From contig CAVRET010000001.1 of the NCBI GenBank assembly GCA_963720265.1, positions 325,916-389,915 of the forward strand: 64,000 nt of DNA, in the 5' to 3' direction. This DNA comes from an uncultured bacterium (GTDB lineage: Bacteria; Patescibacteriota; Saccharimonadia; UBA4664). Under the pieces are notes generated by a model, which had not been told where the DNA came from, ran no database searches, and worked only from the letters and a program-made list of their open reading frames with translations. This document shows positions 1 through 64,000 of this stretch, one piece after another. Both the position numbers and the translations under genes were made by a program. Within the stretch, counting starts at the first letter, position 1. Every line of letters starts with the position of its first letter.

Positions 1-219
1 CAAGCTGGATGACACCTTTGGTACTGGTTGTGGCATCACTGGATGACGGCGGTGTGGCCCAGCTGCCGTCACCGCGCAGAAAAACGCTGTTTGTGGCTGA
101 GCCACTACCAAGTTCTGAGGTTTTAACCGTGCCGTCGCTATTGTGAGCGACGGACAAAAAGTCGTTGAGGATATTACCCCAAGTACCGTCGTCTGAGCCC
201 GGAGTTGGCAGTCTCGACA
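1..219 (-). CDS. Tail-fibre-like protein, N-terminal part only. The start codon is at 219 and the gene runs off the left edge of the window. It is a paralogue of 17654..19642.
   Basis: Reverse-strand translation from ATG at 219-217 gives MSRLPTPGSDDGTWGNILNDFLSVAHNSDGTVKTSELGSGSATNSVFLRGDGSWATPPSSSDATTSTKGVIQL. This is near-identical in pattern to the N-terminus of 17654..19642 (MSRLPTPGGDDGSWGNVLNDFL...TSSKGIIEL). The FLRGDGSWATP motif is typical of phage (notably actinophage) minor tail/tail fibre proteins. Confidence 0.6.
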
Positions 220-353
220 TAAATTAGCTCACACTCACTATCATGCTTGTGTTCAGTTTAGCATGCCGCAAGCTGGGCGATAATTGCGTTGGTCGCGAAA
301 CGGTGAGCGCCCGGGGATCGCCCGGGCGGTCTCACCATTTCGCAGGTGGCGCC

Positions 354-2075
354 TTAGCTTAGGCAGCCGACGCGCCACCTGAGGCACCGGTAGAGGTTGA
401 GGAACCCGAGGGCGTCGAAGGTAGTCTCCGAGTTAGTCGCGATTATCCCGTTGTACTCAAGTGGTGTTAGACTCGAGTGCTTGAGCTTCAGGGCAATCGC
501 TATCACGAGTCCAGGGGTGGTGGGATTCGTGAACTTGAACCCGGGTATCCACGACTCGAGGAATCCGCCGGCCTGTCCGGGCCGGGTGTAGGTTACCCCC
601 GTGTCGGCGTGGATTTTTCCGTTCGCGCCAATCTGGGTAGCGACTATCGCTGCGGCTGCGGCGCCGGCAAACTGGCGGGCCAGCGCGGCGACTTGCGGCG
701 ACAGCTGCTTGTAGTAGACGTAGCCGAGTTGGGCCTCGAGTGCACCAAATACCGAGGTCCTAATACTGCTCAGCTCACCACAATTAAACGGCTCGCATTT
801 GGGCACGCCGTAACCGGTTCGGTTGAACTGGCCCTGCAGGTGCCAGGCGATTTGAGCCGGCGTACCACCCTGCAGGAAATCGCCGATGATCGGCCAGTCC
901 TGACCGCCGGGTATCGGGTAGTTGACGTCATGGTGCTTCATGAGTACCGTTAGCGCCATCCATCCCTGCAGGAACGGATCGAGCTCTCCGGTCTCGATGT
1001 ACAGACCCTCGAACAAGCATACCTTAGAGTGGTATGCATAGGCATACTGGTTCGAGGCTGCGATGTGTTGGCAGTCCGGGTAGGCCTTGGGGTTAATCGG
1101 CATGTCGTCCGGCAGGTTGCTGACGTTGGTAACGAACAGCGGCGCCCGCAGGTCGAATCCCGGCTCGTAGTTGTTGGCGCGCATGAAGTTGGCCAACCGT
1201 GCGGCCCAGGCCGGCATCTTACCGTACCCGTTCCAGTAGAGGTAGGCCTCCTGGGTGGCGTGTCTCACCGTAAACCGCAGCGACTTCAGTAGGTATTGAC
1301 TGCTGTCGTTGAAGGTGAACGGTCCCAGGCCGGCGTTGCTTCCTGAGGCGAGTGGCTCTAGGAATTGCTTGTCGAGATAGAGCTTGGCACTTTCCTTGAC
1401 GCTGAGCGGCTGGACTTGCAACTGCCACTGGGTCTTGGTGTAGGCCCAATTGACGGTTATACGTAGGGTGACCGCATTCTGCATGGCAGGCGACGAAAAG
1501 CTGACCGTGTAGTAGTCATGCGTCGCGTCGAAGCTGTCGTCCGTGAGGCTCGAGGCCGGGTAGTCCGTGTCTGGAATTTTCTCGTCCTGGCCGAGCAGCG
1601 TCCAGGTTCCCTCCGTTACGAACATGAGTCGCAGCGGCAGGGCCGAGAACTCGCTCTGAACGGCCTGCTGGTTCGGCAGCAGTTTGAGCAGAGCCTTGGC
1701 GAACTGGTTGCCTCCCGTGATTGCATCATCGACCGCCTTGAGCGGCGGAGGTTTGAGCATCGGTGCGGCAGCGCTGTTGTTGCCCCAGTCGCGCACTACG
1801 ACTGCGCCCAAGGGTATCCCGCCGAAGATAGTTGCCAGCGGCATGATGATGGTGACAGCGTAGCGCCAGCGGCGGAAGATCCCGCCTACGGTTCGCCGGA
1901 ACCTTCTTTGCTTGCGCAGTCCTTCAATCCTGGGCAGCGTACCGGTCGCGGTGTGACCAGGTAGTTCGCGTCGAAGTCGCCTTGGCGGCTCACCCGGGCG
2001 TCGTCTCCTCGGAAACCAGCCTGTGCGCTGCCTGGGGCCTTCTCGGCGGCCTCTTCGTAGCCGTCCTCTTACCAT
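354..2075 (-). CDS. Hypothetical secreted/membrane-anchored protein. Start is uncertain; the ORF is open to 2144, with candidate starts at 2075 or 1844.
   Basis: 596-codon minus-strand ORF. The Arg-rich first ~90 aa look like out-of-frame GC noise. It is followed by a basic stretch plus hydrophobic anchor (RKQRRFRRTVGGIFRRWRYAVTIIMPLATIFGGIPLGAVVV) and then a large non-repetitive domain. No family recognised. Confidence 0.55.
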   Translation of the reverse strand: MVRGRLRRGRREGPRQRTGWFPRRRRPGEPPRRLRRELPGHTATGTLPRIEGLRKQRRFRRTVGGIFRRWRYAVTIIMPLATIFGGIPLGAVVVRDWGNNSAAAPMLKPPPLKAVDDAITGGNQFAKALLKLLPNQQAVQSEFSALPLRLMFVTEGTWTLLGQDEKIPDTDYPASSLTDDSFDATHDYYTVSFSSPAMQNAVTLRITVNWAYTKTQWQLQVQPLSVKESAKLYLDKQFLEPLASGSNAGLGPFTFNDSSQYLLKSLRFTVRHATQEAYLYWNGYGKMPAWAARLANFMRANNYEPGFDLRAPLFVTNVSNLPDDMPINPKAYPDCQHIAASNQYAYAYHSKVCLFEGLYIETGELDPFLQGWMALTVLMKHHDVNYPIPGGQDWPIIGDFLQGGTPAQIAWHLQGQFNRTGYGVPKCEPFNCGELSSIRTSVFGALEAQLGYVYYKQLSPQVAALARQFAGAAAAAIVATQIGANGKIHADTGVTYTRPGQAGGFLESWIPGFKFTNPTTPGLVIAIALKLKHSSLTPLEYNGIIATNSETTFDALGFLNLYRCLRWRVGCLS

Positions 2076-2091
2076 CGTGGCTCCTGGACTG

Positions 2092-2460
2092 TTAAGTTGC
2101 GGGTTCCTGACCGGCAGTGTCGGACGATGCTGGCGGGTCGCCATTCGGACTTTGCCCGTTGGCGCGTTTCGTTGCCCTGTGACTCCAGAGGATGGCGAAT
2201 ATTACGCCGAGGACGGCTCCCGCCCATAGGGCCACGTTGCTGAGATAGAACGCGGTGTGGGGCCCGCTGTAGGTTTGGATGCCGCCGGTCTGCGTGACAC
2301 CGATTTCGCCGGCTGCGGCAATGGCGAAACAAGCCAACGTGAGGGTCCCAGAGTGGCGGTACAACCAGCTGAGCGTGCGCCTAACACTCCGGCGCGGTGG
2401 CCTGGGCGGCCGCGCCCGATCACCCGGGGCCATTGCGGACCTCGGTGGTGTGACTGGCAT
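2092..2460 (-). CDS. Small putative membrane protein with two hydrophobic helices.
   Basis: 122-aa ORF with two hydrophobic segments (LTLACFAIAAAG ; VALWAGAVLGVIFAILW). The GC-rich context makes a spurious ORF possible. Confidence 0.3.
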   Translation of the reverse strand: MPVTPPRSAMAPGDRARPPRPPRRSVRRTLSWLYRHSGTLTLACFAIAAAGEIGVTQTGGIQTYSGPHTAFYLSNVALWAGAVLGVIFAILWSHRATKRANGQSPNGDPPASSDTAGQEPAT

Positions 2461-2564
2461 GGATTTCTCCCTCCTAGTGCCAGATGGGAACGCGCTTGTA
2501 GTTTGAAATATAATGATTTATATGTCAATACGTAACGATGCGAGCGCCAGGACTTTTGTTCGGT

Positions 2565-4016
2565 TTACTGCGGGCGGCGGGTGCGCCGCCAACGGGCGCT
2601 GAGGCGGTCGTACCACGTTTGACGGGGTTGCTCTGGTGTGCCGTGATCTGCATCCTCGGGACCGACTTGTGCCTGCGATATGAATGGTTGCGGCGCGGCT
2701 GGCTCGGGCGAAGCCGGCTGAACAAGCTTAGCCGGCCCAGCGGATGTCAAAAGATCGGTGCGCTCAGTGTCCACTCCCCTGGTCCTGGCCCCTTGCTCGG
2801 CCATAGTACTAGGCTGACCTCGTAGCGGTAACCCGGCTCCTGTAAATCCGGGAGTGGCCGGCGCCTCCGCGGCCTCTGGTGGCAGTCTGGGGGCCGGTAC
2901 TGGCGGTACTGCTTCTGCTCCTCGCGTAGTATCAGTATGTGACGCTTCCGTTGAGGCTGGGCGTCGGCCATACGTGCCGTCACGGACGCCGTTTGCGACT
3001 TGTTTCCATTCAGCTTCGCTTCTCACGCTCACGTCGTGCCGGTAGGGAGGTGCGAAATCTGCCACGTTGTCGATATCATTGAAACGTTGTCGTTGGCTGC
3101 CGGTAGTTATCGTCTGGGGATATCTTTCGGAGGGGGGTACTGGCTTTGGAGCCGGCCTGTGCTGCTCGGGCGAGGTTTCTTGCAACTCCCCTTGCGTGCT
3201 GATACCAGGGTCGTCATGGTGCACTTCATGTACTTCGGCGTCGACGGGAGCAACGATGGCGTCATACTGCTGCTTGCCTCTGACTCTGGCTTCGGCGGTT
3301 CTGGCTTCAATTTCTGCTCGATGTTGCTCATCATCCGTTTGTGTAGCTTGGCCGTCGACGTTGGCGTCATGGCTTTCGGCGAGCGCGTGGCGGGCTTGAT
3401 GATAGGCTTTGTTGTACTTCTTTTGCCACTCCGTATTGGGATTACCGAACTGGGCGGGGTGGCGATAAAGTGCGTCGCGCTTGGAGAAGCCATACTTACC
3501 GTCCATATCTGTTGGTGGCACTTCGGGAATCGGGGCGGGGGCAACGGGTTCAACATTGGCCTCGGCCTCTACTTGTACCTGTATGGCTCGATAAACAGCT
3601 TCCCGGGCGGCATCAATCGTGGTCGCATCTCCGCCCAGCTTGGCTTCTGAAAAATCGGCTTGGGCGGCGCGCACGTCATCGTTGCCCGGCATATGCAACA
3701 AATAGTCGTCGCTCTTGAGCTGTTCAATTGCCTCTCTGGCGGCTGCTAATTGGTGCTCGCCAAGCAGCCCGATCAGTGCGTCACGCGCCTCAATTTTGGC
3801 CAGTGGGTCGTCTCCGGCCTTGGCTGCTCGTAGGAGCTCCTGAGCGGCGACAATGGTTTCATCTCCTGTGGCCTCCAGTAGTACCTTGTCAACTTGCTCA
3901 AACTCTCTTTCAACATTGGAAAAGTCAAAATCTTGCCCGTCGCGCCGGTGTTTGGCAGTGTGGTGGTGGTCTGCCTCGTCCGCACTTGGGCCTGGGCCGT
4001 GAATTGTTTCAGTCAT
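2565..4016 (-). CDS. Hypothetical acidic low-complexity protein, ~483 aa. An alternative start at 4040 exists.
   Basis: Long minus-strand ORF. An SD-like AAGAGGGGA lies 6-13 nt upstream of the ATG at 4016. The protein is rich in Ala/Glu/Asp/Pro/His. No recognised domain. Confidence 0.5.
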   Translation of the reverse strand: MTETIHGPGPSADEADHHHTAKHRRDGQDFDFSNVEREFEQVDKVLLEATGDETIVAAQELLRAAKAGDDPLAKIEARDALIGLLGEHQLAAAREAIEQLKSDDYLLHMPGNDDVRAAQADFSEAKLGGDATTIDAAREAVYRAIQVQVEAEANVEPVAPAPIPEVPPTDMDGKYGFSKRDALYRHPAQFGNPNTEWQKKYNKAYHQARHALAESHDANVDGQATQTDDEQHRAEIEARTAEARVRGKQQYDAIVAPVDAEVHEVHHDDPGISTQGELQETSPEQHRPAPKPVPPSERYPQTITTGSQRQRFNDIDNVADFAPPYRHDVSVRSEAEWKQVANGVRDGTYGRRPASTEASHTDTTRGAEAVPPVPAPRLPPEAAEAPATPGFTGAGLPLRGQPSTMAEQGARTRGVDTERTDLLTSAGPAKLVQPASPEPAAPQPFISQAQVGPEDADHGTPEQPRQTWYDRLSARWRRTRRPQ

Positions 4017-4065
4017 GCCTGATCCCCTCTTGTTAAGCATAAGTATAACACTAGCGGCGTGTCAT

Positions 4066-5202
4066 CTAGAAAAGCGGCGGCCGCTCTCCCTGCCCTTGCA
4101 ATTGGTTACCGCCAGTACTCGAGTTGTCAAAAAATAATGGCGGGTTCAAATAGAGCGCTGGGTTCATAATAATGACCTCACCCGACGCGGCCGGGGGTGG
4201 GGGTGTCGGCGACGGCGATGGTGACGGCGATGGTGACGGTGTGGGGACTGGTGTCGGTGACGGTGTTGGTGCCGGCGTCGGCGAGGGTGTCGGCGGCGGT
4301 GCGACTGCCGCAAAGCTGTCAGTATTCCCGCAGCGCCGGTTGATTACGATTTGACCGGACGGGACGTTAAAAACGATGGAATGCCTAGCTTGGGCGGCTT
4401 CCTCTCGCATTTCTTCGTCGTGGTCCCAGTCGACTGAAGAAGTATTGGTATGAGTTTGAAGGGAAACTGATGCCGGTGCAGCCACGTCCCACTGAACTTC
4501 GTGATTAGCGTCAGCTTGCAGTACTTCCTGTGACCAGGTACTAAATTCATTGCGCGCATCCTCGATCCCAGCCTGTACGTTATTATATGGTCCGGTGCTG
4601 GCGTTAACTTGGCTGGCGAACAGATTGCCGACATCGTAGGTCGTGTACGGCCCGCCGACCATGGTGAGCACGATCCACGATGCCCCGAGGATTCTGCCGT
4701 CGTAATACTGGCAGGCATCATAATTTGGAATAGATTCTGATGGTTGGACGAACTCTGCATCAAAGTTGCAACCCGCTTGGGTGTAGTTCAAGTAATCGCC
4801 AATGAAATTTACGAATGCCTGGGCAGAGCCGGCTTGCCCCTCTGTGGTATCAGGAAATGCCCACTTATCTAGTCCATCCGAGCCGAGTGGATCGACGTAA
4901 TCCCATAGCCCGCACTCAGATGGTCCCGTAATGTCGGCGTCAGTATTTTGGAAAGCGGCACATTCGTTTCCGGCATTGGGGGCTCCGGCGTTGGCAAAAA
5001 CCCCGGTCGATCCGTAGCCGCCATTCGTAATACTTGCGCCAAAGTCGATTCCGGAAAAATAAGCCTGATTCAAACATCGACCGTCGAGAGATGTCGGGTA
5101 GGTTGTGCAATCTTTCGCCGCGCTAGCGCTCGGCCAACCATATCCGAGGGGCGATAGGTCGAATAAAAGAGCTAACATCATACACGCAAATATTCGTTTC
5201 AC
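4066..5202 (-). CDS. Secreted protein with a Pro/Thr/Ser-rich linker.
   Basis: N-terminal signal peptide MKRIFACMMLALLFDLSPLGYGWPSASA. Cys-containing domain. C-proximal linker PTPSPTPAPTPSPTPVPTPSPSPSPSPSPTPPPP. The start ATGA overlaps the stop of the upstream gene at 5199. Confidence 0.7.
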   Translation of the reverse strand: MKRIFACMMLALLFDLSPLGYGWPSASAAKDCTTYPTSLDGRCLNQAYFSGIDFGASITNGGYGSTGVFANAGAPNAGNECAAFQNTDADITGPSECGLWDYVDPLGSDGLDKWAFPDTTEGQAGSAQAFVNFIGDYLNYTQAGCNFDAEFVQPSESIPNYDACQYYDGRILGASWIVLTMVGGPYTTYDVGNLFASQVNASTGPYNNVQAGIEDARNEFSTWSQEVLQADANHEVQWDVAAPASVSLQTHTNTSSVDWDHDEEMREEAAQARHSIVFNVPSGQIVINRRCGNTDSFAAVAPPPTPSPTPAPTPSPTPVPTPSPSPSPSPSPTPPPPAASGEVIIMNPALYLNPPLFFDNSSTGGNQLQGQGERPPLF

Positions 5203-5726
5203 GGTTGACCTTCCAGATTTTTAATGGTGGCGTTAAGGTCATCAATGTCGCCGGACTCGGCCGGGTTCGCTTGCGCTATTTTTAAAGCGTTTTTGAAATA
5301 TTGGAGCGCCAAAGTGTTATTGCCTTCGGCGGCCTCCGTTTGGCCGATAGTCTCCGCGTCAAATTCGGTCAGGTGGCCACCGTCGTCAGCGACGGCCTGC
5401 TGGTAGTATTGAACCGCTTTAGCATTATTATGATCATCGACTGCCAGATTGCCTAGCAGTACAAGCGGTTTGTAACGGTCCTGCTTGGGAGGATTTGTAG
5501 CTAGATAATTTTTTAGCGTGCTGGCTTCGTCTGTATAGTTTAGTTCTTGGTCCAGGTAGTCAGCCTGCGACATCACCGAATTATATTGATCTGGCGCGGA
5601 AGTACTCTGGTTTATATAGTTGAATGTCAGCCATCCGCCGGCACCAATCGCTAAAATGACGCACAAGACAACGACAAATGTCCAATTTGGAATAAATCTT
5701 CTTTTGTGATCGTCATCTAGCCGCAT
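5199..5726 (-). CDS. Membrane-anchored TPR-like/helical-repeat protein.
   Basis: Start taken at MRLDDDHKRRFIPNW. Single TM segment FVVVLCVILAIGAGGW. Ala/Leu/Asn/Gln-rich helical repeats (AVQYYQQA, LALQYFKNALKIAQ) resemble TPR-like repeats. Confidence 0.55.
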   Translation of the reverse strand: MRLDDDHKRRFIPNWTFVVVLCVILAIGAGGWLTFNYINQSTSAPDQYNSVMSQADYLDQELNYTDEASTLKNYLATNPPKQDRYKPLVLLGNLAVDDHNNAKAVQYYQQAVADDGGHLTEFDAETIGQTEAAEGNNTLALQYFKNALKIAQANPAESGDIDDLNATIKNLEGQP

Positions 5727-5842
5727 TGGATAGCCTTTGGCGTTACCACACGAAGTCCTGCACTGCACCCTAATAGTATAGTGTTAATGCTTGTCGGCCG
5801 CTGCGTCGCAACTGATTGTATCTTAATCCTAGCCACGGCTCG

Positions 5843-7801
5843 TTACGATCCTAACCTATGCAAAAGGATATTTGGCGCCATGAGGAAGCCGTAGACGGTC
5901 AGTGTGTTATCGCACTGCGGCGGCATAGGCGGGGAGGCAGTGTAACAGGTATCAATGGTGTTATCGCTAAACAGCATTGCATCCACCTGTGTTGCCGGAT
6001 CATTAATGTCGATTGATCCGCCGGCGAGTATGCCTAGCGACGGCAAAGTCGACAAATCAGCGCCGCTGGCGCTACCGGAGACGTTTATGTTCCCGGAAAT
6101 CGTTACGTCGCCGTTTACGACTATCGTTAACGGGAGGTTTTGCGAGTACGTTCCTTGAAGGTTCACCGGGCCTTGAATATACGCCACGGCTTTACCGTTG
6201 ACTAACGTGACGTTTGGCGCGCTGTTGAAATCGGTGCCAAGATCGTACGTCCCGCTGGCCATCCAGCTGGCCCCTGTCGGCATATTAGTCTGGGCATAGT
6301 TATACAAATCCGGCCGGCACACCGTGGAGTAACCGCCGTTTGGCCCTGCGTTCCCCAGGTCCAGGGAGCTGTCACCGGCAATGCCGTTTGAGCCAATATT
6401 ATTGATTAAGCCTGACGCCGATACGACGTACTGACCGTATGATTCGGCGTTGGAGTTGGTATTTATATACCCCGAGGCGTCTTGCGGTCCGCCGCAGACT
6501 CCGCCCCCGGCGTGGATATCGCTGCCCATGCCAACCACTGACGGATAGCGCACCGACGAGATGGTGAATGTCACGGTGGTATGCAGAATGGTGCCGTTTT
6601 GATCTGCAGGATAGTAGTAGACGTCGAACGTGATTGTCCCGGTGGACGCTGAAGCCGGTACTAAAAAGGAAAGTTCAGTGGTACTTAACGTGCCGTTTGG
6701 AAACGGAATGGTAGCCCAGCACCAATTGGGCTTGGTTGGCTTAGGAGGGATGGCCGATGTCTGAGAAAAGTTATACTGGCCGCCTCCATACGACAATGGC
6801 TGCATATTAGGATCTGAACAGGTGGTGGCACACGGTGCAGTGACCCCTGAGGCCGGCAAATCCACTTCCAGTTCACCGGCATCAGAGGGGTCGGGCCCAT
6901 TGTTTTGCAGAGCTAGATCAATGGTGCCGTTTTGTCCGGGTGCTAGCGTGGGATTAACCGCGGTGGCAGTTAAGTTCATGCTGTAGCCGGTCGGCGCCAA
7001 CGGTTCGAACGCGCCGGCTATATTGCCGCATTGGCGGGCGATTCGAAAATAACTGCCGTCGGGATTCGAAAACACAATAGAATCAAATGTGTATAAGTGA
7101 CCATCCGAGCGCCATGCGACATCTTTTGCATCACCCGGGTCAGCTTGTCCAGGGGGGTCGGTGATGCAGGTGGTTTGCCCCGAGTAGCACACATGTGCGG
7201 TATCAGGTGAGCCCGCTGGGTAGGGTTGGGCCGCTACGTCCCAGTTGACTTTGCCCGCAGCATCATAAGCATTAACGTCCTGTTCCCATTGGGTCAGATG
7301 CTGCTGCGCGTAGGCGACCCCGGCATGCCAGTCGCAAGTCGTCGTGGTGGCGCTACCTGTGTACCACTCGCACAGTCCAGGTCCTGTCTCGCCCAGCATG
7401 GCATCAATAATGAAGCCAGCACCGACGGCACCGTAGTAGTACTGGGTGTCATTATCCGATTGGGACAGGTAAGTCGATAGCTCGTTTTCAAATGAGGCAG
7501 CGGTCGTGTTAGTGGGAAAATCACTGGTGGTGCACGTCGGACACGGCGGGAGTACCCCGTTGCCCGGCACGGCATCGGCATAGGCGCCGTAACTATAAAA
7601 ATTTTGATTCGTAAAGTAGCCGTCGCAGCCTTGTCGGCCCAGTATGGTAAATCCGCAATAAAAGCCATAGTTTGCGCCGGTGGGGGCGGGGTCGGCTTTG
7701 GCGGTTTTTGGCATCAACGCAGCAGATAGGACCGTGAGCGTTACGGTAACGATAAGTAGCCCAAGTGCGTACCAGTGGCGATGTTTAAGCTTCGACGTCA
7801 T
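5843..7801 (-). CDS. Secreted 652-aa protein, possibly adhesin-like with a beta-helical C-terminus.
   Basis: Signal peptide MTSKLKHRHWYALGLLIVTVTLTVLSAALMPKTAKA. Cys-rich N-domain weakly similar to the 4066..5202 product (VNWDVAAQPY vs VQWDVAAPAS). C-terminal Gly/Asn/Ser-rich beta-strand-like repeats (VNGDVTISGNINVSGSASG). Confidence 0.65.
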   Translation of the reverse strand: MTSKLKHRHWYALGLLIVTVTLTVLSAALMPKTAKADPAPTGANYGFYCGFTILGRQGCDGYFTNQNFYSYGAYADAVPGNGVLPPCPTCTTSDFPTNTTAASFENELSTYLSQSDNDTQYYYGAVGAGFIIDAMLGETGPGLCEWYTGSATTTTCDWHAGVAYAQQHLTQWEQDVNAYDAAGKVNWDVAAQPYPAGSPDTAHVCYSGQTTCITDPPGQADPGDAKDVAWRSDGHLYTFDSIVFSNPDGSYFRIARQCGNIAGAFEPLAPTGYSMNLTATAVNPTLAPGQNGTIDLALQNNGPDPSDAGELEVDLPASGVTAPCATTCSDPNMQPLSYGGGQYNFSQTSAIPPKPTKPNWCWATIPFPNGTLSTTELSFLVPASASTGTITFDVYYYPADQNGTILHTTVTFTISSVRYPSVVGMGSDIHAGGGVCGGPQDASGYINTNSNAESYGQYVVSASGLINNIGSNGIAGDSSLDLGNAGPNGGYSTVCRPDLYNYAQTNMPTGASWMASGTYDLGTDFNSAPNVTLVNGKAVAYIQGPVNLQGTYSQNLPLTIVVNGDVTISGNINVSGSASGADLSTLPSLGILAGGSIDINDPATQVDAMLFSDNTIDTCYTASPPMPPQCDNTLTVYGFLMAPNILLHRLGS

Positions 7802-8346
7802 AGGTCTACCGGCTCATTAGTTTGGATTGCGTGGATATACTGCTCGTATTGTTGCGGCGTTCCGCCCAGCGGATCAGCTCCTTTGGCAGATGAAATGGTT
7901 ACAAGTTGCTGCAAGAGTGGAATCAGCTGCCGGCGTTGTCCGGCGCGATATCCCGCCGAAACTTCACCTTGGAGCGCAGCTTCCTTGACGTCACTATTAT
8001 CGAGTTTGATCGATGTTTGGTAGTCCTGCATGGCCGCCGAATATTGTTTAAGGTTGACGCGCGCACTGGCCCGGTCAAGGTAAACAACGGCAAGCGTCTC
8101 ATTGTTAATCTTGTAGGTCCCGGCTTTCTGCCCATTAATCAGCTGGGTAGCGACATTCTCGGTCGTTTGGAAGTCCACACCATTTGCGTCACTCGTTAGT
8201 TGAGCTTGCAGTTGCTGCTGCTTAGTTACCCTCTGATGAGCTCGCAAGGTAACAATAAATAAGCCGATGCTGGCAATACAGAGCACAAGCAAACCCGCCA
8301 TCAGCCAGCCGGCCACATGGTGACGCCGATAGTCTACTATCGGCAT
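7798..8346 (-). CDS. Membrane-anchored hypothetical protein (N-in, single TM). First gene of the 8346->4066 operon.
   Basis: 182-aa ORF. Basic N-terminus then TM segment WLMAGLLVLCIASIGLFIV. Stop overlaps the start of 5843..7801 by 4 nt. Confidence 0.55.
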   Translation of the reverse strand: MPIVDYRRHHVAGWLMAGLLVLCIASIGLFIVTLRAHQRVTKQQQLQAQLTSDANGVDFQTTENVATQLINGQKAGTYKINNETLAVVYLDRASARVNLKQYSAAMQDYQTSIKLDNSDVKEAALQGEVSAGYRAGQRRQLIPLLQQLVTISSAKGADPLGGTPQQYEQYIHAIQTNEPVDL

Positions 8347-8715
8347 GCACGCAACTGATTACTATTGATAATTTTGTACTGCACCCGAGCTCCAGTGCCT
8401 CTTAAGCCACATTTCAAGACTTTATAACACTTATGTTTGACTATAGGGGGAACGGCTTAACTATTCAATAAAAACTGCAGATTTTAGGAGTCGGCGGGCG
8501 AATATCGCCTGTGATTTCTAATGATGAAAGAAGTACAGGCTTAGGTGTGCCGACCCAGCCTAGTAAGCATCAAAGAGCAATTAGGAACGCAGGTTTGAAG
8601 ACTTTCCGCCTTTACGCAGTCTGACACGAGCAGATTGATTACCTGCCGATCTTCTGCCCCGTGGTTGTTTCGGGAACTAATTTGTGGATTTGCTGCTCGA
8701 GTGCTTTCGCTAGCG

Positions 8716-9327
8716 CTATGTGGCTTCGCTGAAATGAATTCCGTCAGTCCCAGCCTCGGAGACAGTGCTCGCATCAAAGAAGGCGCACTTAGTTGCTTGC
8801 GCGACCCGTTGGATTGGGTCGCCGAGTTTATGGGATTTGGCGGCTGATTCGGCGTTGTAGTAGACGCCGCCGTAGAACTCGTCGAAGTCGCGGGCCTTAT
8901 CGTTTATGTAGATTGGACTGATAAGCAGAATTTCGGGGTGCTGGCCGTCTTTTGTTGCCGAATATTCGTCGATGTCCGAGACAAGACCCTTGATCGCAAC
9001 TGCAATTTCATCAGGCGTGCGGTTGAACTCGATTTTGAGGTCGTTCGTTCCGAGCATTAGCAGCATAATATCAATGGGATTGTTGCTTTGGAGACAAGGC
9101 AATAGGTATGTTTTGCCGTTACGGCCCGGTTTCTTGGTGTACTCAAGATCAGTCGTTCGGCTACTTAGACCTTCTTCGATAACGTACAATTTGTCGCCCA
9201 GAGCTCGTTGGAGCCGTCCGGTCCAGCGGATATTGACCGGATAGCGGCCGGTCTTATCTGGCTTTTGGCCCCACGTATTGGAGTCGCCGTAGCAAAGGAC
9301 AGTTAGCGCATCCGGGTTCGTTGTCAT
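8716..9327 (-). CDS. SGNH/GDSL-family hydrolase (esterase/lipase-like).
   Basis: Block I motif LCYGDSNTWG (GDS). MLGTNDL block. C-terminal DGIHFS (catalytic D-x-x-H). Lower-GC region. Confidence 0.75.
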   Translation of the reverse strand: MTTNPDALTVLCYGDSNTWGQKPDKTGRYPVNIRWTGRLQRALGDKLYVIEEGLSSRTTDLEYTKKPGRNGKTYLLPCLQSNNPIDIMLLMLGTNDLKIEFNRTPDEIAVAIKGLVSDIDEYSATKDGQHPEILLISPIYINDKARDFDEFYGGVYYNAESAAKSHKLGDPIQRVAQATKCAFFDASTVSEAGTDGIHFSEAT

Positions 9328-9734
9328 TTAAGGTAACCAAGTTTCTTGAACAATCGAATTCCGGGCGGCACGTGCTCGTAGTCACCCAAGTCCTCAATTT
9401 TGACCCATTTCAGCTCTTCATTGGGGTTGGTGGGTCTTGGTTCGCCGGAAGCTAGCTCACACATACAATCAAGGTACAGGAAACGCTTTTCCTCACCGTC
9501 GTGGTCTTGCTTTTGGTCCTCGTCCCAGGTGAGCTGCTCGTCAATTTTAACCGTCATATTCCAACGCTCTTTGAGCTCTCGGTTCATCATTTCGACCACT
9601 GACCCCTCTCCCTCCAATCTTCCACCGAATAAGCCCCAAGGCTGTTTGTAAGGGTTTTTGGCTGGATCAAATTTTCTCAGAAGAATCTTGTCATCATCTC
9701 TGATGACCGCGATTGCCATGAGTACAGTTTTCAT
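9324..9734 (-). CDS. NUDIX hydrolase.
   Basis: Nudix box GLFGGRLEGEGSVVEMMNRELKEE fits Gx5Ex7REUxEExGU. 136 aa. 4-nt overlap with the downstream GDSL gene. Confidence 0.75.
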   Translation of the reverse strand: MKTVLMAIAVIRDDDKILLRKFDPAKNPYKQPWGLFGGRLEGEGSVVEMMNRELKERWNMTVKIDEQLTWDEDQKQDHDGEEKRFLYLDCMCELASGEPRPTNPNEELKWVKIEDLGDYEHVPPGIRLFKKLGYLK

Positions 9735-9820
9735 GGGCTGATTATAGCGATTTCGCTACCCTGTAAGCAAGAAATTACATAATACTCATGCTTTGCACAG
9801 ATTAGCGGACAATTATCAAA

Positions 9821-10417
9821 TTATTCATACCCTTTTGATGCGAGCATAAGGTAGATGACATAAGGAATAATACCGCCAGCGTTTATCGAGGCAGCCATAA
9901 TAAACAAAAAGGTATAGCTGAAGTGGGTAACTATGTAAGAGCCGGCTGCCATTGTAATTACGATTAGGGACATGTTGAGCGCATCAGTAGCACCCCACTC
10001 TTGGCTGGCCTGCTCAGGTTTGATGTATTTTGCCACCAGAGCCAACTTGGCTGGATAGGCCAAAGCCCAACCTAGGCCATTTAAGCCCCACATAACAGAC
10101 AAACCTAACGTGTTGCTAACTAGATTAAAACCGATATAGCTTGCACTTATGGCCGCCATGCCGACGATAATAATTTCAATTTTGCGTTGCTCGGACAGTC
10201 TCGAACTAGTGCGGCCAAATACTAGCTCTGTGATGATCCTGACTATAAAGCCAGCAATCAATGCCGTTGTGGCGGATTCGACTGTGCCGCCGGGTATTTT
10301 GGTAGTGACATACAGGGCGAACAGGATGTTCACCACATTTAGCGATGAATAAAGGAGCGCGTCGGATATTATAAATGCTTTAATGAATGGATTTACGCGC
10401 TTTGAGAAATACCCCAC
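9821..10417 (-). CDS. Polytopic membrane protein with ~5-6 TM segments, possibly a truncated transporter.
   Basis: 198 aa, strongly hydrophobic segments throughout. Lower GC. No definitive family. Confidence 0.5.
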   Translation of the reverse strand: MGYFSKRVNPFIKAFIISDALLYSSLNVVNILFALYVTTKIPGGTVESATTALIAGFIVRIITELVFGRTSSRLSEQRKIEIIIVGMAAISASYIGFNLVSNTLGLSVMWGLNGLGWALAYPAKLALVAKYIKPEQASQEWGATDALNMSLIVITMAAGSYIVTHFSYTFLFIMAASINAGGIIPYVIYLMLASKGYE

Positions 10418-10536
10418 ATGGCTATTTTATCGTATGACAGTCTCGGTACCAAAACGCTTTCGTAATTTCTGGGAGATTGTATATATAGTAAGGCTCTGCG
10501 CAGCCGTAAGTAATACCTGTCGTTTCCTGCCACGGT

Positions 10537-10572
10537 TCCAAACAACACCCCACCTGCTTCTAGGTGGGGTGT
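10537..10572 (-). terminator. Putative intrinsic terminator hairpin downstream of 10600..11307.
   Basis: Perfect inverted repeat aacaacaccccacct-gcttct-aggtggggtgttgtt. Followed on the minus strand by TTTGG. Confidence 0.4.
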
Positions 10573-10599
10573 TGTTAAACGCTTGTTAGGACTTTTGAA

Positions 10600-11307
10600 C
10601 TAACCGCCGATGTAAATGCCGCCTGGGACCGAGAACCAGTTGGTTGAATTGTTCCCCATGGCACCAATTTCCCAAACTTGATTGCTCTTCCCAAGATCCT
10701 GGAGGCCTACGGGATATGAATTGCCATCAGCATAATAGTTATCACTCCACAATCGGCTCGCCAGGTTGGCGTCGGGAATTTGTCCACCGGCGCCGCCATA
10801 AACAAACATTGTGCCTGGGCCGCCGCCTTGACCGGTGCTCAAGTAGTTACACTGCGTGAGGATGCCGTAATAGCTGCTGTTACTGGAGGTGCCAACACAG
10901 CCGAGTACATCACCAGTCGAAGTACTGTAGCCGACTGCCTCGAGAATCGTGTCACCTTCATTGCCGCTGTTCATACCACTGCCAACTGTGAAAGGGCAGG
11001 TTGAGGATACTGCTGCGGAGCCGCCGCAGGCGTCCATAGCCTCGAGCCAGAAATACTCGTTATTGTCACCATCATTGGTATAGGTAATGATGGTGCATCC
11101 TTGACCCGTGCATCCGGCTTTACGATTTAGGGCAAGACCGTTGCCGTCCAAAATCTGGTTGGGTGCGGACGCGCTAGCGATACCTGTCAAGCCGAATGTA
11201 GTAACCCCGGCGATTAACAAGGCTAAGGCGGAAAGCCCAGTCGCCGAGGTGAGCGAGTGCCGCAGGCGACTACCCCCACCCATGAGTGATTTCAATCTAC
11301 CGTACAT
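10600..11307 (-). CDS. Secreted hypothetical protein (Gly/Ser/Cys-rich).
   Basis: Start chosen at ATG 11307, 7 nt after a strong SD GAAGGAGG. Signal peptide MYGRLKSLMGGGSRLRHSLTSATGLSALALLIAGV. The ORF is open up to 11349. Confidence 0.6.
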   Translation of the reverse strand: MYGRLKSLMGGGSRLRHSLTSATGLSALALLIAGVTTFGLTGIASASAPNQILDGNGLALNRKAGCTGQGCTIITYTNDGDNNEYFWLEAMDACGGSAAVSSTCPFTVGSGMNSGNEGDTILEAVGYSTSTGDVLGCVGTSSNSSYYGILTQCNYLSTGQGGGPGTMFVYGGAGGQIPDANLASRLWSDNYYADGNSYPVGLQDLGKSNQVWEIGAMGNNSTNWFSVPGGIYIGG

Positions 11308-11411
11308 CGAGCAGCCTCCTTCGTTGGCTATTATTAAGCGTACGAACAAGATCCTTACTTATTTGCCTATCATGGTAATGATTACATTTTTCGCGGTCAA
11401 GAACCATTGCG

Positions 11412-12041
11412 TTAATAGTGTAGCGATTCGAATATCTTTTTGGCAGTTGTAAAGTCCGGCGAATCTTTAATTTGGTTGACTGTAAAAGTGGGTAATACGC
11501 CCGTTTTTACCGGCGCATGATGAGGAGCATAACAAAATGAATTAACGGGCACTAAGGTCGGGGCAACACTTTTATTCACAAAGATATTCTTACTAATAAA
11601 GTCAAACGTTGATTTCGGCTGGGGCGACTGGGCTAGACATGCAGCCGTGGGCTCGGTCGGGTCTGTTCCGGGGAGCCCTACGGGAGCTTCAAAGACTAGA
11701 TACATGTTCTTGCCGAAAGCTGTTATTGGTACTGAGCCGAAAACTCTGGACTGCAGGGTCTTTGGACAAGCCTGGCCGGCATCCAGAGTTACCTGAGACT
11801 GCGTTGGACTGTTGAGTGTGACCAAATCTTGGCCCGGGTAGGTACAGTAGTGCAGACTTTCTGGAATTGCAACAGACTGGCTGGATCGCAGCCAGCTGTT
11901 CGGGTACTGATATGACATTTTCTCATATTGGAGCGAAGCTGACTTCCAGTTGCTGTGATGTTGATTACGATAAATTAGGAGAATCAGTCCGGTCATCAAT
12001 ATCGCACATACGGCGACGATAACAGTCCATTTAACCTTCAT
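11412..12041 (-). CDS. Membrane-anchored hypothetical protein.
   Basis: Start at MKVKWTVIVAVCAILMTGLILLIY (single N-terminal TM), then a soluble domain. No recognised family. Confidence 0.5.
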   Translation of the reverse strand: MKVKWTVIVAVCAILMTGLILLIYRNQHHSNWKSASLQYEKMSYQYPNSWLRSSQSVAIPESLHYCTYPGQDLVTLNSPTQSQVTLDAGQACPKTLQSRVFGSVPITAFGKNMYLVFEAPVGLPGTDPTEPTAACLAQSPQPKSTFDFISKNIFVNKSVAPTLVPVNSFCYAPHHAPVKTGVLPTFTVNQIKDSPDFTTAKKIFESLHY

Positions 12042-12293
12042 GTGCCCCTTCTTCGCTGTTGCTCCTAGCCTCATATTTGATAGGGGCTAGTGTACGATTA
12101 TCGAACTAGAGGTTATCGCCGGCATAGCCTGGAAACGTATGGACGTGAGAGTGCCAAACGGGCAACTATAGTCTTTGGGTTGGTGACCGTACATGACAGG
12201 GATTATAGCGCGCGAAGGTACGATTGATAAATTATTATGATGTTGTCTTGGCAGGAGCTAGTGCACGGTTATTGAACTCTGCGAGGACGTTGT

Positions 12294-13802
12294 ATGGCAC
12301 GAGATAAGTTCTTTGCTATAGTGAAATTTATGGAAAAGATTGGACTTGGTTATTTAACGGCTAGTGAGTTTGTATCTAGGCGATCAAGGACACTCACAGA
12401 TGATCCAAATGCGAGGCTGAATGAAGAGCACGAAATTGGGCAATATCTTGCCAAACTTGACCCCTCCTATAGGGACGCGATCGATTCCCTCGCCAAGACA
12501 AGAGACGAACCATTATGCAAAGAGATTGATACAGTCGTTACAATCATTGCGACCCAAGAAGGTTCAAGAATTGGGCACACATTAAATTCATATCTAAACC
12601 AAGATCTAGATCCGAAATTCTTTGAGATAATTATCTATGATGACCACTCGAGTACTATTTCTCGCGATAATACCTCAGAAGAGGTAGACAAATTTAAAAA
12701 AGCCAATCCGAACATTTCCGTCATCTATGCCTATAGAGTCAGGCAAGACGATGAATTCGCCACAGTTGGTAACGCGCGAAAGTATGGTTTTGATGTGGCG
12801 CTTGCAAGAATAGACGCTCGGGGTAAAAGCAACCACGAGACTATACTGATTAGTAACGATGCCGATACTGTTGAGCTAGACAAACACTATCTTTCAGCAA
12901 TCAGGCACGAGTTTCAGGTAAATACTGCGGCAGACGCGCTCGTAACACCAAGCACAGTGCCATTATCTGCAATGCGCAAACCCAATGTCTACGCCGCACT
13001 TGCGTTGTGGGATGCCATTGATGACTTTGTTGCCAAGCAAGAACCGCGCAATCTGGAAGGCAGAAGCAGTGCTTATAGAGCGTCAATCTATGCGGCGGTG
13101 GGCGGCTATAACCCGAAAGGGAAACTGGCCGGTGACCTGGAGACGGGATTTCTGATCGCAGATGCCAGGGGCTGGGATCCTCGCAGTGTGATTCAATTCG
13201 CAAAAACAGGGCTGTTAACTGACCCACGGAGAGTGTTGGAATCTGTGGCTAGTCGTATACCAATTAATGAGATGTACTATAAATTTGTATCGAGCCCAGA
13301 GGTGAGACACGCTAATAATGCTCAATTGCTTGATATGATTCCAGATAGTTTGGATTGGGAGCTGTTCGAGGAAGACGCCGATAGCTTTTTGGCTGGTGGC
13401 GATACCGGGATGTATAAGTGGCGAGGTGAAAGATTCAAAACTGACTTTAAGCAAGCGATGGGCAAAATCGGCGCTCAGTTTGTGACCAAGGGCAACCGGC
13501 TGTATTTAACCAACATCGACCAACTTATAGACAACTACAAGCATGATTTTGGTGATACACCACAGATCATTCATTCAACCCGACGGCCCTACGATCGGGA
13601 TAGGATAAAAAAAATTAAATTATTCTTCTCAACAGTCTCCGATAGCGCCATAGCCTGTCGAAAAAAACTTGCCGACCAGATTGCACAGGACCTCGAGCTC
13701 GCAAATCAACGAAATGATCTTAAACAAATAAGACACCTTCAAGGACAGTATGAAAGGTTTGCCGGGCATTTATACAAGCAACATAGCCGGCTAAGCAGTT
13801 AA
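12294..13802 (+). CDS. Glycosyltransferase family 2-like protein, 502 aa, in an AT-rich islet.
   Basis: VVTIIATQEGSRIGHTLNSYLNQDLDPKFFEIIIYDDHSS resembles the GT2 N-terminal signature (xIIIPtyN...FEIIvvDDgS). ILISNDADT supplies a DxD-like motif. Local GC is clearly lower than the flanks. Confidence 0.55.
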   Translation: MARDKFFAIVKFMEKIGLGYLTASEFVSRRSRTLTDDPNARLNEEHEIGQYLAKLDPSYRDAIDSLAKTRDEPLCKEIDTVVTIIATQEGSRIGHTLNSYLNQDLDPKFFEIIIYDDHSSTISRDNTSEEVDKFKKANPNISVIYAYRVRQDDEFATVGNARKYGFDVALARIDARGKSNHETILISNDADTVELDKHYLSAIRHEFQVNTAADALVTPSTVPLSAMRKPNVYAALALWDAIDDFVAKQEPRNLEGRSSAYRASIYAAVGGYNPKGKLAGDLETGFLIADARGWDPRSVIQFAKTGLLTDPRRVLESVASRIPINEMYYKFVSSPEVRHANNAQLLDMIPDSLDWELFEEDADSFLAGGDTGMYKWRGERFKTDFKQAMGKIGAQFVTKGNRLYLTNIDQLIDNYKHDFGDTPQIIHSTRRPYDRDRIKKIKLFFSTVSDSAIACRKKLADQIAQDLELANQRNDLKQIRHLQGQYERFAGHLYKQHSRLSS

Positions 13803-15265
13803 AATTTTTTCTCTCCGCCGCCGCCACGTTCCGGCCCCTGAGGTCTTTCTGATTCCAGCATTCGTTTAAGAGCCATATCTATTTCTGGTACAAAATGACG
13901 TGCCTCATCGCTCTCACGAAGCTCAACCGGCGAGGCAAGACCTTCTATCTCGTGAATTATGGGCCGGTCTTTATCGTAAAACGCCTTGTCCAGAGCTAGC
14001 TCATTGATCTTAGTTACTTGCCTGAATTCAAGGTGCCCAATCTCGTTGCCGGCTGCGTTGCCAATGTACAACTTATCTGCCTCGAGCCCCTCGATAAATA
14101 GTCCTCCTATGCGCGCCTTATTGATAAGCGCTCTTTGCATAATTGATTCTCCAAAATGAAATTCCTGCATAACCCCTTCGTGCAAGTTTAGTAAACCTAG
14201 CCTGGCTTGCTCACAGTACATTTTCTCTACGCCCTCACCCCTTGAAAAATACATTTCGCCGATGTGCGACTCGCCCATGCGAAGTTCGTGTGCCCTGATT
14301 TCGCCTGCATTAAATTGACGACAGCTCAGACGGTCTAAGTACACTGCCTGCGCAGCCCCTCTTTCACCGAATATGTTCTCTATACTGGCACTGCCAAAGC
14401 GGATATCCCGAAAGTTTCCGTCAGCCAAAAAGCAGTCGCGAAATTGAGCTCCCTGAAACTCCATCTCATCGAATCTGCTTTCTGAGAAATCTACCAACTC
14501 AGCTTTGCTCTCCCCGAGATATACTCTCAATGCAGAAAAGTCGCCCCTACCAAAATTGAGCGTCTCAAGTTCAACCTCTATATGAAGTTCGCCCCGAGTA
14601 TCTTCACCGGTTTCTGGAACCACCCTGTAAGCTCCGAGTCTCGAAAGATCTGGATCTTCGGCTAAATAGTGGAGAAACTCGTTTGGCGTGATGACAAGTG
14701 CCTCTCTTTCGAGATCGCTATCTTTTTCTGCTCGCGAGTCACTTCCCTCCCCAGCGATTCCCGGCTCTTCTGAATCAATGAGCCGATGTGTATTTGCAGC
14801 TAAACTCTCCGGGTTGAATCCCGAGGAATTTAGCCGTTCGAGATATACAATACCGGCTCTTAAGCGGCCACCCTCGATGGTCCCTATTGCCGCATCGTCG
14901 AAGAATACTTCTGGCGCTGTAAACTCATCAAAGTGGCACTCCGCTAGTTTTGCTTGATCAAAGTAGAGCCGGCTTGCACGAGCGGCAGAAAATAACAACT
15001 GCTCAGCTTCCAAATCATCAAAATACAAATCGGTAAATCTAGAAGTTCCAAAGTCTACAGATTCGGCTTTTGTTTTCGACAAAGCTACAAAGCCATCAGT
15101 AAAATCACCATTACCAAAATGTACACTCCGGCCTTCAAAATCGATATCGATAGGGAAAATCGTTTGACCCTCCCTGGGCACAACCCTATATTCTCCCAGT
15201 CTCCTTAGATCAGGATCTTGAATCAATTCGGTCCATAATTCCTTAGTTGTAAGTTCTCGAATCAT
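13799..15265 (-). CDS. Pentapeptide-repeat protein with an internal tandem duplication.
   Basis: Start set at MIRELTTKELW; the ORF's upstream extension overlaps tRNA-Trp. Two homologous halves begin DPDLRRLGEYRVVP and DPDLSRLGAYRVVP. Runs of 5-residue repeats with F/L at position 5 (ESVDF GTSRF TDLYF DDLEA EQLLF ...). Confidence 0.65.
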   Translation of the reverse strand: MIRELTTKELWTELIQDPDLRRLGEYRVVPREGQTIFPIDIDFEGRSVHFGNGDFTDGFVALSKTKAESVDFGTSRFTDLYFDDLEAEQLLFSAARASRLYFDQAKLAECHFDEFTAPEVFFDDAAIGTIEGGRLRAGIVYLERLNSSGFNPESLAANTHRLIDSEEPGIAGEGSDSRAEKDSDLEREALVITPNEFLHYLAEDPDLSRLGAYRVVPETGEDTRGELHIEVELETLNFGRGDFSALRVYLGESKAELVDFSESRFDEMEFQGAQFRDCFLADGNFRDIRFGSASIENIFGERGAAQAVYLDRLSCRQFNAGEIRAHELRMGESHIGEMYFSRGEGVEKMYCEQARLGLLNLHEGVMQEFHFGESIMQRALINKARIGGLFIEGLEADKLYIGNAAGNEIGHLEFRQVTKINELALDKAFYDKDRPIIHEIEGLASPVELRESDEARHFVPEIDMALKRMLESERPQGPERGGGGEKKF

Positions 15266-15300
15266 TTTCCGCTGATATCTCCAAACATTATGAATATTTC

Positions 15301-15376
15301 TGGCAGGGGTGGCAGGGCTCGAACCCGCGACAACCGGTTTTGGAGACCGGTGCTCTACCAACTGAGCTACACCCCT
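15301..15376 (-). tRNA. tRNA-Trp (anticodon CCA), 3' CCA encoded.
   Basis: Reverse complement AGGGGTGTAGCTCAGTTGGTAGAGCACCGGTCTCCAAAACCGGTTGTCGCGGGTTCGAGCCCTGCCACCCCTGCCA. Cloverleaf with 7-bp acceptor, anticodon loop CTCCAAA, T-loop TTCGAGC. Confidence 0.85.
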
Positions 15377-15480
15377 ATGAAAGCTTGTATGTGGGACGGA
15401 ATTATTTTACTGCAATAGCTGGGTGTACGCCAGGCGCATTACGCTTTAGTATCTTAAGGGTAGGTTATGAGGAGGAGCAT

Positions 15481-16395
15481 ATGCTCGAACTTTCAGATGA
15501 ACGTATGCGGACAGCAGCGGCGCTTGTGCCCAAGATCGAGAACTCACGGGTGGCGATTGCGGCGCCCGGAGACGGCCCCGGGTTTTGGACTGGAGCGCCG
15601 AGCGCTGTCGAGGCTGACGGAATGATCTATCTGGCATATCGCCTGCGGCGGCCGGTGGCCCAGGGCCGCGGGCAGGGCGTGGTGATTGCGAAGTCGCGCG
15701 ATGGGGTGAAATTCGACAGTTTGGTGATGATCCGTAAGGATGATATGGATGCGGAGTCGTTAGAACGACCGGCACTTGTACGGACGGGCGATGGGAAATG
15801 GCGGCTATACGTGAGCTGCGCTACGACTGGCACTAAGCACTGGCGGGTGGAGGTGCTTGAGGCAGATGATCCGGCTAAGTTTGATGCGACTACGCGCCGC
15901 GTGGTGTTGCCGGGTGATGAGCGTTGGGCAGTGAAAGATCCCGTGATTCGGATTGCCGGCGGAGTGTGGCATTTGTGGGCATCGTGCCATCCGCTTGATA
16001 TACGAGGCCAGGAGGATCGGATGGTAACCAATTATGCCACGAGTACGGACGGTATCAATTGGAAGTGGCGGGGGACGGCACTTGATGTACGTCCGGGTCA
16101 GTGGGACGCGCGCGGCGTGCGCGTAACTGCGGTGATGATCGAGCCGTGGCAAATAACGGCATTTTACGACGGGCGGGCGACGGCCGAGGAAAACTTTGAT
16201 GAGCGGACAGGCGTGGCGGTTGGCGCCGCGCCGGGCAACCTCTCAGCAGCCGGTGACGCGCCGATTGCCGAGTCGGCCGAAGTTAAGGCGCTGCGGTATC
16301 TAGACATTGTGCCATTAATGAACGGTGGGCATAGGCTATACTACGAGCTGGCCCGGCCCAATGGTTCGCACGAGCTCAGAACTGAGCTGCGTTAG
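15481..16395 (+). CDS. Beta-propeller glycoside-hydrolase-like protein (GH43/GH32/GH130-type fold).
   Basis: Start at ATG 15481, preceded by AGGAGG. Recurring blade-like motifs: SRDGVKF, RPALVRTGDGKWRLYVS, DPVIRIAGGVWHLW, YATSTDGINWKW, FYDGRA. Confidence 0.55.
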   Translation: MLELSDERMRTAAALVPKIENSRVAIAAPGDGPGFWTGAPSAVEADGMIYLAYRLRRPVAQGRGQGVVIAKSRDGVKFDSLVMIRKDDMDAESLERPALVRTGDGKWRLYVSCATTGTKHWRVEVLEADDPAKFDATTRRVVLPGDERWAVKDPVIRIAGGVWHLWASCHPLDIRGQEDRMVTNYATSTDGINWKWRGTALDVRPGQWDARGVRVTAVMIEPWQITAFYDGRATAEENFDERTGVAVGAAPGNLSAAGDAPIAESAEVKALRYLDIVPLMNGGHRLYYELARPNGSHELRTELR

Positions 16396-16409
16396 CCGAA
16401 AGATAATCG

Positions 16410-16450
16410 CATTCTTTCTGGGGGCGCCGGTCAACGCAACCGACGCCCCC
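16410..16450. terminator. Bidirectional intrinsic terminator between convergent genes.
   Basis: ctgggggcg-ccggtcaacgcaaccga-cgcccccag hairpin followed by aattttta. Confidence 0.55.
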
Positions 16451-16457
16451 AGAATTT

Positions 16458-16973
16458 TTAGCCGTCTACTCCCTGCTCGTCCCAACTGATGTATCCAGCC
16501 ATCGTGGCAGCGGCAAGCAGCAGGATGTAGGGGTCCATGACCTCTTCGTCCGAGATGTTCAGCCGCGCCATGAGCTCGGTCCCGAGCGGTGGGCGCTTCG
16601 TATCGGATCGCCAGGATAGGTGTGTACGATCGGGGTAGCCGGTGATTTGCTCTTTGAGGAAGCCCGACTCCTCAGCTGTTAGCCTGATCGTTTTAGCAAT
16701 GCGATGCAGGCGGGCCAGGCCCGCGTCGTCGGGATACCTGTCTGCCAGTAGCTTCCAGCTGATGAACCTCCTGCTGAGGGCGATAACGAGCGCGGTGGCG
16801 ATGTTGTCGGTTTCGAACCTGACGACAATTCTCCTGCGATCTTCGCGTATGCGCTTCACTGAGCGATGCGTCATGTCAGCTATCTGGCCAATGGTGTACC
16901 CGCAGGACAGAAGTCCGAGGATGTCATTGGCGTTTATCGCCGGTATCGCGGCGACGTCGGCTTGCGGCGGCAT
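16458..16973 (-). CDS. Hypothetical protein with an N-terminal HTH-like segment (LuxR/sigma-region-4-like).
   Basis: NDILGLLSCGYTIGQIADMTHRSVKRIREDRRRI resembles a HTH DNA-binding motif. The remainder is unassigned. Confidence 0.4.
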   Translation of the reverse strand: MPPQADVAAIPAINANDILGLLSCGYTIGQIADMTHRSVKRIREDRRRIVVRFETDNIATALVIALSRRFISWKLLADRYPDDAGLARLHRIAKTIRLTAEESGFLKEQITGYPDRTHLSWRSDTKRPPLGTELMARLNISDEEVMDPYILLLAAATMAGYISWDEQGVDG

Positions 16974-17062
16974 GTCGCTACACCTCCCGGGGTGTGACGG
17001 ATTTGAGAGTCGCGTTCAGTAGGACGGGGAGCTATTTTACCCCTAGCGCGGCGAAATGTCGA

Positions 17063-17224
17063 CTATTTGGCTTCTTTGAATAAGACTTTTTTGCGCTTGA
17101 GTTTGGAATACTTGAGGGCGGTGATGCGCTCAGTGGTATTCTTGGGGTTTTTGGTAGTTGAGTAGACCATGGTGGGGTCTTCTTCCGCGCGCAGTGTGAT
17201 GACGGGGCGGTTGCGCTTAGGCAT
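17063..17224 (-). CDS. rpmG: 50S ribosomal protein L33 (Cys-less type).
   Basis: MPKRNRPVITLRAEEDPTMVYSTTKNPKNTTERITALKYSKLKRKKVLFKEAK. The core YSTTKNPKNTTERI..LKKY matches bL33 (YITTKNKRNTPDKLELKKY). SD GAAGGAG lies upstream. Confidence 0.75.
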   Translation of the reverse strand: MPKRNRPVITLRAEEDPTMVYSTTKNPKNTTERITALKYSKLKRKKVLFKEAK

Positions 17225-17420
17225 TGGGAATTTCTCCTTCTTTCGGGGTGATGCTTGAGGCAATAAAGTAAGCGAGTACGGTTGGGAACAGCCAAGTGGT
17301 GAGTGCAAGCACGATTACGATCAGGCGCACGACGGTGACGTCGATGTCGAAATAATCGGCGATACCGGCGCAGAGCCCGGTTATTTTCTTGTCCTTTTGC
17401 TTGAGCACGAGGCGCTTCAT
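17217..17420 (-). CDS. PspC-domain membrane protein.
   Basis: KKITGLCAGIADYFDIDVTVVRLIVIVLALTTW matches the PspC family signature (I.GVC.GLAeYfgiDptlVR), followed by a TM helix. Confidence 0.7.
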   Translation of the reverse strand: MKRLVLKQKDKKITGLCAGIADYFDIDVTVVRLIVIVLALTTWLFPTVLAYFIASSITPKEGEIPNA

Positions 17421-17451
17421 GGCGGCTTACGACTCCCTTAGACTAATTCTC

Positions 17452-17526
17452 TGGAGCCCAAGGTGGGGATTGAACCCACGACCCCTTCCTTACCATGGAA
17501 GTGCTCTGCCACTGAGCTACTTGGGC
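17452..17526 (-). tRNA. tRNA-Thr (anticodon GGT), CCA encoded.
   Basis: GCCCAAGTAGCTCAGTGGCAGAGCACTTCCATGGTAAGGAAGGGGTCGTGGGTTCAATCCCCACCTTGGGCTCCA. Anticodon loop ATGGTAA. Confidence 0.85.
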
Positions 17527-17597
17527 TTAGCGTACCCCGCAAACGATAGCATAAAAGGGTTACTACGGCAAGGTCTACGTTGGTGCAAAATGTTACA

Positions 17598-17625
17598 TTG
17601 CTCTTCATTGCGGTTATGCTAAAAT
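17598..17625 (+). promoter_or_regulatory. Putative sigma70-type promoter for the tail-fibre-like gene.
   Basis: TTGCTC - 16 nt - TAAAAT, about 30 nt upstream of the 17654 start. Confidence 0.35.
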
Positions 17626-17653
17626 TTAGCTGTACATGAGATGTGGAGTATAA

Positions 17654-19642
17654 ATGTCGCGACTGCCGACTCCGGGTGGAGATGACGGGTCCTGGGGCAA
17701 TGTACTTAATGACTTTCTGGGCGTTGAGCTCAATACCGACGGCACACTAAAACGGGCGTCTGAGATTGATAGTGCCTATCAGAAGCCGTCTGGTGGTATT
17801 CCAAAAAGTGATCTGGCGGCGGCGGTTCAGACGTCGCTCACAACCGCTGATGCTCAGAATGCGCTCGAACTGCAGAGTGTGCCGGTGGCCAATACGGCGC
17901 CGACGGACGGGCAGATTTTGACGTATAGCCAGGCCGGTACGACGTGGCTGCCAGCCAGTGTATCGGCATCGGCGCCTGATGCCACGACCTCAAGCAAGGG
18001 TATTATTGAGCTGGCCGGCGATTTGGGGGGCACCGCGGGAATGCCTACCGTGCCGAGCCTTACGAGTAAGGCCAATGATTCAGCTGTCGTGCACAATACC
18101 GGCAACGAAACGATCGCCGGTATTAAGACGTTCTCCAGCAGCCCGACCATACCGGCACCGAGCAATCCGACGGATGCTGCCACCAAGCAATACGTGGATT
18201 CGGCGACCGGTTCGGCGACTGCCCTCACGTGGGTGAATGTTAAGTCACTTGGTGCAGTGGGCGATTTCAACAACGACGACACGTCGGCGTTTTCGACGGC
18301 CCTTAGCACCTATGATGTTGTATATGTGCCGGCGGGCCACTACAAGCTGACCTCGGCTCTTACTCTGTCCGATAACACCATTATCGGCGACGGCGCGGAA
18401 GTTACGATAGTAGAGCAGACCAACACCTCGGCCGACGGCCTCGACGGCGTCAACCGGGCGTACGTGCGGATATCGGGCATTGAGTTTAAGGGACCGGCCA
18501 GCGGTACTGGCATTGGTATGAACCTGGACGGCTCGTCGGTCAGCTGGTATGTGTCGCTGGAAGATGTGCGTTTTGATTCCTGGGGTGCGCATGGCATTTA
18601 CGGGTTTAACGTGGTTTCGAGTTTTAAGAATGTGCTGTGCCTCAATAACGGTCTGCACGGGTTTACGTTTGACGGCTTAAGTGCAGGTGCGGCCGGTACG
18701 TCGGTGTCGCTGGTAACATGTTATGCGCGCAATAACGGTAAGGCCGGCTACTACATCTTCAACATGACTTATTGCTCGCTGACCGGTTGCGCGTCGGATC
18801 TGAACGGTATCGGTTACTCGCTTGATACGTGTGCGAGTATCACACTTACCGGCTGTGGTGCGGAGACGCCGCAGAACAACGGCCAGGCCAACTACCCCGG
18901 AATCGGTTATAAGGTGTCGGGCAGTAGCGCGGTGGTGTTGACCGGCTGTTACCTGGCGGCTAACCTAGGTGTCGGCTACTGGATTACGGGCGGCAGCGTG
19001 GACGTAACACTTATTGATCCCCACGAGGTGCTGCCAACAGGTACGGCCACATCATCGATCACGGTTGATTCGGGCTGCCGCGCGCAGATCATCGGTGAGT
19101 CGCTCAGTACAGCCAAGAGCTTGAGCGCCGGTACGACAACCCAGATTGGTGCAACTGATAAATCATCGACCTTTAGCGGCAATGTGACTGTGGACGGCAA
19201 CTTGTCGGTATTGGGGGTGGGCCAAGGCCAGTTTGCGAGTAAGGCGGCCGACCAATCAAACAGCACGACATCGATGACCGGCGACACCGATCTAACGGTG
19301 CCGCTGGCGGCTGGTTGCACGTACACCGTTGAATTGCGCGGGATTTTCACGGCTGCATCCGGCGGTGATATTAAGCTGTCGTGGGAGGCGTTGCCGGCGG
19401 GTTCGACGTTCACGTGGTCGGGAGCATCGAGCGTAAGTGGGACCGGATCGGTGTTTAGCGGTACTGCGACCGACATTTGGACCGGCTCAGGTTCGACGGA
19501 GAAAGCGTTTTGGTATAGCGGATTATTGGTGAACCCAACGAATGCCGGGACGCTGCAATTTGAATTTGCTCAAAACACTTCAAACGCGACGGCGACGGTC
19601 ATGAAAGCCGGCTCGTGGATGAGCGTCGTACGCGTGGCTTAG
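17654..19642 (+). CDS. Phage tail-fibre / tailspike-like protein with a pectate-lyase-superfamily beta-helix domain.
   Basis: N-terminus MSRLPTPGGDDGSWGNVLNDFL plus ATKQYVD collar-like motif. LGAVGDFNNDDTSAFSTAL....VYVPAGHYKL matches the Pectate_lyase_3 / GH55-type signature. Repeated GC-x-L/G beta-helix rungs (LTGCASDLNGIGYSLDTCASITLTGCGAE). Confidence 0.7.
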   Translation: MSRLPTPGGDDGSWGNVLNDFLGVELNTDGTLKRASEIDSAYQKPSGGIPKSDLAAAVQTSLTTADAQNALELQSVPVANTAPTDGQILTYSQAGTTWLPASVSASAPDATTSSKGIIELAGDLGGTAGMPTVPSLTSKANDSAVVHNTGNETIAGIKTFSSSPTIPAPSNPTDAATKQYVDSATGSATALTWVNVKSLGAVGDFNNDDTSAFSTALSTYDVVYVPAGHYKLTSALTLSDNTIIGDGAEVTIVEQTNTSADGLDGVNRAYVRISGIEFKGPASGTGIGMNLDGSSVSWYVSLEDVRFDSWGAHGIYGFNVVSSFKNVLCLNNGLHGFTFDGLSAGAAGTSVSLVTCYARNNGKAGYYIFNMTYCSLTGCASDLNGIGYSLDTCASITLTGCGAETPQNNGQANYPGIGYKVSGSSAVVLTGCYLAANLGVGYWITGGSVDVTLIDPHEVLPTGTATSSITVDSGCRAQIIGESLSTAKSLSAGTTTQIGATDKSSTFSGNVTVDGNLSVLGVGQGQFASKAADQSNSTTSMTGDTDLTVPLAAGCTYTVELRGIFTAASGGDIKLSWEALPAGSTFTWSGASSVSGTGSVFSGTATDIWTGSGSTEKAFWYSGLLVNPTNAGTLQFEFAQNTSNATATVMKAGSWMSVVRVA

Positions 19643-19723
19643 TGCGGCCAGATTAATAGCGGTTGTGCTCCAAGTATAAATACGATAGAATTTTAAGCGT
19701 TAGCTCTATAGTGTAGCGGGGTT

Positions 19724-22700
19724 GTGATTTATCGATCTGGGATCAGACGCATAAATAAATCAGTTTTACCTCGTATGCGCCTGACTCTGATTGGAGTGGG
19801 GCTGCTTTTGGGTAGTTTGGCAATGCTTGTGCCAAGTACGTCTAAGGCTTCGAGCAGCAGCGTCAATGGAACCATTAATTTCCAGGGGCGGCTGCTGACG
19901 GCGGCCGGGGCGGTAGTGCCAGATGGCAGCTACAACATTGAGTTCAAGCTCTACAAGAACGGTAATGGGCAGTCGGCCGGCGATAGTGGGGGGAGTCCAG
20001 CTGGCAGCCTCTTGTGGACTGAAGACTGGGTCTACGGTACTGGTTCGCCGGACAACCGGGTGGTGGTGAAGAACGGGTACTTCTCGGTCCAGCTTGGAAG
20101 TATTACTGCGCTGCCGAGCAACCTGTCGCTCGATGAAAGCAACTTGTGGCTCAGTATGAACATTGAGAACCCAACCGGCGCGACGTTGCAGTGTACTGGT
20201 TTTTCAAGCAACTCCCCAACCGGCTGTTCCGGCGGCGATGGTGAAATGACGCCGATGAAGCAACTGGGTGCGGCGCCGTATGCGATTAACGCGGCCAACG
20301 CCAACCAAGTTAACAGCTACGGTTTGAGCAACAACTTTTTGGATCTGGCGGCACCCTCAGGCATTAGCGCTGCTAACGGCAGCGCCGGTTCAGTGCCGGG
20401 TACAGTGTGTTACACGGTGACGGCGACCAACGCCAACGGCGAAACCGTTGCCACTAATAATTCCGGTACCGTGACTCCGGGCGGCACGCATGTAGTGAAC
20501 GTAACCTGGTCGCAAGTGACCGGTGCTACAGGATACAAGATTTACCGTAATACGAGCTGTTCGTTTACCAGTGGCTCGCTGTTTTTGACTACTATTACGA
20601 GTGGTTCCATTACGACCTACCAGGATACGGCAACTTCGACCAGCGCCGGCTTACCGCCAACCACGGTGACCGGCGGTACGGTTGATATCCAGGCCTGGAG
20701 CTCACAGACGTCCAACCTGTTGCAGCTGCAAAACTCGTCCGGTACTAATGTGTTGAGCGTGGACCCATCTGGAGACACAACTGTGGCAGGTGTTATTACG
20801 GTGGCCGGCGGCGCGGCGCAAGACATTACAACAGCCGGCGCTGCGACTGCTACAGCTATTACTATCCAACCCGGTACCTCGAGTACCGCCAGCACCGGTG
20901 CGACTCTCAACTTGCAAGGCGGTAATGATTCTGGAACTTCGGGCGTAACGGCCGGCACGGTGGCGATTCAGGGCGGCAATGCAACTGGAGCCAGCGGCAC
21001 TCGAAATGGCGGCAACGTCACTATTGACGCCGGTACGGGCGCTAACGCAAACGGTAGTATCACTATCGGTGGCACAGCATCCGGCACCAATACAACTGGA
21101 GTTACGGTGAATGTGGCCACTGATGCCACCGCTTCGGGCAAGACCGACACGATTAATATTGGAACGGGCAACGGAGCCGGTGGTTCGGGTACCGCCAAGG
21201 CAGTCAATATCGCGAGTGGTACACCCGGAGGGACCGAGATAAATACCGTATTAATCGGGTCGCTTGCAAATGCCAGTACTACTACCCTTCAAGGCGGCAC
21301 CTCTGGCACGGGCATCGCGCTCACCACCGGCAGTGGCGGCACAATAGCGCTAACTGCGGCTGGGGCCGGCAATGTGACGGTGACAGCAACCAACGCGTCG
21401 CTCAACTCAAGCGGCGTGCTGAATGTGGTGGGCGGTTCAGCCGGTTTTAATATCGGTGGATCGACTACGACCGGGAATTATCTGCGTAATAATGGTACGA
21501 ATTTTGTGTCGAGCGCCATCCAATACGGCGACATCCCGACCTGTGGCGGCACCTGCAACTACATTGGCAACCAGATTACGACGCAATCCAACGCTAACTT
21601 TAATATCAAAAGCGCGGCCTCAAGCTCCGTCGGCGGTGCCATTCAGGGCGCCACTAGCCAGACGGCAGATCTGTTTGATCTGCGAGATTCGACTGGCGCT
21701 AATCTTTTGAGCGTTAGTGCGGCCGGGAACCAAGAACTTGGTGGCTACGAAGACGTGTCCGGCATGGGTGGGTTTGGCTCGTTTGGGAATTTGCTGCTGC
21801 AATCTGAGGCCCTGGATCAGACGGGCGACTGGACGGCTTCCAACATTACGGTGACAGCGAATAACACGGTTGCACCGGACGGCACAACCACGGCCGAGAA
21901 ACTGGCCGCTACCGTCTCGGGTACACACAGCATGACGCAGATTTGTACTACGGGATGCACAACCAACTCGGTTACGTACACTTACAGCATCTGGGTCAGG
22001 GCCGACGCTGCCAATAATCCGACTAACGTTCAATTACGTATTGACTGGAACAATGGTTCAGGCCAAACGGGTACTGCGGCTACGTTCTCCGCTACCACCA
22101 CGTGGCAGCGCTTTAGCGTAACACAAGCGGTAAGCGCTTCGGGCATGGTTTCGGTAACGCCGACCTTGCTAGTAAGCACAAATAGCGTGACTGTTTATGC
22201 GTGGGGCGCACAGTTGAATTTGGGCTCGACTCCCGGCGTGTACGAGCAGACCGTTCTCAGCCAGATCATCGCCGGGGAAGGAGAGGCCCTTAACGGTTAT
22301 CTCACGATTGTGTCGCCGAGCAACGGCGGTATCACGAGGATTGATGGCTACGGCAACATGAGTTTAGCCGGGCAGCTTACTACCGGTGATATGGCTACGT
22401 TGAATACGTATACTACCAGTGACAGCGCACTTCAGGCAGTGCAAGTAGGTTCCGGCTTTACCGTGCCAACGGCCATTATCGACGGCGGCACGTCGCCGGG
22501 GGCAGGGGCGGACTTGCTCCAGCTACAAAGTAATGGAACGCCGGTGGCGCGGTTTAATAACGCGGGCAATTTATTTGTGGCTAGTGCTATTAACACGCAA
22601 ACAGGTGGTGGGACGTTATCGGTTCAGACAACTGGCAACGGTGCGATAACGACCGGCTCCGGACTTCTTACCGACGGGGGCAACCTGACGGTCCAGGGTA

Positions 22701-25700
22701 CGACTACCACATTGGGAGCGACGGGTTCCGCTAATACTTTGGGATTCGCCAACACCACGGCGGCCACGGGTGCAACCATTGATTTTGCCAGCACCTCGGT
22801 CGGCATTGGTAATAGTTTGACCGTCCAGGGACAAACGGGGGCAGCAACAGATGCCGGTGGCGCCGTCAATGTCTACGGCGGTACGGGTGGTACGACTGGT
22901 GGTGGCGGACTCGTGACCATCCAGGGAGGCGCCGCCTCGGCCACGTCGGGTTCGGCCGGCGGCGGCGTTGACATTTATGGCGCCAATGGCACGGGCACAA
23001 GTACTGGCGGCGCCGGTGGCTCGGTTGCGATTCAGGCTGGCAACGGTACGTCAAGCGGCAACAACAGCGGTGGTAATGTCACGCTGCAGGCCGGTAGCGC
23101 CAGCGGGAGCGGAGCGACAGGCAGCGTGGTGGTAAAGAATGCGGCTAACTCGAGCACGGCACTCCAGCTGCAGGACACCGCTGGGGTGGACGTATTGGAC
23201 GGTTCAACCAGCACGACTAATCTAGTATCACAACCGGATATAACCGGCAGCACAGCTTCGAGCTGGGCGGTCAAGAATGGATCCTCAGCACCTGTTGGCG
23301 ATACGTCAAACCCATATGAGACGACCTCATCGATTAAGACGGTTGCTAGTGGTTCTACCGCCTATTCCGGTATGCAGACCTCCACATTTACTTCCGCACT
23401 GGTTCCAAATGACTACTATCAGCTTACTTTTTGGGCCAAGTGTTCGGGTACTATTGGAACGTTTACCTTCGGACGTCAGGACGTGTCGGGCACTGACATT
23501 AACTACACGACGACCACCTGCAACACCACTTGGCAACAGTACTGGGCAACGTGGCAGGCCGGCGGCACGCTGACTTCGCCCAACATTTACATCGACGCCG
23601 GTACTCCGGCCAATGCTACCACGATTTGGGTCGACGGCGTCACGCTCAATCAGGTAGGGGGGCTGGCTACCGGCCCATCCAACTACCAGCCCGGAACGGT
23701 TTATATACCTGGCGTGATCGGCTCGCCGGTGACGTTTGAAAATTCTGCCAACTCAGCCGGCGCGTTCCAGGTACAAAATTCGGCCGGTGCAAACATTTTA
23801 AACGTTAATACCAGCACATCGACCGTCACTGTTGGATCTAGCGGCAACGACAATGTGAGTCTGGCAGTTGATAACACTGACGGGACGGCGGCGATTGAAG
23901 TACGCAGCGGCGGTAGCGCCAGCTACGATACGTTTGTTGGCGTAAATTCCGGTGCCAACAACGCGCTTAACGTCGGTTCGACGCAGGGCTACCAAAATAC
24001 AGGGTTTGGTAATGGAGCGCTTCAGTCTAATTCGACTGGTTCATATAATACTGGCCTGGGGGTTTACGCGCTTAACGCCAACCACAGCGGCTCGGACAAT
24101 ACGGCGGTTGGTAATGGTGCGTTGAACGTAATGAATGGCGGCTCCGATGACGATGCTTTGGGCTTCCAATCGCAATATGATAACTCGAGTGGTAGTTACA
24201 ACGTGTCCATCGGCAGCTACTCGCAGTACTACATCGGTGGCAGCGACAATACTTCATTGGGTTACCATAGCCTTACGAATTCATCTGATACGACCGGCGC
24301 TGATAATACGGCTCTTGGGTACAATGCGGCTAGTACTGACTCGGCTAGCGGATTTGTCAGCGATCTTAATTTGCAGAATGCGACTGCTATCGGATACGAC
24401 TCCGAGGTGCAAGCGAACAACAGTTTTATTCTGGGTGGCCAGGGTTCAAACGCTGTGAACGTGGGCATTGGCACCACGATTCCGCTCAACACTCTGAGTG
24501 TAAGCCCGGCTAATTACAGCACTGGAACGGCCGAAATTGCGAGCACGGGCACTACGGTTACAGGCAGCGGTACCACCTGGACAAACGCCATGGTGGGCAT
24601 GCAATTTATCTTTATGAATGGTGAGACGGGTACGATTACGGCCGTGGCGAGTACAACGAGTCTAACGATTAGCGCATCCCAGGCGGCCACCGGTGGGTTC
24701 ATAAATTACCGCATCCAAACCCCGGGATTTAATGTTACGAGCAATGGCGCTGCGTTCATACAGGCTACTAATTCTTCGGCCTTTGCAGTTCAGAACGCGC
24801 AAGGCGAGAGTGATCTTGTGGCAAATACCACAGACTCAACCAATTTCATTCTCGATTCCGATATGGTGCTAAATAGCGGCACCAGCCTAGTCGATTGGTC
24901 GGCGGTGAGCTCCGCTACAGTGACGCAAAATACAACGCCAACCGATAGTTACCTTGGCAATACCTCAATGAACCTTACTACGACTAACGCGTCTTCGGGC
25001 CAAGGCGCTACCACTACGGCGTTTACGCCCAGTCTGCCAACTGGCAGCGGTACGGTTTATACGGTGTCGTTTGAAGCCATGATGAGCACCGGTACGTATG
25101 CAGCTAGCAACCTAAAGATGATCGCGACCGGCGGCGGTACGCCTTCGTGCACTGGTTCCGCCAGCGAGACGATTAATGCCAACGGTTTCCAGCAAGTTTC
25201 CTGCACCTGGGCGGCTGATTCCGGCACTATTTCAGGCCTTTCCATTCTTGACCAAACCGCCAACGCTATGACCATGTACATCGACGACGTGCAGCTGCAG
25301 ACGGGAACGGCGGCTACAGCTTTTAACCTTGGCACCTTGCAGCTCAAGGGTGTTATAACGAGCCCGGTGGCGGTGCAGAATGTCGTTAACTCCACCACGG
25401 CGCTCCAGGTCCAAAATGCCTCCGGCTTCAATGTGCTCACGGTTGATACTCTCGACAACTCGGGCCAGGGTCAGGTTATTCTGGGGGCTGCCAGTCACAA
25501 TAACGGTGCGCTTGTGTTCGATAACAGTACGAACTCAAACACGGTGTCGCTTGTGAGCGGCGCAACAAGCGGCAGTGGCTACAGTCTGACGTTGCCGACC
25601 TCCGGGCCAACGTATAACCAGTGTCTACAAACCGGCAATTCAAGTACTACGCAGCTACAGTTCGGTCCCTGTGCGACTGCCAACGCCAATTTGACCAAGG

Positions 25701-28700
25701 TAGCTGAATCGGATGAGCACTCCGGAAATGCATTGACCTTTACTCCGTCCAAGATCGGGGACGAGATTGTGCTGTTCTATAGCTCGACAACGGCCAGCGT
25801 TACTGTGTCCGCCATGAATACCACGTCGGGGACGGGCGTTACTACGTGGACAAAAGTCACCAGTGCAACTGGCACCAAAGGTGACGTTGACATGTGGATG
25901 GGCCAGGTGACCGGAACCGGTTCAACGACGGTCACGGCGACTGTAACCGGATCACCATCCACGTTTGAACTGACGCAGATCGAGTATACGACCTCCGGTG
26001 TCAGCTCAGGTACGGTGTGGCAGATGACAAATTCCAACACCAACTACATTACGGTCGCGACCACGACGGTGACCTGGCCAAGCTTTGTGGCCCCAGCCAG
26101 CCAGGAGGCCTACGTTGGGTACGATTCAAACGTTGGTGGGACACCTAGCACATCTGGAACGGGTCCGTTTACGTACACCCTTACCGGCGCCAACAACATG
26201 TGGGTGTATGATTCGTCGACCGTATACGGGTCAACGTATGCGCCGACGACAACTGTGGCCTCATCGTTCCCGGAGACCATAGGCGGACTACTTATCGCGT
26301 ACAATCCTTCGTCCATCTCCAATTCCACTGCTACACAGGTAGCTAATTTCAATGTCCAGGCGGCGACGAGTGGATCGGTGGCGGGCTTGCTGCAGGCGAA
26401 TGCAGCCGGTAGTGGTGACATACTGGATCTGGAAAATGGCAGCGGCAACCTGGTCGATAACGTCACGAGCAATGGTGTGCTCCAGGTGCAAAGCGCCAGC
26501 GGCGTGAATGTGCTAACGGCTGATAATACGATTGACGCCGTGACGCTTGGGGGCGCTGCCGCGCCGAGCTATGTGAATGAGTGGGAGGCCAACTCCACCA
26601 GTGGCTACCCGACGATTTCGGCATTCTCCCCTACCACCATTGGTGACGTTATGGTTGTAGCAATTAAGACCGTGCCGGGGAACAAGGTTACGTCGGTGAC
26701 GGATACAGATGTGAGCGCCTGGCACTACGTGACGTATAACAACGGAAACGTGCATGAAGAGTTGTGGTACGGCACGATTACCTCAACGGCGTCAACTACC
26801 ATGACGTTTAACAGCATCTCCGGAACGCCTTGTACGGCCGGCGTGAGCTGCGAAATTGTGGCCGAGGAATTCACGGCCGGTTTGGGCGCTAATACTAACT
26901 GGTTTGCCACCACGAGCAATACGACAACAACCGGTTCGCCCTCCTCGACCATTTCTTTCCCGTCTCTTAAGGCCACCGTTACCAACGGCTTGTACTGGGG
27001 CTTCGCATATTCGGGCGGTACGGCTGGCAGCTGTATAACCGGCGGCTTTACTTGTCTCACTACCCCCAAGGGTAACGACGTGATTTATGACCCGACAATG
27101 GTGAATGGCACTACGTATTCTCCAACCGCCAACAATACTAGCAACGTTTACGACACGCTTGGCATGATTTTGGTGGCCTCTACCTCGAACCTTAACGTGG
27201 TTGGCACGACCCAGTTGAACGGTGCCGTGACATCACCGGTGGTATTCGCCAATTCTGTTAATTCCGCGACTGCATTCCAGATCCAAAATGCTTCTGGTGC
27301 GGATGCGTTCTTGGTCGACAATACCAACAGCGGCCTGGTCCAGAGCGATGACACCCTGCAGATTGGCCCGGGATCTCCTGGTACTACGACGCCGAAATTC
27401 CTCTACCTGTCGGATGTGACCTCAAATGGAGCCGGTAACCCACTCATTATTGGCCAGTGGAATAGTCCCGGTAACTGGGGCATTGGGCCAAATAGCAACG
27501 CTAATGACAATACTCTTAGGCTTGGTGTGACGACCGCCAATGGTGTGAACACTTGGAGTACAACGCAGAACGTCAGCCTGCTCGTGGCCGGTACGCTGGC
27601 GGTTCAGCCCACGTCTGGCAATGATTCGACTTCTGCCTTCCAGGTGGCGAGCTCAGCTGGTACTAACCTTGTTAACGTTGACACTGCAAATGGCAACGTT
27701 AATCTGGGCATTAGCAGCTCAACGCCGGCGCTTGGCGATACTGCCGGATCCGGGACTGCTGATACGGTATATGCGAACACGATACACGCGGGCAGGTTCC
27801 AGGCTAGCTATACCGGTCCAATCACTTCTATTTCGGCATACGTCGGTCAAGGCGGTCTTGATGGCACCAACAAGTTGTACCAGGTTGCACTTTATACGGA
27901 TACCACCTGTTTCGGTCATCAATGCCCGGGGACCTACATTGCCTCAAGTGCGCAGGGCACCTTATCGGGTTCAGCCACGTGGGATACGGCAGCTGTCTCG
28001 GCCACGGTTACGGCCGGCACATATTATTGGCTGGCATATACGTCAAATTCAACGATTACCAATGACAACACATTGTCATATAACACGGCTGCAGCCGGCT
28101 CTCTAGATGAAGAAACGGGTTTCACATTTGGGAGCGGCCCCTCGAATGGTTTTCCAACAACATTCGTATATCAGCCGCCTCAAGCGGGGTACTCGTACAG
28201 TATTTATGCAACGTACGGTTCCGGTTATGCGACTACGATAAATAGCAGCGGAACCTTGACTCAAAACGCCGCCGCGGTGTTTAAGGATGAGACGAGCTCG
28301 GCCACCGCACTCCAGGTGCAAAACACCGATGGTGAATCGGTATTCCAGACCGGGACCACTCAAGCGGTTGATGGTATTACAAATTACGTCGCCGATTCTG
28401 AATTCGCGCTTGGCAGTGGTGCTTGTCCGCTCACCGACTGGTCTGTCGTGGGCTCACCAACTACTTGTGCCCAAAATACGACTGCGGCGAATAGCTATGA
28501 GGCCGACACGTCCTTGCAGCTCGTAACCACGGCGTCGGCTGGGCAAGGCGCATCTACCAGCACCTTTACCGCCACCCCAACCACTACTTCTAGTGGCCAG
28601 GGTTCAATCTGGACAGTGTCATTTTATGCTGAGCAGACGAGTGGTACTACTCCGATTACAGGTGCCAACCTGACCGCGGCGACGACGGGTGTCGTGAGCT

Positions 28701-31700
28701 CAAATACGTGTACGATTAATGGTTCCACTTCTACCCCCTTGTCTGCCACGGGATTCGCGCAAGTCGTGTGTACTCTGACGTATAGCTCAGGTGGTAACAT
28801 TACGGGGCTGACAATCGAGACCTCCGGAACTGTCACAGCGGACACGATTTATTTGAGCAATGTGCAATATCAGGTTGGTACGGCAACTACCGGCTTCGTG
28901 ACGGCGCCTCAGATTGGCCAGCTGTCATTGCGAGGCGTGATCAACACACCAATCGAGATGCAAAACAATGCTAATTCGTCGACCGCCTTCCAAATTCAAA
29001 ATGCCGGCGGTAATGCACTTGTAGACGTCAACTCCAATAACGTCAACATTAATACGACGTCGGTAAACGGCACGGGTCTTAGCACGGTCAACTCGGCGAA
29101 GGAGTGGTCTGTGCTGGAATCAACCACTGTTGTCGCCAACCCGGCCACTAATTCCTACACCTGGACGAACGGGGTGTCGCCGCATACTGTCGGCAACGTC
29201 ATGGTTATGGGCATCGGTATAGCTTCAACAACCTTTAGCGTCAGCAGTATCACGGGCGGCGGGGTCACGAACTGGCATAAGATTACGGCTAACGCGCCAG
29301 GTACTACCGACCATACCGAGCTGTGGTATGGCACCGTTACGTCAGCTGGAACCACCAATGTTGTCATAAACTTCTCTGGTACCGTGAACGTTCCCACTGA
29401 ACTAATTAACCAAGAGTTTACTGCTGGCTTGGGTGCAGGTACCAATTGGTCGGTTACAACATCGGGTCAGCAAAGTAATGGGTCTTCGACCAGCATGACA
29501 TTTCCCAGTCTCACCTCGGGCGCCAATGGCGGAATATATGTTGGCTATGGGAATGAGGCAGCCAACAATGCGACTGTCGGCACTAGCCCTGGATTTACCT
29601 TTGAACCTACGCCCACTAATTTGGACATGTATTTGTACAATCCCAGTCTGGCGGCGAACACCGTTTACCAGCCGATCGCTGGTATTACGGGTGCCGCAGT
29701 ATCGAATGTTACGGGGGCTATCCTGACCGCTTCGGCCGATAACACTTTTAGTACTAACGGCTCTACAGTTGTGGGTGGTGCGGCTTCACAAACAGCCTTC
29801 CAGGTACAAAATGCTTCAGGTGGATCGGTGTTTAACGTCGATAGCTCGAACAACATCATTAGCCTGGAATCGGGCTACTCCGGCACGATCGGGAGTTGGC
29901 AGCCCGACACCAACTCGCTTCCGGCTATAATGGGCACCGGCGCGGCCGTGGCGGCCAATGGGTACGTGTACGAGGAAAGCGGCAGTAATAACGGTACTGT
30001 TAATGGTGATCTCTACTCCGCTAAGTTGAACCCTGACGGCACTGTTGGCACATGGTCTGCGGCTCTTACCGTCCCGAGTACGCCAGTAAAATTTGAGGCG
30101 ACGGTGGCGACCAACGGCTATATCTATGAATTGGGCGGCACGAATAACGGTGGCACTGATCAAAGCACTGTACAATACGCCCAAATTCTACCAAATGGCA
30201 CGTTGGGGGCCTGGAGTACCACCACAGTTCTACCGGCATTAACCTCGCGAGCGGCGGCCGTGGCGGCCAATGGTTACATTTATGTGATTGGCGGTGATAC
30301 CGCCGGCGGCACTACCGGCAGTACCATCGTCTACTACGGCAAGGTTAACGCTGATGGCACGATATCCAATTGGACCACTGGCGGGGCCCTTACTGCGGCT
30401 AGCCGTGATATTCAAGCCGTTTACGCGAATGGCTACATCATCGCGGCCGGCGGTGGCGACGGCACGAACGCGCAGACCACGGTGCAAACCTCTGCCGTAC
30501 CGGCGGCCGGCGGTGCCAACGGCGCCTTCTCAACCACCGGAGACACGGCGCTGACGGGCGGTCGGGCTCAGGCCACCATGGGCGTGGCAAATGGTTACGT
30601 GTACGTAGTGGGCGGCCGCAATACCGACAGTACCAACGCGCCGCAAACTAGTACCTATTACGGCCAGCTCAACTCGGCCGGCCAAATTGGCAGCTGGAGC
30701 AGCGTAAGCACGGCCGATGCCCTTCCTATACCCGTGTTCGGTCATTCAATGGTGACCGTGAACGGCTACATGATCATTATGGGTGGCTTCAACTCGAGCG
30801 GCACATTGGTAAGCGGCGTGTACACTGCTACTACTGCCAGGATAGCGGTCGACGCCTCGCTCGATCTCGTGGGTTCGAGTTCGGGGACTTTGGCTGACGG
30901 CGGCGATCAAAGCACCGGCAGTTCGGGGGGGTCGCTGACGGCGGGTAATACCAACATCGTTGGCAGCCTGCAGGTGGCTGACCAGGCTGACTTTAATTCG
31001 AACATTTCTGTTGACGGCAACCTTGTTCAAGACGGCGACAGTTACGAAAACAGTTCCCAAACGACCGGTACTGCCTTTACGCTAACAGATAGCAGCCTTA
31101 CGACCGGTACGCTTGCCACCTTCACGACCGGCACGAGTACGACTAACCTGACATCGGGCAACCTCGTTAACGTTGCTACGGTGTCGGCGGTGCAAAGTGC
31201 CGGCAGTCTGGTAAACGTGAGCAATACCGCTAACCTTGTGACGAGCGCAGGCAGTGACGCTGCCAACCTGGTGAATGTCAGCCGTTCCCTTACGGCCACA
31301 ATTTCCGGAGGCACTTCGAACGTGCCGACGGTTGACCCAGCCGGTACGGGTACCGGGCCGGAGAGCTTGAACAATACTACGGGAACGAACAGTTGGAGCA
31401 ACAACTTCACGGTTGCGTCACATAGCAATGAGATACTGTTGGTTCAGGTCGGCTATATTGCTACTAGCTGTGCGAACTATCACCTTACGTCGGTGACGTA
31501 CAACGGCACGGCTATGACTTTGTTGAGCTACAATCAAATGACTAACGACTGCGTTGGCTTCTACTACTTGCTGGCTCCAACAACTGGTAGTGCTAAAGCG
31601 CTCATCGTGAACTCTACGGCCAGCGATAACTTCACGGAAAACATCTCAGCTTGGTACAACGTTAACCAAACCACTCCGTTTACAACGGTAGGCGGAGGTG

Positions 31701-33103
31701 CATACAGCTCAAATAATGGGACCTCTAGTACCTCATCTTTATCGGCTTCTTCAGCACCTGGGCAGGTTGTGTTCGATTATCTGGTTGTTTCAGCAACAGC
31801 CTCCACTACGCCCGCGACGACTCAATCGGGCCAGACGATGCTAAGTAGTGTCACCGACGCTGCTACGAATCTTATCCAGTTTGCCGACAGTGATAGGGCT
31901 GCGTCTTTGTCGAGTGGTAACACCACAATGGGTTGGAATAGTATGGCCAATGCGGGTGCAAACGGTTGGGTTGAGTCGTCTATTGGTCTTAATTCAACCA
32001 ATACGAACGTATCTGAAAACGTGACCTCCGCGGTCGCAAGTATAACCAACAACTGTACGGCTACGGGTAGTGGAGACAGCATCTGTGCGGATGCCTCGAA
32101 TGTGCTTAAGTTGAACCAGCAGTACTCGAATGCAACGGGTGCGGAGTTGCTGCTGCAGAGTGCAGGCACCGGTGACATGCTCGATACAGAAAATGCTGGC
32201 GGTACGATTCTTGACAAGATTATGGCTAATGGGAGTATCGTGATTGGGCCTTCCGGTGGAGGGTATACGCCGGCCACATTAACACTCGGTACTGGAACCG
32301 GCGCTGATCCAGCAGGCGTGGCCGGGGCCATGTATTACAATACAGCGCTTGATGAGTACCGGTGCTACGGCGACAATGGCGAGTGGTCACCATGCGGAAC
32401 GCTGCCGATTGATGCTAGTTATGATTTAAATGAAGACTTTTTGGGCGGGTCGGCGGTCGCTACAACAGCCACTACCGGCATCGGCAGTAATAACTGGACT
32501 GTGACAACGATTGGTACCGCCTGCACTTCGCTCGGCTATGGTGGCAGTGGCGGGCAGTACTTGGTTAGTGCTGCCAGGCCCGGGATATTGACTACGGCAA
32601 CATCCGCCACGAGCGGTGCCGGATGTACGGTGGCACTGGGTGGTGCTGCCGACATGAAAGTGGGGGCCGGGGAAGACATAAAGGCGTCGGTGGGGGTCAG
32701 TAGTGCTTCCGCCCATATTTACCGTGTGGGACTTCTGACTGAAACTAATTCGGCCACTGCGCCCAATTTCGGTGTGTGGTGGGAAGCCGACTCCGGTTCC
32801 GGCCACGCTGGCGCCACCGACTGGCAGTATTGCTACGGGACCGGGTCAGCTGTTACCTGCGGGGATAGTGGTATTGCTATTGGTACGCTGATATGGTATA
32901 GACTTGAGATTCAGATCGTAAGTGCCACGGCTATTAACTACTACATTAATGGCACACTGAAGCCGGTAACAGGCATTACTCTCGGGACGAGTACTGCAGT
33001 TGGTCCTGATATCGTTTGTGCCAATGACACCGGTACGGCTACGGCATTTAGCTGTAATACCGACTACTACCAGTTACGTGCGGATGATGGGGCGCTCAGG
33101 TAA
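19724..33103 (+). CDS. Giant secreted modular surface protein, 4459 aa from the GTG start (alternative ATG at 19775).
   Basis: Uninterrupted 13.4-kb ORF. N-terminal signal peptide (MRLTLIGVGLLLGSLAMLVPSTSKA). N-domain is paralogous to that of 34911..49142 (NFQGRLLTAAGAVVPDGSYNIEFKLYKNG ... KNGYFSVQLGSITALPS ... PMKQLGAAPYAINAANAN). Ten or more TAFQVQNASG-type punctuation motifs. Jelly-roll/CBM-like modules (YTYSIWVRAD...WQRFSVT...YAWGAQL). A Kelch-like propeller at 29.9-30.8 kb. A lectin-like C-terminal domain. Confidence 0.85.
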   Translation: MIYRSGIRRINKSVLPRMRLTLIGVGLLLGSLAMLVPSTSKASSSSVNGTINFQGRLLTAAGAVVPDGSYNIEFKLYKNGNGQSAGDSGGSPAGSLLWTEDWVYGTGSPDNRVVVKNGYFSVQLGSITALPSNLSLDESNLWLSMNIENPTGATLQCTGFSSNSPTGCSGGDGEMTPMKQLGAAPYAINAANANQVNSYGLSNNFLDLAAPSGISAANGSAGSVPGTVCYTVTATNANGETVATNNSGTVTPGGTHVVNVTWSQVTGATGYKIYRNTSCSFTSGSLFLTTITSGSITTYQDTATSTSAGLPPTTVTGGTVDIQAWSSQTSNLLQLQNSSGTNVLSVDPSGDTTVAGVITVAGGAAQDITTAGAATATAITIQPGTSSTASTGATLNLQGGNDSGTSGVTAGTVAIQGGNATGASGTRNGGNVTIDAGTGANANGSITIGGTASGTNTTGVTVNVATDATASGKTDTINIGTGNGAGGSGTAKAVNIASGTPGGTEINTVLIGSLANASTTTLQGGTSGTGIALTTGSGGTIALTAAGAGNVTVTATNASLNSSGVLNVVGGSAGFNIGGSTTTGNYLRNNGTNFVSSAIQYGDIPTCGGTCNYIGNQITTQSNANFNIKSAASSSVGGAIQGATSQTADLFDLRDSTGANLLSVSAAGNQELGGYEDVSGMGGFGSFGNLLLQSEALDQTGDWTASNITVTANNTVAPDGTTTAEKLAATVSGTHSMTQICTTGCTTNSVTYTYSIWVRADAANNPTNVQLRIDWNNGSGQTGTAATFSATTTWQRFSVTQAVSASGMVSVTPTLLVSTNSVTVYAWGAQLNLGSTPGVYEQTVLSQIIAGEGEALNGYLTIVSPSNGGITRIDGYGNMSLAGQLTTGDMATLNTYTTSDSALQAVQVGSGFTVPTAIIDGGTSPGAGADLLQLQSNGTPVARFNNAGNLFVASAINTQTGGGTLSVQTTGNGAITTGSGLLTDGGNLTVQGTTTTLGATGSANTLGFANTTAATGATIDFASTSVGIGNSLTVQGQTGAATDAGGAVNVYGGTGGTTGGGGLVTIQGGAASATSGSAGGGVDIYGANGTGTSTGGAGGSVAIQAGNGTSSGNNSGGNVTLQAGSASGSGATGSVVVKNAANSSTALQLQDTAGVDVLDGSTSTTNLVSQPDITGSTASSWAVKNGSSAPVGDTSNPYETTSSIKTVASGSTAYSGMQTSTFTSALVPNDYYQLTFWAKCSGTIGTFTFGRQDVSGTDINYTTTTCNTTWQQYWATWQAGGTLTSPNIYIDAGTPANATTIWVDGVTLNQVGGLATGPSNYQPGTVYIPGVIGSPVTFENSANSAGAFQVQNSAGANILNVNTSTSTVTVGSSGNDNVSLAVDNTDGTAAIEVRSGGSASYDTFVGVNSGANNALNVGSTQGYQNTGFGNGALQSNSTGSYNTGLGVYALNANHSGSDNTAVGNGALNVMNGGSDDDALGFQSQYDNSSGSYNVSIGSYSQYYIGGSDNTSLGYHSLTNSSDTTGADNTALGYNAASTDSASGFVSDLNLQNATAIGYDSEVQANNSFILGGQGSNAVNVGIGTTIPLNTLSVSPANYSTGTAEIASTGTTVTGSGTTWTNAMVGMQFIFMNGETGTITAVASTTSLTISASQAATGGFINYRIQTPGFNVTSNGAAFIQATNSSAFAVQNAQGESDLVANTTDSTNFILDSDMVLNSGTSLVDWSAVSSATVTQNTTPTDSYLGNTSMNLTTTNASSGQGATTTAFTPSLPTGSGTVYTVSFEAMMSTGTYAASNLKMIATGGGTPSCTGSASETINANGFQQVSCTWAADSGTISGLSILDQTANAMTMYIDDVQLQTGTAATAFNLGTLQLKGVITSPVAVQNVVNSTTALQVQNASGFNVLTVDTLDNSGQGQVILGAASHNNGALVFDNSTNSNTVSLVSGATSGSGYSLTLPTSGPTYNQCLQTGNSSTTQLQFGPCATANANLTKVAESDEHSGNALTFTPSKIGDEIVLFYSSTTASVTVSAMNTTSGTGVTTWTKVTSATGTKGDVDMWMGQVTGTGSTTVTATVTGSPSTFELTQIEYTTSGVSSGTVWQMTNSNTNYITVATTTVTWPSFVAPASQEAYVGYDSNVGGTPSTSGTGPFTYTLTGANNMWVYDSSTVYGSTYAPTTTVASSFPETIGGLLIAYNPSSISNSTATQVANFNVQAATSGSVAGLLQANAAGSGDILDLENGSGNLVDNVTSNGVLQVQSASGVNVLTADNTIDAVTLGGAAAPSYVNEWEANSTSGYPTISAFSPTTIGDVMVVAIKTVPGNKVTSVTDTDVSAWHYVTYNNGNVHEELWYGTITSTASTTMTFNSISGTPCTAGVSCEIVAEEFTAGLGANTNWFATTSNTTTTGSPSSTISFPSLKATVTNGLYWGFAYSGGTAGSCITGGFTCLTTPKGNDVIYDPTMVNGTTYSPTANNTSNVYDTLGMILVASTSNLNVVGTTQLNGAVTSPVVFANSVNSATAFQIQNASGADAFLVDNTNSGLVQSDDTLQIGPGSPGTTTPKFLYLSDVTSNGAGNPLIIGQWNSPGNWGIGPNSNANDNTLRLGVTTANGVNTWSTTQNVSLLVAGTLAVQPTSGNDSTSAFQVASSAGTNLVNVDTANGNVNLGISSSTPALGDTAGSGTADTVYANTIHAGRFQASYTGPITSISAYVGQGGLDGTNKLYQVALYTDTTCFGHQCPGTYIASSAQGTLSGSATWDTAAVSATVTAGTYYWLAYTSNSTITNDNTLSYNTAAAGSLDEETGFTFGSGPSNGFPTTFVYQPPQAGYSYSIYATYGSGYATTINSSGTLTQNAAAVFKDETSSATALQVQNTDGESVFQTGTTQAVDGITNYVADSEFALGSGACPLTDWSVVGSPTTCAQNTTAANSYEADTSLQLVTTASAGQGASTSTFTATPTTTSSGQGSIWTVSFYAEQTSGTTPITGANLTAATTGVVSSNTCTINGSTSTPLSATGFAQVVCTLTYSSGGNITGLTIETSGTVTADTIYLSNVQYQVGTATTGFVTAPQIGQLSLRGVINTPIEMQNNANSSTAFQIQNAGGNALVDVNSNNVNINTTSVNGTGLSTVNSAKEWSVLESTTVVANPATNSYTWTNGVSPHTVGNVMVMGIGIASTTFSVSSITGGGVTNWHKITANAPGTTDHTELWYGTVTSAGTTNVVINFSGTVNVPTELINQEFTAGLGAGTNWSVTTSGQQSNGSSTSMTFPSLTSGANGGIYVGYGNEAANNATVGTSPGFTFEPTPTNLDMYLYNPSLAANTVYQPIAGITGAAVSNVTGAILTASADNTFSTNGSTVVGGAASQTAFQVQNASGGSVFNVDSSNNIISLESGYSGTIGSWQPDTNSLPAIMGTGAAVAANGYVYEESGSNNGTVNGDLYSAKLNPDGTVGTWSAALTVPSTPVKFEATVATNGYIYELGGTNNGGTDQSTVQYAQILPNGTLGAWSTTTVLPALTSRAAAVAANGYIYVIGGDTAGGTTGSTIVYYGKVNADGTISNWTTGGALTAASRDIQAVYANGYIIAAGGGDGTNAQTTVQTSAVPAAGGANGAFSTTGDTALTGGRAQATMGVANGYVYVVGGRNTDSTNAPQTSTYYGQLNSAGQIGSWSSVSTADALPIPVFGHSMVTVNGYMIIMGGFNSSGTLVSGVYTATTARIAVDASLDLVGSSSGTLADGGDQSTGSSGGSLTAGNTNIVGSLQVADQADFNSNISVDGNLVQDGDSYENSSQTTGTAFTLTDSSLTTGTLATFTTGTSTTNLTSGNLVNVATVSAVQSAGSLVNVSNTANLVTSAGSDAANLVNVSRSLTATISGGTSNVPTVDPAGTGTGPESLNNTTGTNSWSNNFTVASHSNEILLVQVGYIATSCANYHLTSVTYNGTAMTLLSYNQMTNDCVGFYYLLAPTTGSAKALIVNSTASDNFTENISAWYNVNQTTPFTTVGGGAYSSNNGTSSTSSLSASSAPGQVVFDYLVVSATASTTPATTQSGQTMLSSVTDAATNLIQFADSDRAASLSSGNTTMGWNSMANAGANGWVESSIGLNSTNTNVSENVTSAVASITNNCTATGSGDSICADASNVLKLNQQYSNATGAELLLQSAGTGDMLDTENAGGTILDKIMANGSIVIGPSGGGYTPATLTLGTGTGADPAGVAGAMYYNTALDEYRCYGDNGEWSPCGTLPIDASYDLNEDFLGGSAVATTATTGIGSNNWTVTTIGTACTSLGYGGSGGQYLVSAARPGILTTATSATSGAGCTVALGGAADMKVGAGEDIKASVGVSSASAHIYRVGLLTETNSATAPNFGVWWEADSGSGHAGATDWQYCYGTGSAVTCGDSGIAIGTLIWYRLEIQIVSATAINYYINGTLKPVTGITLGTSTAVGPDIVCANDTGTATAFSCNTDYYQLRADDGALR

Positions 33104-33113
33104 TTAGGGTATG

Positions 33114-33719
33114 CTAGTTTTTATCCGGGGCCAGGTTATCAACAATTGACCGCATCGCATCCGCACCGATTGGCTTTGGAGCATTGATGAGGATCCAGGT
33201 ACCATCATTGGTAAACAGCGCTCCGGTGGTACGGTCAACAAGATCCGAAATGTAGGCGTGGCCGTACTCGTTATTGTAGACGGCATCTGCCTTTAGTGTG
33301 CTGGTGTCGAAACCTGGCGGGATCGCTTCCTCGGTAAACGCTAGCGTGTTACCGGCTGAATCCTCCATGCCGAATTCGAGTACGTTGTCTTGATAGTCGA
33401 CGGTACCGGCTTCGAGATTGAAATTGGAGGTAAAGTTTGGTTTAAAGTAGTAGAGTGTGAAGCCGGAAGCTTGGTTGACGGCGGATTGCGGAAGGGCGTC
33501 GGGTGGTTGTTTGGGCGACTGGGCAGGGATGAGAGCAAAGGCTGAGCCGACAGCTGCCAGCGCTATCACGATGGATCCGGCAACTATGAGAGATTTTCTC
33601 GAGGGCACACTGATGTGCGGCAAGGTGAAACGGCGAGCTGCATTTCTCCCCCGTTTTAGCATTTTGAGCCTTTGCTCTAGTTCTTCTGGTGCTCGTTCGG
33701 GTATAAAACGCTTGATCAT
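33114..33719 (-). CDS. Small membrane-anchored partner protein convergent with giant gene 1 (N-in, single TM, extracytoplasmic domain).
   Basis: Start set at MIKRFIPERAPEELEQRLKMLKRGR; the longer ORF extension is GC noise. TM segment LIVAGSIVIALAAVGSAFALI. The N-terminal 25 aa are near-identical to those of 49156..49770. Confidence 0.65.
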   Translation of the reverse strand: MIKRFIPERAPEELEQRLKMLKRGRNAARRFTLPHISVPSRKSLIVAGSIVIALAAVGSAFALIPAQSPKQPPDALPQSAVNQASGFTLYYFKPNFTSNFNLEAGTVDYQDNVLEFGMEDSAGNTLAFTEEAIPPGFDTSTLKADAVYNNEYGHAYISDLVDRTTGALFTNDGTWILINAPKPIGADAMRSIVDNLAPDKN

Positions 33720-33818
33720 GCTTACTAGATTACACGAAATGGCGGGCGCGGCCAGTGGCGGAGTTTGGACGGCTTTAAGCGTAAGGAGTATATTCAGAAT
33801 ACTAATGTGAGGTGAGGC

Positions 33819-34547
33819 GTGGTTAATATGGGCAAGTTTGTGCCGCGTAAGAGCGGGTATGTGATCGGTTTGGTCGTGGCGTCGCTTGTGGGTGGGTTGG
33901 TGTCTGCTGCTGCTTTGGCAGCGATTCCGGATGCAAGTGGGTTGATCCATGGATGCTATAACACGAAAAGTGGTGCCATGAAGGTTATTGATGGCTCGAC
34001 GGGATCGTGCACCAATAAGCAGACTGCGCTCAATTGGTACCAGGGCGGCACACCGGTTGTGCAAGATGCTAACGGGCAGGCGCTTGGAACATTGATGATG
34101 TCTGGACTTAATGCCTCTGGCTTTGCTCCTAGCCCTACTGCGGTGTTCAATTCGCAGCTCAGCCGAGTAGTATATATAGGCATAAGCGCAGCAGATAATA
34201 CTAGCCTGCTCGTTGGCTATCCGGACGGTAGTTCTGTGGGCGGTTCTACCTATGACATATACTTTCAAAGTTCTGATTGCACGGGGCAAGCTTATGTCGT
34301 TAGCCAGGGCCCTGCTCTGAAAACCTTGCTTTTGAGCTGGCAAACAAGCTCCGGTACCCAAAGTTACGACGTTGTTGCTGATAATGCGCAACCACAAAGT
34401 TTCACTGCTAATAGTCAGGATTACGCTGGAACGTGTCAGAACGGTGCACAGCTTGGCTTGCCACATACTGTTTCGGGGGCATACCAGGCGACTGAGGTGA
34501 GCTTGCCATTCAGCGTGCCGGTGGCTACTCCCTTACAGTTTAACTAA
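33819..34547 (+). CDS. Secreted hypothetical protein (242 aa).
   Basis: SD-like gaggtgagg upstream. Signal peptide KSGYVIGLVVASLVGGLVSAAALAA. Cys pairs present. No family recognised. Confidence 0.55.
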   Translation: MVNMGKFVPRKSGYVIGLVVASLVGGLVSAAALAAIPDASGLIHGCYNTKSGAMKVIDGSTGSCTNKQTALNWYQGGTPVVQDANGQALGTLMMSGLNASGFAPSPTAVFNSQLSRVVYIGISAADNTSLLVGYPDGSSVGGSTYDIYFQSSDCTGQAYVVSQGPALKTLLLSWQTSSGTQSYDVVADNAQPQSFTANSQDYAGTCQNGAQLGLPHTVSGAYQATEVSLPFSVPVATPLQFN

Positions 34548-34682
34548 GCCTTGTGGCGTTGAGCGCTTGCAGCGACTTAAAGCTCTGTGGCAGTGCCTCG
34601 GCTTGTTTCTTGGTGAAGCTTGAAATGTTGGGTATGTGCATTGGTCACCTGACTCCATAGCGGCATAGGTAAAAACTGCGGC

Positions 34683-34712
34683 AACAGCCCGCCTGAACCG
34701 GCGGGTCTTTGC
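34683..34712 (+). terminator. Intrinsic terminator after 33819..34547.
   Basis: cccgcc-tgaa-ccggcggg hairpin followed by tctttgcttttg. Confidence 0.55.
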
Positions 34713-34833
34713 TTTTGAAAAGTGTGTTGTGTATTTTGCTAGTTGATTTGTGTGAATTTCTAAAAACCAGATATGGGCGTGATTGTGCAACATGACAATT
34801 ATTCACACAGTTTTCGATGTGATGAAAATGCCT

Positions 34834-34861
34834 TTGCGATGGTAAAATTTATTACTATAAT
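34834..34861 (+). promoter_or_regulatory. Strong sigma70-type promoter candidate for giant gene 2.
   Basis: TTGCGA - 16 nt - TATAAT inside an AT-rich 200-bp leader (34700-34910) in an otherwise GC-rich region. Confidence 0.45.
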
Positions 34862-34910
34862 GCTTGCGCTTTGTGAGGCTGGCATGTAAAATTAACAACG
34901 TATGTAGTTT

Positions 34911-37900
34911 GTGAGGAATTGGTCTCTGTACGGCGCTAGAACAAGTCGCCACGTTGTCCAAAACATGCTACGCATCTCCCTGGCTTTCGTTGCTGTAGGG
35001 CTTGTTTCGGTCTCGCTTTTGACAGCGGGCACAGCTCGCGCTACCTCAGGCACGATTAATGATACAATGAATTTCCAAGGGCGACTGCTGACGGCGGCCG
35101 GGGCAGTGGTGCCGGATGGAAATTACAACATTGAATTCAAGATTTACAAGAATGGTGACGGGCAGTCGACTGGGGACACAACCGGGAGCCCGTCCGGGAC
35201 GCTTTTGTGGACCGAGGATTGGCTTAATAACAACTCCGTAACGGCTAATACCATTCCTGTGGTGATCAAGAACGGCTACTTTTCGGTACAGCTGGGCTCG
35301 ATTACGACACTACCGAGTACCGTTACCTTGGACGAGAGCGTGCTGTGGCTGTCGATGACGGTGGCCGGTAGTGCGGGCGCGACCTCGACGAGCTGTACGA
35401 CGTTTTCGGCCTGTAACTCATCAGGTGAGCCGGAAATGCTGCCAATGAAATCGCTGTCGGCGGCGCCGTATGCGATTAACGCAGCTAACGCCAATACGCT
35501 GGGCGGGCTCACGAGCAGCCAGTTTATCCAAAACACCACCTCGCCGCAGTCGAGCGCGAACATCGACATTGCGTCCGGGAATGCGGCGGATCCGGCGGCC
35601 AAGCTTCAGCAGGCCTCGTCGGCCACGGCGCCGGTGCTCACACTGGAACTTGGCGGTTCACCGGGCGTTGGCGGCGATTTGCTCGATTTGCAGGACTCGA
35701 GCACTGCTGTGCTGGATAAGTTTGATTCGAGTGGGAATCTGACGCTTGGTAATAATTCCAATAAAACGATTTCGGTGGCGCCGGCAGCTTCTGGGGGCGG
35801 CAGCAGTCTGACACTCATGGCCGGTAATGGTGCGAGTGGTACAAATGCCGGCGGTAACCTGATACTTGAGGCGGGCGCCTCCACGGGCGGTGCGGCCGGC
35901 GGCAGCATTATTGTGAAGCCGCAGACTGATTCCACGACTGCTTTCCAGGTGGAGAATGCCTCAGGAGCTGCTCTCCTTACCGCTGACGCTGCTAACACTG
36001 CCATTGTTTTAGGCCAAGACACGACACCAACCAACCTAACGGTACGTGGTGGTATCGCATCCGGATCGAACGTCGGTGGCGGTAACATCACCTTCCAAGC
36101 TTCCAATGGTACGGGTGCTGCCGGTTCAGGGTCATTTGTCTTCCAGACCGCAGCTCCGGGCGGAGGTATTACGCTTGATAATACATCGTACACGGGTGGC
36201 AGCGGCAATATCACACTTAGCTTCACGACCGGCAGCGGTAGCAATCGATTGCTCATGGTACAAGCCGAGACCAATGCTAGCCGGTCCTTCAGTGGCATAA
36301 CCTACAACGGTGTGTCGATGACGCAAGTTGCCACTGAGAATTCTCTGACCAATGACGATGGCGTTGGGGCTCATGTGGAACTCTGGTATCTCGTGAATCC
36401 TGCCAGCGGTACCCATAACATCGTTGCTACCATGGTCGGTTCAGGTGCCGGTTCATTGGCTGCCGCCAGTTTTACTAACGTCAATCAGACGACACCGCTC
36501 GGCACAGCCGCGACCGGGAATGGTACGGCTTCGGGGACGCAGCAGAGCAGCCTGTCAGTGGCGACCTCGGCCGGACAATTGGTGATTGATGGGATTGGCA
36601 CTGACGTGCCGAGTTCAGGCGTGGGTGTTGATAGCCCGCCGGCCAGTGGCCAGACGCAATTATGGTATTCGGCCAATTCCCCCAGCCTTTATGGCGCCGC
36701 TGGATCGACGGCGCCGGGTACTGGTTCGACGGTATTCATGAAGTGGAACGTCACGAACGCTGACTGGGCCGATATCGCGGTTCCCATTAACCCGGCCTCG
36801 AATTCAACGGCCGATACTCTGAACAATGACCTGGTGATCGCAAACAGCGGGAACGTCGGGATCGACAACTCTAGCCCCCAGAATACGCTCGATGTGAGCG
36901 GCACGGCGAGGGTGCAGTCAACCACAAACTCGGCGACGGCTTTCCAAGTGCAGGATGCGAGTGGTTCAAGTTTGCTTGATGTCGATACGGCCAATACGGT
37001 GGTAAATGTTGGTACCGCCGGAAGTACCGCCGTCAATGTGGGCGGCACAGCGGGTTCGATTGGGCGAACTTCGATTGGGTCGGTACAGGATGTGGGTGCG
37101 AATAATCTGATCGTCGGTTATCAATATACTGCTCCTTCGACCGGAAGTATTGGCTCAATGTCGGCATATATTGGCGCAAACGTTCAGTCATCACCATACA
37201 ACCAATATCAATTTGCTTTGTATTCAGACAATGGCAGTAACGCGCCAAACGCGTATTTGGCTTCGTCGGCGGTCGGGACGGAGGCCGCGAATACCTGGAA
37301 CACCTTGCCAATCTCGTACAGTGTCACTTCAGGAACCAAATACTGGCTGGTTATGTGGACGAATACTACCAACTCAGCGGACAACGCGCCAAACGGAGAC
37401 ACTAATGTAGCGAGTTCATATGTTGCTTATACCACTGGCCAGACTTTTGGCAGTGGACCCGATAACGGTTTCCCCGCCACATTCCCTACGCCAACGTACG
37501 ACGCCAGCCAATACCCCGATAGCGTATATGCGAGCTACAATAGTACTTCCGGTCCGGCGGTGACCGTGAGCTCGACAGGTACTCTTGGTGTATATGGTTC
37601 GGCCATATTTGAGAGCGGCAGCGATTCAACCACCGCATTCCAGATCCAAAACGCCAGTGCCGCGAGCCTGTTTAATGTGGACACTTCAAACGATGTAGTC
37701 GACGTTGGCGCTACCGGAACCACAGGTCCGTCCACGACCGTCAATATTGGGACATCGTCGAATGCTGCTCAAACGGTAAACCTTGGGTCGACGGACGGCG
37801 CCAGCGCTACTACCATTCAGGGCGGTACTGGCAACGTGTCCATTAACACCGGAGCGGGTTCTGGCAGTACCGGCTCGATAACCGTCGAAAGCGGCAATTC

Positions 37901-40900
37901 ATCGGGCGGTGATTCGGGCAACATTACTGTCGATACCGGCACTAATTCGCCGGGCGGAACAGTGGTTGAGGACGACACGTTTGAGGGCAGCGGGACGGGT
38001 AGTGTTGACGGCTACACGAACAACGATTCGAGCGTAACGCCGACGGCCAGCAACACGACCGCTCACGGCGGCAGTTACAGCTTGAAGCTGACTGAGGCCG
38101 GGAGCTACTGGTACGCATTCAACGCTGGAACTCAGTCTGTCACCCCGGGCCATGTGTACGCGTTCTCGGCGTGGGTCAAGGCCGCTAGCACCAGCGAGAC
38201 AATGTCTGGCTATCTTTACTGGGCTTGTGGCGATGATACGTATCACGCTTGGGGATTCGCGACGGCCGTGTCGTCGGGTTGGACGCAAATGACCGGGACG
38301 CTCACGGCGCCGGCTGTGAATTCCGGCTGCAGCCCAGGCACTGAGACGGTGTCGATGGGTATTACGGACAATACCTTTGGTGGTTCGAGCGGCGAGATTC
38401 AGTACCTGGACGACGTGACCGTGACAGATGAAAGCTTGATTACTGAGCCATCGGTTGATATCGGTACTTCGAATGCGCAGGCTGTTAATATTGGCGGCAA
38501 CAACGCTGGCCAGTACGGCCCCACAACAGTTGAAGGCGGCGGGGGCATTAGTTTACTGGCAGGAACCGGCGCTTCGGTAAACATTGGCACTTCCAACTCG
38601 AATAATGTGACGGTTGGCGACGCCTCAGATATAGACTCGACGACGCTGCAGGGTGGAACGCTGGGAGTGTCCATTAACACGGGAGCGCAGTCTGGCACCA
38701 CCGGCGCGATTACCCTTGAATCGGGCAACTCGAGCGGCGGCGATTCCGGCAACGTCAATATTGACACCGGCACCAACTCGCCCGGCGGCACGCAGGTCCA
38801 GGACGACACGTTTGAGGGAAGTGGGTCAGGTAGTATGGACGGCTACGATAACAATGACGACGGCTTGAGTGCTATTTCGGCAAGTAATACCACTGCCCAC
38901 AGCGGCAGCTATAGCTTGAAGGTGACCGAGAGCTCGGCGTACTGGTTTGCAAATACCAGTGAGGACACAACCGTAACATCGGGGCACGTGTATGCCTTCT
39001 CAGCTTGGGTGAAAGCTGCCAGCACGGGGGAGTCAATAGATGCCAATGTGTACTGGGGCTGCAGTATAGGTGGCATTGTCCAATGGGGGTCAGCCACTTC
39101 CACTTCGTCCGGCTGGACGCAGATCACCGGTACCGCGACGGCGCCGGCTTTGTATCCCGGCTGCATCCCCGGTGACGAATTCGCGCAGCTTACTTTTGGT
39201 GGCATCGCCGGCACCAGCGGGCAGATCGAGTACATAGATGATGCGACGATAACAGATGAGAGCTCAATTACTGAGCCGTCGGTAAATATCGGGACATTGA
39301 ATGCGCAGGCCGTGAACATAGGCGGCAACAACGCTGGCCAGTACGGCCCCACAACAGTTGAAGGCGGCGGGGGCATTAGTTTACTAGCCGGGTCCGGCGC
39401 CCCGATAACCATTGGTACAGGCAACAGCAACAACGTGACAGTCGGCGACGCCTATGATGAAGACGCGACCACGCTGCAAGGCGGCAGCAACGGAGTGAGT
39501 ATCAATACCGGCGACAATTACGATGGTACCGGCTCGATCTCGATCACGACCGGAAATTCTACCAGCGACACGGCTGGCAACATTACCATTGATACCGGAA
39601 CGAGTACGTTCAGTGGGTCGCAGGTGGAGGACGACGACTTTGAGACTGGGACGGATACCTTTGGCTGTTGGTTTGGCTGCGTATCAGCCACCCAATCGGC
39701 GGCGGAGGCCCACGGCGGTTCCGACAGCTTGGCGGTGGCCGAAGATGGCAGCGGTTCGTGGGGTGTGATCGAGGGCTACCCTGGCGTGGCTGCCACCCCG
39801 GGACATGAATACGCCTTTACCGCCTGGGTGCGGGGCACGGCGGCGGAGACGGTTAGCGCCGACGCTTTTTTCCCAGGTTCCGTTGGCCCCGGTGACACCT
39901 ACGACACTGTGACCGATAGCACGAGCGGCTGGACTGAACTTACCGGCGATATGACTGCTCCGGTAGGAGCAACTAACGTATATCTTGGCTTCACCGGTGG
40001 CACCGCCGGCGGTGGGGCGACGGATTACATTGATGACATAACGATCACTGACCTTGGCACAGTTTCGGCGCCAAACATCGCAATTGGTGGGACTAATGCC
40101 CAGCAAGTCACCATCGGCAACGAGAACGAAGGCGGCTACACGAGTATATATGGCGGCGGCGACGGCATTTCGCTTCAAACGTCAAACGGCGGGACCGTTG
40201 CGCTCGGTACGGTAAACCAGTCCAATATTAGCATCGGCGCCGTTGGCAGCAGTACTGAAGATGACGTGGTGCAAATCGACGACACGTCGGGTGGCGGTAC
40301 GAGTATCGTGGACATTGGCGGCACCGCGACTAATGACGGCTCGGATACCGCCAGTACGGTTAACATTCAAGGTGGCCAAACCGGTCTCGTGGTAGCCAAT
40401 GCCGGTGCCACCCTTCAGACCTACACCGATTCCACTACCGCCTTACAGGTGCAAAACTCAAGCGGCGGCGATGTTCTAAACGTCGATACAACCGATGGCC
40501 AAGTCACAGCCGGTAACACCAATACTGCTCGAGCGGAACAGGAATGGGACTCGCACGGTACAAACCAAGCGACACTATCCGACGCGCCTCAGGCTGATGG
40601 CGATTTGCTGATGCTGGCCGTATCGATACCTTCGACCTCAGTTACTGTCTCGTCGGTGTCCGGTGGCGGCGTGAGCAGCTGGAGCAATGCGACTTCGTAC
40701 ACCGACAGCACGGTTGGTTACCGCACCGAGATTTGGGAAGGCACGGTGACCGGCGCCGGCGCCGGTACTATTACGGTCAACTATTCTTCAACGCCGGGGG
40801 GTGGTTGTGAGCTGGCCGCGCAAGAGTTTAGTGCCGGTGTGGGTGCTGGTTGGTCAGTTGTAGCCACTGGACATGCCGTTAATTCTTCGTCGACGACCGT

Positions 40901-43900
40901 CACATTCCCGTCGTTAACTGCTACTCAGACCGGCCAAATGTACTGGGGATACATGGGTGCCGAGCGTGTTGGGGCGGCCGGCAGTTACCCCGGTTTCTCG
41001 TACGTTCCTACCGGCTACCAGAATGTCATTGGCTACGATACAGATTTAGCTGAGGGTACGGTGTACACTCCGACAGCGTCCCAGTCGCCGGCCGGCACTT
41101 CGCTTGGCTCGGCGGTCATAATTTCGGTCACAGACGGTAACGCCCTGACGGTGAATGGGGCGGAGACCATTACCAACACAAACTCCATCAACGCCTTGCA
41201 GGTGCAAAACTCCGCCGGCACCAGCCTGCTGGGCATTGACACGGTTAACAGCCAGGAAACCATCGGCACCTCCGACACCACCACCTTCGGCAACACCTAC
41301 GATGCGGCTACCGCTCCCGAGGGCGGATTTGGCGCCGGCTACTACTGGGATGGCGTAAGCCAACAGGAACTCGTAGCGCAATCGTTTACGACTGCCGGAG
41401 GCGGGCCCTTATCTTCACTTTCGACTTATGTTGGCACCAACGGCATATCGAGTACCAACAAGCTTTACCAGATGGCAGTGTACTCTGACAACGCCGGCCA
41501 GCCGGGAACGTACATTGCGTCAACTGCCGTGGGCAATCTTGGTTCGTCAGCCGGTTGGAAAACCCTGCCCATTACGGCTACCTTGGCGTCGGACACGACC
41601 TATTGGCTCGTCTATTGGACGAACGTGAATGACAACAACAACAACGGTCAGGATATTATCAACACCTTGCGCGGTACATCCAATACCCAAATGTGGGGCA
41701 CTTATGAAAACTGGCAATGCTCGAGTGGTTGCGGGTCTAGTACCAATGGTATGCCAAATACCTATCCCACCAGCGGCAACAATACTACCAATGGCACCAT
41801 CGCCAGCATATATGCCACGTTCGCGAACAACTTGCCGGCATTGCAGATTGATTCCGCTGGCAATAGCATCCAGGATGGCACCGCTTTGTTCCAATCCCAA
41901 ACTGACTCTGACACCGCCTTGGTCGTCAATAACGCCGACGACCAGCCGGTACTGCAGGTGGCCACCACATTCAACGGCGTGGGCGTAGACTGCTCGCCGG
42001 ACGGGAACTACAACTTGACGGTGTGCGCCGGCGGCAATGGTAACGGCGGTGGTTTGTCTGACCTCGGCTATTCGTACCAGCTGCTGAACGTCCAGAACGA
42101 TGGCAACACATATTTGGGCGTCGACAGTATTAACGCCGATGTTCAATCGGGTGATTTGTCAGTAGGCAACTCGGTGAATAATCTCAACGGCCCCGGACTG
42201 TTGGTAAGCGACAACTTCGAGAGTGGGAACTTCAGCCTGTGGAGTGGCGGCTCATCCGGCGGTGAGTCCGTAACTACGTCTGAGGCTCACAGCGGCCGAT
42301 ACTCGGCCGAGACCAACGTGTCGAGCTCCACCGGCTATGCGCGTACCAGTTTCTCTTCTACCTCCACGACGTTTACTCTCAATGCCTGGGTCTGGGCACA
42401 CGTACTGCCAACGTCGGGTGAACTGCCATTGTTTACCTTGTACCAGGCGTCCACCCCAACCAACAAAGTCCAGCTGTACACGGATCAGAATGGATGCCTT
42501 GGCGTTATAAATGGTACGACCGACCTTGGCACAGACTCGTGCGGAACCTTTATTGGCGATGATGATTGGAACAACATCGCCATATCCATAAATCGCACTA
42601 CCGGTGAGATTGCACTCTACGCCGGCCTCGGTTATATGTACTACGGAGCTCAGGGATCAGACTATACCGGCCTCACTATCGGCTCGGGCTGGGACACGCT
42701 GGATATGGGTGTCACAAGCAGTAACACGGGGCAGTACTGGGTTGACGACCTGGCGTTTGGCACCGGCATTACGCCTTCTCTGGCCAACGGCCTCACCGTG
42801 CAAGATTCGCTTCACGCCAGTGGTAGCGCTACGTTCGGCGGCCAGGTTTTGGTGCAGCCGGCGTCGAACTCTGCCACCGCCTTCCAGGTCCAGAATGCCA
42901 GCGGCTACAGCGTATTGAGTGCCGACACTTCCAGCAACTCGGGGCAGGGCCAGGTGGTCTTGGGCAGTTCCAGCAATAATAATGGGACGCTGTTGTTTGA
43001 TAATTCGGCCGGTTCGAGCCAGGTGGGACTAGCTGTAACGTCGTCGAATACCAACACCTACACACTCGACCTGCCGATTGCCGTGCCTAGCACAAACCAG
43101 TGCCTGTTGTCCGGCTCAAGCACGCCGACACAGTTGACGTTCGGGTCGTGCGCTAGCGGGAGCGCGGGCATCAACAACCAAACCACGACCCAATCGAACG
43201 CCAACTTTAACATTCAATCGGCCGGGGCAGCGGACGTGGGCGGTGTTATTCAAGGTGCCAGCTCACAGACGGCCGACTTGCTTGACCTGCGCGATTCGGC
43301 TTCCGGCAACCTGGCAGTGGTGAGCGCGGCCGGCAACGAGGAGAGTTTGGGCTACATCGACAACGCCGGCATTGGCGGGATTGGCCAGTATGGAAACCTA
43401 CTGCTTGACAGCGAACAATTGGACCAAGGCGGCGTGTCGACGCCGCCTTGGTCGACCAACAGTGCGTCGTTGGTAGTAACTGCCAACAATACGACGGCAC
43501 CGGACGGCAATACCACAGCCGAGAAGCTCGCCGGTACTGGAAACGTGAACATTTCGCAATCTGAATCAACCTCCGCTGTCGCAACCACGTACACGTTTAG
43601 CGTGTGGTTGAAGCAGTCGAGTGGGGCGGGCACTAGCGGCTTGTGTATTTACAGCACCGCCGGCACTCCGTCGAGCTGTACGGCTACCGCGGTAACGCCC
43701 AATTCCACCGACTGGCAGCGGTTTAGCGTAACGCAAGCTGTAACCGGCAGCCCAACGGCGATTACGGCGGAGATTTTGCCGGGCAACGGCTCAACGGCCA
43801 CGATTTACGCCTGGGGCGCGCAGCTGGTGGTAGGCACGACTCCGGAAGTGTACACCCGCACTACGGCGGCGGCTGTTGCGGCTTCAAGCGGTGTGGTGAC

Positions 43901-46900
43901 GAACGGCGGTGTACTCATTAATAGCCTTAGCTCGAGCGACACCCCGGTTACCGTTAATAGCAGTACCGGCGTGAGTACGCTCAAGATTGCGGACAGCGGT
44001 GCGACAACGTTTAAATCGTCGACCAATTCCACCACCGCCTTCCAGATACAGAATGCATCAGGTGAGGCTTTGCTTACGGCCGACACTACCAATACGGCAC
44101 TAGTTCTGGGTCAGGACAATACGCCCACCGATCTCACCGTCCGCGGTGGCGCCGCCAGCGGGCCAAATGTGGATGGCGGCGACATTACCTTCCAAGCTTC
44201 TAACGGCACTGGTGCTGCCGGCTCTGGTTCGCTCATCTTCCAAACTGCTCCGCCGGCCGGCGGGGGTGTTACCGAAGACAATTCCGGGACCTCAACCGCC
44301 AGTGCGTGTTCAACAGCCACCCTTAGCTTCACTACCGGATCCGGCTCAAACCGCTTGCTGCTCGTCGGAGCCGAAACCGGCGCCGGCGAGACCTACACTG
44401 CCGTGACCTACAATGGTACCAGCATGACGCAGCTGTCAACGCAGGACAGCGGGACCACGCACATTGAGCTGTGGTATCTGCTAAACCCTGCGTCAGGGGC
44501 GCATAACATTGTTGGCACCCTATCATCGACCCTGCATGGCTGCACGCTCGACGCAGTCTCATATGCCAACGTCAACCAAGTAACGCCGTTTGGTACGGCT
44601 GCCACTAATAGCGGCACAACTACGGGTTTGCAATCCACGAGCAATACCGTCAGCACCACCAGCGCTGCTCAAGTGGTGTTTGATGTTTTGGGGGCAGACG
44701 TCAGTGAGTCGATTGCACCCGGATCGGGCCAGACACAATTAGTAAACTTCCCGGGCACCGGGGGCTTCTACCCGCTGGGGGAGTCCAGCGCTCCGGGCAC
44801 GGGCGCCGCCGTTAACATGAATTGGGCCGTTAACTCGGCCGATTGGGCCGACATTGGCGTACCCATCAACCCGGTTGCCAATTCCACCGCCGACACCCTG
44901 CAAACCGTTCTGGATCTGGCCAACACGGGTAATGTCGGCATCGACAATTCCAACCCTCAGGAAACGCTCGATGTCGCCGGTACCGCCAATTTCCAGAACA
45001 CCACCAACTCCACCACCGCTTTCCAAGTGCAGAATGCGAGTGGCGCCAACCTCTTGACCGCCGATACGACTAACAACCAGATCCTGCTCGGCTCCGATAC
45101 CAACCTGATCCTCTCGGGGACCACCGCCTACATATCCAACCCTCAGGGCTATGGCGACAGTGAGGCTTTCGGAGCTGGTGCGTCGGTCACCTCGAGTAAT
45201 GCCACCGCCGTCGGCTACAATGCTAGCTCCTATTATGATGGGGCAGCAGTCGGGGATAATGCGGCCGCGGGCGGCTATGGCGTTGCACTTGGATACGATG
45301 CTGCCGCCACCTATGTAGGCACAGCCGTCGGCTCGGAATCGGATGCATCTGGGAACTACAGTACGGCGGTCGGTGGTGGAGCAGTCGCAGGGTCAAATTA
45401 CGCGACTGCGTTAGGCTACCTGGCAGCCGCTAACTCGGCTGACAGTATTGCGCTGGGCGCCGGATCTGTTACTAGCAGCGCGAACCAACTGGTTATTGGC
45501 AGTTCCACTGCCAATGGCGCCTATATTCAAGATGCCTACATCGGTTCGGGTATATCGGACATTGCGCCGCAGAGCATTACCGTGCACGCCACCGGCGGCA
45601 GTGGCAGCAACGTGGCCGGTGCCAACCTTAGCCTGGCCGGGGGTATCGGCACCGGTAATGCCAACGGCGGCAATATTAATCTCCAAGTTGCCAAGCCGGG
45701 GGTCAGCGGCTCGAGCGCTAATACGCTTGCAACCGTTGCATCCATCAGCGGCCTCAATGGCTCAGCGTTATTCCAAAATTCCACCGACTCCACCGCGGCT
45801 TTCCAAGTGCAGAACGCGAGTGGCACAAACCTGTTGGGCGTCGATACGTTCGACAGCACCGTGAGTCTAGGAGAAGCCGGTTCGGTCGGCGGTTCCGTGT
45901 ACGGTAAGACGGACATCGGCGGAACGGCGGGCTTCGGCTACTACGATGGCACCAGCGATGTACTTGCCGCCCAGCAGTTTAAGGCCACTGGAGGCGGTAC
46001 CATCTCGTCGCTGTCAACCTACATTGGTATGGTCAAATCTTCGCCGAACAACCAGGGCCAGATGGCAATCTACGCGGATAACGGCAGTAACGCGCCGGGC
46101 AGCTACATTGCATCCACAGGCGTCCACACGCTCACGGCCAACAGCTGGAACACCTGGTCAATAACCGACGGCACCGCCTCGTTGACAACAGGTAGTGAGT
46201 ACTGGCTGGTATATTGGACAAATGACGATGCCATTGATGGGGACAATGCACAGTACCTTGATACAGGCCAAGCCGGCCAGTTAGGGTACCTTTCCGACTA
46301 TGGGTCAGGCGTTAGCTTCGGCACCGGGCCCAATAACGGCATGCCGGCGACGATCCCTGGCGGAACTGTGCTCTCGGGTGCCTACTTCAGCATCTATGCG
46401 ACCTATGGCGGCTCGACTGCCGTACCAGTTACTATTGGTGCTGACGGCAGTGTGACGGCGCTTGGGGCGGCCACGTTCGGAGATTACCTAGATTCCACCA
46501 CCGCCTTCCAGGTGCAGAATGCGGCTGGGGCCAATCTGCTCGGTATCGACACCTCAGGCGACAATGTTAACGTCGGCTCTACGGGATCCACGGCGCTGGC
46601 CGGTACTATCAACGTCGGCACCTCCACCGGTGCGGCCCAGACCGTCAACGTCGGCTCAAACGACGGGGCATCGGCGACCACAATTCAGGGCGGCACCGGC
46701 AACGTCAACGTACTTTCAACTGCGAACATTACTCTGGGGCAGACCAGTACCAATGCCGGCGGAACGCTGGGCTATACCGGTATTGGTTCCAACGGGAACG
46801 GTTGTAGCGGAGGTTGTAATATTACAGCGTCGATGTTTACAACCACTAGTGGCGGTACCGTTGGGACAATGTCGGTGTACGTTAGCTCCCCGGCCTCGGG

Positions 46901-49142
46901 CGATCATTACCAATTTGCCATCTATAGTGACAATGCCGGGTCGCCGAATACCTACATTGCGTCATCCGCTGTGGGTACCCTCACTTCGGTCGCGGGTTGG
47001 TACACGCTGCCCATTACAGCGACACTCGCACCCAGCACCACCTACTGGATAACGTACGCTGATAATAGTGGAAATGACGGCATTAATTACAATAGCGGCC
47101 CGGCCGGTTATTATGTTTGCAATACCACGTTCACTTTCCAGAGCGGCCCGGATAACGGTTTTCCGGCCTCCTACCCAGGGGGTGGCAGCTGTTATCCAAC
47201 CACCCAGGCCAGCATTTATGCAACTTTCAGTGGTGGTACGCAGTCGGCAGTAACGATTAACAGTCTCGGCAACCTCACCGATACCGGTACGGCCAACTTT
47301 GAGGATACAAACGATTCCACCACCGCTTTCCAGGTGCAAAACTCTTCGAACGCGGCGGTGCTGAATGTGGATACGACGAATCAGGCGCTTAGTGTGGAGG
47401 CGTCGAACTCCTCAAGCACCACGCCGACGCTTAATGTAATTCAATCGGGTACCGGCGACGCCACGCTTTCGATACAGGATGCGGGGGCGAATTTCTACCA
47501 AGGCGTAAATGCCAACAATGGCAATGCCTTCACGATTAACTCCCAGTACGCTGCCACGCACAACTCGGATCTGGGTGAAGATTTCGAGTCCAGCGTGCCA
47601 AACGGCGATGACCAAAACTCCAGCTGGGCTGAGGCAACCGAGTTTACCGCCAGTTCTACCGGGACAATGTCGTCAATCAATGTGGCCTTTGATAGTCGAA
47701 TTAACTCCAGCAGTGTATTTTCGGTCGCTGTTTACTCAAATAACGCCGGCGCACCGGGTACGCTGTTGGGTTCATACAGCGGCACCCAGGTGATTCAGGT
47801 TCCGAACCCGGGGACGCTAAACATCAACTGGAATAACATTACACTGAATTCACCGGTGAGCGTCACGAGCGGTACGATCTATTGGCTCGCCTTCCAGGTG
47901 AACGACTCTTCAACGTTTGATGGCATTACTACTGGCGGTTTAAGCGCGTATCGGAGCGGCATCACCCCCGGGACCTGGGCTAACTGGAGCAGTATGGGCA
48001 CGAGCCAAGGCAATAGTACGGTTATAAACGGCGTGTATGCGGTGATTGATTCCAGTACATTGAGCGATACGTACGCAAACGGGCTGTTTTCGCTATCAAC
48101 GGCGGGTGCCGCGACGTTCCAGGGTGTTGCCGACTCGACCTCGGCTCTGACAGTGAAGAATGCGTCGGGCATACAGGTACTTAATGTCGATACGGCCAAC
48201 AGCAGCATTACGGTTAATAGCGCGGTAAACTCACCGGTGGCGTTCCAGGTCCAGAATCAATCAAATAACGACATTTTGACGGTTGACACAACCGATTCAC
48301 GAGTGGAAGTGGGTCCGAGCGGCGGAGGCACAACCGCTACATTATTGGTGCTGGGCATAAAGACCAGTTCCGGCGACCCAGCCGGTGTGACAGGGGCGAT
48401 GTATTATAACTCGAATACGGGTACATTCCGGTGCTACCAGAACAGTGCGTGGGTGAACTGTATTGCCACCGGACTTGGATCGTACCAGGTGCTCACCAGT
48501 ACCTCTGCCAACAGCACCTATACCACACCGGCCAATACCAAAGCGATTATGGTTGAGATGTGGGGTAGCGGTTCGGCGGGTGGTGGTGGCGGAGGCACTA
48601 CGGGTGATGGAGCTGCCGGTGCAGGGGGTGGGGCCGGTGGATACGCCCGCAAGGTTATCGTGGGTCCGGCCTCAACCTATAAGTACACGATCGCGGCCGG
48701 CGGTACTGCAGGTACAGCGGGTAACAACGCCGGTAACGCTCCGGGTTCCGCGAACTGTTTCGGTACCAACTCGACCGCTTGCAGCTCGCCGATTATTAGC
48801 TGCGCCGCCTCCACAGGCGGCGCCGGCATGGCCGCCGGTACAACCAATGCGGGGAGTACCGGCGGAGCCGGAGGCGCATGCACTGGAGGCGATCTCAACA
48901 CTACCGGGGCAGCGGGGCGAAACGGCTCGAGATGGTCTCAGACCGTGGCCCTATCGGGAGGTGGCGGAGGTACCCTCTTTGGTGACGGCGGATCTGGTAT
49001 TGGGCTGCAAGGGACCGGTATTACCGCTGGTAGTACCGTCTACGGCGCGGGCGGCGGCGGGGGCGTAGTGATCAACAGCGCTACTGCTACGGCCGGAGGT
49101 GCTGGGGCACAGGGCGTGATTATCGTTTGGGAATTTAAGTAA
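34911..49142 (+). CDS. Giant secreted modular surface protein, 4743 aa (alternative ATG start at 34965).
   Basis: Uninterrupted 14.2-kb ORF. Signal peptide MLRISLAFVAVGLVSVSLLTAGTARA. N-domain paralogous to giant 1. Three tandem ~276-aa CBM4_9-like modules (DDTFEGSG...AHGGSYSL...GHVYAFSAWVKA...SGWTQMTG...YLDDVTVTDE) carry a 66-bp perfect DNA repeat. Ancient internal duplication of an ~330-aa segment. 14 or more punctuation motifs. Gly-rich C-terminal tail. Confidence 0.85.
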   Translation: MRNWSLYGARTSRHVVQNMLRISLAFVAVGLVSVSLLTAGTARATSGTINDTMNFQGRLLTAAGAVVPDGNYNIEFKIYKNGDGQSTGDTTGSPSGTLLWTEDWLNNNSVTANTIPVVIKNGYFSVQLGSITTLPSTVTLDESVLWLSMTVAGSAGATSTSCTTFSACNSSGEPEMLPMKSLSAAPYAINAANANTLGGLTSSQFIQNTTSPQSSANIDIASGNAADPAAKLQQASSATAPVLTLELGGSPGVGGDLLDLQDSSTAVLDKFDSSGNLTLGNNSNKTISVAPAASGGGSSLTLMAGNGASGTNAGGNLILEAGASTGGAAGGSIIVKPQTDSTTAFQVENASGAALLTADAANTAIVLGQDTTPTNLTVRGGIASGSNVGGGNITFQASNGTGAAGSGSFVFQTAAPGGGITLDNTSYTGGSGNITLSFTTGSGSNRLLMVQAETNASRSFSGITYNGVSMTQVATENSLTNDDGVGAHVELWYLVNPASGTHNIVATMVGSGAGSLAAASFTNVNQTTPLGTAATGNGTASGTQQSSLSVATSAGQLVIDGIGTDVPSSGVGVDSPPASGQTQLWYSANSPSLYGAAGSTAPGTGSTVFMKWNVTNADWADIAVPINPASNSTADTLNNDLVIANSGNVGIDNSSPQNTLDVSGTARVQSTTNSATAFQVQDASGSSLLDVDTANTVVNVGTAGSTAVNVGGTAGSIGRTSIGSVQDVGANNLIVGYQYTAPSTGSIGSMSAYIGANVQSSPYNQYQFALYSDNGSNAPNAYLASSAVGTEAANTWNTLPISYSVTSGTKYWLVMWTNTTNSADNAPNGDTNVASSYVAYTTGQTFGSGPDNGFPATFPTPTYDASQYPDSVYASYNSTSGPAVTVSSTGTLGVYGSAIFESGSDSTTAFQIQNASAASLFNVDTSNDVVDVGATGTTGPSTTVNIGTSSNAAQTVNLGSTDGASATTIQGGTGNVSINTGAGSGSTGSITVESGNSSGGDSGNITVDTGTNSPGGTVVEDDTFEGSGTGSVDGYTNNDSSVTPTASNTTAHGGSYSLKLTEAGSYWYAFNAGTQSVTPGHVYAFSAWVKAASTSETMSGYLYWACGDDTYHAWGFATAVSSGWTQMTGTLTAPAVNSGCSPGTETVSMGITDNTFGGSSGEIQYLDDVTVTDESLITEPSVDIGTSNAQAVNIGGNNAGQYGPTTVEGGGGISLLAGTGASVNIGTSNSNNVTVGDASDIDSTTLQGGTLGVSINTGAQSGTTGAITLESGNSSGGDSGNVNIDTGTNSPGGTQVQDDTFEGSGSGSMDGYDNNDDGLSAISASNTTAHSGSYSLKVTESSAYWFANTSEDTTVTSGHVYAFSAWVKAASTGESIDANVYWGCSIGGIVQWGSATSTSSGWTQITGTATAPALYPGCIPGDEFAQLTFGGIAGTSGQIEYIDDATITDESSITEPSVNIGTLNAQAVNIGGNNAGQYGPTTVEGGGGISLLAGSGAPITIGTGNSNNVTVGDAYDEDATTLQGGSNGVSINTGDNYDGTGSISITTGNSTSDTAGNITIDTGTSTFSGSQVEDDDFETGTDTFGCWFGCVSATQSAAEAHGGSDSLAVAEDGSGSWGVIEGYPGVAATPGHEYAFTAWVRGTAAETVSADAFFPGSVGPGDTYDTVTDSTSGWTELTGDMTAPVGATNVYLGFTGGTAGGGATDYIDDITITDLGTVSAPNIAIGGTNAQQVTIGNENEGGYTSIYGGGDGISLQTSNGGTVALGTVNQSNISIGAVGSSTEDDVVQIDDTSGGGTSIVDIGGTATNDGSDTASTVNIQGGQTGLVVANAGATLQTYTDSTTALQVQNSSGGDVLNVDTTDGQVTAGNTNTARAEQEWDSHGTNQATLSDAPQADGDLLMLAVSIPSTSVTVSSVSGGGVSSWSNATSYTDSTVGYRTEIWEGTVTGAGAGTITVNYSSTPGGGCELAAQEFSAGVGAGWSVVATGHAVNSSSTTVTFPSLTATQTGQMYWGYMGAERVGAAGSYPGFSYVPTGYQNVIGYDTDLAEGTVYTPTASQSPAGTSLGSAVIISVTDGNALTVNGAETITNTNSINALQVQNSAGTSLLGIDTVNSQETIGTSDTTTFGNTYDAATAPEGGFGAGYYWDGVSQQELVAQSFTTAGGGPLSSLSTYVGTNGISSTNKLYQMAVYSDNAGQPGTYIASTAVGNLGSSAGWKTLPITATLASDTTYWLVYWTNVNDNNNNGQDIINTLRGTSNTQMWGTYENWQCSSGCGSSTNGMPNTYPTSGNNTTNGTIASIYATFANNLPALQIDSAGNSIQDGTALFQSQTDSDTALVVNNADDQPVLQVATTFNGVGVDCSPDGNYNLTVCAGGNGNGGGLSDLGYSYQLLNVQNDGNTYLGVDSINADVQSGDLSVGNSVNNLNGPGLLVSDNFESGNFSLWSGGSSGGESVTTSEAHSGRYSAETNVSSSTGYARTSFSSTSTTFTLNAWVWAHVLPTSGELPLFTLYQASTPTNKVQLYTDQNGCLGVINGTTDLGTDSCGTFIGDDDWNNIAISINRTTGEIALYAGLGYMYYGAQGSDYTGLTIGSGWDTLDMGVTSSNTGQYWVDDLAFGTGITPSLANGLTVQDSLHASGSATFGGQVLVQPASNSATAFQVQNASGYSVLSADTSSNSGQGQVVLGSSSNNNGTLLFDNSAGSSQVGLAVTSSNTNTYTLDLPIAVPSTNQCLLSGSSTPTQLTFGSCASGSAGINNQTTTQSNANFNIQSAGAADVGGVIQGASSQTADLLDLRDSASGNLAVVSAAGNEESLGYIDNAGIGGIGQYGNLLLDSEQLDQGGVSTPPWSTNSASLVVTANNTTAPDGNTTAEKLAGTGNVNISQSESTSAVATTYTFSVWLKQSSGAGTSGLCIYSTAGTPSSCTATAVTPNSTDWQRFSVTQAVTGSPTAITAEILPGNGSTATIYAWGAQLVVGTTPEVYTRTTAAAVAASSGVVTNGGVLINSLSSSDTPVTVNSSTGVSTLKIADSGATTFKSSTNSTTAFQIQNASGEALLTADTTNTALVLGQDNTPTDLTVRGGAASGPNVDGGDITFQASNGTGAAGSGSLIFQTAPPAGGGVTEDNSGTSTASACSTATLSFTTGSGSNRLLLVGAETGAGETYTAVTYNGTSMTQLSTQDSGTTHIELWYLLNPASGAHNIVGTLSSTLHGCTLDAVSYANVNQVTPFGTAATNSGTTTGLQSTSNTVSTTSAAQVVFDVLGADVSESIAPGSGQTQLVNFPGTGGFYPLGESSAPGTGAAVNMNWAVNSADWADIGVPINPVANSTADTLQTVLDLANTGNVGIDNSNPQETLDVAGTANFQNTTNSTTAFQVQNASGANLLTADTTNNQILLGSDTNLILSGTTAYISNPQGYGDSEAFGAGASVTSSNATAVGYNASSYYDGAAVGDNAAAGGYGVALGYDAAATYVGTAVGSESDASGNYSTAVGGGAVAGSNYATALGYLAAANSADSIALGAGSVTSSANQLVIGSSTANGAYIQDAYIGSGISDIAPQSITVHATGGSGSNVAGANLSLAGGIGTGNANGGNINLQVAKPGVSGSSANTLATVASISGLNGSALFQNSTDSTAAFQVQNASGTNLLGVDTFDSTVSLGEAGSVGGSVYGKTDIGGTAGFGYYDGTSDVLAAQQFKATGGGTISSLSTYIGMVKSSPNNQGQMAIYADNGSNAPGSYIASTGVHTLTANSWNTWSITDGTASLTTGSEYWLVYWTNDDAIDGDNAQYLDTGQAGQLGYLSDYGSGVSFGTGPNNGMPATIPGGTVLSGAYFSIYATYGGSTAVPVTIGADGSVTALGAATFGDYLDSTTAFQVQNAAGANLLGIDTSGDNVNVGSTGSTALAGTINVGTSTGAAQTVNVGSNDGASATTIQGGTGNVNVLSTANITLGQTSTNAGGTLGYTGIGSNGNGCSGGCNITASMFTTTSGGTVGTMSVYVSSPASGDHYQFAIYSDNAGSPNTYIASSAVGTLTSVAGWYTLPITATLAPSTTYWITYADNSGNDGINYNSGPAGYYVCNTTFTFQSGPDNGFPASYPGGGSCYPTTQASIYATFSGGTQSAVTINSLGNLTDTGTANFEDTNDSTTAFQVQNSSNAAVLNVDTTNQALSVEASNSSSTTPTLNVIQSGTGDATLSIQDAGANFYQGVNANNGNAFTINSQYAATHNSDLGEDFESSVPNGDDQNSSWAEATEFTASSTGTMSSINVAFDSRINSSSVFSVAVYSNNAGAPGTLLGSYSGTQVIQVPNPGTLNINWNNITLNSPVSVTSGTIYWLAFQVNDSSTFDGITTGGLSAYRSGITPGTWANWSSMGTSQGNSTVINGVYAVIDSSTLSDTYANGLFSLSTAGAATFQGVADSTSALTVKNASGIQVLNVDTANSSITVNSAVNSPVAFQVQNQSNNDILTVDTTDSRVEVGPSGGGTTATLLVLGIKTSSGDPAGVTGAMYYNSNTGTFRCYQNSAWVNCIATGLGSYQVLTSTSANSTYTTPANTKAIMVEMWGSGSAGGGGGGTTGDGAAGAGGGAGGYARKVIVGPASTYKYTIAAGGTAGTAGNNAGNAPGSANCFGTNSTACSSPIISCAASTGGAGMAAGTTNAGSTGGAGGACTGGDLNTTGAAGRNGSRWSQTVALSGGGGGTLFGDGGSGIGLQGTGITAGSTVYGAGGGGGVVINSATATAGGAGAQGVIIVWEFK

Positions 49143-49155
49143 GGCAGGCCGCCGT

Positions 49156-49770
49156 CTATTTGCTGAGCGACTGGATGATCGCACTTAAGCTGGGGCTTGA
49201 CGAGCTGGTTGTTGCGCTGAGATTTATCAGCGTGGTGCTCGTTAATACCATTGCCAGGGGAAGATTTGATGGGCCGGTTCCCTGTACGGCTTGACCAACT
49301 GGTGTGGTGACGGTGTGAAAATTGGCGGGTAGCGTCAGCGAACCGCCAGCTGAAATTCCCGCTGGTACTTGGACCTGTTGGGGTTGGGTGAGGGCCGAAA
49401 GATTCGGCGGGTTGGCCGGCTTTGTTTGCTCAGATATCTCGATCGTGGCGTTGGCCGAGCGGAGTGAGAAGAACACCACGCCATTTTGCAATGTCGGCGA
49501 AGCGGTGTCGAAGTGCCAGCCGGCCGGCAGCGGGCGCGGGTAGTAGATCGGGCAGTCGGCGAGCTTTACGATGGCCGACGGCGGGCCAGGCAGGTTGCTT
49601 ATGGCATACCAGCCGATTAGTGCTATGGCGCCGCTGGCAGCTGTAATGCCGGCTGCAAATAATATATGGCGTATTGAGGGCAAGAATCGTTTGCTAGGCC
49701 GGCGTCGAAGGACGCGCAGGCGCTGTTCAAGCTCGTCGGGGCCGCGCTCGGGAATAAAACGTTCAATCAT
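49156..49770 (-). CDS. Small membrane-anchored partner protein convergent with giant gene 2.
   Basis: Start set at MIERFIPERGPDELEQRLRVLRRRP; the longer ORF extension overlaps two tRNAs. TM segment ILFAAGITAASGAIALIGWYAI. Ser/Thr-rich extracytoplasmic domain. Confidence 0.65.
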   Translation of the reverse strand: MIERFIPERGPDELEQRLRVLRRRPSKRFLPSIRHILFAAGITAASGAIALIGWYAISNLPGPPSAIVKLADCPIYYPRPLPAGWHFDTASPTLQNGVVFFSLRSANATIEISEQTKPANPPNLSALTQPQQVQVPAGISAGGSLTLPANFHTVTTPVGQAVQGTGPSNLPLAMVLTSTTLINLSATTSSSSPSLSAIIQSLSK

Positions 49771-49948
49771 CGGTGGTTTTATTTTAGCATTGTGATCGAT
49801 GTCTGGTTGTTGTTTGGTATCATGAGATCGATATGATGCCGTACATTGGCGAATGAAGGATTTGCTCGATGAGCAGTGTGGGGACGCTTGAGTACCACAA
49901 GCGCCGAATCCGGCGGCTGGAGAAAATCCGAACGTGGTAAATAATTCC

Positions 49949-50034
49949 TGGTGCCGGGTGAGAGATTCGAACTCCCGAAGACTAATGTCAGCTGATTTAC
50001 AGTCAGCCCTCGTTGGCCACTTGAGTAACCCGGC
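49949..50034 (-). tRNA. tRNA-Tyr (anticodon GTA), type II with long variable arm, CCA encoded.
   Basis: GCCGGGTTACTCAAGTGGCCAACGAGGGCTGACTGTAAATCAGCTGACATTAGTCTTCGGGAGTTCGAATCTCTCACCCGGCACCA. Confidence 0.8.
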
Positions 50035-50110
50035 ATAATATTTGACTAGAAAATTGTACCCCGATTCTGTGCCTGCAACAAGGACACGACGCGGAGCTGC
50101 ATATAAAACA

Positions 50111-50186
50111 ATGGAGCCACCTGTCGGATTCGAACCGACGACCTTCACTTTACAAAAGTGCTGCTCTAGCCGCTGAGCTAAGGTGG
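50111..50186 (-). tRNA. tRNA-Thr (anticodon TGT), CCA encoded.
   Basis: GCCACCTTAGCTCAGCGGCTAGAGCAGCACTTTTGTAAAGTGAAGGTCGTCGGTTCGAATCCGACAGGTGGCTCCA. One G.A mismatch at 27:43. Confidence 0.75.
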
Positions 50187-50192
50187 CGTGTA

Positions 50193-50611
50193 TTATGTGT
50201 TCTTGACGTGCTTAAGCCGTCTCCAGGCGCGACCTATCCCCTTGTTTAGGTTTCTGTAGCTAGAAGTCAGAGCGTGGCAATTTGGGCAGATTAGACGGAG
50301 ATTATTTTCAGAATTGTTGTCTGCATTACCGTCTATGTGGTCTACTTCGAGCGGAACGACCCCCGTAGCAGGATTCGTTTGGCTCCAGTTGCAAGTGAGC
50401 ACGCATTTTGGTACTTCTCTAGCAGGTATCGACGGACGTGTCTCGAAATATCTTTGGCGTTAATACCTCGTGACCCTGATTCGAGGCCCACCTCCCAGCG
50501 CTGGATATAGGATAGGTATTAGTATTCGATTTGACAGCGATTGGAGCAGTAAACTCGGTTACGGCTAGCTGGCTTTTTCCCACAAAGTCTGCGAGCTGTC
50601 ATACATGGCAT
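50193..50611 (-). pseudogene. HNH endonuclease, disrupted by one in-frame stop and one frameshift.
   Basis: Three pieces lie in different frames. First, MPCMTARRLCGKKPASRNRVYCSNRCQIEY, ending in TAA. Second, YLSYIQRWEVGLESGSRGINAKDISRHVRRYLLEKYQNAC. Third, after a frameshift, LTCNWSQTNPATGVVPLEVDHIDGNADNNSENNLRLICPNCHALTSSY. Together they form a canonical HNH nuclease with an EVDHIDGN...NL.LLCPNCH core. Confidence 0.65.
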
Positions 50612-50657
50612 TTTAACCTATCTAAGGCACTTTTTTCCAGTTCCTGCGGTTCGAACG

Positions 50658-51380
50658 TCATTTTGAGGGCTTGGAGCGACCTGTGTCGCCGGCGGCTCTA
50701 GCCTCTTTATGTTGGTCGTGCGGCTTATCAAGGCCAAGGCGGCGCAGCGCGGCTGCATTGGTGGGGTCAACTTCGCGTAACTTGCGCCAAGCCTTGGCTG
50801 CCGCCACTGGGCGTTCGGCTTCATCGCAGGTTTCGGCCAGCATTTGCAGGGTGCGCTTGTTCGGCTCAAGCTCAACGGCAGCCTCCAGCGACGTGATGGC
50901 GTCTTGCAGGTTGCCGAGTTTGGCCTGGGCCCGACTTAAGCCTACGTAGCGGGCAGCGGTGGGCTCAAACATGATAGCTTTTTGAAAGGCAGCGATGGCT
51001 TTCATGAGATTACGGTTATCGAGATACGCGAGGGCGAGATTCTGTAGCGTGGTACCGGACGGGTGCAAACGGGCTGCAATGCCGAAGCATTCGATGGCGT
51101 CAGGCAGATTTTTTTGAGTGGAATAAATAATACCAAGGTGACTATAGGCTGTGACATTTTTGTGGTCGAGCTTGAGTACACTGAGATAGGCTTTTTCGGC
51201 CGCCAGCCATTTTTTTTCAGCAAACAGCCGATCCGCGTATGACACGAGCTGGGTTAATTTAGTGGTCTGGGGCGGGGCGGGTGTAAGCGGAGCCGCTGAA
51301 GCTGCAGGCGCGACTTCGAGACGACTTAGATTGTGCCATAAAATAATAATCGCCGCTAGGATAACAAGCGCCGGACTCAT
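50658..51380 (-). CDS. Membrane-anchored TPR-repeat protein.
   Basis: N-terminal TM ALVILAAIIILW. At least four TPR-like repeats (WLAAEKAYLSVLKLDHKNVTAYSHLGIIY..., AIAAFQKAIMFEP...). Start overlaps the holB stop. Confidence 0.7.
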   Translation of the reverse strand: MSPALVILAAIIILWHNLSRLEVAPAASAAPLTPAPPQTTKLTQLVSYADRLFAEKKWLAAEKAYLSVLKLDHKNVTAYSHLGIIYSTQKNLPDAIECFGIAARLHPSGTTLQNLALAYLDNRNLMKAIAAFQKAIMFEPTAARYVGLSRAQAKLGNLQDAITSLEAAVELEPNKRTLQMLAETCDEAERPVAAAKAWRKLREVDPTNAAALRRLGLDKPHDQHKEARAAGDTGRSKPSK

Positions 51381-52282
51381 CCCGTGAGCTCCAGCATGAG
51401 TGTTTCGATGGCAACCCTAGATGTAACGCCGGCGGCGAGGCGTTTTCGAAATCGAACAAGTGCGGCAAAGCCGGGTGCTGCCGCGGCCGGAGCAGCACCA
51501 GTGGTAATGCGCGTGCTCAGCAGGGCCTGGAGGTAGCGGGCGAATTGTAGCAGATCGGCTTGATTACCGGCGGCGAGCCGGGCGCCAAGCAGTAAACGCT
51601 CAAACAGAGATTGGCCCAAGACGGCTACAGCCGCGGCGTGAAGCTCGCGGTCCGCGGCCATGAGTTCAGGGCTGGCTGCTAGCGCCAGTGCCCGGCCGGG
51701 AAGGTTCTCTGCCCTGGCGACAAGTTGTTCAATCGCCGCGGACGTTAGCTCGGGATAACGCTCGGCTACGAGCTTTATTACTGCGGTTTGTGATGGTGCC
51801 GGGAAGTAAACCGCAATGCAGCGTGAGCGGATAGTGGCCAGCAATCCCTGTGGTTCGCTGGTAACAAGCACTATGAGGGCTCCGGCAGGCGGCTCCTCGA
51901 TGAGTTTTAACAAAGCGTTTTGGGCGTCGACCGTTAAGGCCTGGGCGTCATCAATGAGCACCGACCTGACTGATCTGGGCCGATACGCCCGGTCGGCTAG
52001 TGCGGTTGTCAGCCGGCGTACTTGTTCAATCGCGATCGTAGGGCGATCGGTTGGCGCAAGGTAGTGAAAATCCGGGTAGGCATCAGCCGTAAAAGCCCGG
52101 CAGACCGGGCAAGCTGCCACGCTGTCGGCGTGATGATCCGGGCAGGCTAACTGTCTGGCCAGATCACGGGCGGCCGCGGCTTTGCCGACCTGCGGCGGGC
52201 CGAAAAATATATAGCTACCGAGGCGACCAGCGGTGAGGCGGGCGAGCATTGCCTTGGGCCGGTCATGCAAAAGCACACTCAT
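51377..52282 (-). CDS. holB: DNA polymerase III subunit delta-prime.
   Basis: Walker-A-like FFGPPQVGK. Zn-module CPDHHADSVAACPVC. NALLKLIEEPP box. Sensor SRC. Confidence 0.8.
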   Translation of the reverse strand: MSVLLHDRPKAMLARLTAGRLGSYIFFGPPQVGKAAAARDLARQLACPDHHADSVAACPVCRAFTADAYPDFHYLAPTDRPTIAIEQVRRLTTALADRAYRPRSVRSVLIDDAQALTVDAQNALLKLIEEPPAGALIVLVTSEPQGLLATIRSRCIAVYFPAPSQTAVIKLVAERYPELTSAAIEQLVARAENLPGRALALAASPELMAADRELHAAAVAVLGQSLFERLLLGARLAAGNQADLLQFARYLQALLSTRITTGAAPAAAAPGFAALVRFRKRLAAGVTSRVAIETLMLELTG

Positions 52283-52293
52283 GATAATGAGTA

Positions 52294-53190
52294 TTATACC
52301 TGGTTTTGGAGTCTGGCGAGGACTGTGGCAAGGTCGGACGGTAACTGGCTCACCAGGTGCAGTTGCTTGCCATTTGGGGCTGTAAATTCGAGCTCGGCGG
52401 CGTGGAGAAACTGGCGTTTCAGCCCAAGCGGCCGAGTTTTGGGTCCATACACGATATCTCCGGCAACGGGGTGACCGAGTGCGGCCAAATGCACTCGAAT
52501 TTGGTGTGTCCGGCCAGTTTGCGGTTTAACCTCGATCTGACTATACCCGGGATACGTCTCGAGTGTGCGGTAGGTTGTTATAGCCGGCTTGCCGGTGGAA
52601 GTAACCAGACGCCGCAGGGGACGGGCCGGGTCGCGGCTGAGCGGCAGGTCAATGGCGGCGGCGGGGGGCTTGAGGGTGCCGATTGCAAGTGCCCGGTAGG
52701 TTTTATGAACGGTGCGCTTGCGGAATTGTTGTTGCAGTACCGCTTTGGCCGCAGTGGTTTTGGCAATGACGAGGAGGCCGGAAGTGTCGCGGTCGAGCCG
52801 GTGTACAATGCCGGGACGCTCCGGGTCCGGGTCGGTAGTGCGCTGCCTGGCGAAGTCGGCCACGGTCGAACTACCGCCGAGCCTGGCTGGGTGTACCGTA
52901 AGGCCGGCCGGTTTATCAACGACCAGCAAATCGGCATCTTCGTAGATGACTGTAAGCACAGGTGCGGCGCTGGGTAGCGGCGCTTTGGGAAGTTCTAGGT
53001 CAATCTCATCTCCCGGTTGGACTGCATAGCTCGCCCGTTCCGGCTGGTTGTTTACGCTTACCGAACCGTTTTTCAATAGTCGTCCGACAAAGCTGCGGGT
53101 TTGGCCGGTGGCAGATGCCAAGAAAACATCAAGCCGCCCAGGCCCAGCGTCTGCAGGAACGGTCAAGTGGGTTGGTGAATTTTCGGTCAC
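52294..53190 (-). CDS. rluD: RluA-family 23S rRNA pseudouridine synthase (RluD-like), with an N-terminal S4 domain.
   Basis: HRLDRDTSGLLVIAKT catalytic motif. N-terminal S4-like segment. 298 aa. Confidence 0.8.
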   Translation of the reverse strand: MTENSPTHLTVPADAGPGRLDVFLASATGQTRSFVGRLLKNGSVSVNNQPERASYAVQPGDEIDLELPKAPLPSAAPVLTVIYEDADLLVVDKPAGLTVHPARLGGSSTVADFARQRTTDPDPERPGIVHRLDRDTSGLLVIAKTTAAKAVLQQQFRKRTVHKTYRALAIGTLKPPAAAIDLPLSRDPARPLRRLVTSTGKPAITTYRTLETYPGYSQIEVKPQTGRTHQIRVHLAALGHPVAGDIVYGPKTRPLGLKRQFLHAAELEFTAPNGKQLHLVSQLPSDLATVLARLQNQV

Positions 53191-54182
53191 CGGATGAGTG
53201 CGGAGGCAGATGTGAGTTCGCGTTTGGGTCCGAGAATAATCAGCCGGTCGCCTGGATAAATGATTTCTTGACCGGTTGGGCGGACGCGACTCACGCCGTC
53301 GGCGCCGTTAATGGCAATTACGGTGGCACCGATTTGACCTTCGGCCAGTGATTTGCCAAGCCGATGCCCGGCCAGTTTGGAGTGCTCTCCTACTACCATC
53401 TCTTCGACTTCGAGATCAGCGTGGTCGGCTTTACTGGAGATAATATCCATATAATCGACCACGTTGGGTCTGAGCGCCATGGATGCCATATGGTAGCCGC
53501 CGATCTGATACGGCATGGCGACGCGGTTGGCGCCGGCCCGTTTGAGTTTGATTTCGTTTTCCGGCCGGTTGGCGCGGGCCACAATGTAAAGGTTTGGATT
53601 AAGCGAGCGAGCGGCGAGCGTGACGAACAGGTTAAGCGAATCCTCGCCTAAACAGGCCACGAGTCCGGCGGCCCGGCTGACGCCAACTTGCTGGAGCGTC
53701 TCCTCGGCCGTTGAGTCGAGCGGCAACGCATTGTAGCCCTTCGTTAGCGCGTCGGTGACCTTGGCTTGATCACGGTCAAGTCCAACAAACGGCACACCCT
53801 CGTGCTCCATTTCGGCTGCCACTTGGGCGCCGACTCGTCCGAGGCCGCAAATTATGTAATGATCCTTTAGCTTGTCGACTTTGGCCTTCACCCGAAACTT
53901 CCGCACGTTATCGCTTAAGCCCATCATATATTCGGCCAGCCATTTGAGCAAATAGGCGATAAGGGCGAGGCTTGATAGGGTAAGGAAGATAACTAGGGCC
54001 CGCGATACCGGGTCCGTTAGTTGGAGACTGTCGGAGCGATCGAGCAGGATAATGAGGGTTTCATAAAAAGCATTGCCCGGCGATACGTGGCCGGACCAAA
54101 CAAACCCCACCGTGCCAATTACAACTACGACACCCGTAATTATGGACAGCCGCCAGACTGTGCGAGCGTTGTGTTCTTGCAT
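53187..54182 (-). CDS. RCK/TrkA-N domain ion-channel-like membrane protein.
   Basis: Two N-terminal TM helices, then Rossmann IICGLGRVGAQVA (TrkA-N) and a TrkA-C-like C-terminus. A canonical TVGYG filter is not obvious. Confidence 0.7.
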   Translation of the reverse strand: MQEHNARTVWRLSIITGVVVVIGTVGFVWSGHVSPGNAFYETLIILLDRSDSLQLTDPVSRALVIFLTLSSLALIAYLLKWLAEYMMGLSDNVRKFRVKAKVDKLKDHYIICGLGRVGAQVAAEMEHEGVPFVGLDRDQAKVTDALTKGYNALPLDSTAEETLQQVGVSRAAGLVACLGEDSLNLFVTLAARSLNPNLYIVARANRPENEIKLKRAGANRVAMPYQIGGYHMASMALRPNVVDYMDIISSKADHADLEVEEMVVGEHSKLAGHRLGKSLAEGQIGATVIAINGADGVSRVRPTGQEIIYPGDRLIILGPKRELTSASALIR

Positions 54183-54287
54183 GTACTTGTATTATACCGC
54201 TTGAGGTTTGGTTGGTGCCAGAATGCGCACGACGTAGGGTGATGTAGACCGACCATTTCCGGTAGTAGCACCCGAGAAATGGTCGGT

Positions 54288-54806
54288 CTAGGCAACAGGT
54301 TGGATGAGCTGGTAAGCGTTGGGGCGTGTGCCGATTCCACGCTCAACTTGCAGCAACCCTTGCTCAACCATGGCCATTCTCACGGCATACATGAGATCGC
54401 GGCGAAACGGCAATTCGTGCTCATCCGCCAGTACGTTCAGCTCGATGTCACTGCCTTCCCAGCATCCCTGTTCGTTGCAGATGATGCGCAGAAGCTTGAG
54501 CGCGGCGTCGGCAAGGCGTGCGATAACGAGAGGCCCACCTGTGGGGTACTTTCGCCAAACCCGCAAGATCGCTTCTCGCCCATCGGAGGTTGGCAGAAGG
54601 TTGGCAAACTGAACTCGTTCGGCGGGTTGCATGCCGCCCCACATGTCATCTGGAATGTTGTGTTCAAGGGCGTGGTCGAGACATTTGGATAGTACCGGGC
54701 AAGACCAGCAAATGCTTCTTGCGTATGTCTGTTGACCTAGAGCGTGAAAATGTATTTTGCCAGTGACCGCACAGGCGGCGCGGCTATACCATTCGGGTTC
54801 AGACAT
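54288..54806 (-). CDS. WhiB-like (Wbl) Fe-S transcription factor with a ~90-aa C-terminal extension.
   Basis: Four Cys in the WhiB arrangement (AAC at 12; ICWSCPVLSKC) plus DMWGGM turn motif. 172 aa. Confidence 0.7.
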   Translation of the reverse strand: MSEPEWYSRAACAVTGKIHFHALGQQTYARSICWSCPVLSKCLDHALEHNIPDDMWGGMQPAERVQFANLLPTSDGREAILRVWRKYPTGGPLVIARLADAALKLLRIICNEQGCWEGSDIELNVLADEHELPFRRDLMYAVRMAMVEQGLLQVERGIGTRPNAYQLIQPVA

Positions 54807-54847
54807 TCGTCCAGCCTCTCCTGATTGAGTGGTCGTAATAGTGATAT

Positions 54848-54907
54848 CGCTTGAGGCCCGGCTTTCGTCGCTCTTTTGCGCGTGGGTCGCGAGTTGACAA
54901 GCCGGCC
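54848..54907 (-). repeat. Direct repeat copy C: a ~60-bp duplicate of the 3' end of the rpsI coding sequence.
   Basis: On the minus strand it reads AGLSTRDPRAKERRKPGLKR, matching uS9 residues AGLLTRDPREKERQKPGLKR, then diverges into the WhiB-like start region. Aligns to 57425..57483. Confidence 0.8.
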
Positions 54908-54936
54908 GTCCCCGTCTGATCAGGGAACGGCCGGCC
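54893..54936 (-). terminator. GC-rich hairpin downstream of the 215-aa ORF (putative terminator / cassette boundary).
   Basis: Perfect inverted repeat ggccggccgttccc-tgatcagac-gggaacggccggc on the minus strand. The U-tract is weak (TTGTCAA). Confidence 0.4.
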
Positions 54937-54971
54937 TTAGTGGAGAGCAGCTCGAGTCGGATGAGTGCCCG

Positions 54972-55619
54972 CTAGGCGGCGATCTCGGAATCATCGAGAT
55001 CGAGCACCAGCTGTAGGGCGTACCACGTCTCGAGCGTGCCGGTGATGTTGAGCCAGCCGCACTGCAGTCCGTAGTCGAGTACGGCAACAGCGGCGTCGTA
55101 ATCATCGGCGAACCGGGTTTCCTTGAATGCGTCGCACACGAGACCGACCGCTATCGAACTCCTGCTGGATCCGGTCATTGTGTGGCCCGGCCGTCCCAGG
55201 AGGTAGGCCGTGACCAGTGCCCGCTGGTCAGACAGGAGGTTGCGGGGGCGACGGCGGATTTGAGCCGGCGGCCACGGCGGTTTGGGCAGCATCTCCCGAA
55301 GCACTGAGGCGAGCTCGGCCGGCGGGGCCGAAACGAGCTGGAGGTCGTAAAGGCCGGTGAGCCTGGCGATACGCCAGTGCACGAGCGTGTTGTCGAGTGT
55401 TGCTAGGAGCCTAACGTAGCCGCCTTGGAACTCGACGGCGCGGCAGAGCTCGGCGAATGCGGTCCGTCCCTGTATTCGCATCTTCGCACAGTTGAGCAAA
55501 TACCCAACTACGCGGCAGCACAGGACCGGGCCGGAGTCCAGGAACAATCGCCACTGTTCGTCGGTAACGACGTCCTTTCGCGGATCGCGAGGAGGCGCCT
55601 CCATGGTGTCTGCTGCCAT
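54972..55619 (-). CDS. Hypothetical 215-aa protein (cassette ORF).
   Basis: Intact ORF ending ...DSEIAA. Its last two codons plus stop plus 9 nt (gtgcccgctaggcggc on plus) are identical to the 3' end of the 197-aa ORF. No known domain. Confidence 0.5.
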   Translation of the reverse strand: MAADTMEAPPRDPRKDVVTDEQWRLFLDSGPVLCCRVVGYLLNCAKMRIQGRTAFAELCRAVEFQGGYVRLLATLDNTLVHWRIARLTGLYDLQLVSAPPAELASVLREMLPKPPWPPAQIRRRPRNLLSDQRALVTAYLLGRPGHTMTGSSRSSIAVGLVCDAFKETRFADDYDAAVAVLDYGLQCGWLNITGTLETWYALQLVLDLDDSEIAA

Positions 55620-55876
55620 TTTTCCCCCTTCGCGGAAATTGGCAGGGATAGGGTCGATTGGCTTGGCTTATATTTCGAGTTACAACTGCAACCGTGGCCA
55701 TTATTTCAGATACATGAAGTTCGGTCAAAAACAAGCCCTCGGCGTGCGAAGCCGCCCGTTTCTGCTCATTTAACATAGCAGAGACGGGCGGCGACGAGGA
55801 TCCGGCGGTGCCGGCCCTTGAGTGGCCGCTAGGGCCAGATTGCGGAGCGGCGATATTGTGAACGACGTTCGTCCGC

Positions 55877-56251
55877 TTAGCGCAGATGTCCGGCTCGAAG
55901 CATGGCCGTTACCGGCGCACTTTGGACGGCTTCAATGAGATCGAAGGGTACGTTCGTGACAAAATCGTCGGCGGACTGTCGTTCGTACTCCTCGCGAGCG
56001 AGTTGGAGAAGCTCGCGCCACGAGGTGACCGCAGACCTGCGTCGCAAAAGGGCTCTGCGCTCGCGCTCGGTCATGCCGCCCCAGACACCGAATTCGATGC
56101 CGTTGTCGAGCGCATCGGCCAGGCACTCGGTGCGAACCGGGCACCCGCGACAGATGAGTTTCGCGCGGTTCTGAGCCGCACCTTGGACGAACAGTTCGTT
56201 CGTATCGGTGCCTTTGCAGGCGGCGCGAGTGGTCCAGTCGGTGATCCACAT
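55877..56251 (-). CDS. whiB: WhiB-family transcription factor (classical).
   Basis: AACKG, ICRGCPVRTEC and FGVWGGMTERERRAL. Full WhiB signature, 124 aa. Confidence 0.85.
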   Translation of the reverse strand: MWITDWTTRAACKGTDTNELFVQGAAQNRAKLICRGCPVRTECLADALDNGIEFGVWGGMTERERRALLRRRSAVTSWRELLQLAREEYERQSADDFVTNVPFDLIEAVQSAPVTAMLRAGHLR

Positions 56252-56445
56252 CTTTTGCTCCTTTGTTCCTCGGGGAACGGTGCTACACGTACCCCCAAGG
56301 GACGTGCTTGTGGTGTTATTCTACAATAATTGTGCGGTTGTTTTGACATTTTTTTAGATGTTTTGGCAGGAAGAGTGTGTGGCCGTAGTTTCGCGTAGCA
56401 AAAAACGACCCCGGTAGGCCGTTTCTTTCATTTTTTGGGTTGTTC

Positions 56446-56538
56446 AGCGCTTGGAGAACCGTGACGCTTTGCGGGCGCGCTTGTGGCCCGGCTTCCGTCA
56501 CTTTTTTTGCGCGTTGGTTGCGAGTTAATAGGCCGGCC
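56446..56538 (-). repeat. Direct repeat copy B: a ~93-bp duplicate of the 3' end of rpsI.
   Basis: ~85% identical to 57393..57483. On the minus strand it encodes *RKPGHKRARKASRFSKR*, versus real uS9 ...QKPGLKRARKASQFSKR*. Confidence 0.85.
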
Positions 56539-56550
56539 ATGCAGTGCGTG

Positions 56551-56596
56551 AAAAAAGCCAGCCGGCCGCCCCCAGGTGGTACGGGGACGGCCGGGC
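56551..56596 (-). terminator. Intrinsic terminator downstream of the 197-aa ORF.
   Basis: On the minus strand: gcccggccgtcccc-gtaccacctg-ggggcggccggc hairpin followed by TTTTTT. Confidence 0.6.
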
Positions 56597-56633
56597 GTGT
56601 TGCGGTGCCACTCGACATTGACCTGCGTGCCCG

Positions 56634-57227
56634 CTAGGCGGCCGTCGCGCTGGTGGTAAGCGCTTGTGAAGCGTAGTAAAGCTCCGCTCCAGGACTGCGC
56701 AGCCAGGTGATGCGAACGCCGGCGAAATCCGTGTCACCGATCAGTTCGTGCGCTGCCATTGCACGGATCTGAGTGCGCGCGCGAGCGGTGGGTATCCCGG
56801 CCCGGCGGGCGAAGTCTACGTCGGACAGTCCAGCGAGGCTGTAGTCGGTACGCGGTCCCAGCTCGATCAGGAATGTGAGCATCACCGCGACCAGCGCAGG
56901 ATCTGGACTAATCGTCGGCTTAGGGGGCCGATAGTTGGGCGGGTCTGCCATGAGCTTGAGCACCGGCATCTGTGCGGGATCGGTATTTACAGTGATGGTA
57001 GTTTCGACCGATGCCGGCAGGGAGACCGTAAAGACGCCGACGCCGTGCGATGTGGTGACGAGGTTCTCTTTGCGTGTCTCGGCCAACGTATCGATGACCT
57101 GGCCGATGCCAGACCACCCCAGTGCGTCCCGGATCCGGCGATAGGCGGTGACCACGGTGGCGCCGGTTATTGGCCCTTGGCTGAGTAGATCGAGAAGTTG
57201 GTTTACTTGGGCGTCCACTCGTGACAC
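56634..57227 (-). CDS. Hypothetical 197-aa protein (cassette ORF).
   Basis: Intact ORF ending ...TTSATAA, sharing the 3' boundary sequence with the 215-aa ORF. No known domain. Confidence 0.5.
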   Translation of the reverse strand: MSRVDAQVNQLLDLLSQGPITGATVVTAYRRIRDALGWSGIGQVIDTLAETRKENLVTTSHGVGVFTVSLPASVETTITVNTDPAQMPVLKLMADPPNYRPPKPTISPDPALVAVMLTFLIELGPRTDYSLAGLSDVDFARRAGIPTARARTQIRAMAAHELIGDTDFAGVRITWLRSPGAELYYASQALTTSATAA

Positions 57228-57390
57228 CTCCGGTTGTCATTGGCCGAGAGCTAGTGTGCACTCGGGAACGGGTTGCGTTCTGTCGCAAGCCGAGTCAAGG
57301 CTCAACGTAATTATTACTGAATTTCGGGAATTATCCTAGTGCTTGAGATGAGCATGAAACGGATCGTGAAGGGGTGGAATTCGGACCGGA

Positions 57391-57789
57391 TTAGCGCTTG
57401 GAGAACTGTGACGCTTTGCGGGCGCGCTTGAGGCCCGGCTTTTGCCGCTCTTTTTCGCGCGGGTCACGAGTTAACAAGCCGGCCTTTCTGAGGGTTGGAT
57501 GAAGGTCGGTGCTCATGACTTGAAGGGCGCGGGCGATGGCTAGTTTGGCGGCATCGGCCTGGCCACGCTTGCCGCCGCCTTTGAGGTTTAGCGTAATGCG
57601 TAACTTTTGTTCTTGGCCGGCCAACTTAACCGGACTCTCGACCGCTGTAAGCAGGGCTGCATTGTTGAAATAATCGGCAGCAGGGCGCTCGCCTACTAGG
57701 ATTTCGCCTTTGCCGGGGTAGATTCTAACCGTGGCAATGGCGGCCTTGCGCCGGCCGCGGGCGTAGTGATAATGCTGGGCATCAGCCAT
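57391..57789 (-). CDS. rpsI: 30S ribosomal protein S9.
   Basis: YARGRRKAAIATVRIYPGKG ... C-terminal PGLKRARKASQFSKR. The last ~95 nt (57393..57483) are the master copy of repeats B and C. Confidence 0.9.
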   Translation of the reverse strand: MADAQHYHYARGRRKAAIATVRIYPGKGEILVGERPAADYFNNAALLTAVESPVKLAGQEQKLRITLNLKGGGKRGQADAAKLAIARALQVMSTDLHPTLRKAGLLTRDPREKERQKPGLKRARKASQFSKR

Positions 57790-58237
57790 TTACGGCCTCC
57801 TTGATTGGCTTAGGGTTTTGACCGGCGTGTGGATGTTCGGCTCCGGGATAGACCTTGAGGCGGCGCAGGCGGTCGTCGGTCAGCCTGTTTTTGGGTAACA
57901 TTCCACCTACGGCATGCTCAATGACACGGGCCGGATGGCGCTCGAGCACCTCGGCCAGCGTCGCGTCCTTGATGCCGCCGGGATAGCCGGAATGGCGGTA
58001 ATACTTTTTGTCGGTTAGTTTGGTACCGGTGACGCGTACTTTAGCCGCGTTGATAATTACCACATTGTCACCACAGTCGAGATGCGGTGCGTATTGAACT
58101 TTGTTTTTACCGAGCAGATGCGTGGCAGCTAAGGTACTTAAGCGCCCCAGGGTATAATCGGTTGCGTCAATGACGTACCAATCGTGTGATAGTTCTGCCG
58201 GTTTGGGTGAATAGGTTTTGGTCATAGTGCTGCTCAT
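57782..58237 (-). CDS. rplM: 50S ribosomal protein L13.
   Basis: WYVIDATDYTLGRLSTLAATHLLGKNK...HSGYPGG uL13 signature. 8-nt overlap with rpsI. Confidence 0.9.
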   Translation of the reverse strand: MSSTMTKTYSPKPAELSHDWYVIDATDYTLGRLSTLAATHLLGKNKVQYAPHLDCGDNVVIINAAKVRVTGTKLTDKKYYRHSGYPGGIKDATLAEVLERHPARVIEHAVGGMLPKNRLTDDRLRRLKVYPGAEHPHAGQNPKPIKEAVNG

Positions 58238-58716
58238 GCGGTGGCCTCCTCGGTAGCGGTCTCGGCGACTGTGGTTGATTTGGCTTCAGATACGGCCTTC
58301 TCGCTGGTCTCAGCGGACTTAGCAGTTTTAGCATCTTTGGCGGCCGGCTTGTCAGTGGCGTTTAGTACCAGTCCGAGCCGAGCCATGGGTGCGTTGTCGC
58401 CGCGGCGATTTTCGAGCTTGATGATGCGGGTGTAGCCGCCGTTGCGCTCTTTGAATGCCGGCACCAGCTCCTGGAGCATCTTCTGAGTAGCATTTTCGGT
58501 TAGGAGCTCGCGGCGCAGCGTCCTGGCGCTTGCAAGCGTACCCTTTTTGGCTGTGGTTACGAGCTGTTCGAACTGCGGCGCCACTTCCTTGGCCTTGGCT
58601 TCAGTGGTGGTAATAGCTTCGTGTAGCACGAGCGAGGTCAGTTGGCCACGCACCAGCGCCCGGCGCGGGCCGGCGGCACGTTGCAGTTTACGGCCTGTGT
58701 ACCCGTGGCGATGCAT
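58234..58716 (-). CDS. rplQ: 50S ribosomal protein L17 with an Ala/Lys/Thr/Glu-rich C-terminal extension.
   Basis: GRKLQRAAGPRRALVRGQLTSLVLHEAITTTEAKAKE...GGYTRIIKL...GDNAPMA matches bL17. 160 aa. Confidence 0.9.
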   Translation of the reverse strand: MHRHGYTGRKLQRAAGPRRALVRGQLTSLVLHEAITTTEAKAKEVAPQFEQLVTTAKKGTLASARTLRRELLTENATQKMLQELVPAFKERNGGYTRIIKLENRRGDNAPMARLGLVLNATDKPAAKDAKTAKSAETSEKAVSEAKSTTVAETATEEATA

Positions 58717-58717
58717 A

Positions 58718-59656
58718 CTAGCCTACCTTCTCCTGAGTGGCAAATCCGAGTTCGGCTATCTTGTCTTTGACTTCCTCATAGGCCTTAGTGCCAAAGCCTT
58801 TGAGCTCGCGCAGTTCGGTGTCTGATAGTTTCAGCAGATCCTTGACCGTCTTTACATCATTATTAATGAGCGCATTGGTGGTACGGGGTGAGAGGCTAAT
58901 TTCTTCAATGTTGATCTTGGCTGCGCCGGATTCAGCAGCTGACTCGCGGCTGGCGGCAGACGCGCCTGCAACAGCGTTGCCGGCCACGACCTGGAAGTGC
59001 TCAACCAGAATTTCAGCGGCTTGCTGAACGGCCTCTTGCGGTGAGATGGTTCCGTCGGTCTCCACCTCAAGTACCAGCCGGTCGAGATCGGTCATCTGGC
59101 CGACACGGGTATTTTCCACGTTGTACCGGACACGTTGGACCGGTGAATACAACGCGTCAACCGCGATCATGCCAACCTCGAGTTTTTCAGCCTCGCGGTT
59201 TTCGACCGGAACGTAACCACGGCCTTTCTCAACCTTAATTTCAAGACCAAGCTTGGCCTTGGGGCCGGACAGTGTGGCAATCAGCTGCTCGGGGTTTACG
59301 ATCTCGACATCCGAGGTGGTCTTAACTTGCGCGGCCGTCACCTCGCCTTTGCCGCCGGCGGTGAGGACGAGAAACTGCGGGTCATCTGAGAATACTCGAA
59401 AGCGCAATTTTTTGAGGTTAAGAATAATGTCGACGACATCTTCCTTAACGCCGTCAATAGTAGAGAACTCATGTGCCACCGAGTCGATTTTAACGGCTGT
59501 AACAGCCGCGCCGCCTAGGCTTGATAGCATGACACGCCGTAGGCTGTTGCCAAGTGTCATACCATAGCCGGAATACAGCGGCTCGATCGCGAAGGTGGCT
59601 TTGTGGCCGTCTTCGCTCAAGGCTTTGAGCTCCGGAAGTTGAATCGGGTGTAACAC
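58718..59656 (-). CDS. rpoA: DNA-directed RNA polymerase subunit alpha.
   Basis: 312 aa. NTD (GMTLGNSLRRVMLSSL), linker and CTD (SPRTTNALINNDVKTVKDLLKLSDTELRELKGFG). Confidence 0.9.
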   Translation of the reverse strand: MLHPIQLPELKALSEDGHKATFAIEPLYSGYGMTLGNSLRRVMLSSLGGAAVTAVKIDSVAHEFSTIDGVKEDVVDIILNLKKLRFRVFSDDPQFLVLTAGGKGEVTAAQVKTTSDVEIVNPEQLIATLSGPKAKLGLEIKVEKGRGYVPVENREAEKLEVGMIAVDALYSPVQRVRYNVENTRVGQMTDLDRLVLEVETDGTISPQEAVQQAAEILVEHFQVVAGNAVAGASAASRESAAESGAAKINIEEISLSPRTTNALINNDVKTVKDLLKLSDTELRELKGFGTKAYEEVKDKIAELGFATQEKVG

Positions 59657-59670
59657 AGATGGGTCCTTTC

Positions 59671-60291
59671 TTATCGTGAGTAAAACTCAATAACTAATTG
59701 CTCGTGCATCTCTTCAGCAACGTCTTCGCGGGCCGGCGCACCAGTCACCTTGCCGGTTGACTTCTTGGTATCAAAACTAATCCAGCGCAGACTTTCGGTA
59801 TTGGAATTTGCCAGATCGGAGCTCAGTTGCTGGAAGTAGGTGTTCTTTGCGCTCTTGGGCCGGACAACGAATTCGTCGCCGGGCCGTAATTGGATTGACG
59901 GAATGTCGACACGGCGGCCGTTGAGCATGAAATGCCCGTGCGTAACGAGTTGGCGGGCGGAGGCGCGAGTTGGTGCAAGGCCGAGGCGGTAGACTGCGTT
60001 ATCAAAGCGCCCTTCCAGGAGCTGAATCATGATGTCTCCCGAATTGCCGGTGCGGCGTTCGGCTTCATGTACCACGCGGACAAACTGCTTTTCAAGCAGA
60101 CCATACATCCGCTTGATCTTTTGCTTCTCGCGTAATTGCAATGCATACTGACTGGGCTTGTGGCGGCTTCCAGTGGGTCCGTGTTGCCCCGGTTTGTAGG
60201 GGTGCTTGGTGAGGCCCTTAATAGCCTTGGGCGCCAGCGCTACGCCTTCGCGTCGGCTGAGTTTAACAATTGGGGTAAGGTTACGGGCCAT
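59671..60291 (-). CDS. rpsD: 30S ribosomal protein S4.
   Basis: [16 protein letters not shown]...YRLGLAPTRASARQLVTHGHFMLNGRRVDIPS (S4 domain). Confidence 0.9.
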   Translation of the reverse strand: MARNLTPIVKLSRREGVALAPKAIKGLTKHPYKPGQHGPTGSRHKPSQYALQLREKQKIKRMYGLLEKQFVRVVHEAERRTGNSGDIMIQLLEGRFDNAVYRLGLAPTRASARQLVTHGHFMLNGRRVDIPSIQLRPGDEFVVRPKSAKNTYFQQLSSDLANSNTESLRWISFDTKKSTGKVTGAPAREDVAEEMHEQLVIEFYSR

Positions 60292-60692
60292 TATGCTCTC
60301 CTCGCTTTGCGCGGGCGGACGCCGCCGTGTGGGATCGGCGTCACATCCTTAATGCTTGAGACTGTAATGCCTAAGGTCGTGAGAGCGCGAATAGCTGACT
60401 CGCGACCGGCCCCGACGCCACTTACCAGTACGTCGACGCGGCCAAGCCCATATTCCTTGGCAGCTTCAGCCGCACGCTCGGCTGCGGACTGGGCGGCGTA
60501 CGGGGTGGATTTGCGCGAACCCTTAAAGCCAGCGGAACCGGCCGAGGTCCATGATAGGGCGTTACCGCGTTCGTCGGTAAACGTAATGATAGTGTTGTTG
60601 AAGCTAGCCTGGATGTGCATTTGGCCAACCGGCACCGTCCGCTTGAGTTTGCGGCGGCGAGCAGCGCTAGTTTTGGTTGCAGGAGTTGCCAT
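60291..60692 (-). CDS. rpsK: 30S ribosomal protein S11.
   Basis: [46 protein letters not shown] matches the uS11 signature. Confidence 0.9.
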
Positions 60693-60708
60693 GGGTACCT
60701 TTCGTTGC

Positions 60709-61098
60709 TTACGTCTTTGAAGCGGCCTTCTTGCGGCCGGAACCCATGGTTACCTTTTTGCCGCGCTTGGTGCGGGCATTGGTTTTGGTGCGCTGGCCGT
60801 GTACCGGGAGTCCTGCCTTGTGGCGCAAACCACGGTATGAATTAATTTCTTTCAAGCGTCGGATATTGGCAGCAACTTCACGCTGGAGGTCACCTTCGAC
60901 GCGGTAGGTTTTGTCAATCAGGTCACGGAGCTTGGTAACTTCGGCCTCAGTCAGGTCTTTTACCCTGGTGTCAGGATTTACCCCGGTGGTAGCGAGAATG
61001 TTGCGACTTGTCGTGGCGCCGACGCCATAAATATAGGTCAGCCCAACTTCGACACGCTTAGCATCCGGCAATGTTACTCCAGCGATACGTGCTGCCAT
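60709..61098 (-). CDS. rpsM: 30S ribosomal protein S13.
   Basis: [27 protein letters not shown]...[25 protein letters not shown]. Confidence 0.9.
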
Positions 61099-61100
61099 AC

Positions 61101-61217
61101 CTAGCCCTGCCTCTGCTTGTGACGAGGCTGAGCCGAGCAGATTACCCGAACTACGCCTTCGCGGCGGATGATCTTGCAGTGCTTACAAATTTTCTTGACA
61201 CTGGCTTTTACCTTCAT
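61101..61217 (-). CDS. rpmJ: 50S ribosomal protein L36.
   Basis: Reverse-strand translation [38 protein letters not shown] (38 aa, C-x2-C...C-x-H zinc ribbon). Not in the supplied ORF track because it is short. Confidence 0.85.
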
Positions 61218-61243
61218 GGCCGGGCCTCATTACAAGTGTTAAT

Positions 61244-61549
61244 TTAGCGGTGACGGTACACGATACGAGCCTTGGACAGGTCGTACGGAGTCATTTCAAG
61301 CGCGACGCGATCGCCGGGAATGATGCGGATGTAGTGCATTCGCATTTTACCAGAGATGTGAGCAAGCACAACATGCCCGTTCTCAAGCTCTACCTTGAAC
61401 AAGGCATTTGGTAGAGTCTCAAGGACGGTGCCTTCGAGCTCGATTACTTCCTTTGTCGGCTTGCCTGCCTGGGTGCCCCTTTTGTTGGCACCTTTCCCTG
61501 ACCTGCTGCCGGAAGCCCCCGGTTTGGTTACATTCTTCGCGTCTGGCAT
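61244..61549 (-). CDS. infA: Translation initiation factor IF-1 with a ~30-aa basic N-terminal extension.
   Basis: The C-terminal 70 aa [60 protein letters not shown] match the IF-1 S1-like fold. Confidence 0.85.
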
Positions 61550-61603
61550 ATATATGACTACAGCTTGTGATTATAGATAAGTTAGTTCATGTTGTAAAGG
61601 GTT

Positions 61604-62554
61604 TTAGTGCGTTTCGCGACCTAATTCAAGATCTCGCTTGATGATTTCCTTGCGCAGCCACAGACGGCCGGCCTTGGCGACGTCTCGATGAAACTCCAGC
61701 CCAAGTAGGTTGGACAGCCAAACCTGGATTTGTTGGTCGTCGGTTATCACGTAACTGCAGCGATCCTTGAGGCTGATTACGTTCATAAACCAGTTGGGCT
61801 TTTTACTTTGCAAGGTGCGCTTTATTGCCTGTTGCTGATTTAGAATAGGACCTGCATCCCATATCACGAGCTGACCGACGCTGATCGCATGCTCGAACAT
61901 TTCGAACTTTAGTACCTTTGAATCATTGAGAACGGCCGCTTCGAAATCACCCAAAATTGTCCGTTCGCACTCAGTGAAGTATTGGGCCGGCCAGTCGTCG
62001 GTAAGGGCGGTGCGTTGCCGTAGATCCTTGTAAGCAGTCCGATCGCGATCGGTAGTGACTGACGCGCCGAAGTTGAGCGTGTTATCAAGGATGCCGGCCA
62101 TAAGGAGCTTGGTGCTGGTTTCGCTCATTTGATTAAGCAGCCCGGCCCGCTGCCAGCGTTCGTAGATTTGGGTGCAAGCAGCACCAATGAATTCAACGTC
62201 AAGCTTAACGCAGGGTCGTTCTGACCAATATTTCTCAAAACCTACGTGGTGATCTATGACTTCGACAACATGGTCCAAATTGACGAACCGATCGAAATGA
62301 TCCGGGTCAGAGACATCAATGAGTGCAAACACGTCATTCGGCACGGATTGATAATCTGTCTCGAATTCAGCCTTCAAACTCCGTAGGGTTGATGGGACAC
62401 TCTCGTTGAGCGGCGACGTGCTGGCGGCAATTGCTGTGTGTCCCTGGGTGCGTAGGAGTTCTGCATAGGCTACGCAGCCGGCGTAGCCGTCGATATCGAG
62501 GTACGGTTTGCCCGATGTGACAACGATCCTAGGTTTTGGCCTAGTATTGCTCAT
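61604..62554 (-). CDS. DHH-family phosphoesterase (NrnA / nanoRNase-pAp phosphatase-like). The ORF is open to 62599.
   Basis: DIDGYAG (motif I), VIDHHV (DHH motif III), GILDNT. Occupies the secY-infA interval where adk and map usually lie. Confidence 0.65.
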   Translation of the reverse strand: MSNTRPKPRIVVTSGKPYLDIDGYAGCVAYAELLRTQGHTAIAASTSPLNESVPSTLRSLKAEFETDYQSVPNDVFALIDVSDPDHFDRFVNLDHVVEVIDHHVGFEKYWSERPCVKLDVEFIGAACTQIYERWQRAGLLNQMSETSTKLLMAGILDNTLNFGASVTTDRDRTAYKDLRQRTALTDDWPAQYFTECERTILGDFEAAVLNDSKVLKFEMFEHAISVGQLVIWDAGPILNQQQAIKRTLQSKKPNWFMNVISLKDRCSYVITDDQQIQVWLSNLLGLEFHRDVAKAGRLWLRKEIIKRDLELGRETH

Positions 62555-63855
62555 AGCTGGTGGTAATCGCCTGGGCTTCGAGCTGTTTGAGCGTCTCAAT
62601 GGCTACTGAGACCACGATCAGCAGGCCGGTGCCACCAAAGGTGAGGACCTGCGAGTTGGTGAACGATTGAGCGATAAACGGCAAGACCGCGATGATGCCG
62701 AGGCCGAGGGCGCCGGCCAGGGTGATACGGTCGCAATACGCGACCCAGGTAAGTGGCGGTTTGGTTGCCGGGCCGGATGCCGGGGATAAAGCCGCCCTGT
62801 TTTTGTAAGTTTTCGGCAATGTCTTTGGGGTTGAATACAACTGAAGTATAGAAATACGTAAAACCGACTACGAGAAGGAAGTAGCAGGCAGCGTAGATTC
62901 CACCCGAGGGATTGAACCAGGTGGTAAGGTTCTGCGCCAGGCTGGCTACCCAATGGGTCTTGGCATTGGTGAGTACTTGGCCAAGGAGTCCGGGCACACT
63001 CAGGAAGGCCAGGGCAAAGATAATCGGGATGACGCCGGCTGTAATAACGCGCAGTGGCAAATGGGTGTCGACGCCGGCATAGACGCGGTTGCCGCGGGTG
63101 CGTTTAGCGTAACTGACCGGAATATTGCGGGTGCCCTCGTTGAGCACAACCACAAAGGCAATGATCAGCAGAACTCCGATTAGAAACGCGATAAGGGTGA
63201 CGATTTTGCCGGTGTCGCCTGAAGCTAGGGTAGCAATTTGGCCGGCCGAGCCCGGGATACGCGCAATAATGCCACAGAAAATGATGAGCGAAATGCCGTT
63301 GCCAATCCCCTTTTCCGTGATGATTTCGCCCATCCACATGAGCAGCATGGTGCCGGCGGTAATGGTTGTTACCATTAGGGCCCACTGGAATAGGTCAGGA
63401 TGACCGATGAGATCGACGTTATCGATGCGCTCAGAGGTCTGCTGGATGAGGAATACCATGCCGAAGGATTGGATAAGTGCGAGCGGCAGCGTTAGCATGC
63501 GCGTGTATTGGTTGAGCTTGCGCCGGCCCTGCTCCCCTTCTTTGTTAAGTGCCTCGAGCTGTGGGATTACCTGCGTAAGGAGCTGAATAATGATGGAGGC
63601 GTTAATGTATGGCCCCACGCCCATCATAATGATGGAGAAGTTGGCCAAGGCGCCGCCTGTAAAGACGTCGGCAAACCCAAGTACACTGTTGGAAGCAAAG
63701 ACGGTTTTGAGGAAGGTGGCGAGTTGGGCGTTGTTGGGCACCGGTACAGGGATGTGGGCCAGTAGCCGGAAAATTACAAGCAAACCAAGAACAACGAGCA
63801 CCCTTCGGCGCAGATCTGGGGATCGATAGACCTGCTTAAGGGTACTGAGGTTCAT
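62541..63855 (-). CDS. secY: Preprotein translocase SecY, with an apparent +1 frameshift near 62733.
   Basis: The N-terminal 370 aa lie in frame 1: ...ENLQKQGGFIPGIRPGNQTATYLGRVL. The C-terminus lies in another frame: RITLAGALGLGIIAVLPFIAQSFTNSQVLTFGGTGLLIVVSVAIETLKQLEAQAITTSYEQY. The junction is at ttg-c-gaccgtatc. Confidence 0.8.
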
Positions 63856-63858
63856 AGT

Positions 63859-64000
63859 TTAGGCGAGCGCCTCCTTGGCGGGCCGGGTGGGCTTTTTGCT
63901 CGGAGCTTTGACGAATTCGATCAGCTCGACTGATCCGCCGGCTTTTTCAACCGCGACAGTCGCTGCGGCCGAGGCCTGGTGGACCTTGATGGTGAGCTTG
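63859..64000 (-). CDS. rplO: 50S ribosomal protein L15, C-terminal part. The 5' end lies beyond the window.
   Basis: Reverse translation KLTIKVHQASAAATVAVEKAGGSVELIEFVKAPSKKPTRPAKEALA*. Confidence 0.7.
   Translation of the reverse strand, partial: KLTIKVHQASAAATVAVEKAGGSVELIEFVKAPSKKPTRPAKEALA

Follow-up and report, generated by a model that had tools for sequence, protein, structure and literature searches.

How do two genes for WhiB-like (Wbl) proteins come to lie within one small block of a genome that does not belong to the Actinobacteria? In the literature, Wbl proteins are held to occur only in Actinobacteria and actinophages (PMC6282962, PMC13013590), in agreement with an earlier note on this DNA, which had called them essentially restricted to that range. 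We analyzed the 64,000-nt stretch that carries the block (the window) and consider the whole best explained, with a probability of about 0.72, by serial insertions at the 3′ end of rpsI, which would have left a captured wblA gene and an older Wbl gene, W172, as sigma-bound regulators in an epibiont.

The source genome belongs to the Saccharimonadia (TM7/Patescibacteria) and is not actinobacterial. RpoA, SecY, S13, S11, S4, L17, L13, S9, TrkA, RluD, HolB, and a TPR protein find their top matches in MAGs of Saccharimonadia/Saccharibacteria at 72–84% identity, and the gene order around RpoA and 12 neighboring genes, which match at 72–83% identity, is conserved with Saccharimonadia MAGs. The placement by ribosomal proteins, RpoA, and SecY that the earlier note had proposed thus assigns the contig to the Saccharimonadia and refutes the option of an actinobacterial organism. 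Cultured Saccharibacteria live as epibionts, and their known hosts come from the phylum Actinobacteria. With a Saccharimonadia genome, the restriction of Wbl proteins stated in reviews is violated at this locus; because it describes a distribution and is not a molecular criterion, it is no bar to membership of the two proteins in the Wbl family. A search of the literature on Wbl proteins in Saccharibacteria, Patescibacteria, or CPR found no relevant paper.

A block of 3.2 kb, bounded by rpsI and a trkA-like gene, contains both Wbl genes; it lies inside a 567.8-kb contig on which Saccharimonadia genes in conserved order flank the block on both sides. No other Wbl gene was found in the 64-kb window. 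The genes of the block and its downstream flank are as follows.

53187..54182, minus strand: trkA-like gene (TrkA_N and TrkA_C) by domain matches; conserved by synteny as the downstream flank of the slot
54288..54806, minus strand: W172, 172 aa, Wbl domain (residues 1–∼67, PF02467) with an orphan C-terminal domain of ∼105 aa; GC3 0.60
54972..55619, minus strand: O215, ORFan of 215 aa that shares a module with W124; GC3 0.76
55877..56251, minus strand: W124, 124 aa, class IV Wbl (WblA/WhiB4 orthologue; PF02467, 87.9 bits); GC3 0.71
56634..57227, minus strand: O197, ORFan of 197 aa in the module adjoining rpsI; GC3 0.70

Counted from the rpsI side, the block consists of three tiny modules of 0.6–1.6 kb with one or two genes each, namely O197, W124 with O215, and W172. 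In five relatives (L005, L007, L008, L010, and L011), rpsI and the trkA-like gene are adjacent, and the empty slot of 96–152 bp is a short, intact intergenic region that has a terminator and a promoter of its own; in other relatives, the slot is occupied by other, unrelated genes. The situation that the earlier note had held to be merely normal, an actinobacterial genome with WhiB genes at syntenic positions, is therefore not the one found here. Comparison with the empty-slot relatives also shows that the native trkA promoter element GGTATAATAC is kept at ∼54195–54204.

W124 had been described as a textbook WhiB, and this description holds for exactly the ORF then named: the profile search that had been suggested gives PF02467 with E = 6.5e-25 and 87.9 bits, above the gathering score of 23.6 (as does W172), and the protein has four cysteines and a glycine-rich β-turn of the form GVWGG(M). 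Four invariant cysteines in the arrangement C-Xn-C-X2-C-X5-C ligate the [4Fe-4S] cluster of Wbl proteins (PMC13013590); the putative ligands of W124 are C12, C34, C37, and C43, spaced C-X21-C-X2-C-X5-C. For binding of region 4 of sigma-A, the same paper names an aromatic patch (AP1–AP4) in which two or more residues are aromatic, including one or more at AP2–3. By sequence alignment, the patch of W124 (W6, L20, F21, and W57) conforms to this description and fits the Leu-Phe pattern of the WhiB4 subfamily (L45/F46). The Arg/Lys-rich segment after the turn, which serves DNA contact, is present (MTERERRALLRRR). The architecture is that of a WblA body of ∼100 residues with an extra tail of 24 residues, gained with the loss of the canonical stop codon. 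Among solved structures, WhiB4 of Mycobacterium tuberculosis (PDB code 7f7n) matches best with 108.7 bits, whereas WhiB1, WhiB, WhiB3, and WhiB7 reach at most 61 bits (WhiB1). On these sequence grounds, W124 is classed as a class IV Wbl (WblA/WhiB4).

The relationships of W124 point to its source. Over an 80-residue core, actinobacterial WblA proteins are 85–92% identical to W124, whereas WhiB4 of M. tuberculosis shares only 60–66% with the same WblA proteins, indicating that W124 is nested within the actinobacterial class IV diversity. Its nearest relatives (87–90% over ∼100 residues) are encoded in the context PBP / WhiB / ArsA-like (twice) / Band7 / RidA / MBL / Crp at 69% GC, and P0002 and P0004, which are 87–92% identical to W124, have PBP, two ArsA-like proteins, Band7, RidA, MBL, and Crp as neighbors. 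W124 itself lacks the conserved neighborhood of ponA2, whiB4, ArsA-like ATPases, and crp and lies between relic 3′ ends of rpsI. Only 2 of 72 core residues differ from the donors, although dS exceeds 1. Compared with actinobacterial genes, dN/dS is 0.01–0.05, and W124 is under purifying selection; as dS is saturated against every actinobacterial gene sampled, the donor is not among them, and selection in its lineage cannot be told apart from selection on the Saccharimonadia branch. Acquisition of W124 from Actinobacteria is well supported by these comparisons, transfer from host to epibiont is supported, and of the two sources that the earlier note had considered, the host is favored by the 85–92% identity to WblA proteins in canonical whiB4 context, whereas actinophages offer a best phage or viral match of just 60–67%.

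W172 is a more distant member of the family. It matches PF02467 at residues 6–65 with E = 9.4e-15 and 55.4 bits, which bears out its earlier description as WhiB-like; the C-terminal extension, which had been put at ∼90 residues, comprises ∼105 (residues ∼68–172). Cysteines are found at positions 12, 33, 36, and 42 and additionally at 110 and 115. The turn reads DMWGG(M) and retains WGG, with the first two positions altered relative to G[V/I]WGG. The aromatic patch (W6, F20, H21, and W56, by sequence alignment) agrees with the pattern given in PMC13013590, and the basic segment after the turn is absent (MQPAERVQFANLLPTSDG), its place being taken by the orphan domain. W172 is 41% identical to W124 and scores 34 bits with WhiB (class II), 30 with WhiB4, and 28 with WhiB3. 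An exhaustive HMMER search of 1.84 billion protein cluster representatives yielded a best relative of 47% identity and 54 bits; all matches were confined to residues 1–∼70, and the C-terminal domain had no relative in this set. It also found no match in Pfam and no usable match in NCBIfam, PADLOC, or a low-stringency Pfam scan. A DUF2379 match (E = 0.074) in the low-stringency scans of O197, O215, and the W172 C-terminal domain was disregarded. The AlphaFold2 model of W172, built from an alignment of 14 sequences, has a pLDDT of 48.8, too low for a fold or a structural alignment. W172 represents a new Wbl architecture, in which a core without basic tail is joined to an orphan domain.

The two remaining genes are ORFans. 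Neither O215 nor O197 matches a family in Pfam, NCBIfam, PHROG, or PADLOC; O215 has no relative but itself among 5.8 billion protein clusters, and O197 has no match among phage and plasmid sequences. A promoter-like site lies at 55728–55700. The single-sequence AlphaFold2 model of O215 (pLDDT 42.2) is unusable; residues 20–87 are arranged helix-helix-helix-strand-strand-strand, loosely resembling a winged helix, an observation to which we attach no evidential weight. The idea that O197 and O215 are diverged duplicates is unsupported at the protein level (E = 0.21), their homology being limited to the last codons and the downstream DNA.

Could a phage or plasmid of Actinobacteria, instead of host chromosomal DNA, have brought the Wbl genes, or is the block what remains of a prophage or integrative element from such a source? 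Actinophages commonly carry Wbl genes, both W124 and W172 match Wbl families of PHROG (the Wbl domain of W172 about as well as it matches cellular families), matches occur in 64 phage and 133 plasmid records, and the nearest relative of the W172 Wbl domain sits on a small, possibly viral contig with Wbl genes in tandem. The modular layout with att-like duplications would also suit such an origin. For W124, however, the best phage or viral match (60–67%) and the best plasmid match (72–78%) fall short of chromosomal WblA (87–92%), the block has no phage structural, replication, or integrase gene, neither ORFan leads to phages or plasmids in the searches above, and W172 has no viral relatives. 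We consider this origin unlikely. The link to a tail-fiber motif drawn in the earlier note finds no evidence either; the motif lies ∼35 kb from the Wbl block.

The block owes its modular appearance to repeats derived from the 3′ end of rpsI and to the ends of the modules themselves. These features are listed below.

54848..54907, minus strand: copy C, a shortened rpsI 3′ relic that separates O215 from W172
54895..54990, minus strand: distal end of module 2 with the same ORF-end motif and spacer as module 1, and a palindrome at 54935–54901 (repeats D3, I1, and I9)
55751..55792, minus strand: hairpin with a 16-bp stem and T-rich tract after the W124 stop codon, a probable terminator (inverted repeat I4)
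56446..56538, minus strand: copy B, an rpsI 3′ relic that includes the stop codon, between O197 and W124
56555..56650, minus strand: distal end of module 1 with ORF-end motif, spacer, and palindrome, a terminator-like site
57391..57484, minus strand: copy A, the native rpsI 3′ end (S9, PF00380; repeat families D1 and D2, alignment A1)

Copy B is frameshifted and 96% identical to copy A over 49 nt (E = 1.7e-18); copy C is 90% identical over 60 nt (E = 1.7e-15). The 3′ ends of rpsI from relatives also match both relics (L005, L003, and L010 for copy B). A further candidate that precedes trkA, copy D (22 nt, 73% identity), is probably part of the native trkA promoter region and not a fourth relic. 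Copies B and C thus form direct, att-like target repeats at the module boundaries, so that the cassette-like structure noticed earlier does exist and can be delimited by these repeats. The distal ends of modules 1 and 2, away from rpsI, are homologous as well (71% identity), with an alignment score of 64 versus 11 ± 4.5 for shuffled sequences. The palindrome of module 1 (56594–56562) has 13-bp arms around a 7-nt spacer and is followed by a T-run, and a terminator-like site (55751–55737) adjoins the hairpin after W124. The hairpins of the block may, however, be plain terminators.

The presence of rpsI 3′ relics between the modules points to serial insertion. We infer its direction and mechanism as follows: three modules would have been inserted successively at the rpsI 3′ end, each leaving a relic of that end. 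The wblA/whiB4 gene of the middle module would have been captured from a member of the Actinobacteria, to which the known hosts of cultured Saccharibacteria belong, and the module on the trkA side would carry an older, highly diverged Wbl, in which the basic DNA-contacting tail may have been swapped for a novel helical domain. Base composition differs between modules: GC3 is 0.70–0.76 for O197, W124, and O215, compared with 0.57–0.67 for the backbone, with which W172 agrees. No integrase, transposase, recombinase, or other mobility gene was found by Pfam in the block or the window ORFs scanned, so that the mechanism of insertion is a putative one. An integron was rejected, since there is no integrase gene, no attC-type site is present, and the repeats derive from rpsI. 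Filled slots of relatives contain no rpsI 3′ relics, indicating an array peculiar to this genome and not a mechanism of the whole clade.

A sister lineage also holds a Wbl gene in this slot. L004 encodes a class II Wbl (WhiB/WhiB2-like) of 354 aa between rpsI and trkA, which matches 8dy7_H with 89.8 bits and is confirmed by the independent contig L112. Like W172, it has a long non-Wbl C-terminal extension, but this is unrelated to the C-terminal domain of W172; its turn is GISGG, the AP4 tryptophan is lost, and the slot, unlike that of the window, has no rpsI 3′ relics. The shared position, together with the backbone-like codon composition and great divergence of W172, which may mark it as old, could suggest that Wbl genes are ancestral in a Saccharimonadia clade, were inherited vertically, and were lost from most relatives. 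We regard this as very improbable, as the Wbl classes differ (IV in the window, II in L004), five relatives retain the intact intergenic region with its own signals, W124 is nested among actinobacterial proteins, and none of the other ∼45 Saccharimonadia loci was found to hold a Wbl gene.

Another possibility is that actinobacterial DNA entered the contig through chimeric assembly or contaminated binning. Among ∼15 billion public proteins, W124, W172, and O215 are each found on just one MAG contig, so that no independent assembly confirms the block, and the GC3 of three of its genes is mildly elevated. However, the block is internal to a long contig with Saccharimonadia genes on either side, W124 is bracketed within ∼200–900 nt by diverged Saccharimonadia rpsI 3′ relics, and its GC3 is intermediate between backbone and actinobacterial values (0.78–0.93). 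With an analogous Wbl gene in the same slot of two independent sister-lineage assemblies, an artifact appears extremely improbable.

What may the two proteins do? As far as their sequences tell, W124 and W172 keep all features for a [4Fe-4S] cluster and for docking on region 4 of the primary sigma factor, which makes them most likely redox-sensitive, sigma-bound transcription modulators. Cluster binding, binding of sigma region 4, and a regulatory role are thus predicted for both, and they would act in the epibiont itself in response to O2, NO, or redox state. None of the DNA analyzed contained an rpoD gene or Fe-S assembly genes against which compatibility could be judged. Alternatively, the genes could be decaying hitchhikers without function in the epibiont, considering the lost stop codon and added tail of W124, the missing basic tail of W172, the frameshift in copy B, and the ORFan neighbors. 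Decay is nonetheless improbable: both ORFs are intact with four cysteines, turn, and aromatic patch, the W124 core has hardly changed from its donors despite the high dS, W124 has a canonical Shine–Dalgarno sequence (AGGAG, 7 nt before ATG) and a terminator, and W172 is still open although its composition is fully ameliorated.

A bolder extension of the regulator reading, which we think rather doubtful, is molecular mimicry, with the epibiont keeping a near-perfect copy of host WblA and a re-engineered second Wbl. In one version, the Wbl proteins would tune the epibiont's own transcription to the O2, NO, and redox cues read by the host. In a more radical one, they would be delivered into the host, compete for region 4 of host sigma-A, and reprogram host development or responses to antibiotics and oxidative stress. 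The rpsI 3′ array would then be an undescribed CPR acquisition site for mini-cassettes, at which Wbl genes of different classes are acquired again and again (class IV in the window, class II in L004/L112).

The locus provides a context-anchored counter-example, in another phylum, to the Wbl exclusivity stated in reviews up to 2026. Gene transfer from Actinobacteria to Saccharimonadia, of which the locus gives concrete evidence, here concerns a global regulator and not a metabolic gene, and it raises the question of whether a Wbl protein can work with a non-actinobacterial sigma factor. The His-Pro pair on sigma region 4 that Wbl proteins need is widely conserved among primary sigma factors. 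The earlier note had held that an epibiont acquiring host-type Fe-S redox regulators would be notable. Furthermore, the locus gives a clue to which hosts soil Saccharimonadia may have, and the rpsI 3′ relic repeats mark a compact hot spot of insertion within a streamlined genome.

Compared with the class IV proteins WblA of Streptomyces, WhiB4 of M. tuberculosis (Rv3681c), and WhcA of Corynebacterium, W124 has the same core length, C-X21-C-X2-C-X5-C spacing, and GVWGG turn, and shares the ELF motif (Leu-Phe at AP2–AP3), the basic helix RRALLRRR, and a C terminus of the form ...YERQS.D..V... WblA has SpiA as a partner. In contrast to these systems, the host of W124 is a member of the Saccharimonadia, the gene occupies the rpsI–trkA slot instead of the ponA2 / whiB4 / ArsA-like / crp context, and the protein carries the 24-residue tail. 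WhiB-like proteins of actinophages and plasmids (PHROG 472 and 1333; gp58 of Mycobacterium phage MooMoo) are likewise small Wbl domains, encoded on mobile DNA, and sometimes carry extra C-terminal regions, as W172 does; however, the block lacks a phage context, identities are 40–67%, and the C-terminal domain of W172 has no phage relative. Genomic islands that target the 3′ ends of tRNA, tmRNA, or protein-coding genes and form tandem attL/attR arrays differ from the block, in which no integrase or excisionase was found, the modules measure 0.6–1.6 kb, and the target is rpsI. Yet the block shares with such islands a cargo placed between direct, progressively truncated copies of the target, an intact target gene, and two modules with related element ends.

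The window encodes, on the minus strand, the two Wbl proteins that the earlier note had recognized, both scoring above the PF02467 gathering score of 23.6. They lie with two ORFans in a 3.2-kb block between rpsI and a trkA-like gene (53187..54182, minus strand). No third Wbl gene was found in the 64-kb window.

56634..57227, minus strand: O197, ORFan of 197 residues
55877..56251, minus strand: W124, Wbl of 124 residues; PF02467 (WhiB), E=6.5e-25, 87.9 bits
54972..55619, minus strand: O215, ORFan of 215 residues
54288..54806, minus strand: W172, Wbl of 172 residues; PF02467 on residues 6-65, E=9.4e-15, 55.4 bits

W124 possesses the four cysteines Cys12/34/37/43 and the turn GVWGG, and W172 features Cys12/33/36/42 and the turn DMWGG. 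The C-terminal extension noticed earlier in W172 is present, but comprises ~105 rather than ~90 residues, and searches of Pfam, NCBIfam, PHROG and PADLOC gave no family match for it.

The block is preceded by secY, a DHH-family gene, rpsM, rpsK, rpsD, rpoA, rplQ, rplM and rpsI, and followed by the trkA-like gene, rluD, holB and a TPR gene. When RpoA was used as a query against one genome per GTDB species, the best 17-18 loci (67-83% identity) were mostly titled Saccharimonadia, Saccharimonadales or Saccharibacteria MAGs; remoter matches were further Saccharimonadales (50-57%) and Chloroflexota and Clostridia (about 45%). Orthologues of all flanking proteins, in conserved gene order, were found in the closest Saccharimonadia loci. 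Therefore, the source organism belongs to the class Saccharimonadia (NCBI phylum Saccharimonadota; candidate phyla radiation/Patescibacteria) and is not an actinobacterium, which had been considered as one option. The DHH-family gene (61604-62599, minus strand) directly follows secY, a position usually occupied by adk and map in bacterial ribosomal-protein superoperons.

Elsewhere in the window, two giant ORFs on the plus strand probably encode cell-surface proteins of the epibiont: 19724-33103 (4459 residues; sole Pfam match, a Kelch motif) and 34911-49142 (4743 residues; sole Pfam matches, three CBM_4_9 carbohydrate-binding domains). A 662-residue protein (17654-19642, plus strand) combines pectate-lyase-like and right-handed β-helix domains with phage lower-baseplate BppL_N and DUF5907 motifs and is presumably the "tail-fibre motif" that had been linked to the Wbl cassettes. 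It lies ~35 kb from them, and we found no evidence connecting the two.

The genes rpsI, trkA, rluD, holB and TPR are kept in roughly 17 closest genomes, with a variable distance between rpsI and trkA. This distance is 96-152 bp in five relatives (L005, L007, L008, L010 and L011); L005, L008 and L010 carry a terminator-like hairpin with a T-run after rpsI, and in the short-spacing relatives trkA has a TATAAT-type element upstream. In eight others (L002, L003, L004, L006, L014, L016, L017 and L026) the distance is 0.7-3.0 kb, with mutually unrelated contents. In remoter Saccharimonadales (L018-L030), the rpsI-rluD interval lacks trkA and holds trpS and variable genes, including racemase-like, NUDIX and α/β-hydrolase genes. 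Throughout the order, the region after rpsI is variable. No sampled relative has a syntenic orthologue of W124 or W172, and the refuting case named in the earlier note, an actinobacterial genome with WhiB orthologues at syntenic positions, thus does not apply.

L004 is the one locus of all 80 with a Wbl in this slot (12431-13495, plus strand; 354 residues). It is of class II (WhiB/WhiB2-like), its Wbl domain scoring 89.8 bits against Streptomyces venezuelae WhiB versus 47 bits against WhiB4. Its turn is GISGG, in which the tryptophan of aromatic-patch position AP4 is replaced by serine, and it carries a C-terminal extension of ~250 residues. An independent Logan assembly (L112, 2904-3968, plus strand) has the same order as L004: rpoA, rplQ, rplM, rpsI, Wbl, trkA, rluD, holB. 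The slot therefore holds Wbls of two different classes in two Saccharimonadia lineages, which argues against both an assembly artefact and simple vertical inheritance. The slot of L002 contains a 212-residue protein annotated as hypothetical (HSX02545.1; 12449-13087, plus strand). Its C-terminal segment shows 34% identity over 71 residues to the end of the L004 fusion (...RALxNFxxxAxxAP...FW...), indicating that the extension domain is also found apart from Wbl domains.

Two further copies of the final ~90 nt of rpsI lie within the block, dividing it into three modules and bearing out the cassette-like structure suggested earlier.

57391-57484: copy A, native rpsI 3' end
56446-56538: copy B, 96% identity over 49 nt, extending through the stop codon (E=1.7e-18)
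54848-54907: copy C, 90% identity over 60 nt, truncated at CCTCAAGCG (E=1.7e-15)
Module M1: O197
Module M2: W124 with a probable hairpin terminator (55792-55751); O215 with a promoter-like site (55728-55700)
Module M3: W172

Copies B and C are also matched by rpsI 3' ends from other species and are therefore genuine rpsI relics; no such relics were found in the slots of relatives. M1 and M2 further have in common a distal end of ~95 nt that is not derived from rpsI (71% identity; alignment score 64 versus 11 ± 4.5 for shuffles). It runs from the last ORF codons through a spacer to a palindrome (13-bp arms) adjoining the rpsI copy. GC3 is 0.70-0.76 in O197, W124 and O215, 0.60 in W172 and 0.57-0.67 in the backbone. 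The 9-nt sequence CCTCAAGCG occurs at the end of copy C (54848-54856) and just upstream of the trkA promoter (54198-54206), forming a direct repeat around the W172 module, a possible crossover or microhomology point unless it arose by chance. Most simply, small related elements would have entered in series at the rpsI 3' end, W172 being the earliest to arrive; this is an inference, as no recombinase gene was found in the block or among the window ORFs scanned. The block is known from a single MAG. An assembly chimera or contamination is unlikely, as the block lies inside a 567.8-kb contig, is flanked by genes syntenic with Saccharimonadia, contains Saccharimonadia rpsI relics between its modules and shows an intermediate GC3.

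Among solved structures, W124 matches Mycobacterium tuberculosis WhiB4 (PDB code 7f7n) with 108.7 bits, and WhiB1, WhiB, WhiB3 and WhiB7 with at most 61 bits. Its best 120 relatives in 5.8 billion protein clusters show 73-94% identity over about 100 residues, and the named ones are actinobacterial WhiB regulators (e.g. from Planobispora rosea and Streptosporangiaceae). The genes for the two best matches, on contigs of 69% GC, have a large PBP-like gene on one side and, on the other, two ArsA-like ATPase genes and then Band7, RidA, MBL and Crp genes. The genes around M. tuberculosis Rv3676-Rv3683, the canonical whiB4/wblA locus, have this order. Over an 80-residue core, W124 is 85-92.5% identical to actinobacterial WblA, whereas M. 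tuberculosis WhiB4 shares only 60-66% identity with the same proteins. By this comparison, W124 is nested inside actinobacterial class IV (WblA/WhiB4-type) diversity, so that transfer from Actinobacteria to Saccharimonadia is well supported. That Wbls are ancestral in Saccharimonadia is very improbable given this nesting, the empty sites in relatives and the different classes carried by different lineages.

Of the two sources proposed earlier, an actinobacterial host or a phage, the host-type core identity fits the former; the best identities in mobile DNA are 67% in phage records, 60% in IMG/VR contigs and 72-78% in plasmids. These values favour a chromosomal-type gene as donor rather than a paralogue from a phage or plasmid. 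A phage or plasmid is possible as the vehicle, although the similarity of W124 lends this no support. Nucleotide identity to sampled actinobacterial genes is about 82%, with dS of at least 1.15, and therefore the donor is unsampled or the transfer not recent. Within its first 72 residues, W124 differs from sampled actinobacterial proteins at just 2 positions, and dN/dS of 0.01-0.05 points to strong constraint. Together with the intact motifs, this constraint makes it improbable that the Wbl genes are non-functional relics. AGGAG lies 7 nt before the W124 ATG. Canonical WblA ends in ...YERQSIDELVAS-stop, whereas W124 has ...YERQSADDFVTN followed by 24 additional residues.

The Wbl domain of W172 is 41% identical to W124 and scores 34 bits against WhiB, 30 against WhiB4 and 28 against WhiB3, so no class can be assigned. 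An exhaustive HMMER search of 1.84 billion cluster representatives returned 1941 proteins at E ≤0.001. The best 150 of these matched nearly always only residues 1 to ~70-100, with at most 54 bits, and none matched the C-terminal domain. A word-indexed search found only W172 itself, and viral contigs gave no matches. Following the turn, W172 has no counterpart of the Arg-rich stretch that W124 and other Wbls employ near DNA. An AlphaFold2 model is all-helical with low confidence (pLDDT 48.8). The nearest Wbl-domain relative among the matches listed (P0124; 47% identity, 54 bits) is encoded by one of a tandem pair of Wbl genes on a 1.9-kb contig (L084, 899-1680). A 67%-GC actinobacterial contig (L083, 1-9220) carries two WblA paralogues of 198 and 304 residues, the latter with a C-terminal region that by eye resembles sigma region 4, in a Trypco1/Trypsin_2-nSTAND1/1191-residue island that resembles a conflict system. 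Class IV cores have thus been recruited into new architectures within Actinobacteria too.

Wbls bind via an aromatic patch (AP1-AP4) surrounding the [4Fe-4S] pocket to a site on sigma region 4 centred on H516-P517, and in WhiB4 AP2-3 are L45 and F46, both required (PMC13013590). By alignment, the patch of W124 is W6, L20, F21 and W57, the exact class IV pattern, and that of W172 is W6, F20, H21 and W56. The His-Pro pair lies within an RKLRHPSR motif, whose conservation in primary sigma factors extends far outside Actinobacteria. From these cluster and patch residues, we propose that both proteins may be cluster-bearing, sigma-region-4-docking transcription modulators within the epibiont, a function read from sequence. 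W124 would act like WblA/WhiB4, which are regulators of the oxidative-stress response (PMC6282962), and W172 might use its novel C-terminal domain instead of a basic tail.

Full-text searches combining WhiB with Saccharibacteria, Patescibacteria or candidate phyla radiation turned up no paper describing Wbl genes in these bacteria. The Saccharimonadia sequences are not hidden, merely undiscussed, because public annotation pipelines label such proteins by Pfam. The array of rpsI 3' relics, although unexplained, is well defined as an insertion site. The literature states that Wbls are exclusive to Actinobacteria and actinophages (review PMC6282962; 2026 primary paper PMC13013590), but this Saccharimonadia genome carries two. 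W124 adds to a known family a member from an unexpected phylum, W172 gives that family a new architecture, and the locus clearly departs from the textbook distribution of Wbls, with an ecologically suggestive donor-recipient pair.

What the first reader, a model, noticed from the sequence alone, without database searches (positions are those of the whole stretch)
54848..57483. Triplicated rpsI 3' end with terminator hairpins demarcating WhiB cassettes downstream of rpsI
The last ~95 nt of the rpsI coding sequence (57393..57483) recur as direct repeats at 56446..56538 (~85% identity, encoding a pseudo C-terminus ...KRARKASRFSKR*) and at 54848..54907. Immediately upstream of each extra copy, on the minus strand, lies a GC-rich hairpin. 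Beyond that lies a second conserved boundary, gtgcccgctaggcggc, spanning the last two codons, the stop and 9 nt of two otherwise unrelated ORFs (197 aa and 215 aa). The genes delimited by the repeats are the 197-aa ORF, then a classical WhiB plus the 215-aa ORF, then a second WhiB-like gene. This is the scar pattern of serial site-specific insertion at the 3' end of rpsI. Each insertion would bring its own rpsI 3' end and displace the old one. It resembles tRNA-3'-end islands or integron/att cassette arrays, but targets a ribosomal protein gene, and no recombinase lies nearby. An alternative is repeated illegitimate duplication of an rpsI-terminator unit.
Basis: seen in the sequence. Interest (0 to 1): 0.75.

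Follow-up and report, generated by a model that had tools for sequence, protein, structure and literature searches.

The report
Duplicated rpsI gene-end scars, variable locus
A Saccharimonadia (TM7/CPR) genome carries two decayed extra copies of the end of ribosomal protein gene rpsI in a hypervariable spot between rpsI and trkA; they look like scars of past recombination, not a working gene-cassette system.

Summary
The last 93 nt of rpsI (R1) recur as a frameshifted pseudo-end (R2, about 84% identical) and as a 60-nt fragment (R3, 90%). Each extra copy sits behind a GC-rich hairpin and an exact 16-nt box. A second assembly shows the same arrangement.

The window comes from Candidatus Saccharimonadia. 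In its relatives the rpsI-trkA interval varies from 40 nt to 3.2 kb, and several have an empty site. None of 119 related loci repeats its rpsI end. None of 20 cargo-bearing intervals holds even a decayed remnant.

The only homologue of orf197 lies directly after rpsI in another lineage (L135). There the order is orf197-like, WhiB1, a second WhiB, trkA, without repeats. L135 also carries the same hairpin as the terminator after WhiB1. The nearest relative (L134) has WhiB1 and its hairpin directly abutting trkA. R2's left part and R3 are sister pseudo-copies attached to a duplicated terminator module. The window encodes no recognisable recombinase.

My best reading (0.45) is a patchwork of alternative versions of this locus, joined head-to-tail through rpsI homology and GGCCGGC microhomology. 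Integrase-mediated accretion of decayed elements remains a rival (0.25). The rpsI 3' end is already a known integration target in streptococci. Interest is modest.

The parts
57391..57789 (-). rpsI (ribosomal protein S9, 132 aa), intact
   Evidence: PF00380 at E = 2.8e-39. It lies in the syntenic order rpoA-rplQ-rplM-rpsI seen in relatives.
57393..57484 (-). R1: the functional last 93 nt of rpsI and reference copy of the repeat
56634..57227 (-). orf197: a fast-evolving protein of unknown function. It is cotranscribed with or follows rpsI, and no terminator lies in the 163-nt spacer.
   Evidence: Codon-position GC and frame bias are gene-like. It matches no Pfam, PHROG or NCBIfam family. It has one homologue, P0123 (35-38% identical), located directly after rpsI in L135.
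56627..56642 (-). box copy 1, GCCGCCTAGCGGGCAC (last two codons and stop of orf197, plus 7 nt)
56552..56594 (-). hp1: terminator hairpin with a 13-bp stem and T-run
   Evidence: The 3' arm plus T-run matches the L135 terminator downstream of WhiB1 at 22 of 23 positions.
56443..56538 (-). R2: pseudo rpsI 3' end with a 1-nt frameshift and a TGA stop. Against R1 the left 55 nt are 76% identical and the right 38 nt 95%.
56400..56427 (-). terminator hairpin and U-run directly after the R2 stop, with the same layout as native rpsI ends in relatives
   Evidence: z = -2.3. Compare L002, L007, L009 and L062.
55877..56251 (-). WhiB1: a classical WhiB-like protein and native resident of this locus
   Evidence: PF02467 at E = 6.5e-25. 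Orthologues at the same locus in L135 (88%), L062 (74%), L053, L057/L058, L006, L004 and L134.
55751..55844 (-). box-like motif (CCCTAGCGGCCACTCA) plus hairpin hp', the native WhiB1 3' region. Homology to the nearest relative ends right after the hairpin.
   Evidence: hp' is orthologous to L134 (score 58, 0 of 300 shuffles reach it). The box-like match is 14 of 15 positions, reached by 5 of 500 shuffles. Fold z = -4.5.
54972..55619 (-). orf215: an orphan protein with no homologue found in a word-indexed search of 5.8 billion sequences (not put through the more sensitive representative search)
54965..54980 (-). box copy 2 (last two codons and stop of orf215, plus 7 nt)
54901..54935 (-). hp2: hairpin with a 15-bp stem. 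Its 3' arm (GGGGACGGCCGGC) overlaps the first 7 nt of R3.
   Evidence: z = -3.3. It matches L135 hairpinB at 14 of 14 positions.
54848..54907 (-). R3: a 60-nt fragment of the rpsI 3' end, truncated at CCTCAAGCG
54288..54806 (-). WhiB2: WhiB domain plus a C-terminal extension of about 105 aa
   Evidence: PF02467 at E = 9.4e-15. It is 40% identical to WhiB1 within the domain.
54245..54290 (-). hp3: perfect 15-bp hairpin overlapping the WhiB2 stop
   Evidence: z = -7.1
54191..54206 (-). CCTCAAGCGGTATAAT: conserved trkA promoter-like motif and right edge of the variable island. It shares the 9-mer CCTCAAGCG with the point where R3 is truncated.
53187..54182 (-). trkA-like gene, the conserved right flank of the island

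Best explanation
The 3.2-kb stretch between rpsI and trkA is a patchwork of alternative versions of one hypervariable locus. The versions were joined head-to-tail by ordinary recombination, not by a dedicated cassette recombinase.

Proposed mechanism (inferred, not shown):
1. DNA from closely related cells carrying a different version of the locus was taken up. Saccharibacteria are naturally competent.
2. It was integrated additively instead of replacing the resident version.
3. On one side the shared rpsI coding sequence served as the homologous anchor. On the other side the joint formed at GC-rich microhomology: GGCCGGC(T) is both the first 7-8 nt of the repeat and the 3' arm of the locus's own terminator hairpin.

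The first event placed rpsI-end/orf197/terminator-module in front of the resident rpsI-end/terminator/WhiB1. This left R2 as a displaced pseudo-end. A later event copied the junction (terminator module plus the first 60 nt of the pseudo-end) to a position in front of WhiB2, together with orf215. That gave R3.

The extra copies have no function and are decaying (frameshift, truncation). The hairpins act as ordinary transcription terminators.

What is shown: the repeats, their decay, the module structure, the synteny and the empty sites. What is inferred: the order of events, the donor and the enzymology.
For: - The hotspot has empty sites and unrelated cargo in relatives.
- The components are native to the same locus in another lineage. 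P0123, the only homologue of orf197, lies immediately after rpsI in L135. It is followed by WhiB1 (88% identical), a second WhiB and trkA, without repeats.
- hp1 and hp2 match L135's WhiB1 terminator at 22 of 23 and 14 of 14 positions. The window's own WhiB1 hairpin matches L134's instead. The island therefore mixes two versions of the locus.
- Homology between R1 and R2 ends exactly at the stop codon, as expected when two versions share only coding sequence.
- All three R copies share synonymous states specific to this lineage (TTA Leu, GCCGGGCC), so the source was this lineage itself.
- R2's left part and R3 share at least 3 derived states and sit behind homologous modules (75% identical). 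The junction therefore arose once and was then copied.
- GGCCGGC(T) microhomology lies at the hp2|R3 joint, and GGCCGGC repeats flank the 29-nt indel in the other copy.
- No recombinase was recognised in the window.
- No repeated rpsI ends occur in 119 related loci or 20 cargo-bearing intervals.
- Natural competence and homologous integration have been demonstrated in Saccharibacteria (PMC10633639).
Against: - No donor version has been found. orf215 has no homologue anywhere searched.
- The second event needs a joint between the WhiB1 hairpin and the DNA upstream of orf215, and no homology is visible there.
- Additive, duplicating outcomes of transformation are rarer than replacement.
- R2's uneven divergence (13 differences in 55 nt against 2 in 38; p = 0.02) and the exact sharing of the box by two unrelated ORFs are accommodated by this model, not predicted by it.
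- A direct repeat of a gene's 3' end that runs exactly to the stop codon is also the classic signature of integrase-mediated insertion.
- Only 64 kb of a contig of at least 568 kb could be inspected for recombinases.
Confidence: 0.45

Rival explanations
1. Integrase-mediated accretion. Small elements integrated site-specifically into the 3' end of rpsI, each carrying a replacement gene end. They have since lost their integrase, or never had one and were mobilised in trans. This would make them like the cis-mobilisable elements (CIMEs) that pile up in tandem next to streptococcal ICEs and IMEs. The box-hairpin-R-left module would be the conserved arm of the element's attachment site.
For: - The direct repeats consist of the target gene's 3' end and run exactly to the stop codon. 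The functional copy is intact and the displaced copy carries a native-style terminator.
- Close relatives have empty sites.
- A conserved module of about 150 nt sits next to both extra copies.
- R2 is a mosaic, compatible with a crossover near position 55-60, which is also where R3 ends.
- There is precedent for the rpsI 3' end as a tyrosine-integrase target and for tandem accretion of decayed elements (PMC4701971, PMC5704250).
Against: - No integrase was recognised in the 64-kb window.
- No related element turned up in IMG/VR scans.
- No repeated rpsI end or remnant occurs in any relative.
- Both the cargo (the orf197 family) and the supposed attachment-site arm (the hairpin) are native, syntenic parts of the locus in L135, without repeats.
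- WhiB1 and hp' are native and contiguous with trkA in L134, so R3 is not a displaced gene end.
- The units are only 0.95 and 1.6 kb long.
- The repeats are only 76-95% identical.
- Serial displacement does not predict the derived states shared by R2 and R3.
Confidence: 0.25
2. Intrachromosomal tandem amplification followed by reductive loss. Unequal crossing-over between the GGCCGGCT in rpsI and the same octamer in the terminator hairpin duplicated, then triplicated, the whole unit running from the rpsI end to the terminator. Deletions then removed every redundant gene copy. What remains is orf197 in unit 1, WhiB1 and orf215 in unit 2, and only 60 nt of unit 3.
For: - The same hairpin|R junction appears twice, with GGCCGGC microhomology.
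- The tree (R1,(R2,R3)) is as expected if the pseudo-copy was itself re-duplicated.
- The gene order matches L135.
- No gene is present twice, which fits genome streamlining.
- The box shared by orf197 and orf215 could be the scar of a deletion between similar ORF ends.
Against: - It needs at least 5 events (2 duplications and 3 deletions).
- One deletion endpoint would have to fall exactly on R2's stop codon.
- hp1 and hp2 resemble L135's terminator, whereas the positional equivalent in the window (hp') resembles L134's. This argues for mixing of versions and against purely internal duplication.
- orf215 is absent from L135 and L134.
Confidence: 0.2
3. The repeated rpsI fragment with its hairpin is a functional regulatory module, kept upstream of each WhiB gene. 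It might be an RNA element, an operator or a promoter.
For: - R2 lies upstream of WhiB1 and R3 upstream of WhiB2.
- The hairpin arm is unusually conserved between the window and L135.
- R2's right part is 95% identical to R1.
Against: - R has no significant fold (z = -0.1 to -0.9).
- There is no Rfam match at E <= 1.
- WhiB1 orthologues in L062, L135, L058 and L053 lack any R copy upstream.
- R2 and R3 differ in length and in distance to the start codon (195 nt against 41 nt).
- R2 and R3 show a frameshift and substitutions with no conserved sub-block beyond what they share with R1.
Confidence: 0.05
4. Assembly artefact: a mis-join or collapsed repeat.
For: The source is a metagenome-derived genome.
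Against: - A second assembly (Logan, run ERR11523669) gives the identical island.
- The copies differ by 10-24% and have unique flanks, so an assembler would not confuse them.
Confidence: 0.02

Closest known systems
IMESag-rpsI and streptococcal ICEs/IMEs integrated in the 3' end of rpsI (tyrosine integrases)
   Same: The target gene and the position within it are the same (the 3' end of the S9 gene). The inserted DNA supplies a replacement gene end, so rpsI stays intact, and direct repeats of the gene end flank the insert (PMC4701971, PMC5704250).
   Different: Those elements are about 9 kb or larger. They encode an integrase and mobilisation or replication genes, and they recur in many strains. 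Here the units are 0.95-1.6 kb, have no integrase, occur in a single lineage, and carry genes native to the locus in a relative.
Tandem accretion of ICEs with cis-mobilisable elements (CIMEs; the ICESt1/ICESt3 family at fda in Streptococcus thermophilus)
   Same: There are three or more direct copies of a gene's 3' end that delimit integrase-less units in tandem (described in PMC5704250).
   Different: A CIME is defined relative to a functional sibling element with the same attachment sites. No such sibling, integrase or excision product is known here. The attachment-site-like repeats are also diverged (76-95%), not identical.
Integron cassette arrays and CALINs (attC clusters lacking an integrase)
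   Same: Small co-oriented units of one or two genes are each followed by a hairpin-forming repeat, and no recombinase lies nearby.
   Different: - The hairpins are orthologous to an ordinary terminator in a relative.
- The repeat is a fragment of a housekeeping gene.
- No GTTRRRY/RYYYAAC core sites are present (R reads GTTAACT, GTCAACT, ATTAACT).
- No IntI or attI was found.
- The genes have their own promoter-like regions and terminators.
Homology-facilitated illegitimate recombination and additive (Campbell-type) integration in naturally transformable bacteria
   Same: One homologous anchor is combined with a GC-rich microhomology joint, and the result is a duplication of the anchor flanking the inserted DNA. 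Competence and homologous integration have been shown for Saccharibacteria (PMC10633639).
   Different: This mechanism has not been demonstrated for this organism or locus. The donor is unknown, and a second round that copied the junction is required.
Core-gene-flanked hotspots of gene gain and loss in bacterial chromosomes
   Same: The interval between two conserved genes (rpsI and trkA) ranges from empty to several kb of unrelated cargo across relatives.
   Different: Hotspots normally leave no duplicated flank. Here two fragments of the left flank persist inside the island.

Membership tests
Site-specific integrative element at a gene 3' end (ICE/IME/prophage type) | Direct repeats (attL/attR) made of the target gene's 3' end flank the insert, and the gene is restored | tested here: met
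   R1 and R2 are 93 nt long, run to the stop codon, and rpsI is intact. R3 is only partial (60 nt) and does not lie at a displaced gene end.
Site-specific integrative element at a gene 3' end (ICE/IME/prophage type) | An integrase (tyrosine or serine recombinase) is encoded at one end of the element | tested here: not met
   The four island proteins and 20 other ORFs of 150 aa or more in the window have no recombinase Pfam hit. The island proteins also have no recombinase hit in PHROGs or NCBIfam.
Site-specific integrative element at a gene 3' end (ICE/IME/prophage type) | The same element or attachment site recurs at the same target in other genomes, alongside empty sites | tested here: not met
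   Empty sites exist (L056, L002, L007, L008, L009, L063). However, 0 of 119 loci have repeated ends and 0 of 20 cargo-bearing intervals have remnants. IMG/VR scans for R and for the box found nothing related.
Site-specific integrative element at a gene 3' end (ICE/IME/prophage type) | Excision to a circular form with a reconstituted attP | not testable with these tools
   No read-level data were available.
CIME (cis-mobilisable element) accretion | An integrase-less unit is bounded by attachment sites identical to those of a functional sibling element | tested here: inconclusive
   The units lack an integrase and are bounded by R copies. No sibling element is known, and the repeats are 76-95% identical, not identical.
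Integron / CALIN cassette array | attC sites with conserved R''/R' core sequences (RYYYAAC ... GTTRRRY) and an extrahelical-base hairpin architecture | tested here: not met
   By inspection of the alignments, R reads GTTAACT, GTCAACT or ATTAACT, which does not fit GTTRRRY. The hairpins are perfect GC stems orthologous to a terminator in L135.
Integron / CALIN cassette array | An IntI integrase and attI/Pc platform (for an integron), or at least two attC sites (for a CALIN) | tested here: not met
   No tyrosine recombinase was found in the window, and no attC-type sites are present.
Xer-dependent modules (dif / pdif modules, IMEX) | 28-bp XerC-spacer-XerD sites bound the modules, usually in alternating orientation | tested here: not met
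   The repeat search found only direct copies of R and the box. The only inverted repeats are the hairpins themselves. No dif-like 11-6-11 site was seen by inspection.
Tandem segmental duplication / amplification | Head-to-tail units share one novel junction | tested here: met
   The hairpin|R junction is present twice and homologous over about 150 nt (75%), differing by a 29-nt indel between GGCCGGC repeats.
Tandem segmental duplication / amplification | Unit interiors are homologous to each other | tested here: not met
   orf197 is unrelated to WhiB1 and to orf215. No DNA similarity exists between the unit interiors.
Homology-facilitated illegitimate / additive integration | A homologous anchor on one side and a short GC-rich microhomology at the other joint | tested here: inconclusive
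   An anchor (rpsI) and GGCCGGC(T) microhomology at hp2|R3 are present. The hp1-R2 joint shows no identifiable microhomology, and the donor is unknown.
Structured RNA / known RNA family | A significant fold or a covariance-model match | tested here: not met
   R1, R2 and R3 fold with z = -0.1, +0.2 and -0.9. There are no Rfam hits at E <= 1 in 54000-57900.

The most novel reading that the evidence does not exclude
The box-hairpin-R module is a recombination site (analogous to attC or attP). A recombinase encoded elsewhere in the genome, or by a co-resident element, uses it to capture and shuffle one- or two-gene units at the 3' end of rpsI. This would be an integron-like gene-capture platform in CPR bacteria, built on a ribosomal-protein gene. 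The unusually conserved hairpin arm shared with L135 would be the protein-binding site.
Probability: 0.1. Interest if true: 0.75.

Novelty: new member of a known kind. Interest (0 to 1): 0.3.

Why it matters
If the best explanation holds, this is a small but clear fossil of how a streamlined, naturally competent CPR bacterium reshuffles a variable locus. Alternative versions are added in series through a shared core-gene end and then pruned.

Its wider value is indirect, through two by-products:
- It pinpoints the rpsI-trkA interval as a hotspot of gene turnover in Saccharimonadia.
- It shows that WhiB-like regulators, usually regarded as an actinobacterial and actinophage family, are long-term chromosomal residents of this hotspot in bacteria that live on Actinobacteria.

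If the minority reading (recombinase-driven cassettes) were true, it would extend integron-like or CIME-like gene capture to the candidate phyla radiation.

Tried and rejected
- IMG/VR scans. The box 16-mer gave 8 hits, all unrelated in context and at chance level. The degenerate R pattern gave 0 hits.
- Homologue searches. orf215 and orf197 returned only themselves in 5.8 billion proteins. Only the more sensitive representative search found one orf197 homologue.
- Structure prediction. Single-sequence AlphaFold models of orf197 and orf215 were unusable (pLDDT 41 and 42), so I ran no fold search.
- Test of orf215 as a diverged paralogue of orf197, or of the WhiB2 C-terminal extension. hhalign probability was 0.2%, so this was rejected.
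- Candidate fourth R copy upstream of trkA. Only the 9-mer CCTCAAGCG plus TAT matches (8 of 500 shuffles reach the score). The rest is random, and the motif belongs to a conserved trkA promoter-like element. I do not count it as a copy.
- Candidate decayed R after the WhiB1 hairpin (GGCTTGTT...). It is not significant (91 of 500 shuffles).
- Sequence homology between the spacer after R2 and the rpsI-WhiB1 spacers of L062 and L058. It is not significant. The claim that R2 is the ancestral end therefore rests on layout and synteny only.
- Exact-sequence look-ups. WhiB1 and WhiB2 found no record. The rpsI look-up found only the same strain, so no strain-level presence/absence data exist.
- Rfam search of the island found nothing.
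- GC profile. The island does not stand out. orf197, orf215 and WhiB1 have only slightly higher GC3.

Full report
WHAT IS THERE

All genes of interest lie on the minus strand in this order:
- rpoA, rplQ, rplM
- rpsI (57391-57789)
- orf197 (56634-57227)
- WhiB1 (55877-56251)
- orf215 (54972-55619)
- WhiB2 (54288-54806)
- trkA-like (53187-54182), rluD, holB

The last 93 nt of rpsI (R1, 57393-57484) recur twice.
- R2 (56446-56538) is 89% identical over 63 nt and about 84% over 93 nt. A 1-nt insertion breaks the frame. The last 16 codons still read KPGHKRARKASRFSKR and are followed by TGA.
- R3 (54848-54907) matches at 54 of 60 positions. Its similarity to rpsI stops at ...CCTCAAGCG.

An R probe is expected 0.00 times by chance.

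Each extra copy is preceded by a strong GC hairpin:
- hp1, 56562-56594, has 13 bp and a T-run.
- hp2, 54901-54935, has 15 bp.

Further upstream lies the exact 16-mer GCCGCCTAGCGGGCAC, which spans the last two codons and stop of orf197 and of orf215 (chance expectation 0.11). An independent Logan assembly of run ERR11523669 is 99.96% identical over 13.9 kb, with no difference inside the island.

REFINED ANATOMY

The repeated unit is a module: box, spacer of about 30 nt, hairpin, then the first 60 nt of R.
- The two copies are 75% identical over 142 aligned nt.
- They differ by a 29-nt segment flanked by GGCCGGC repeats.
- In copy 3 the hairpin's 3' arm (GGGGACGGCCGGC) overlaps the first 7 nt of R.

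R2 is a mosaic relative to R1. There are 13 differences in the left 55 nt and 2 in the right 38 nt (Fisher p = 0.02). R2 is followed by its own terminator at 56400-56427, the same stop-then-terminator layout seen after rpsI in relatives.

All three R copies share synonymous states found only in this lineage (TTA Leu, GCCGGGCC), so they arose within it. R2's left part and R3 also share at least three derived states against R1 and 18 outgroup sequences, including non-synonymous ones: GAA to GCA and CAA to CGR. That gives the tree (R1,(R2,R3)).

R has no significant RNA fold, and the island has no Rfam match.

orf197 and orf215 have gene-like codon-position statistics. They match no family in Pfam, PHROGs or NCBIfam, and their single-sequence AlphaFold models were unusable.

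No ORF of 150 aa or more in the window matches a recombinase family. The two giant ORFs and a few ORFs overlapping larger ones were not scanned.

COMPARATIVE EVIDENCE

The window belongs to Candidatus Saccharimonadia.

Across relatives the order rplM-rpsI ... trkA-rluD-holB is conserved, but the rpsI-trkA interval is hypervariable:
- It is about 40-150 nt (empty) in L056 (the closest rpsI, 87%), L002, L007, L008, L009 and L063.
- It holds WhiB1 alone in L062.
- It holds unrelated cargo of 0.5-3.2 kb in others.

None of 119 related loci carries a second copy of its own rpsI end. A Smith-Waterman test with shuffles found no decayed remnant in any of 20 cargo-bearing intervals. The triplication is therefore specific to this lineage.

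orf215 and orf197 returned only themselves among 5.8 billion proteins. A more sensitive search of 1.8 billion representatives found one homologue of orf197: P0123, 35-38% identical.

P0123 is encoded in L135 and five smaller contigs, immediately downstream of rpsI. The arrangement there is rpsI, orf197-like, hairpin, WhiB1 orthologue (88% identical), hairpin, a second extended WhiB, hairpin, trkA. It has no rpsI repeats.

L135's terminator after WhiB1 (TGGGGACGGCCGGCTGGCTTTTT) matches hp1 at 22 of 23 positions and hp2 at 14 of 14. The rest of the non-coding DNA is unalignable.

The nearest relative by trkA (L134, 87%) has WhiB1 followed by a hairpin orthologous to the window's 55751-55792 (score 58; 0 of 300 shuffles reach it). 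The trkA promoter-like motif follows directly. Relative to L134, the block from orf215 to WhiB2 (about 54207-55735) is therefore an insertion between the WhiB1 terminator and the trkA promoter.

The locus is indeed a site of gene gain and loss with empty sites, and R2 does look like an rpsI end displaced by DNA that brought a working replacement. The serial-cassette picture nevertheless fails on five points.
1. The 'cassette' genes and the hairpin are native, syntenic components of the same locus in another lineage that lacks repeats.
2. WhiB1 and its hairpin are native and adjacent to trkA in the nearest relative. R3 is therefore not an older gene end pushed downstream. It is a fragment that travelled with a copy of the terminator module.
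3. R2's left part and R3 are sister pseudo-copies, which serial displacement does not predict.
4. No relative shows repeats.
5. No recombinase, viral counterpart or circular form was found.

The rpsI 3' end is also already a documented target of tyrosine integrases of streptococcal ICEs and IMEs. Tandem accretion of integrase-less remnants (CIMEs) is a described process (PMC4701971, PMC5704250).

MOST LIKELY MECHANISM (INFERRED)

The island mixes features of two versions of the locus:
- an L135-type version: orf197 after rpsI, with the GGCCGGC hairpin;
- an L134-type version: rpsI end, terminator, WhiB1, hp'.

I propose that versions of the locus were joined additively. Homologous pairing in the rpsI coding end formed one joint, which explains why R1/R2 similarity stops exactly at the stop codon. 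An illegitimate joint formed at or near GGCCGGC(T), an octamer present both at the start of R and in the terminator's 3' arm.

The hairpin|R junction arose once, and the pseudo-end then accumulated changes. The junction was later copied in front of WhiB2 together with orf215. A 29-nt deletion between GGCCGGC repeats and a truncation at CCTCAAGCG followed. CCTCAAGCG is a 9-mer that recurs at the conserved trkA promoter-like motif.

Saccharibacteria are naturally competent and integrate DNA by homologous recombination (PMC10633639). I put 0.45 on this mechanism.

Rivals and their weights:
- integrase-mediated accretion of decayed elements, 0.25;
- internal tandem amplification with reductive loss, 0.2;
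- a functional regulatory repeat, 0.05;
- an assembly artefact, 0.02.

Several things remain unexplained:
- the near-identity of the hairpin arm between lineages whose neighbouring protein is only 35% identical;
- R2's uneven divergence;
- the exact sharing of the box by two unrelated ORFs.

VERDICT

The feature is real, specific to one lineage and decaying. It is best read as a recombination scar in a hypervariable locus, not as an active or novel cassette system. Its kind is known (a duplicated gene 3' end flanking inserted DNA), and its setting (a CPR bacterium, very small units, no integrase) is new. Interest is 0.3.

The most novel reading not excluded is an integron-like capture platform on rpsI. 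I give it a probability of about 0.1. It would deserve an interest of about 0.75 if true.

Noticed in passing
window 55877-56251 and 54288-54806; L135 10954-11256 and 11463-11954; L062 1969-2271; L053, L057/L058, L004, L006, L010, L005, L134: WhiB-like (PF02467) genes are long-term chromosomal residents of the rpsI-trkA interval in many Candidatus Saccharimonadia genomes. WhiB1 is 88% identical between lineages whose S9 proteins are about 78% identical. WhiB is usually regarded as an actinobacterial and actinophage family, and cultivated Saccharibacteria live on Actinobacteria. No held paper mentions WhiB in Saccharibacteria or CPR themselves.
   Followed up: partly
rpsI-trkA interval in L001-L014, L028, L052-L068, L134, L135: The interval between rpsI and trkA is a hotspot of gene turnover, ranging from 40 nt to 3.2 kb. 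Its cargo is unrelated between relatives: nucleotidyltransferase-like, AAA-kinase-like, MBL-fold, threonine synthase, a 291-aa kinase-like protein, a 430-460-aa charged protein, and WhiB paralogues.
   Followed up: partly
window 54191-54206 (minus strand); L056 3657-3672; L062 2455-2470; L063 6780-6795; L134 about 330-350: A conserved promoter-like motif, CA(C/T)AAGCGnTATAAT, lies 10-25 nt upstream of the trkA start codon in the window and its relatives. This implies a very short or absent leader.
   Followed up: partly
window 56552-56574 and L135 11362-11384: The terminator 3' arm plus T-run, TGGGG(A/G)CGGCCGGCTGGCTTTTT, is 22 of 23 identical between two lineages. Their surrounding non-coding DNA is unalignable, and the neighbouring ORF is only 35-38% identical. 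This suggests a sequence-specific constraint or a recent exchange.
   Followed up: partly
window 19724-33103 and 34911-49142 (+ strand): Two giant ORFs of 4459 and 4743 aa lie side by side. They were not examined.
   Followed up: no
window 17654-19642 (+ strand): A 662-aa protein combines pectate-lyase/beta-helix domains with a BppL_N (phage lower baseplate) N-terminal motif and a DUF5907 repeat. It resembles a phage tail fibre or depolymerase, and lies just upstream of the giant ORFs.
   Followed up: no
L005 10505-11620: In one relative the gene between rpsI and trkA is a 371-aa protein with a WhiB domain fused to a C-terminal extension of about 270 aa. The window's WhiB2 and L135's second WhiB also carry extensions of about 100 aa that are unrelated to each other.
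   Followed up: no
window 55700-55728 (minus strand): This is the only sigma-70-like promoter match in the island (TTGACC, 17-nt spacer, AATAAT, with a TG extension). It lies about 80 nt upstream of orf215, just after the point where homology to L134 ends.
   Followed up: no
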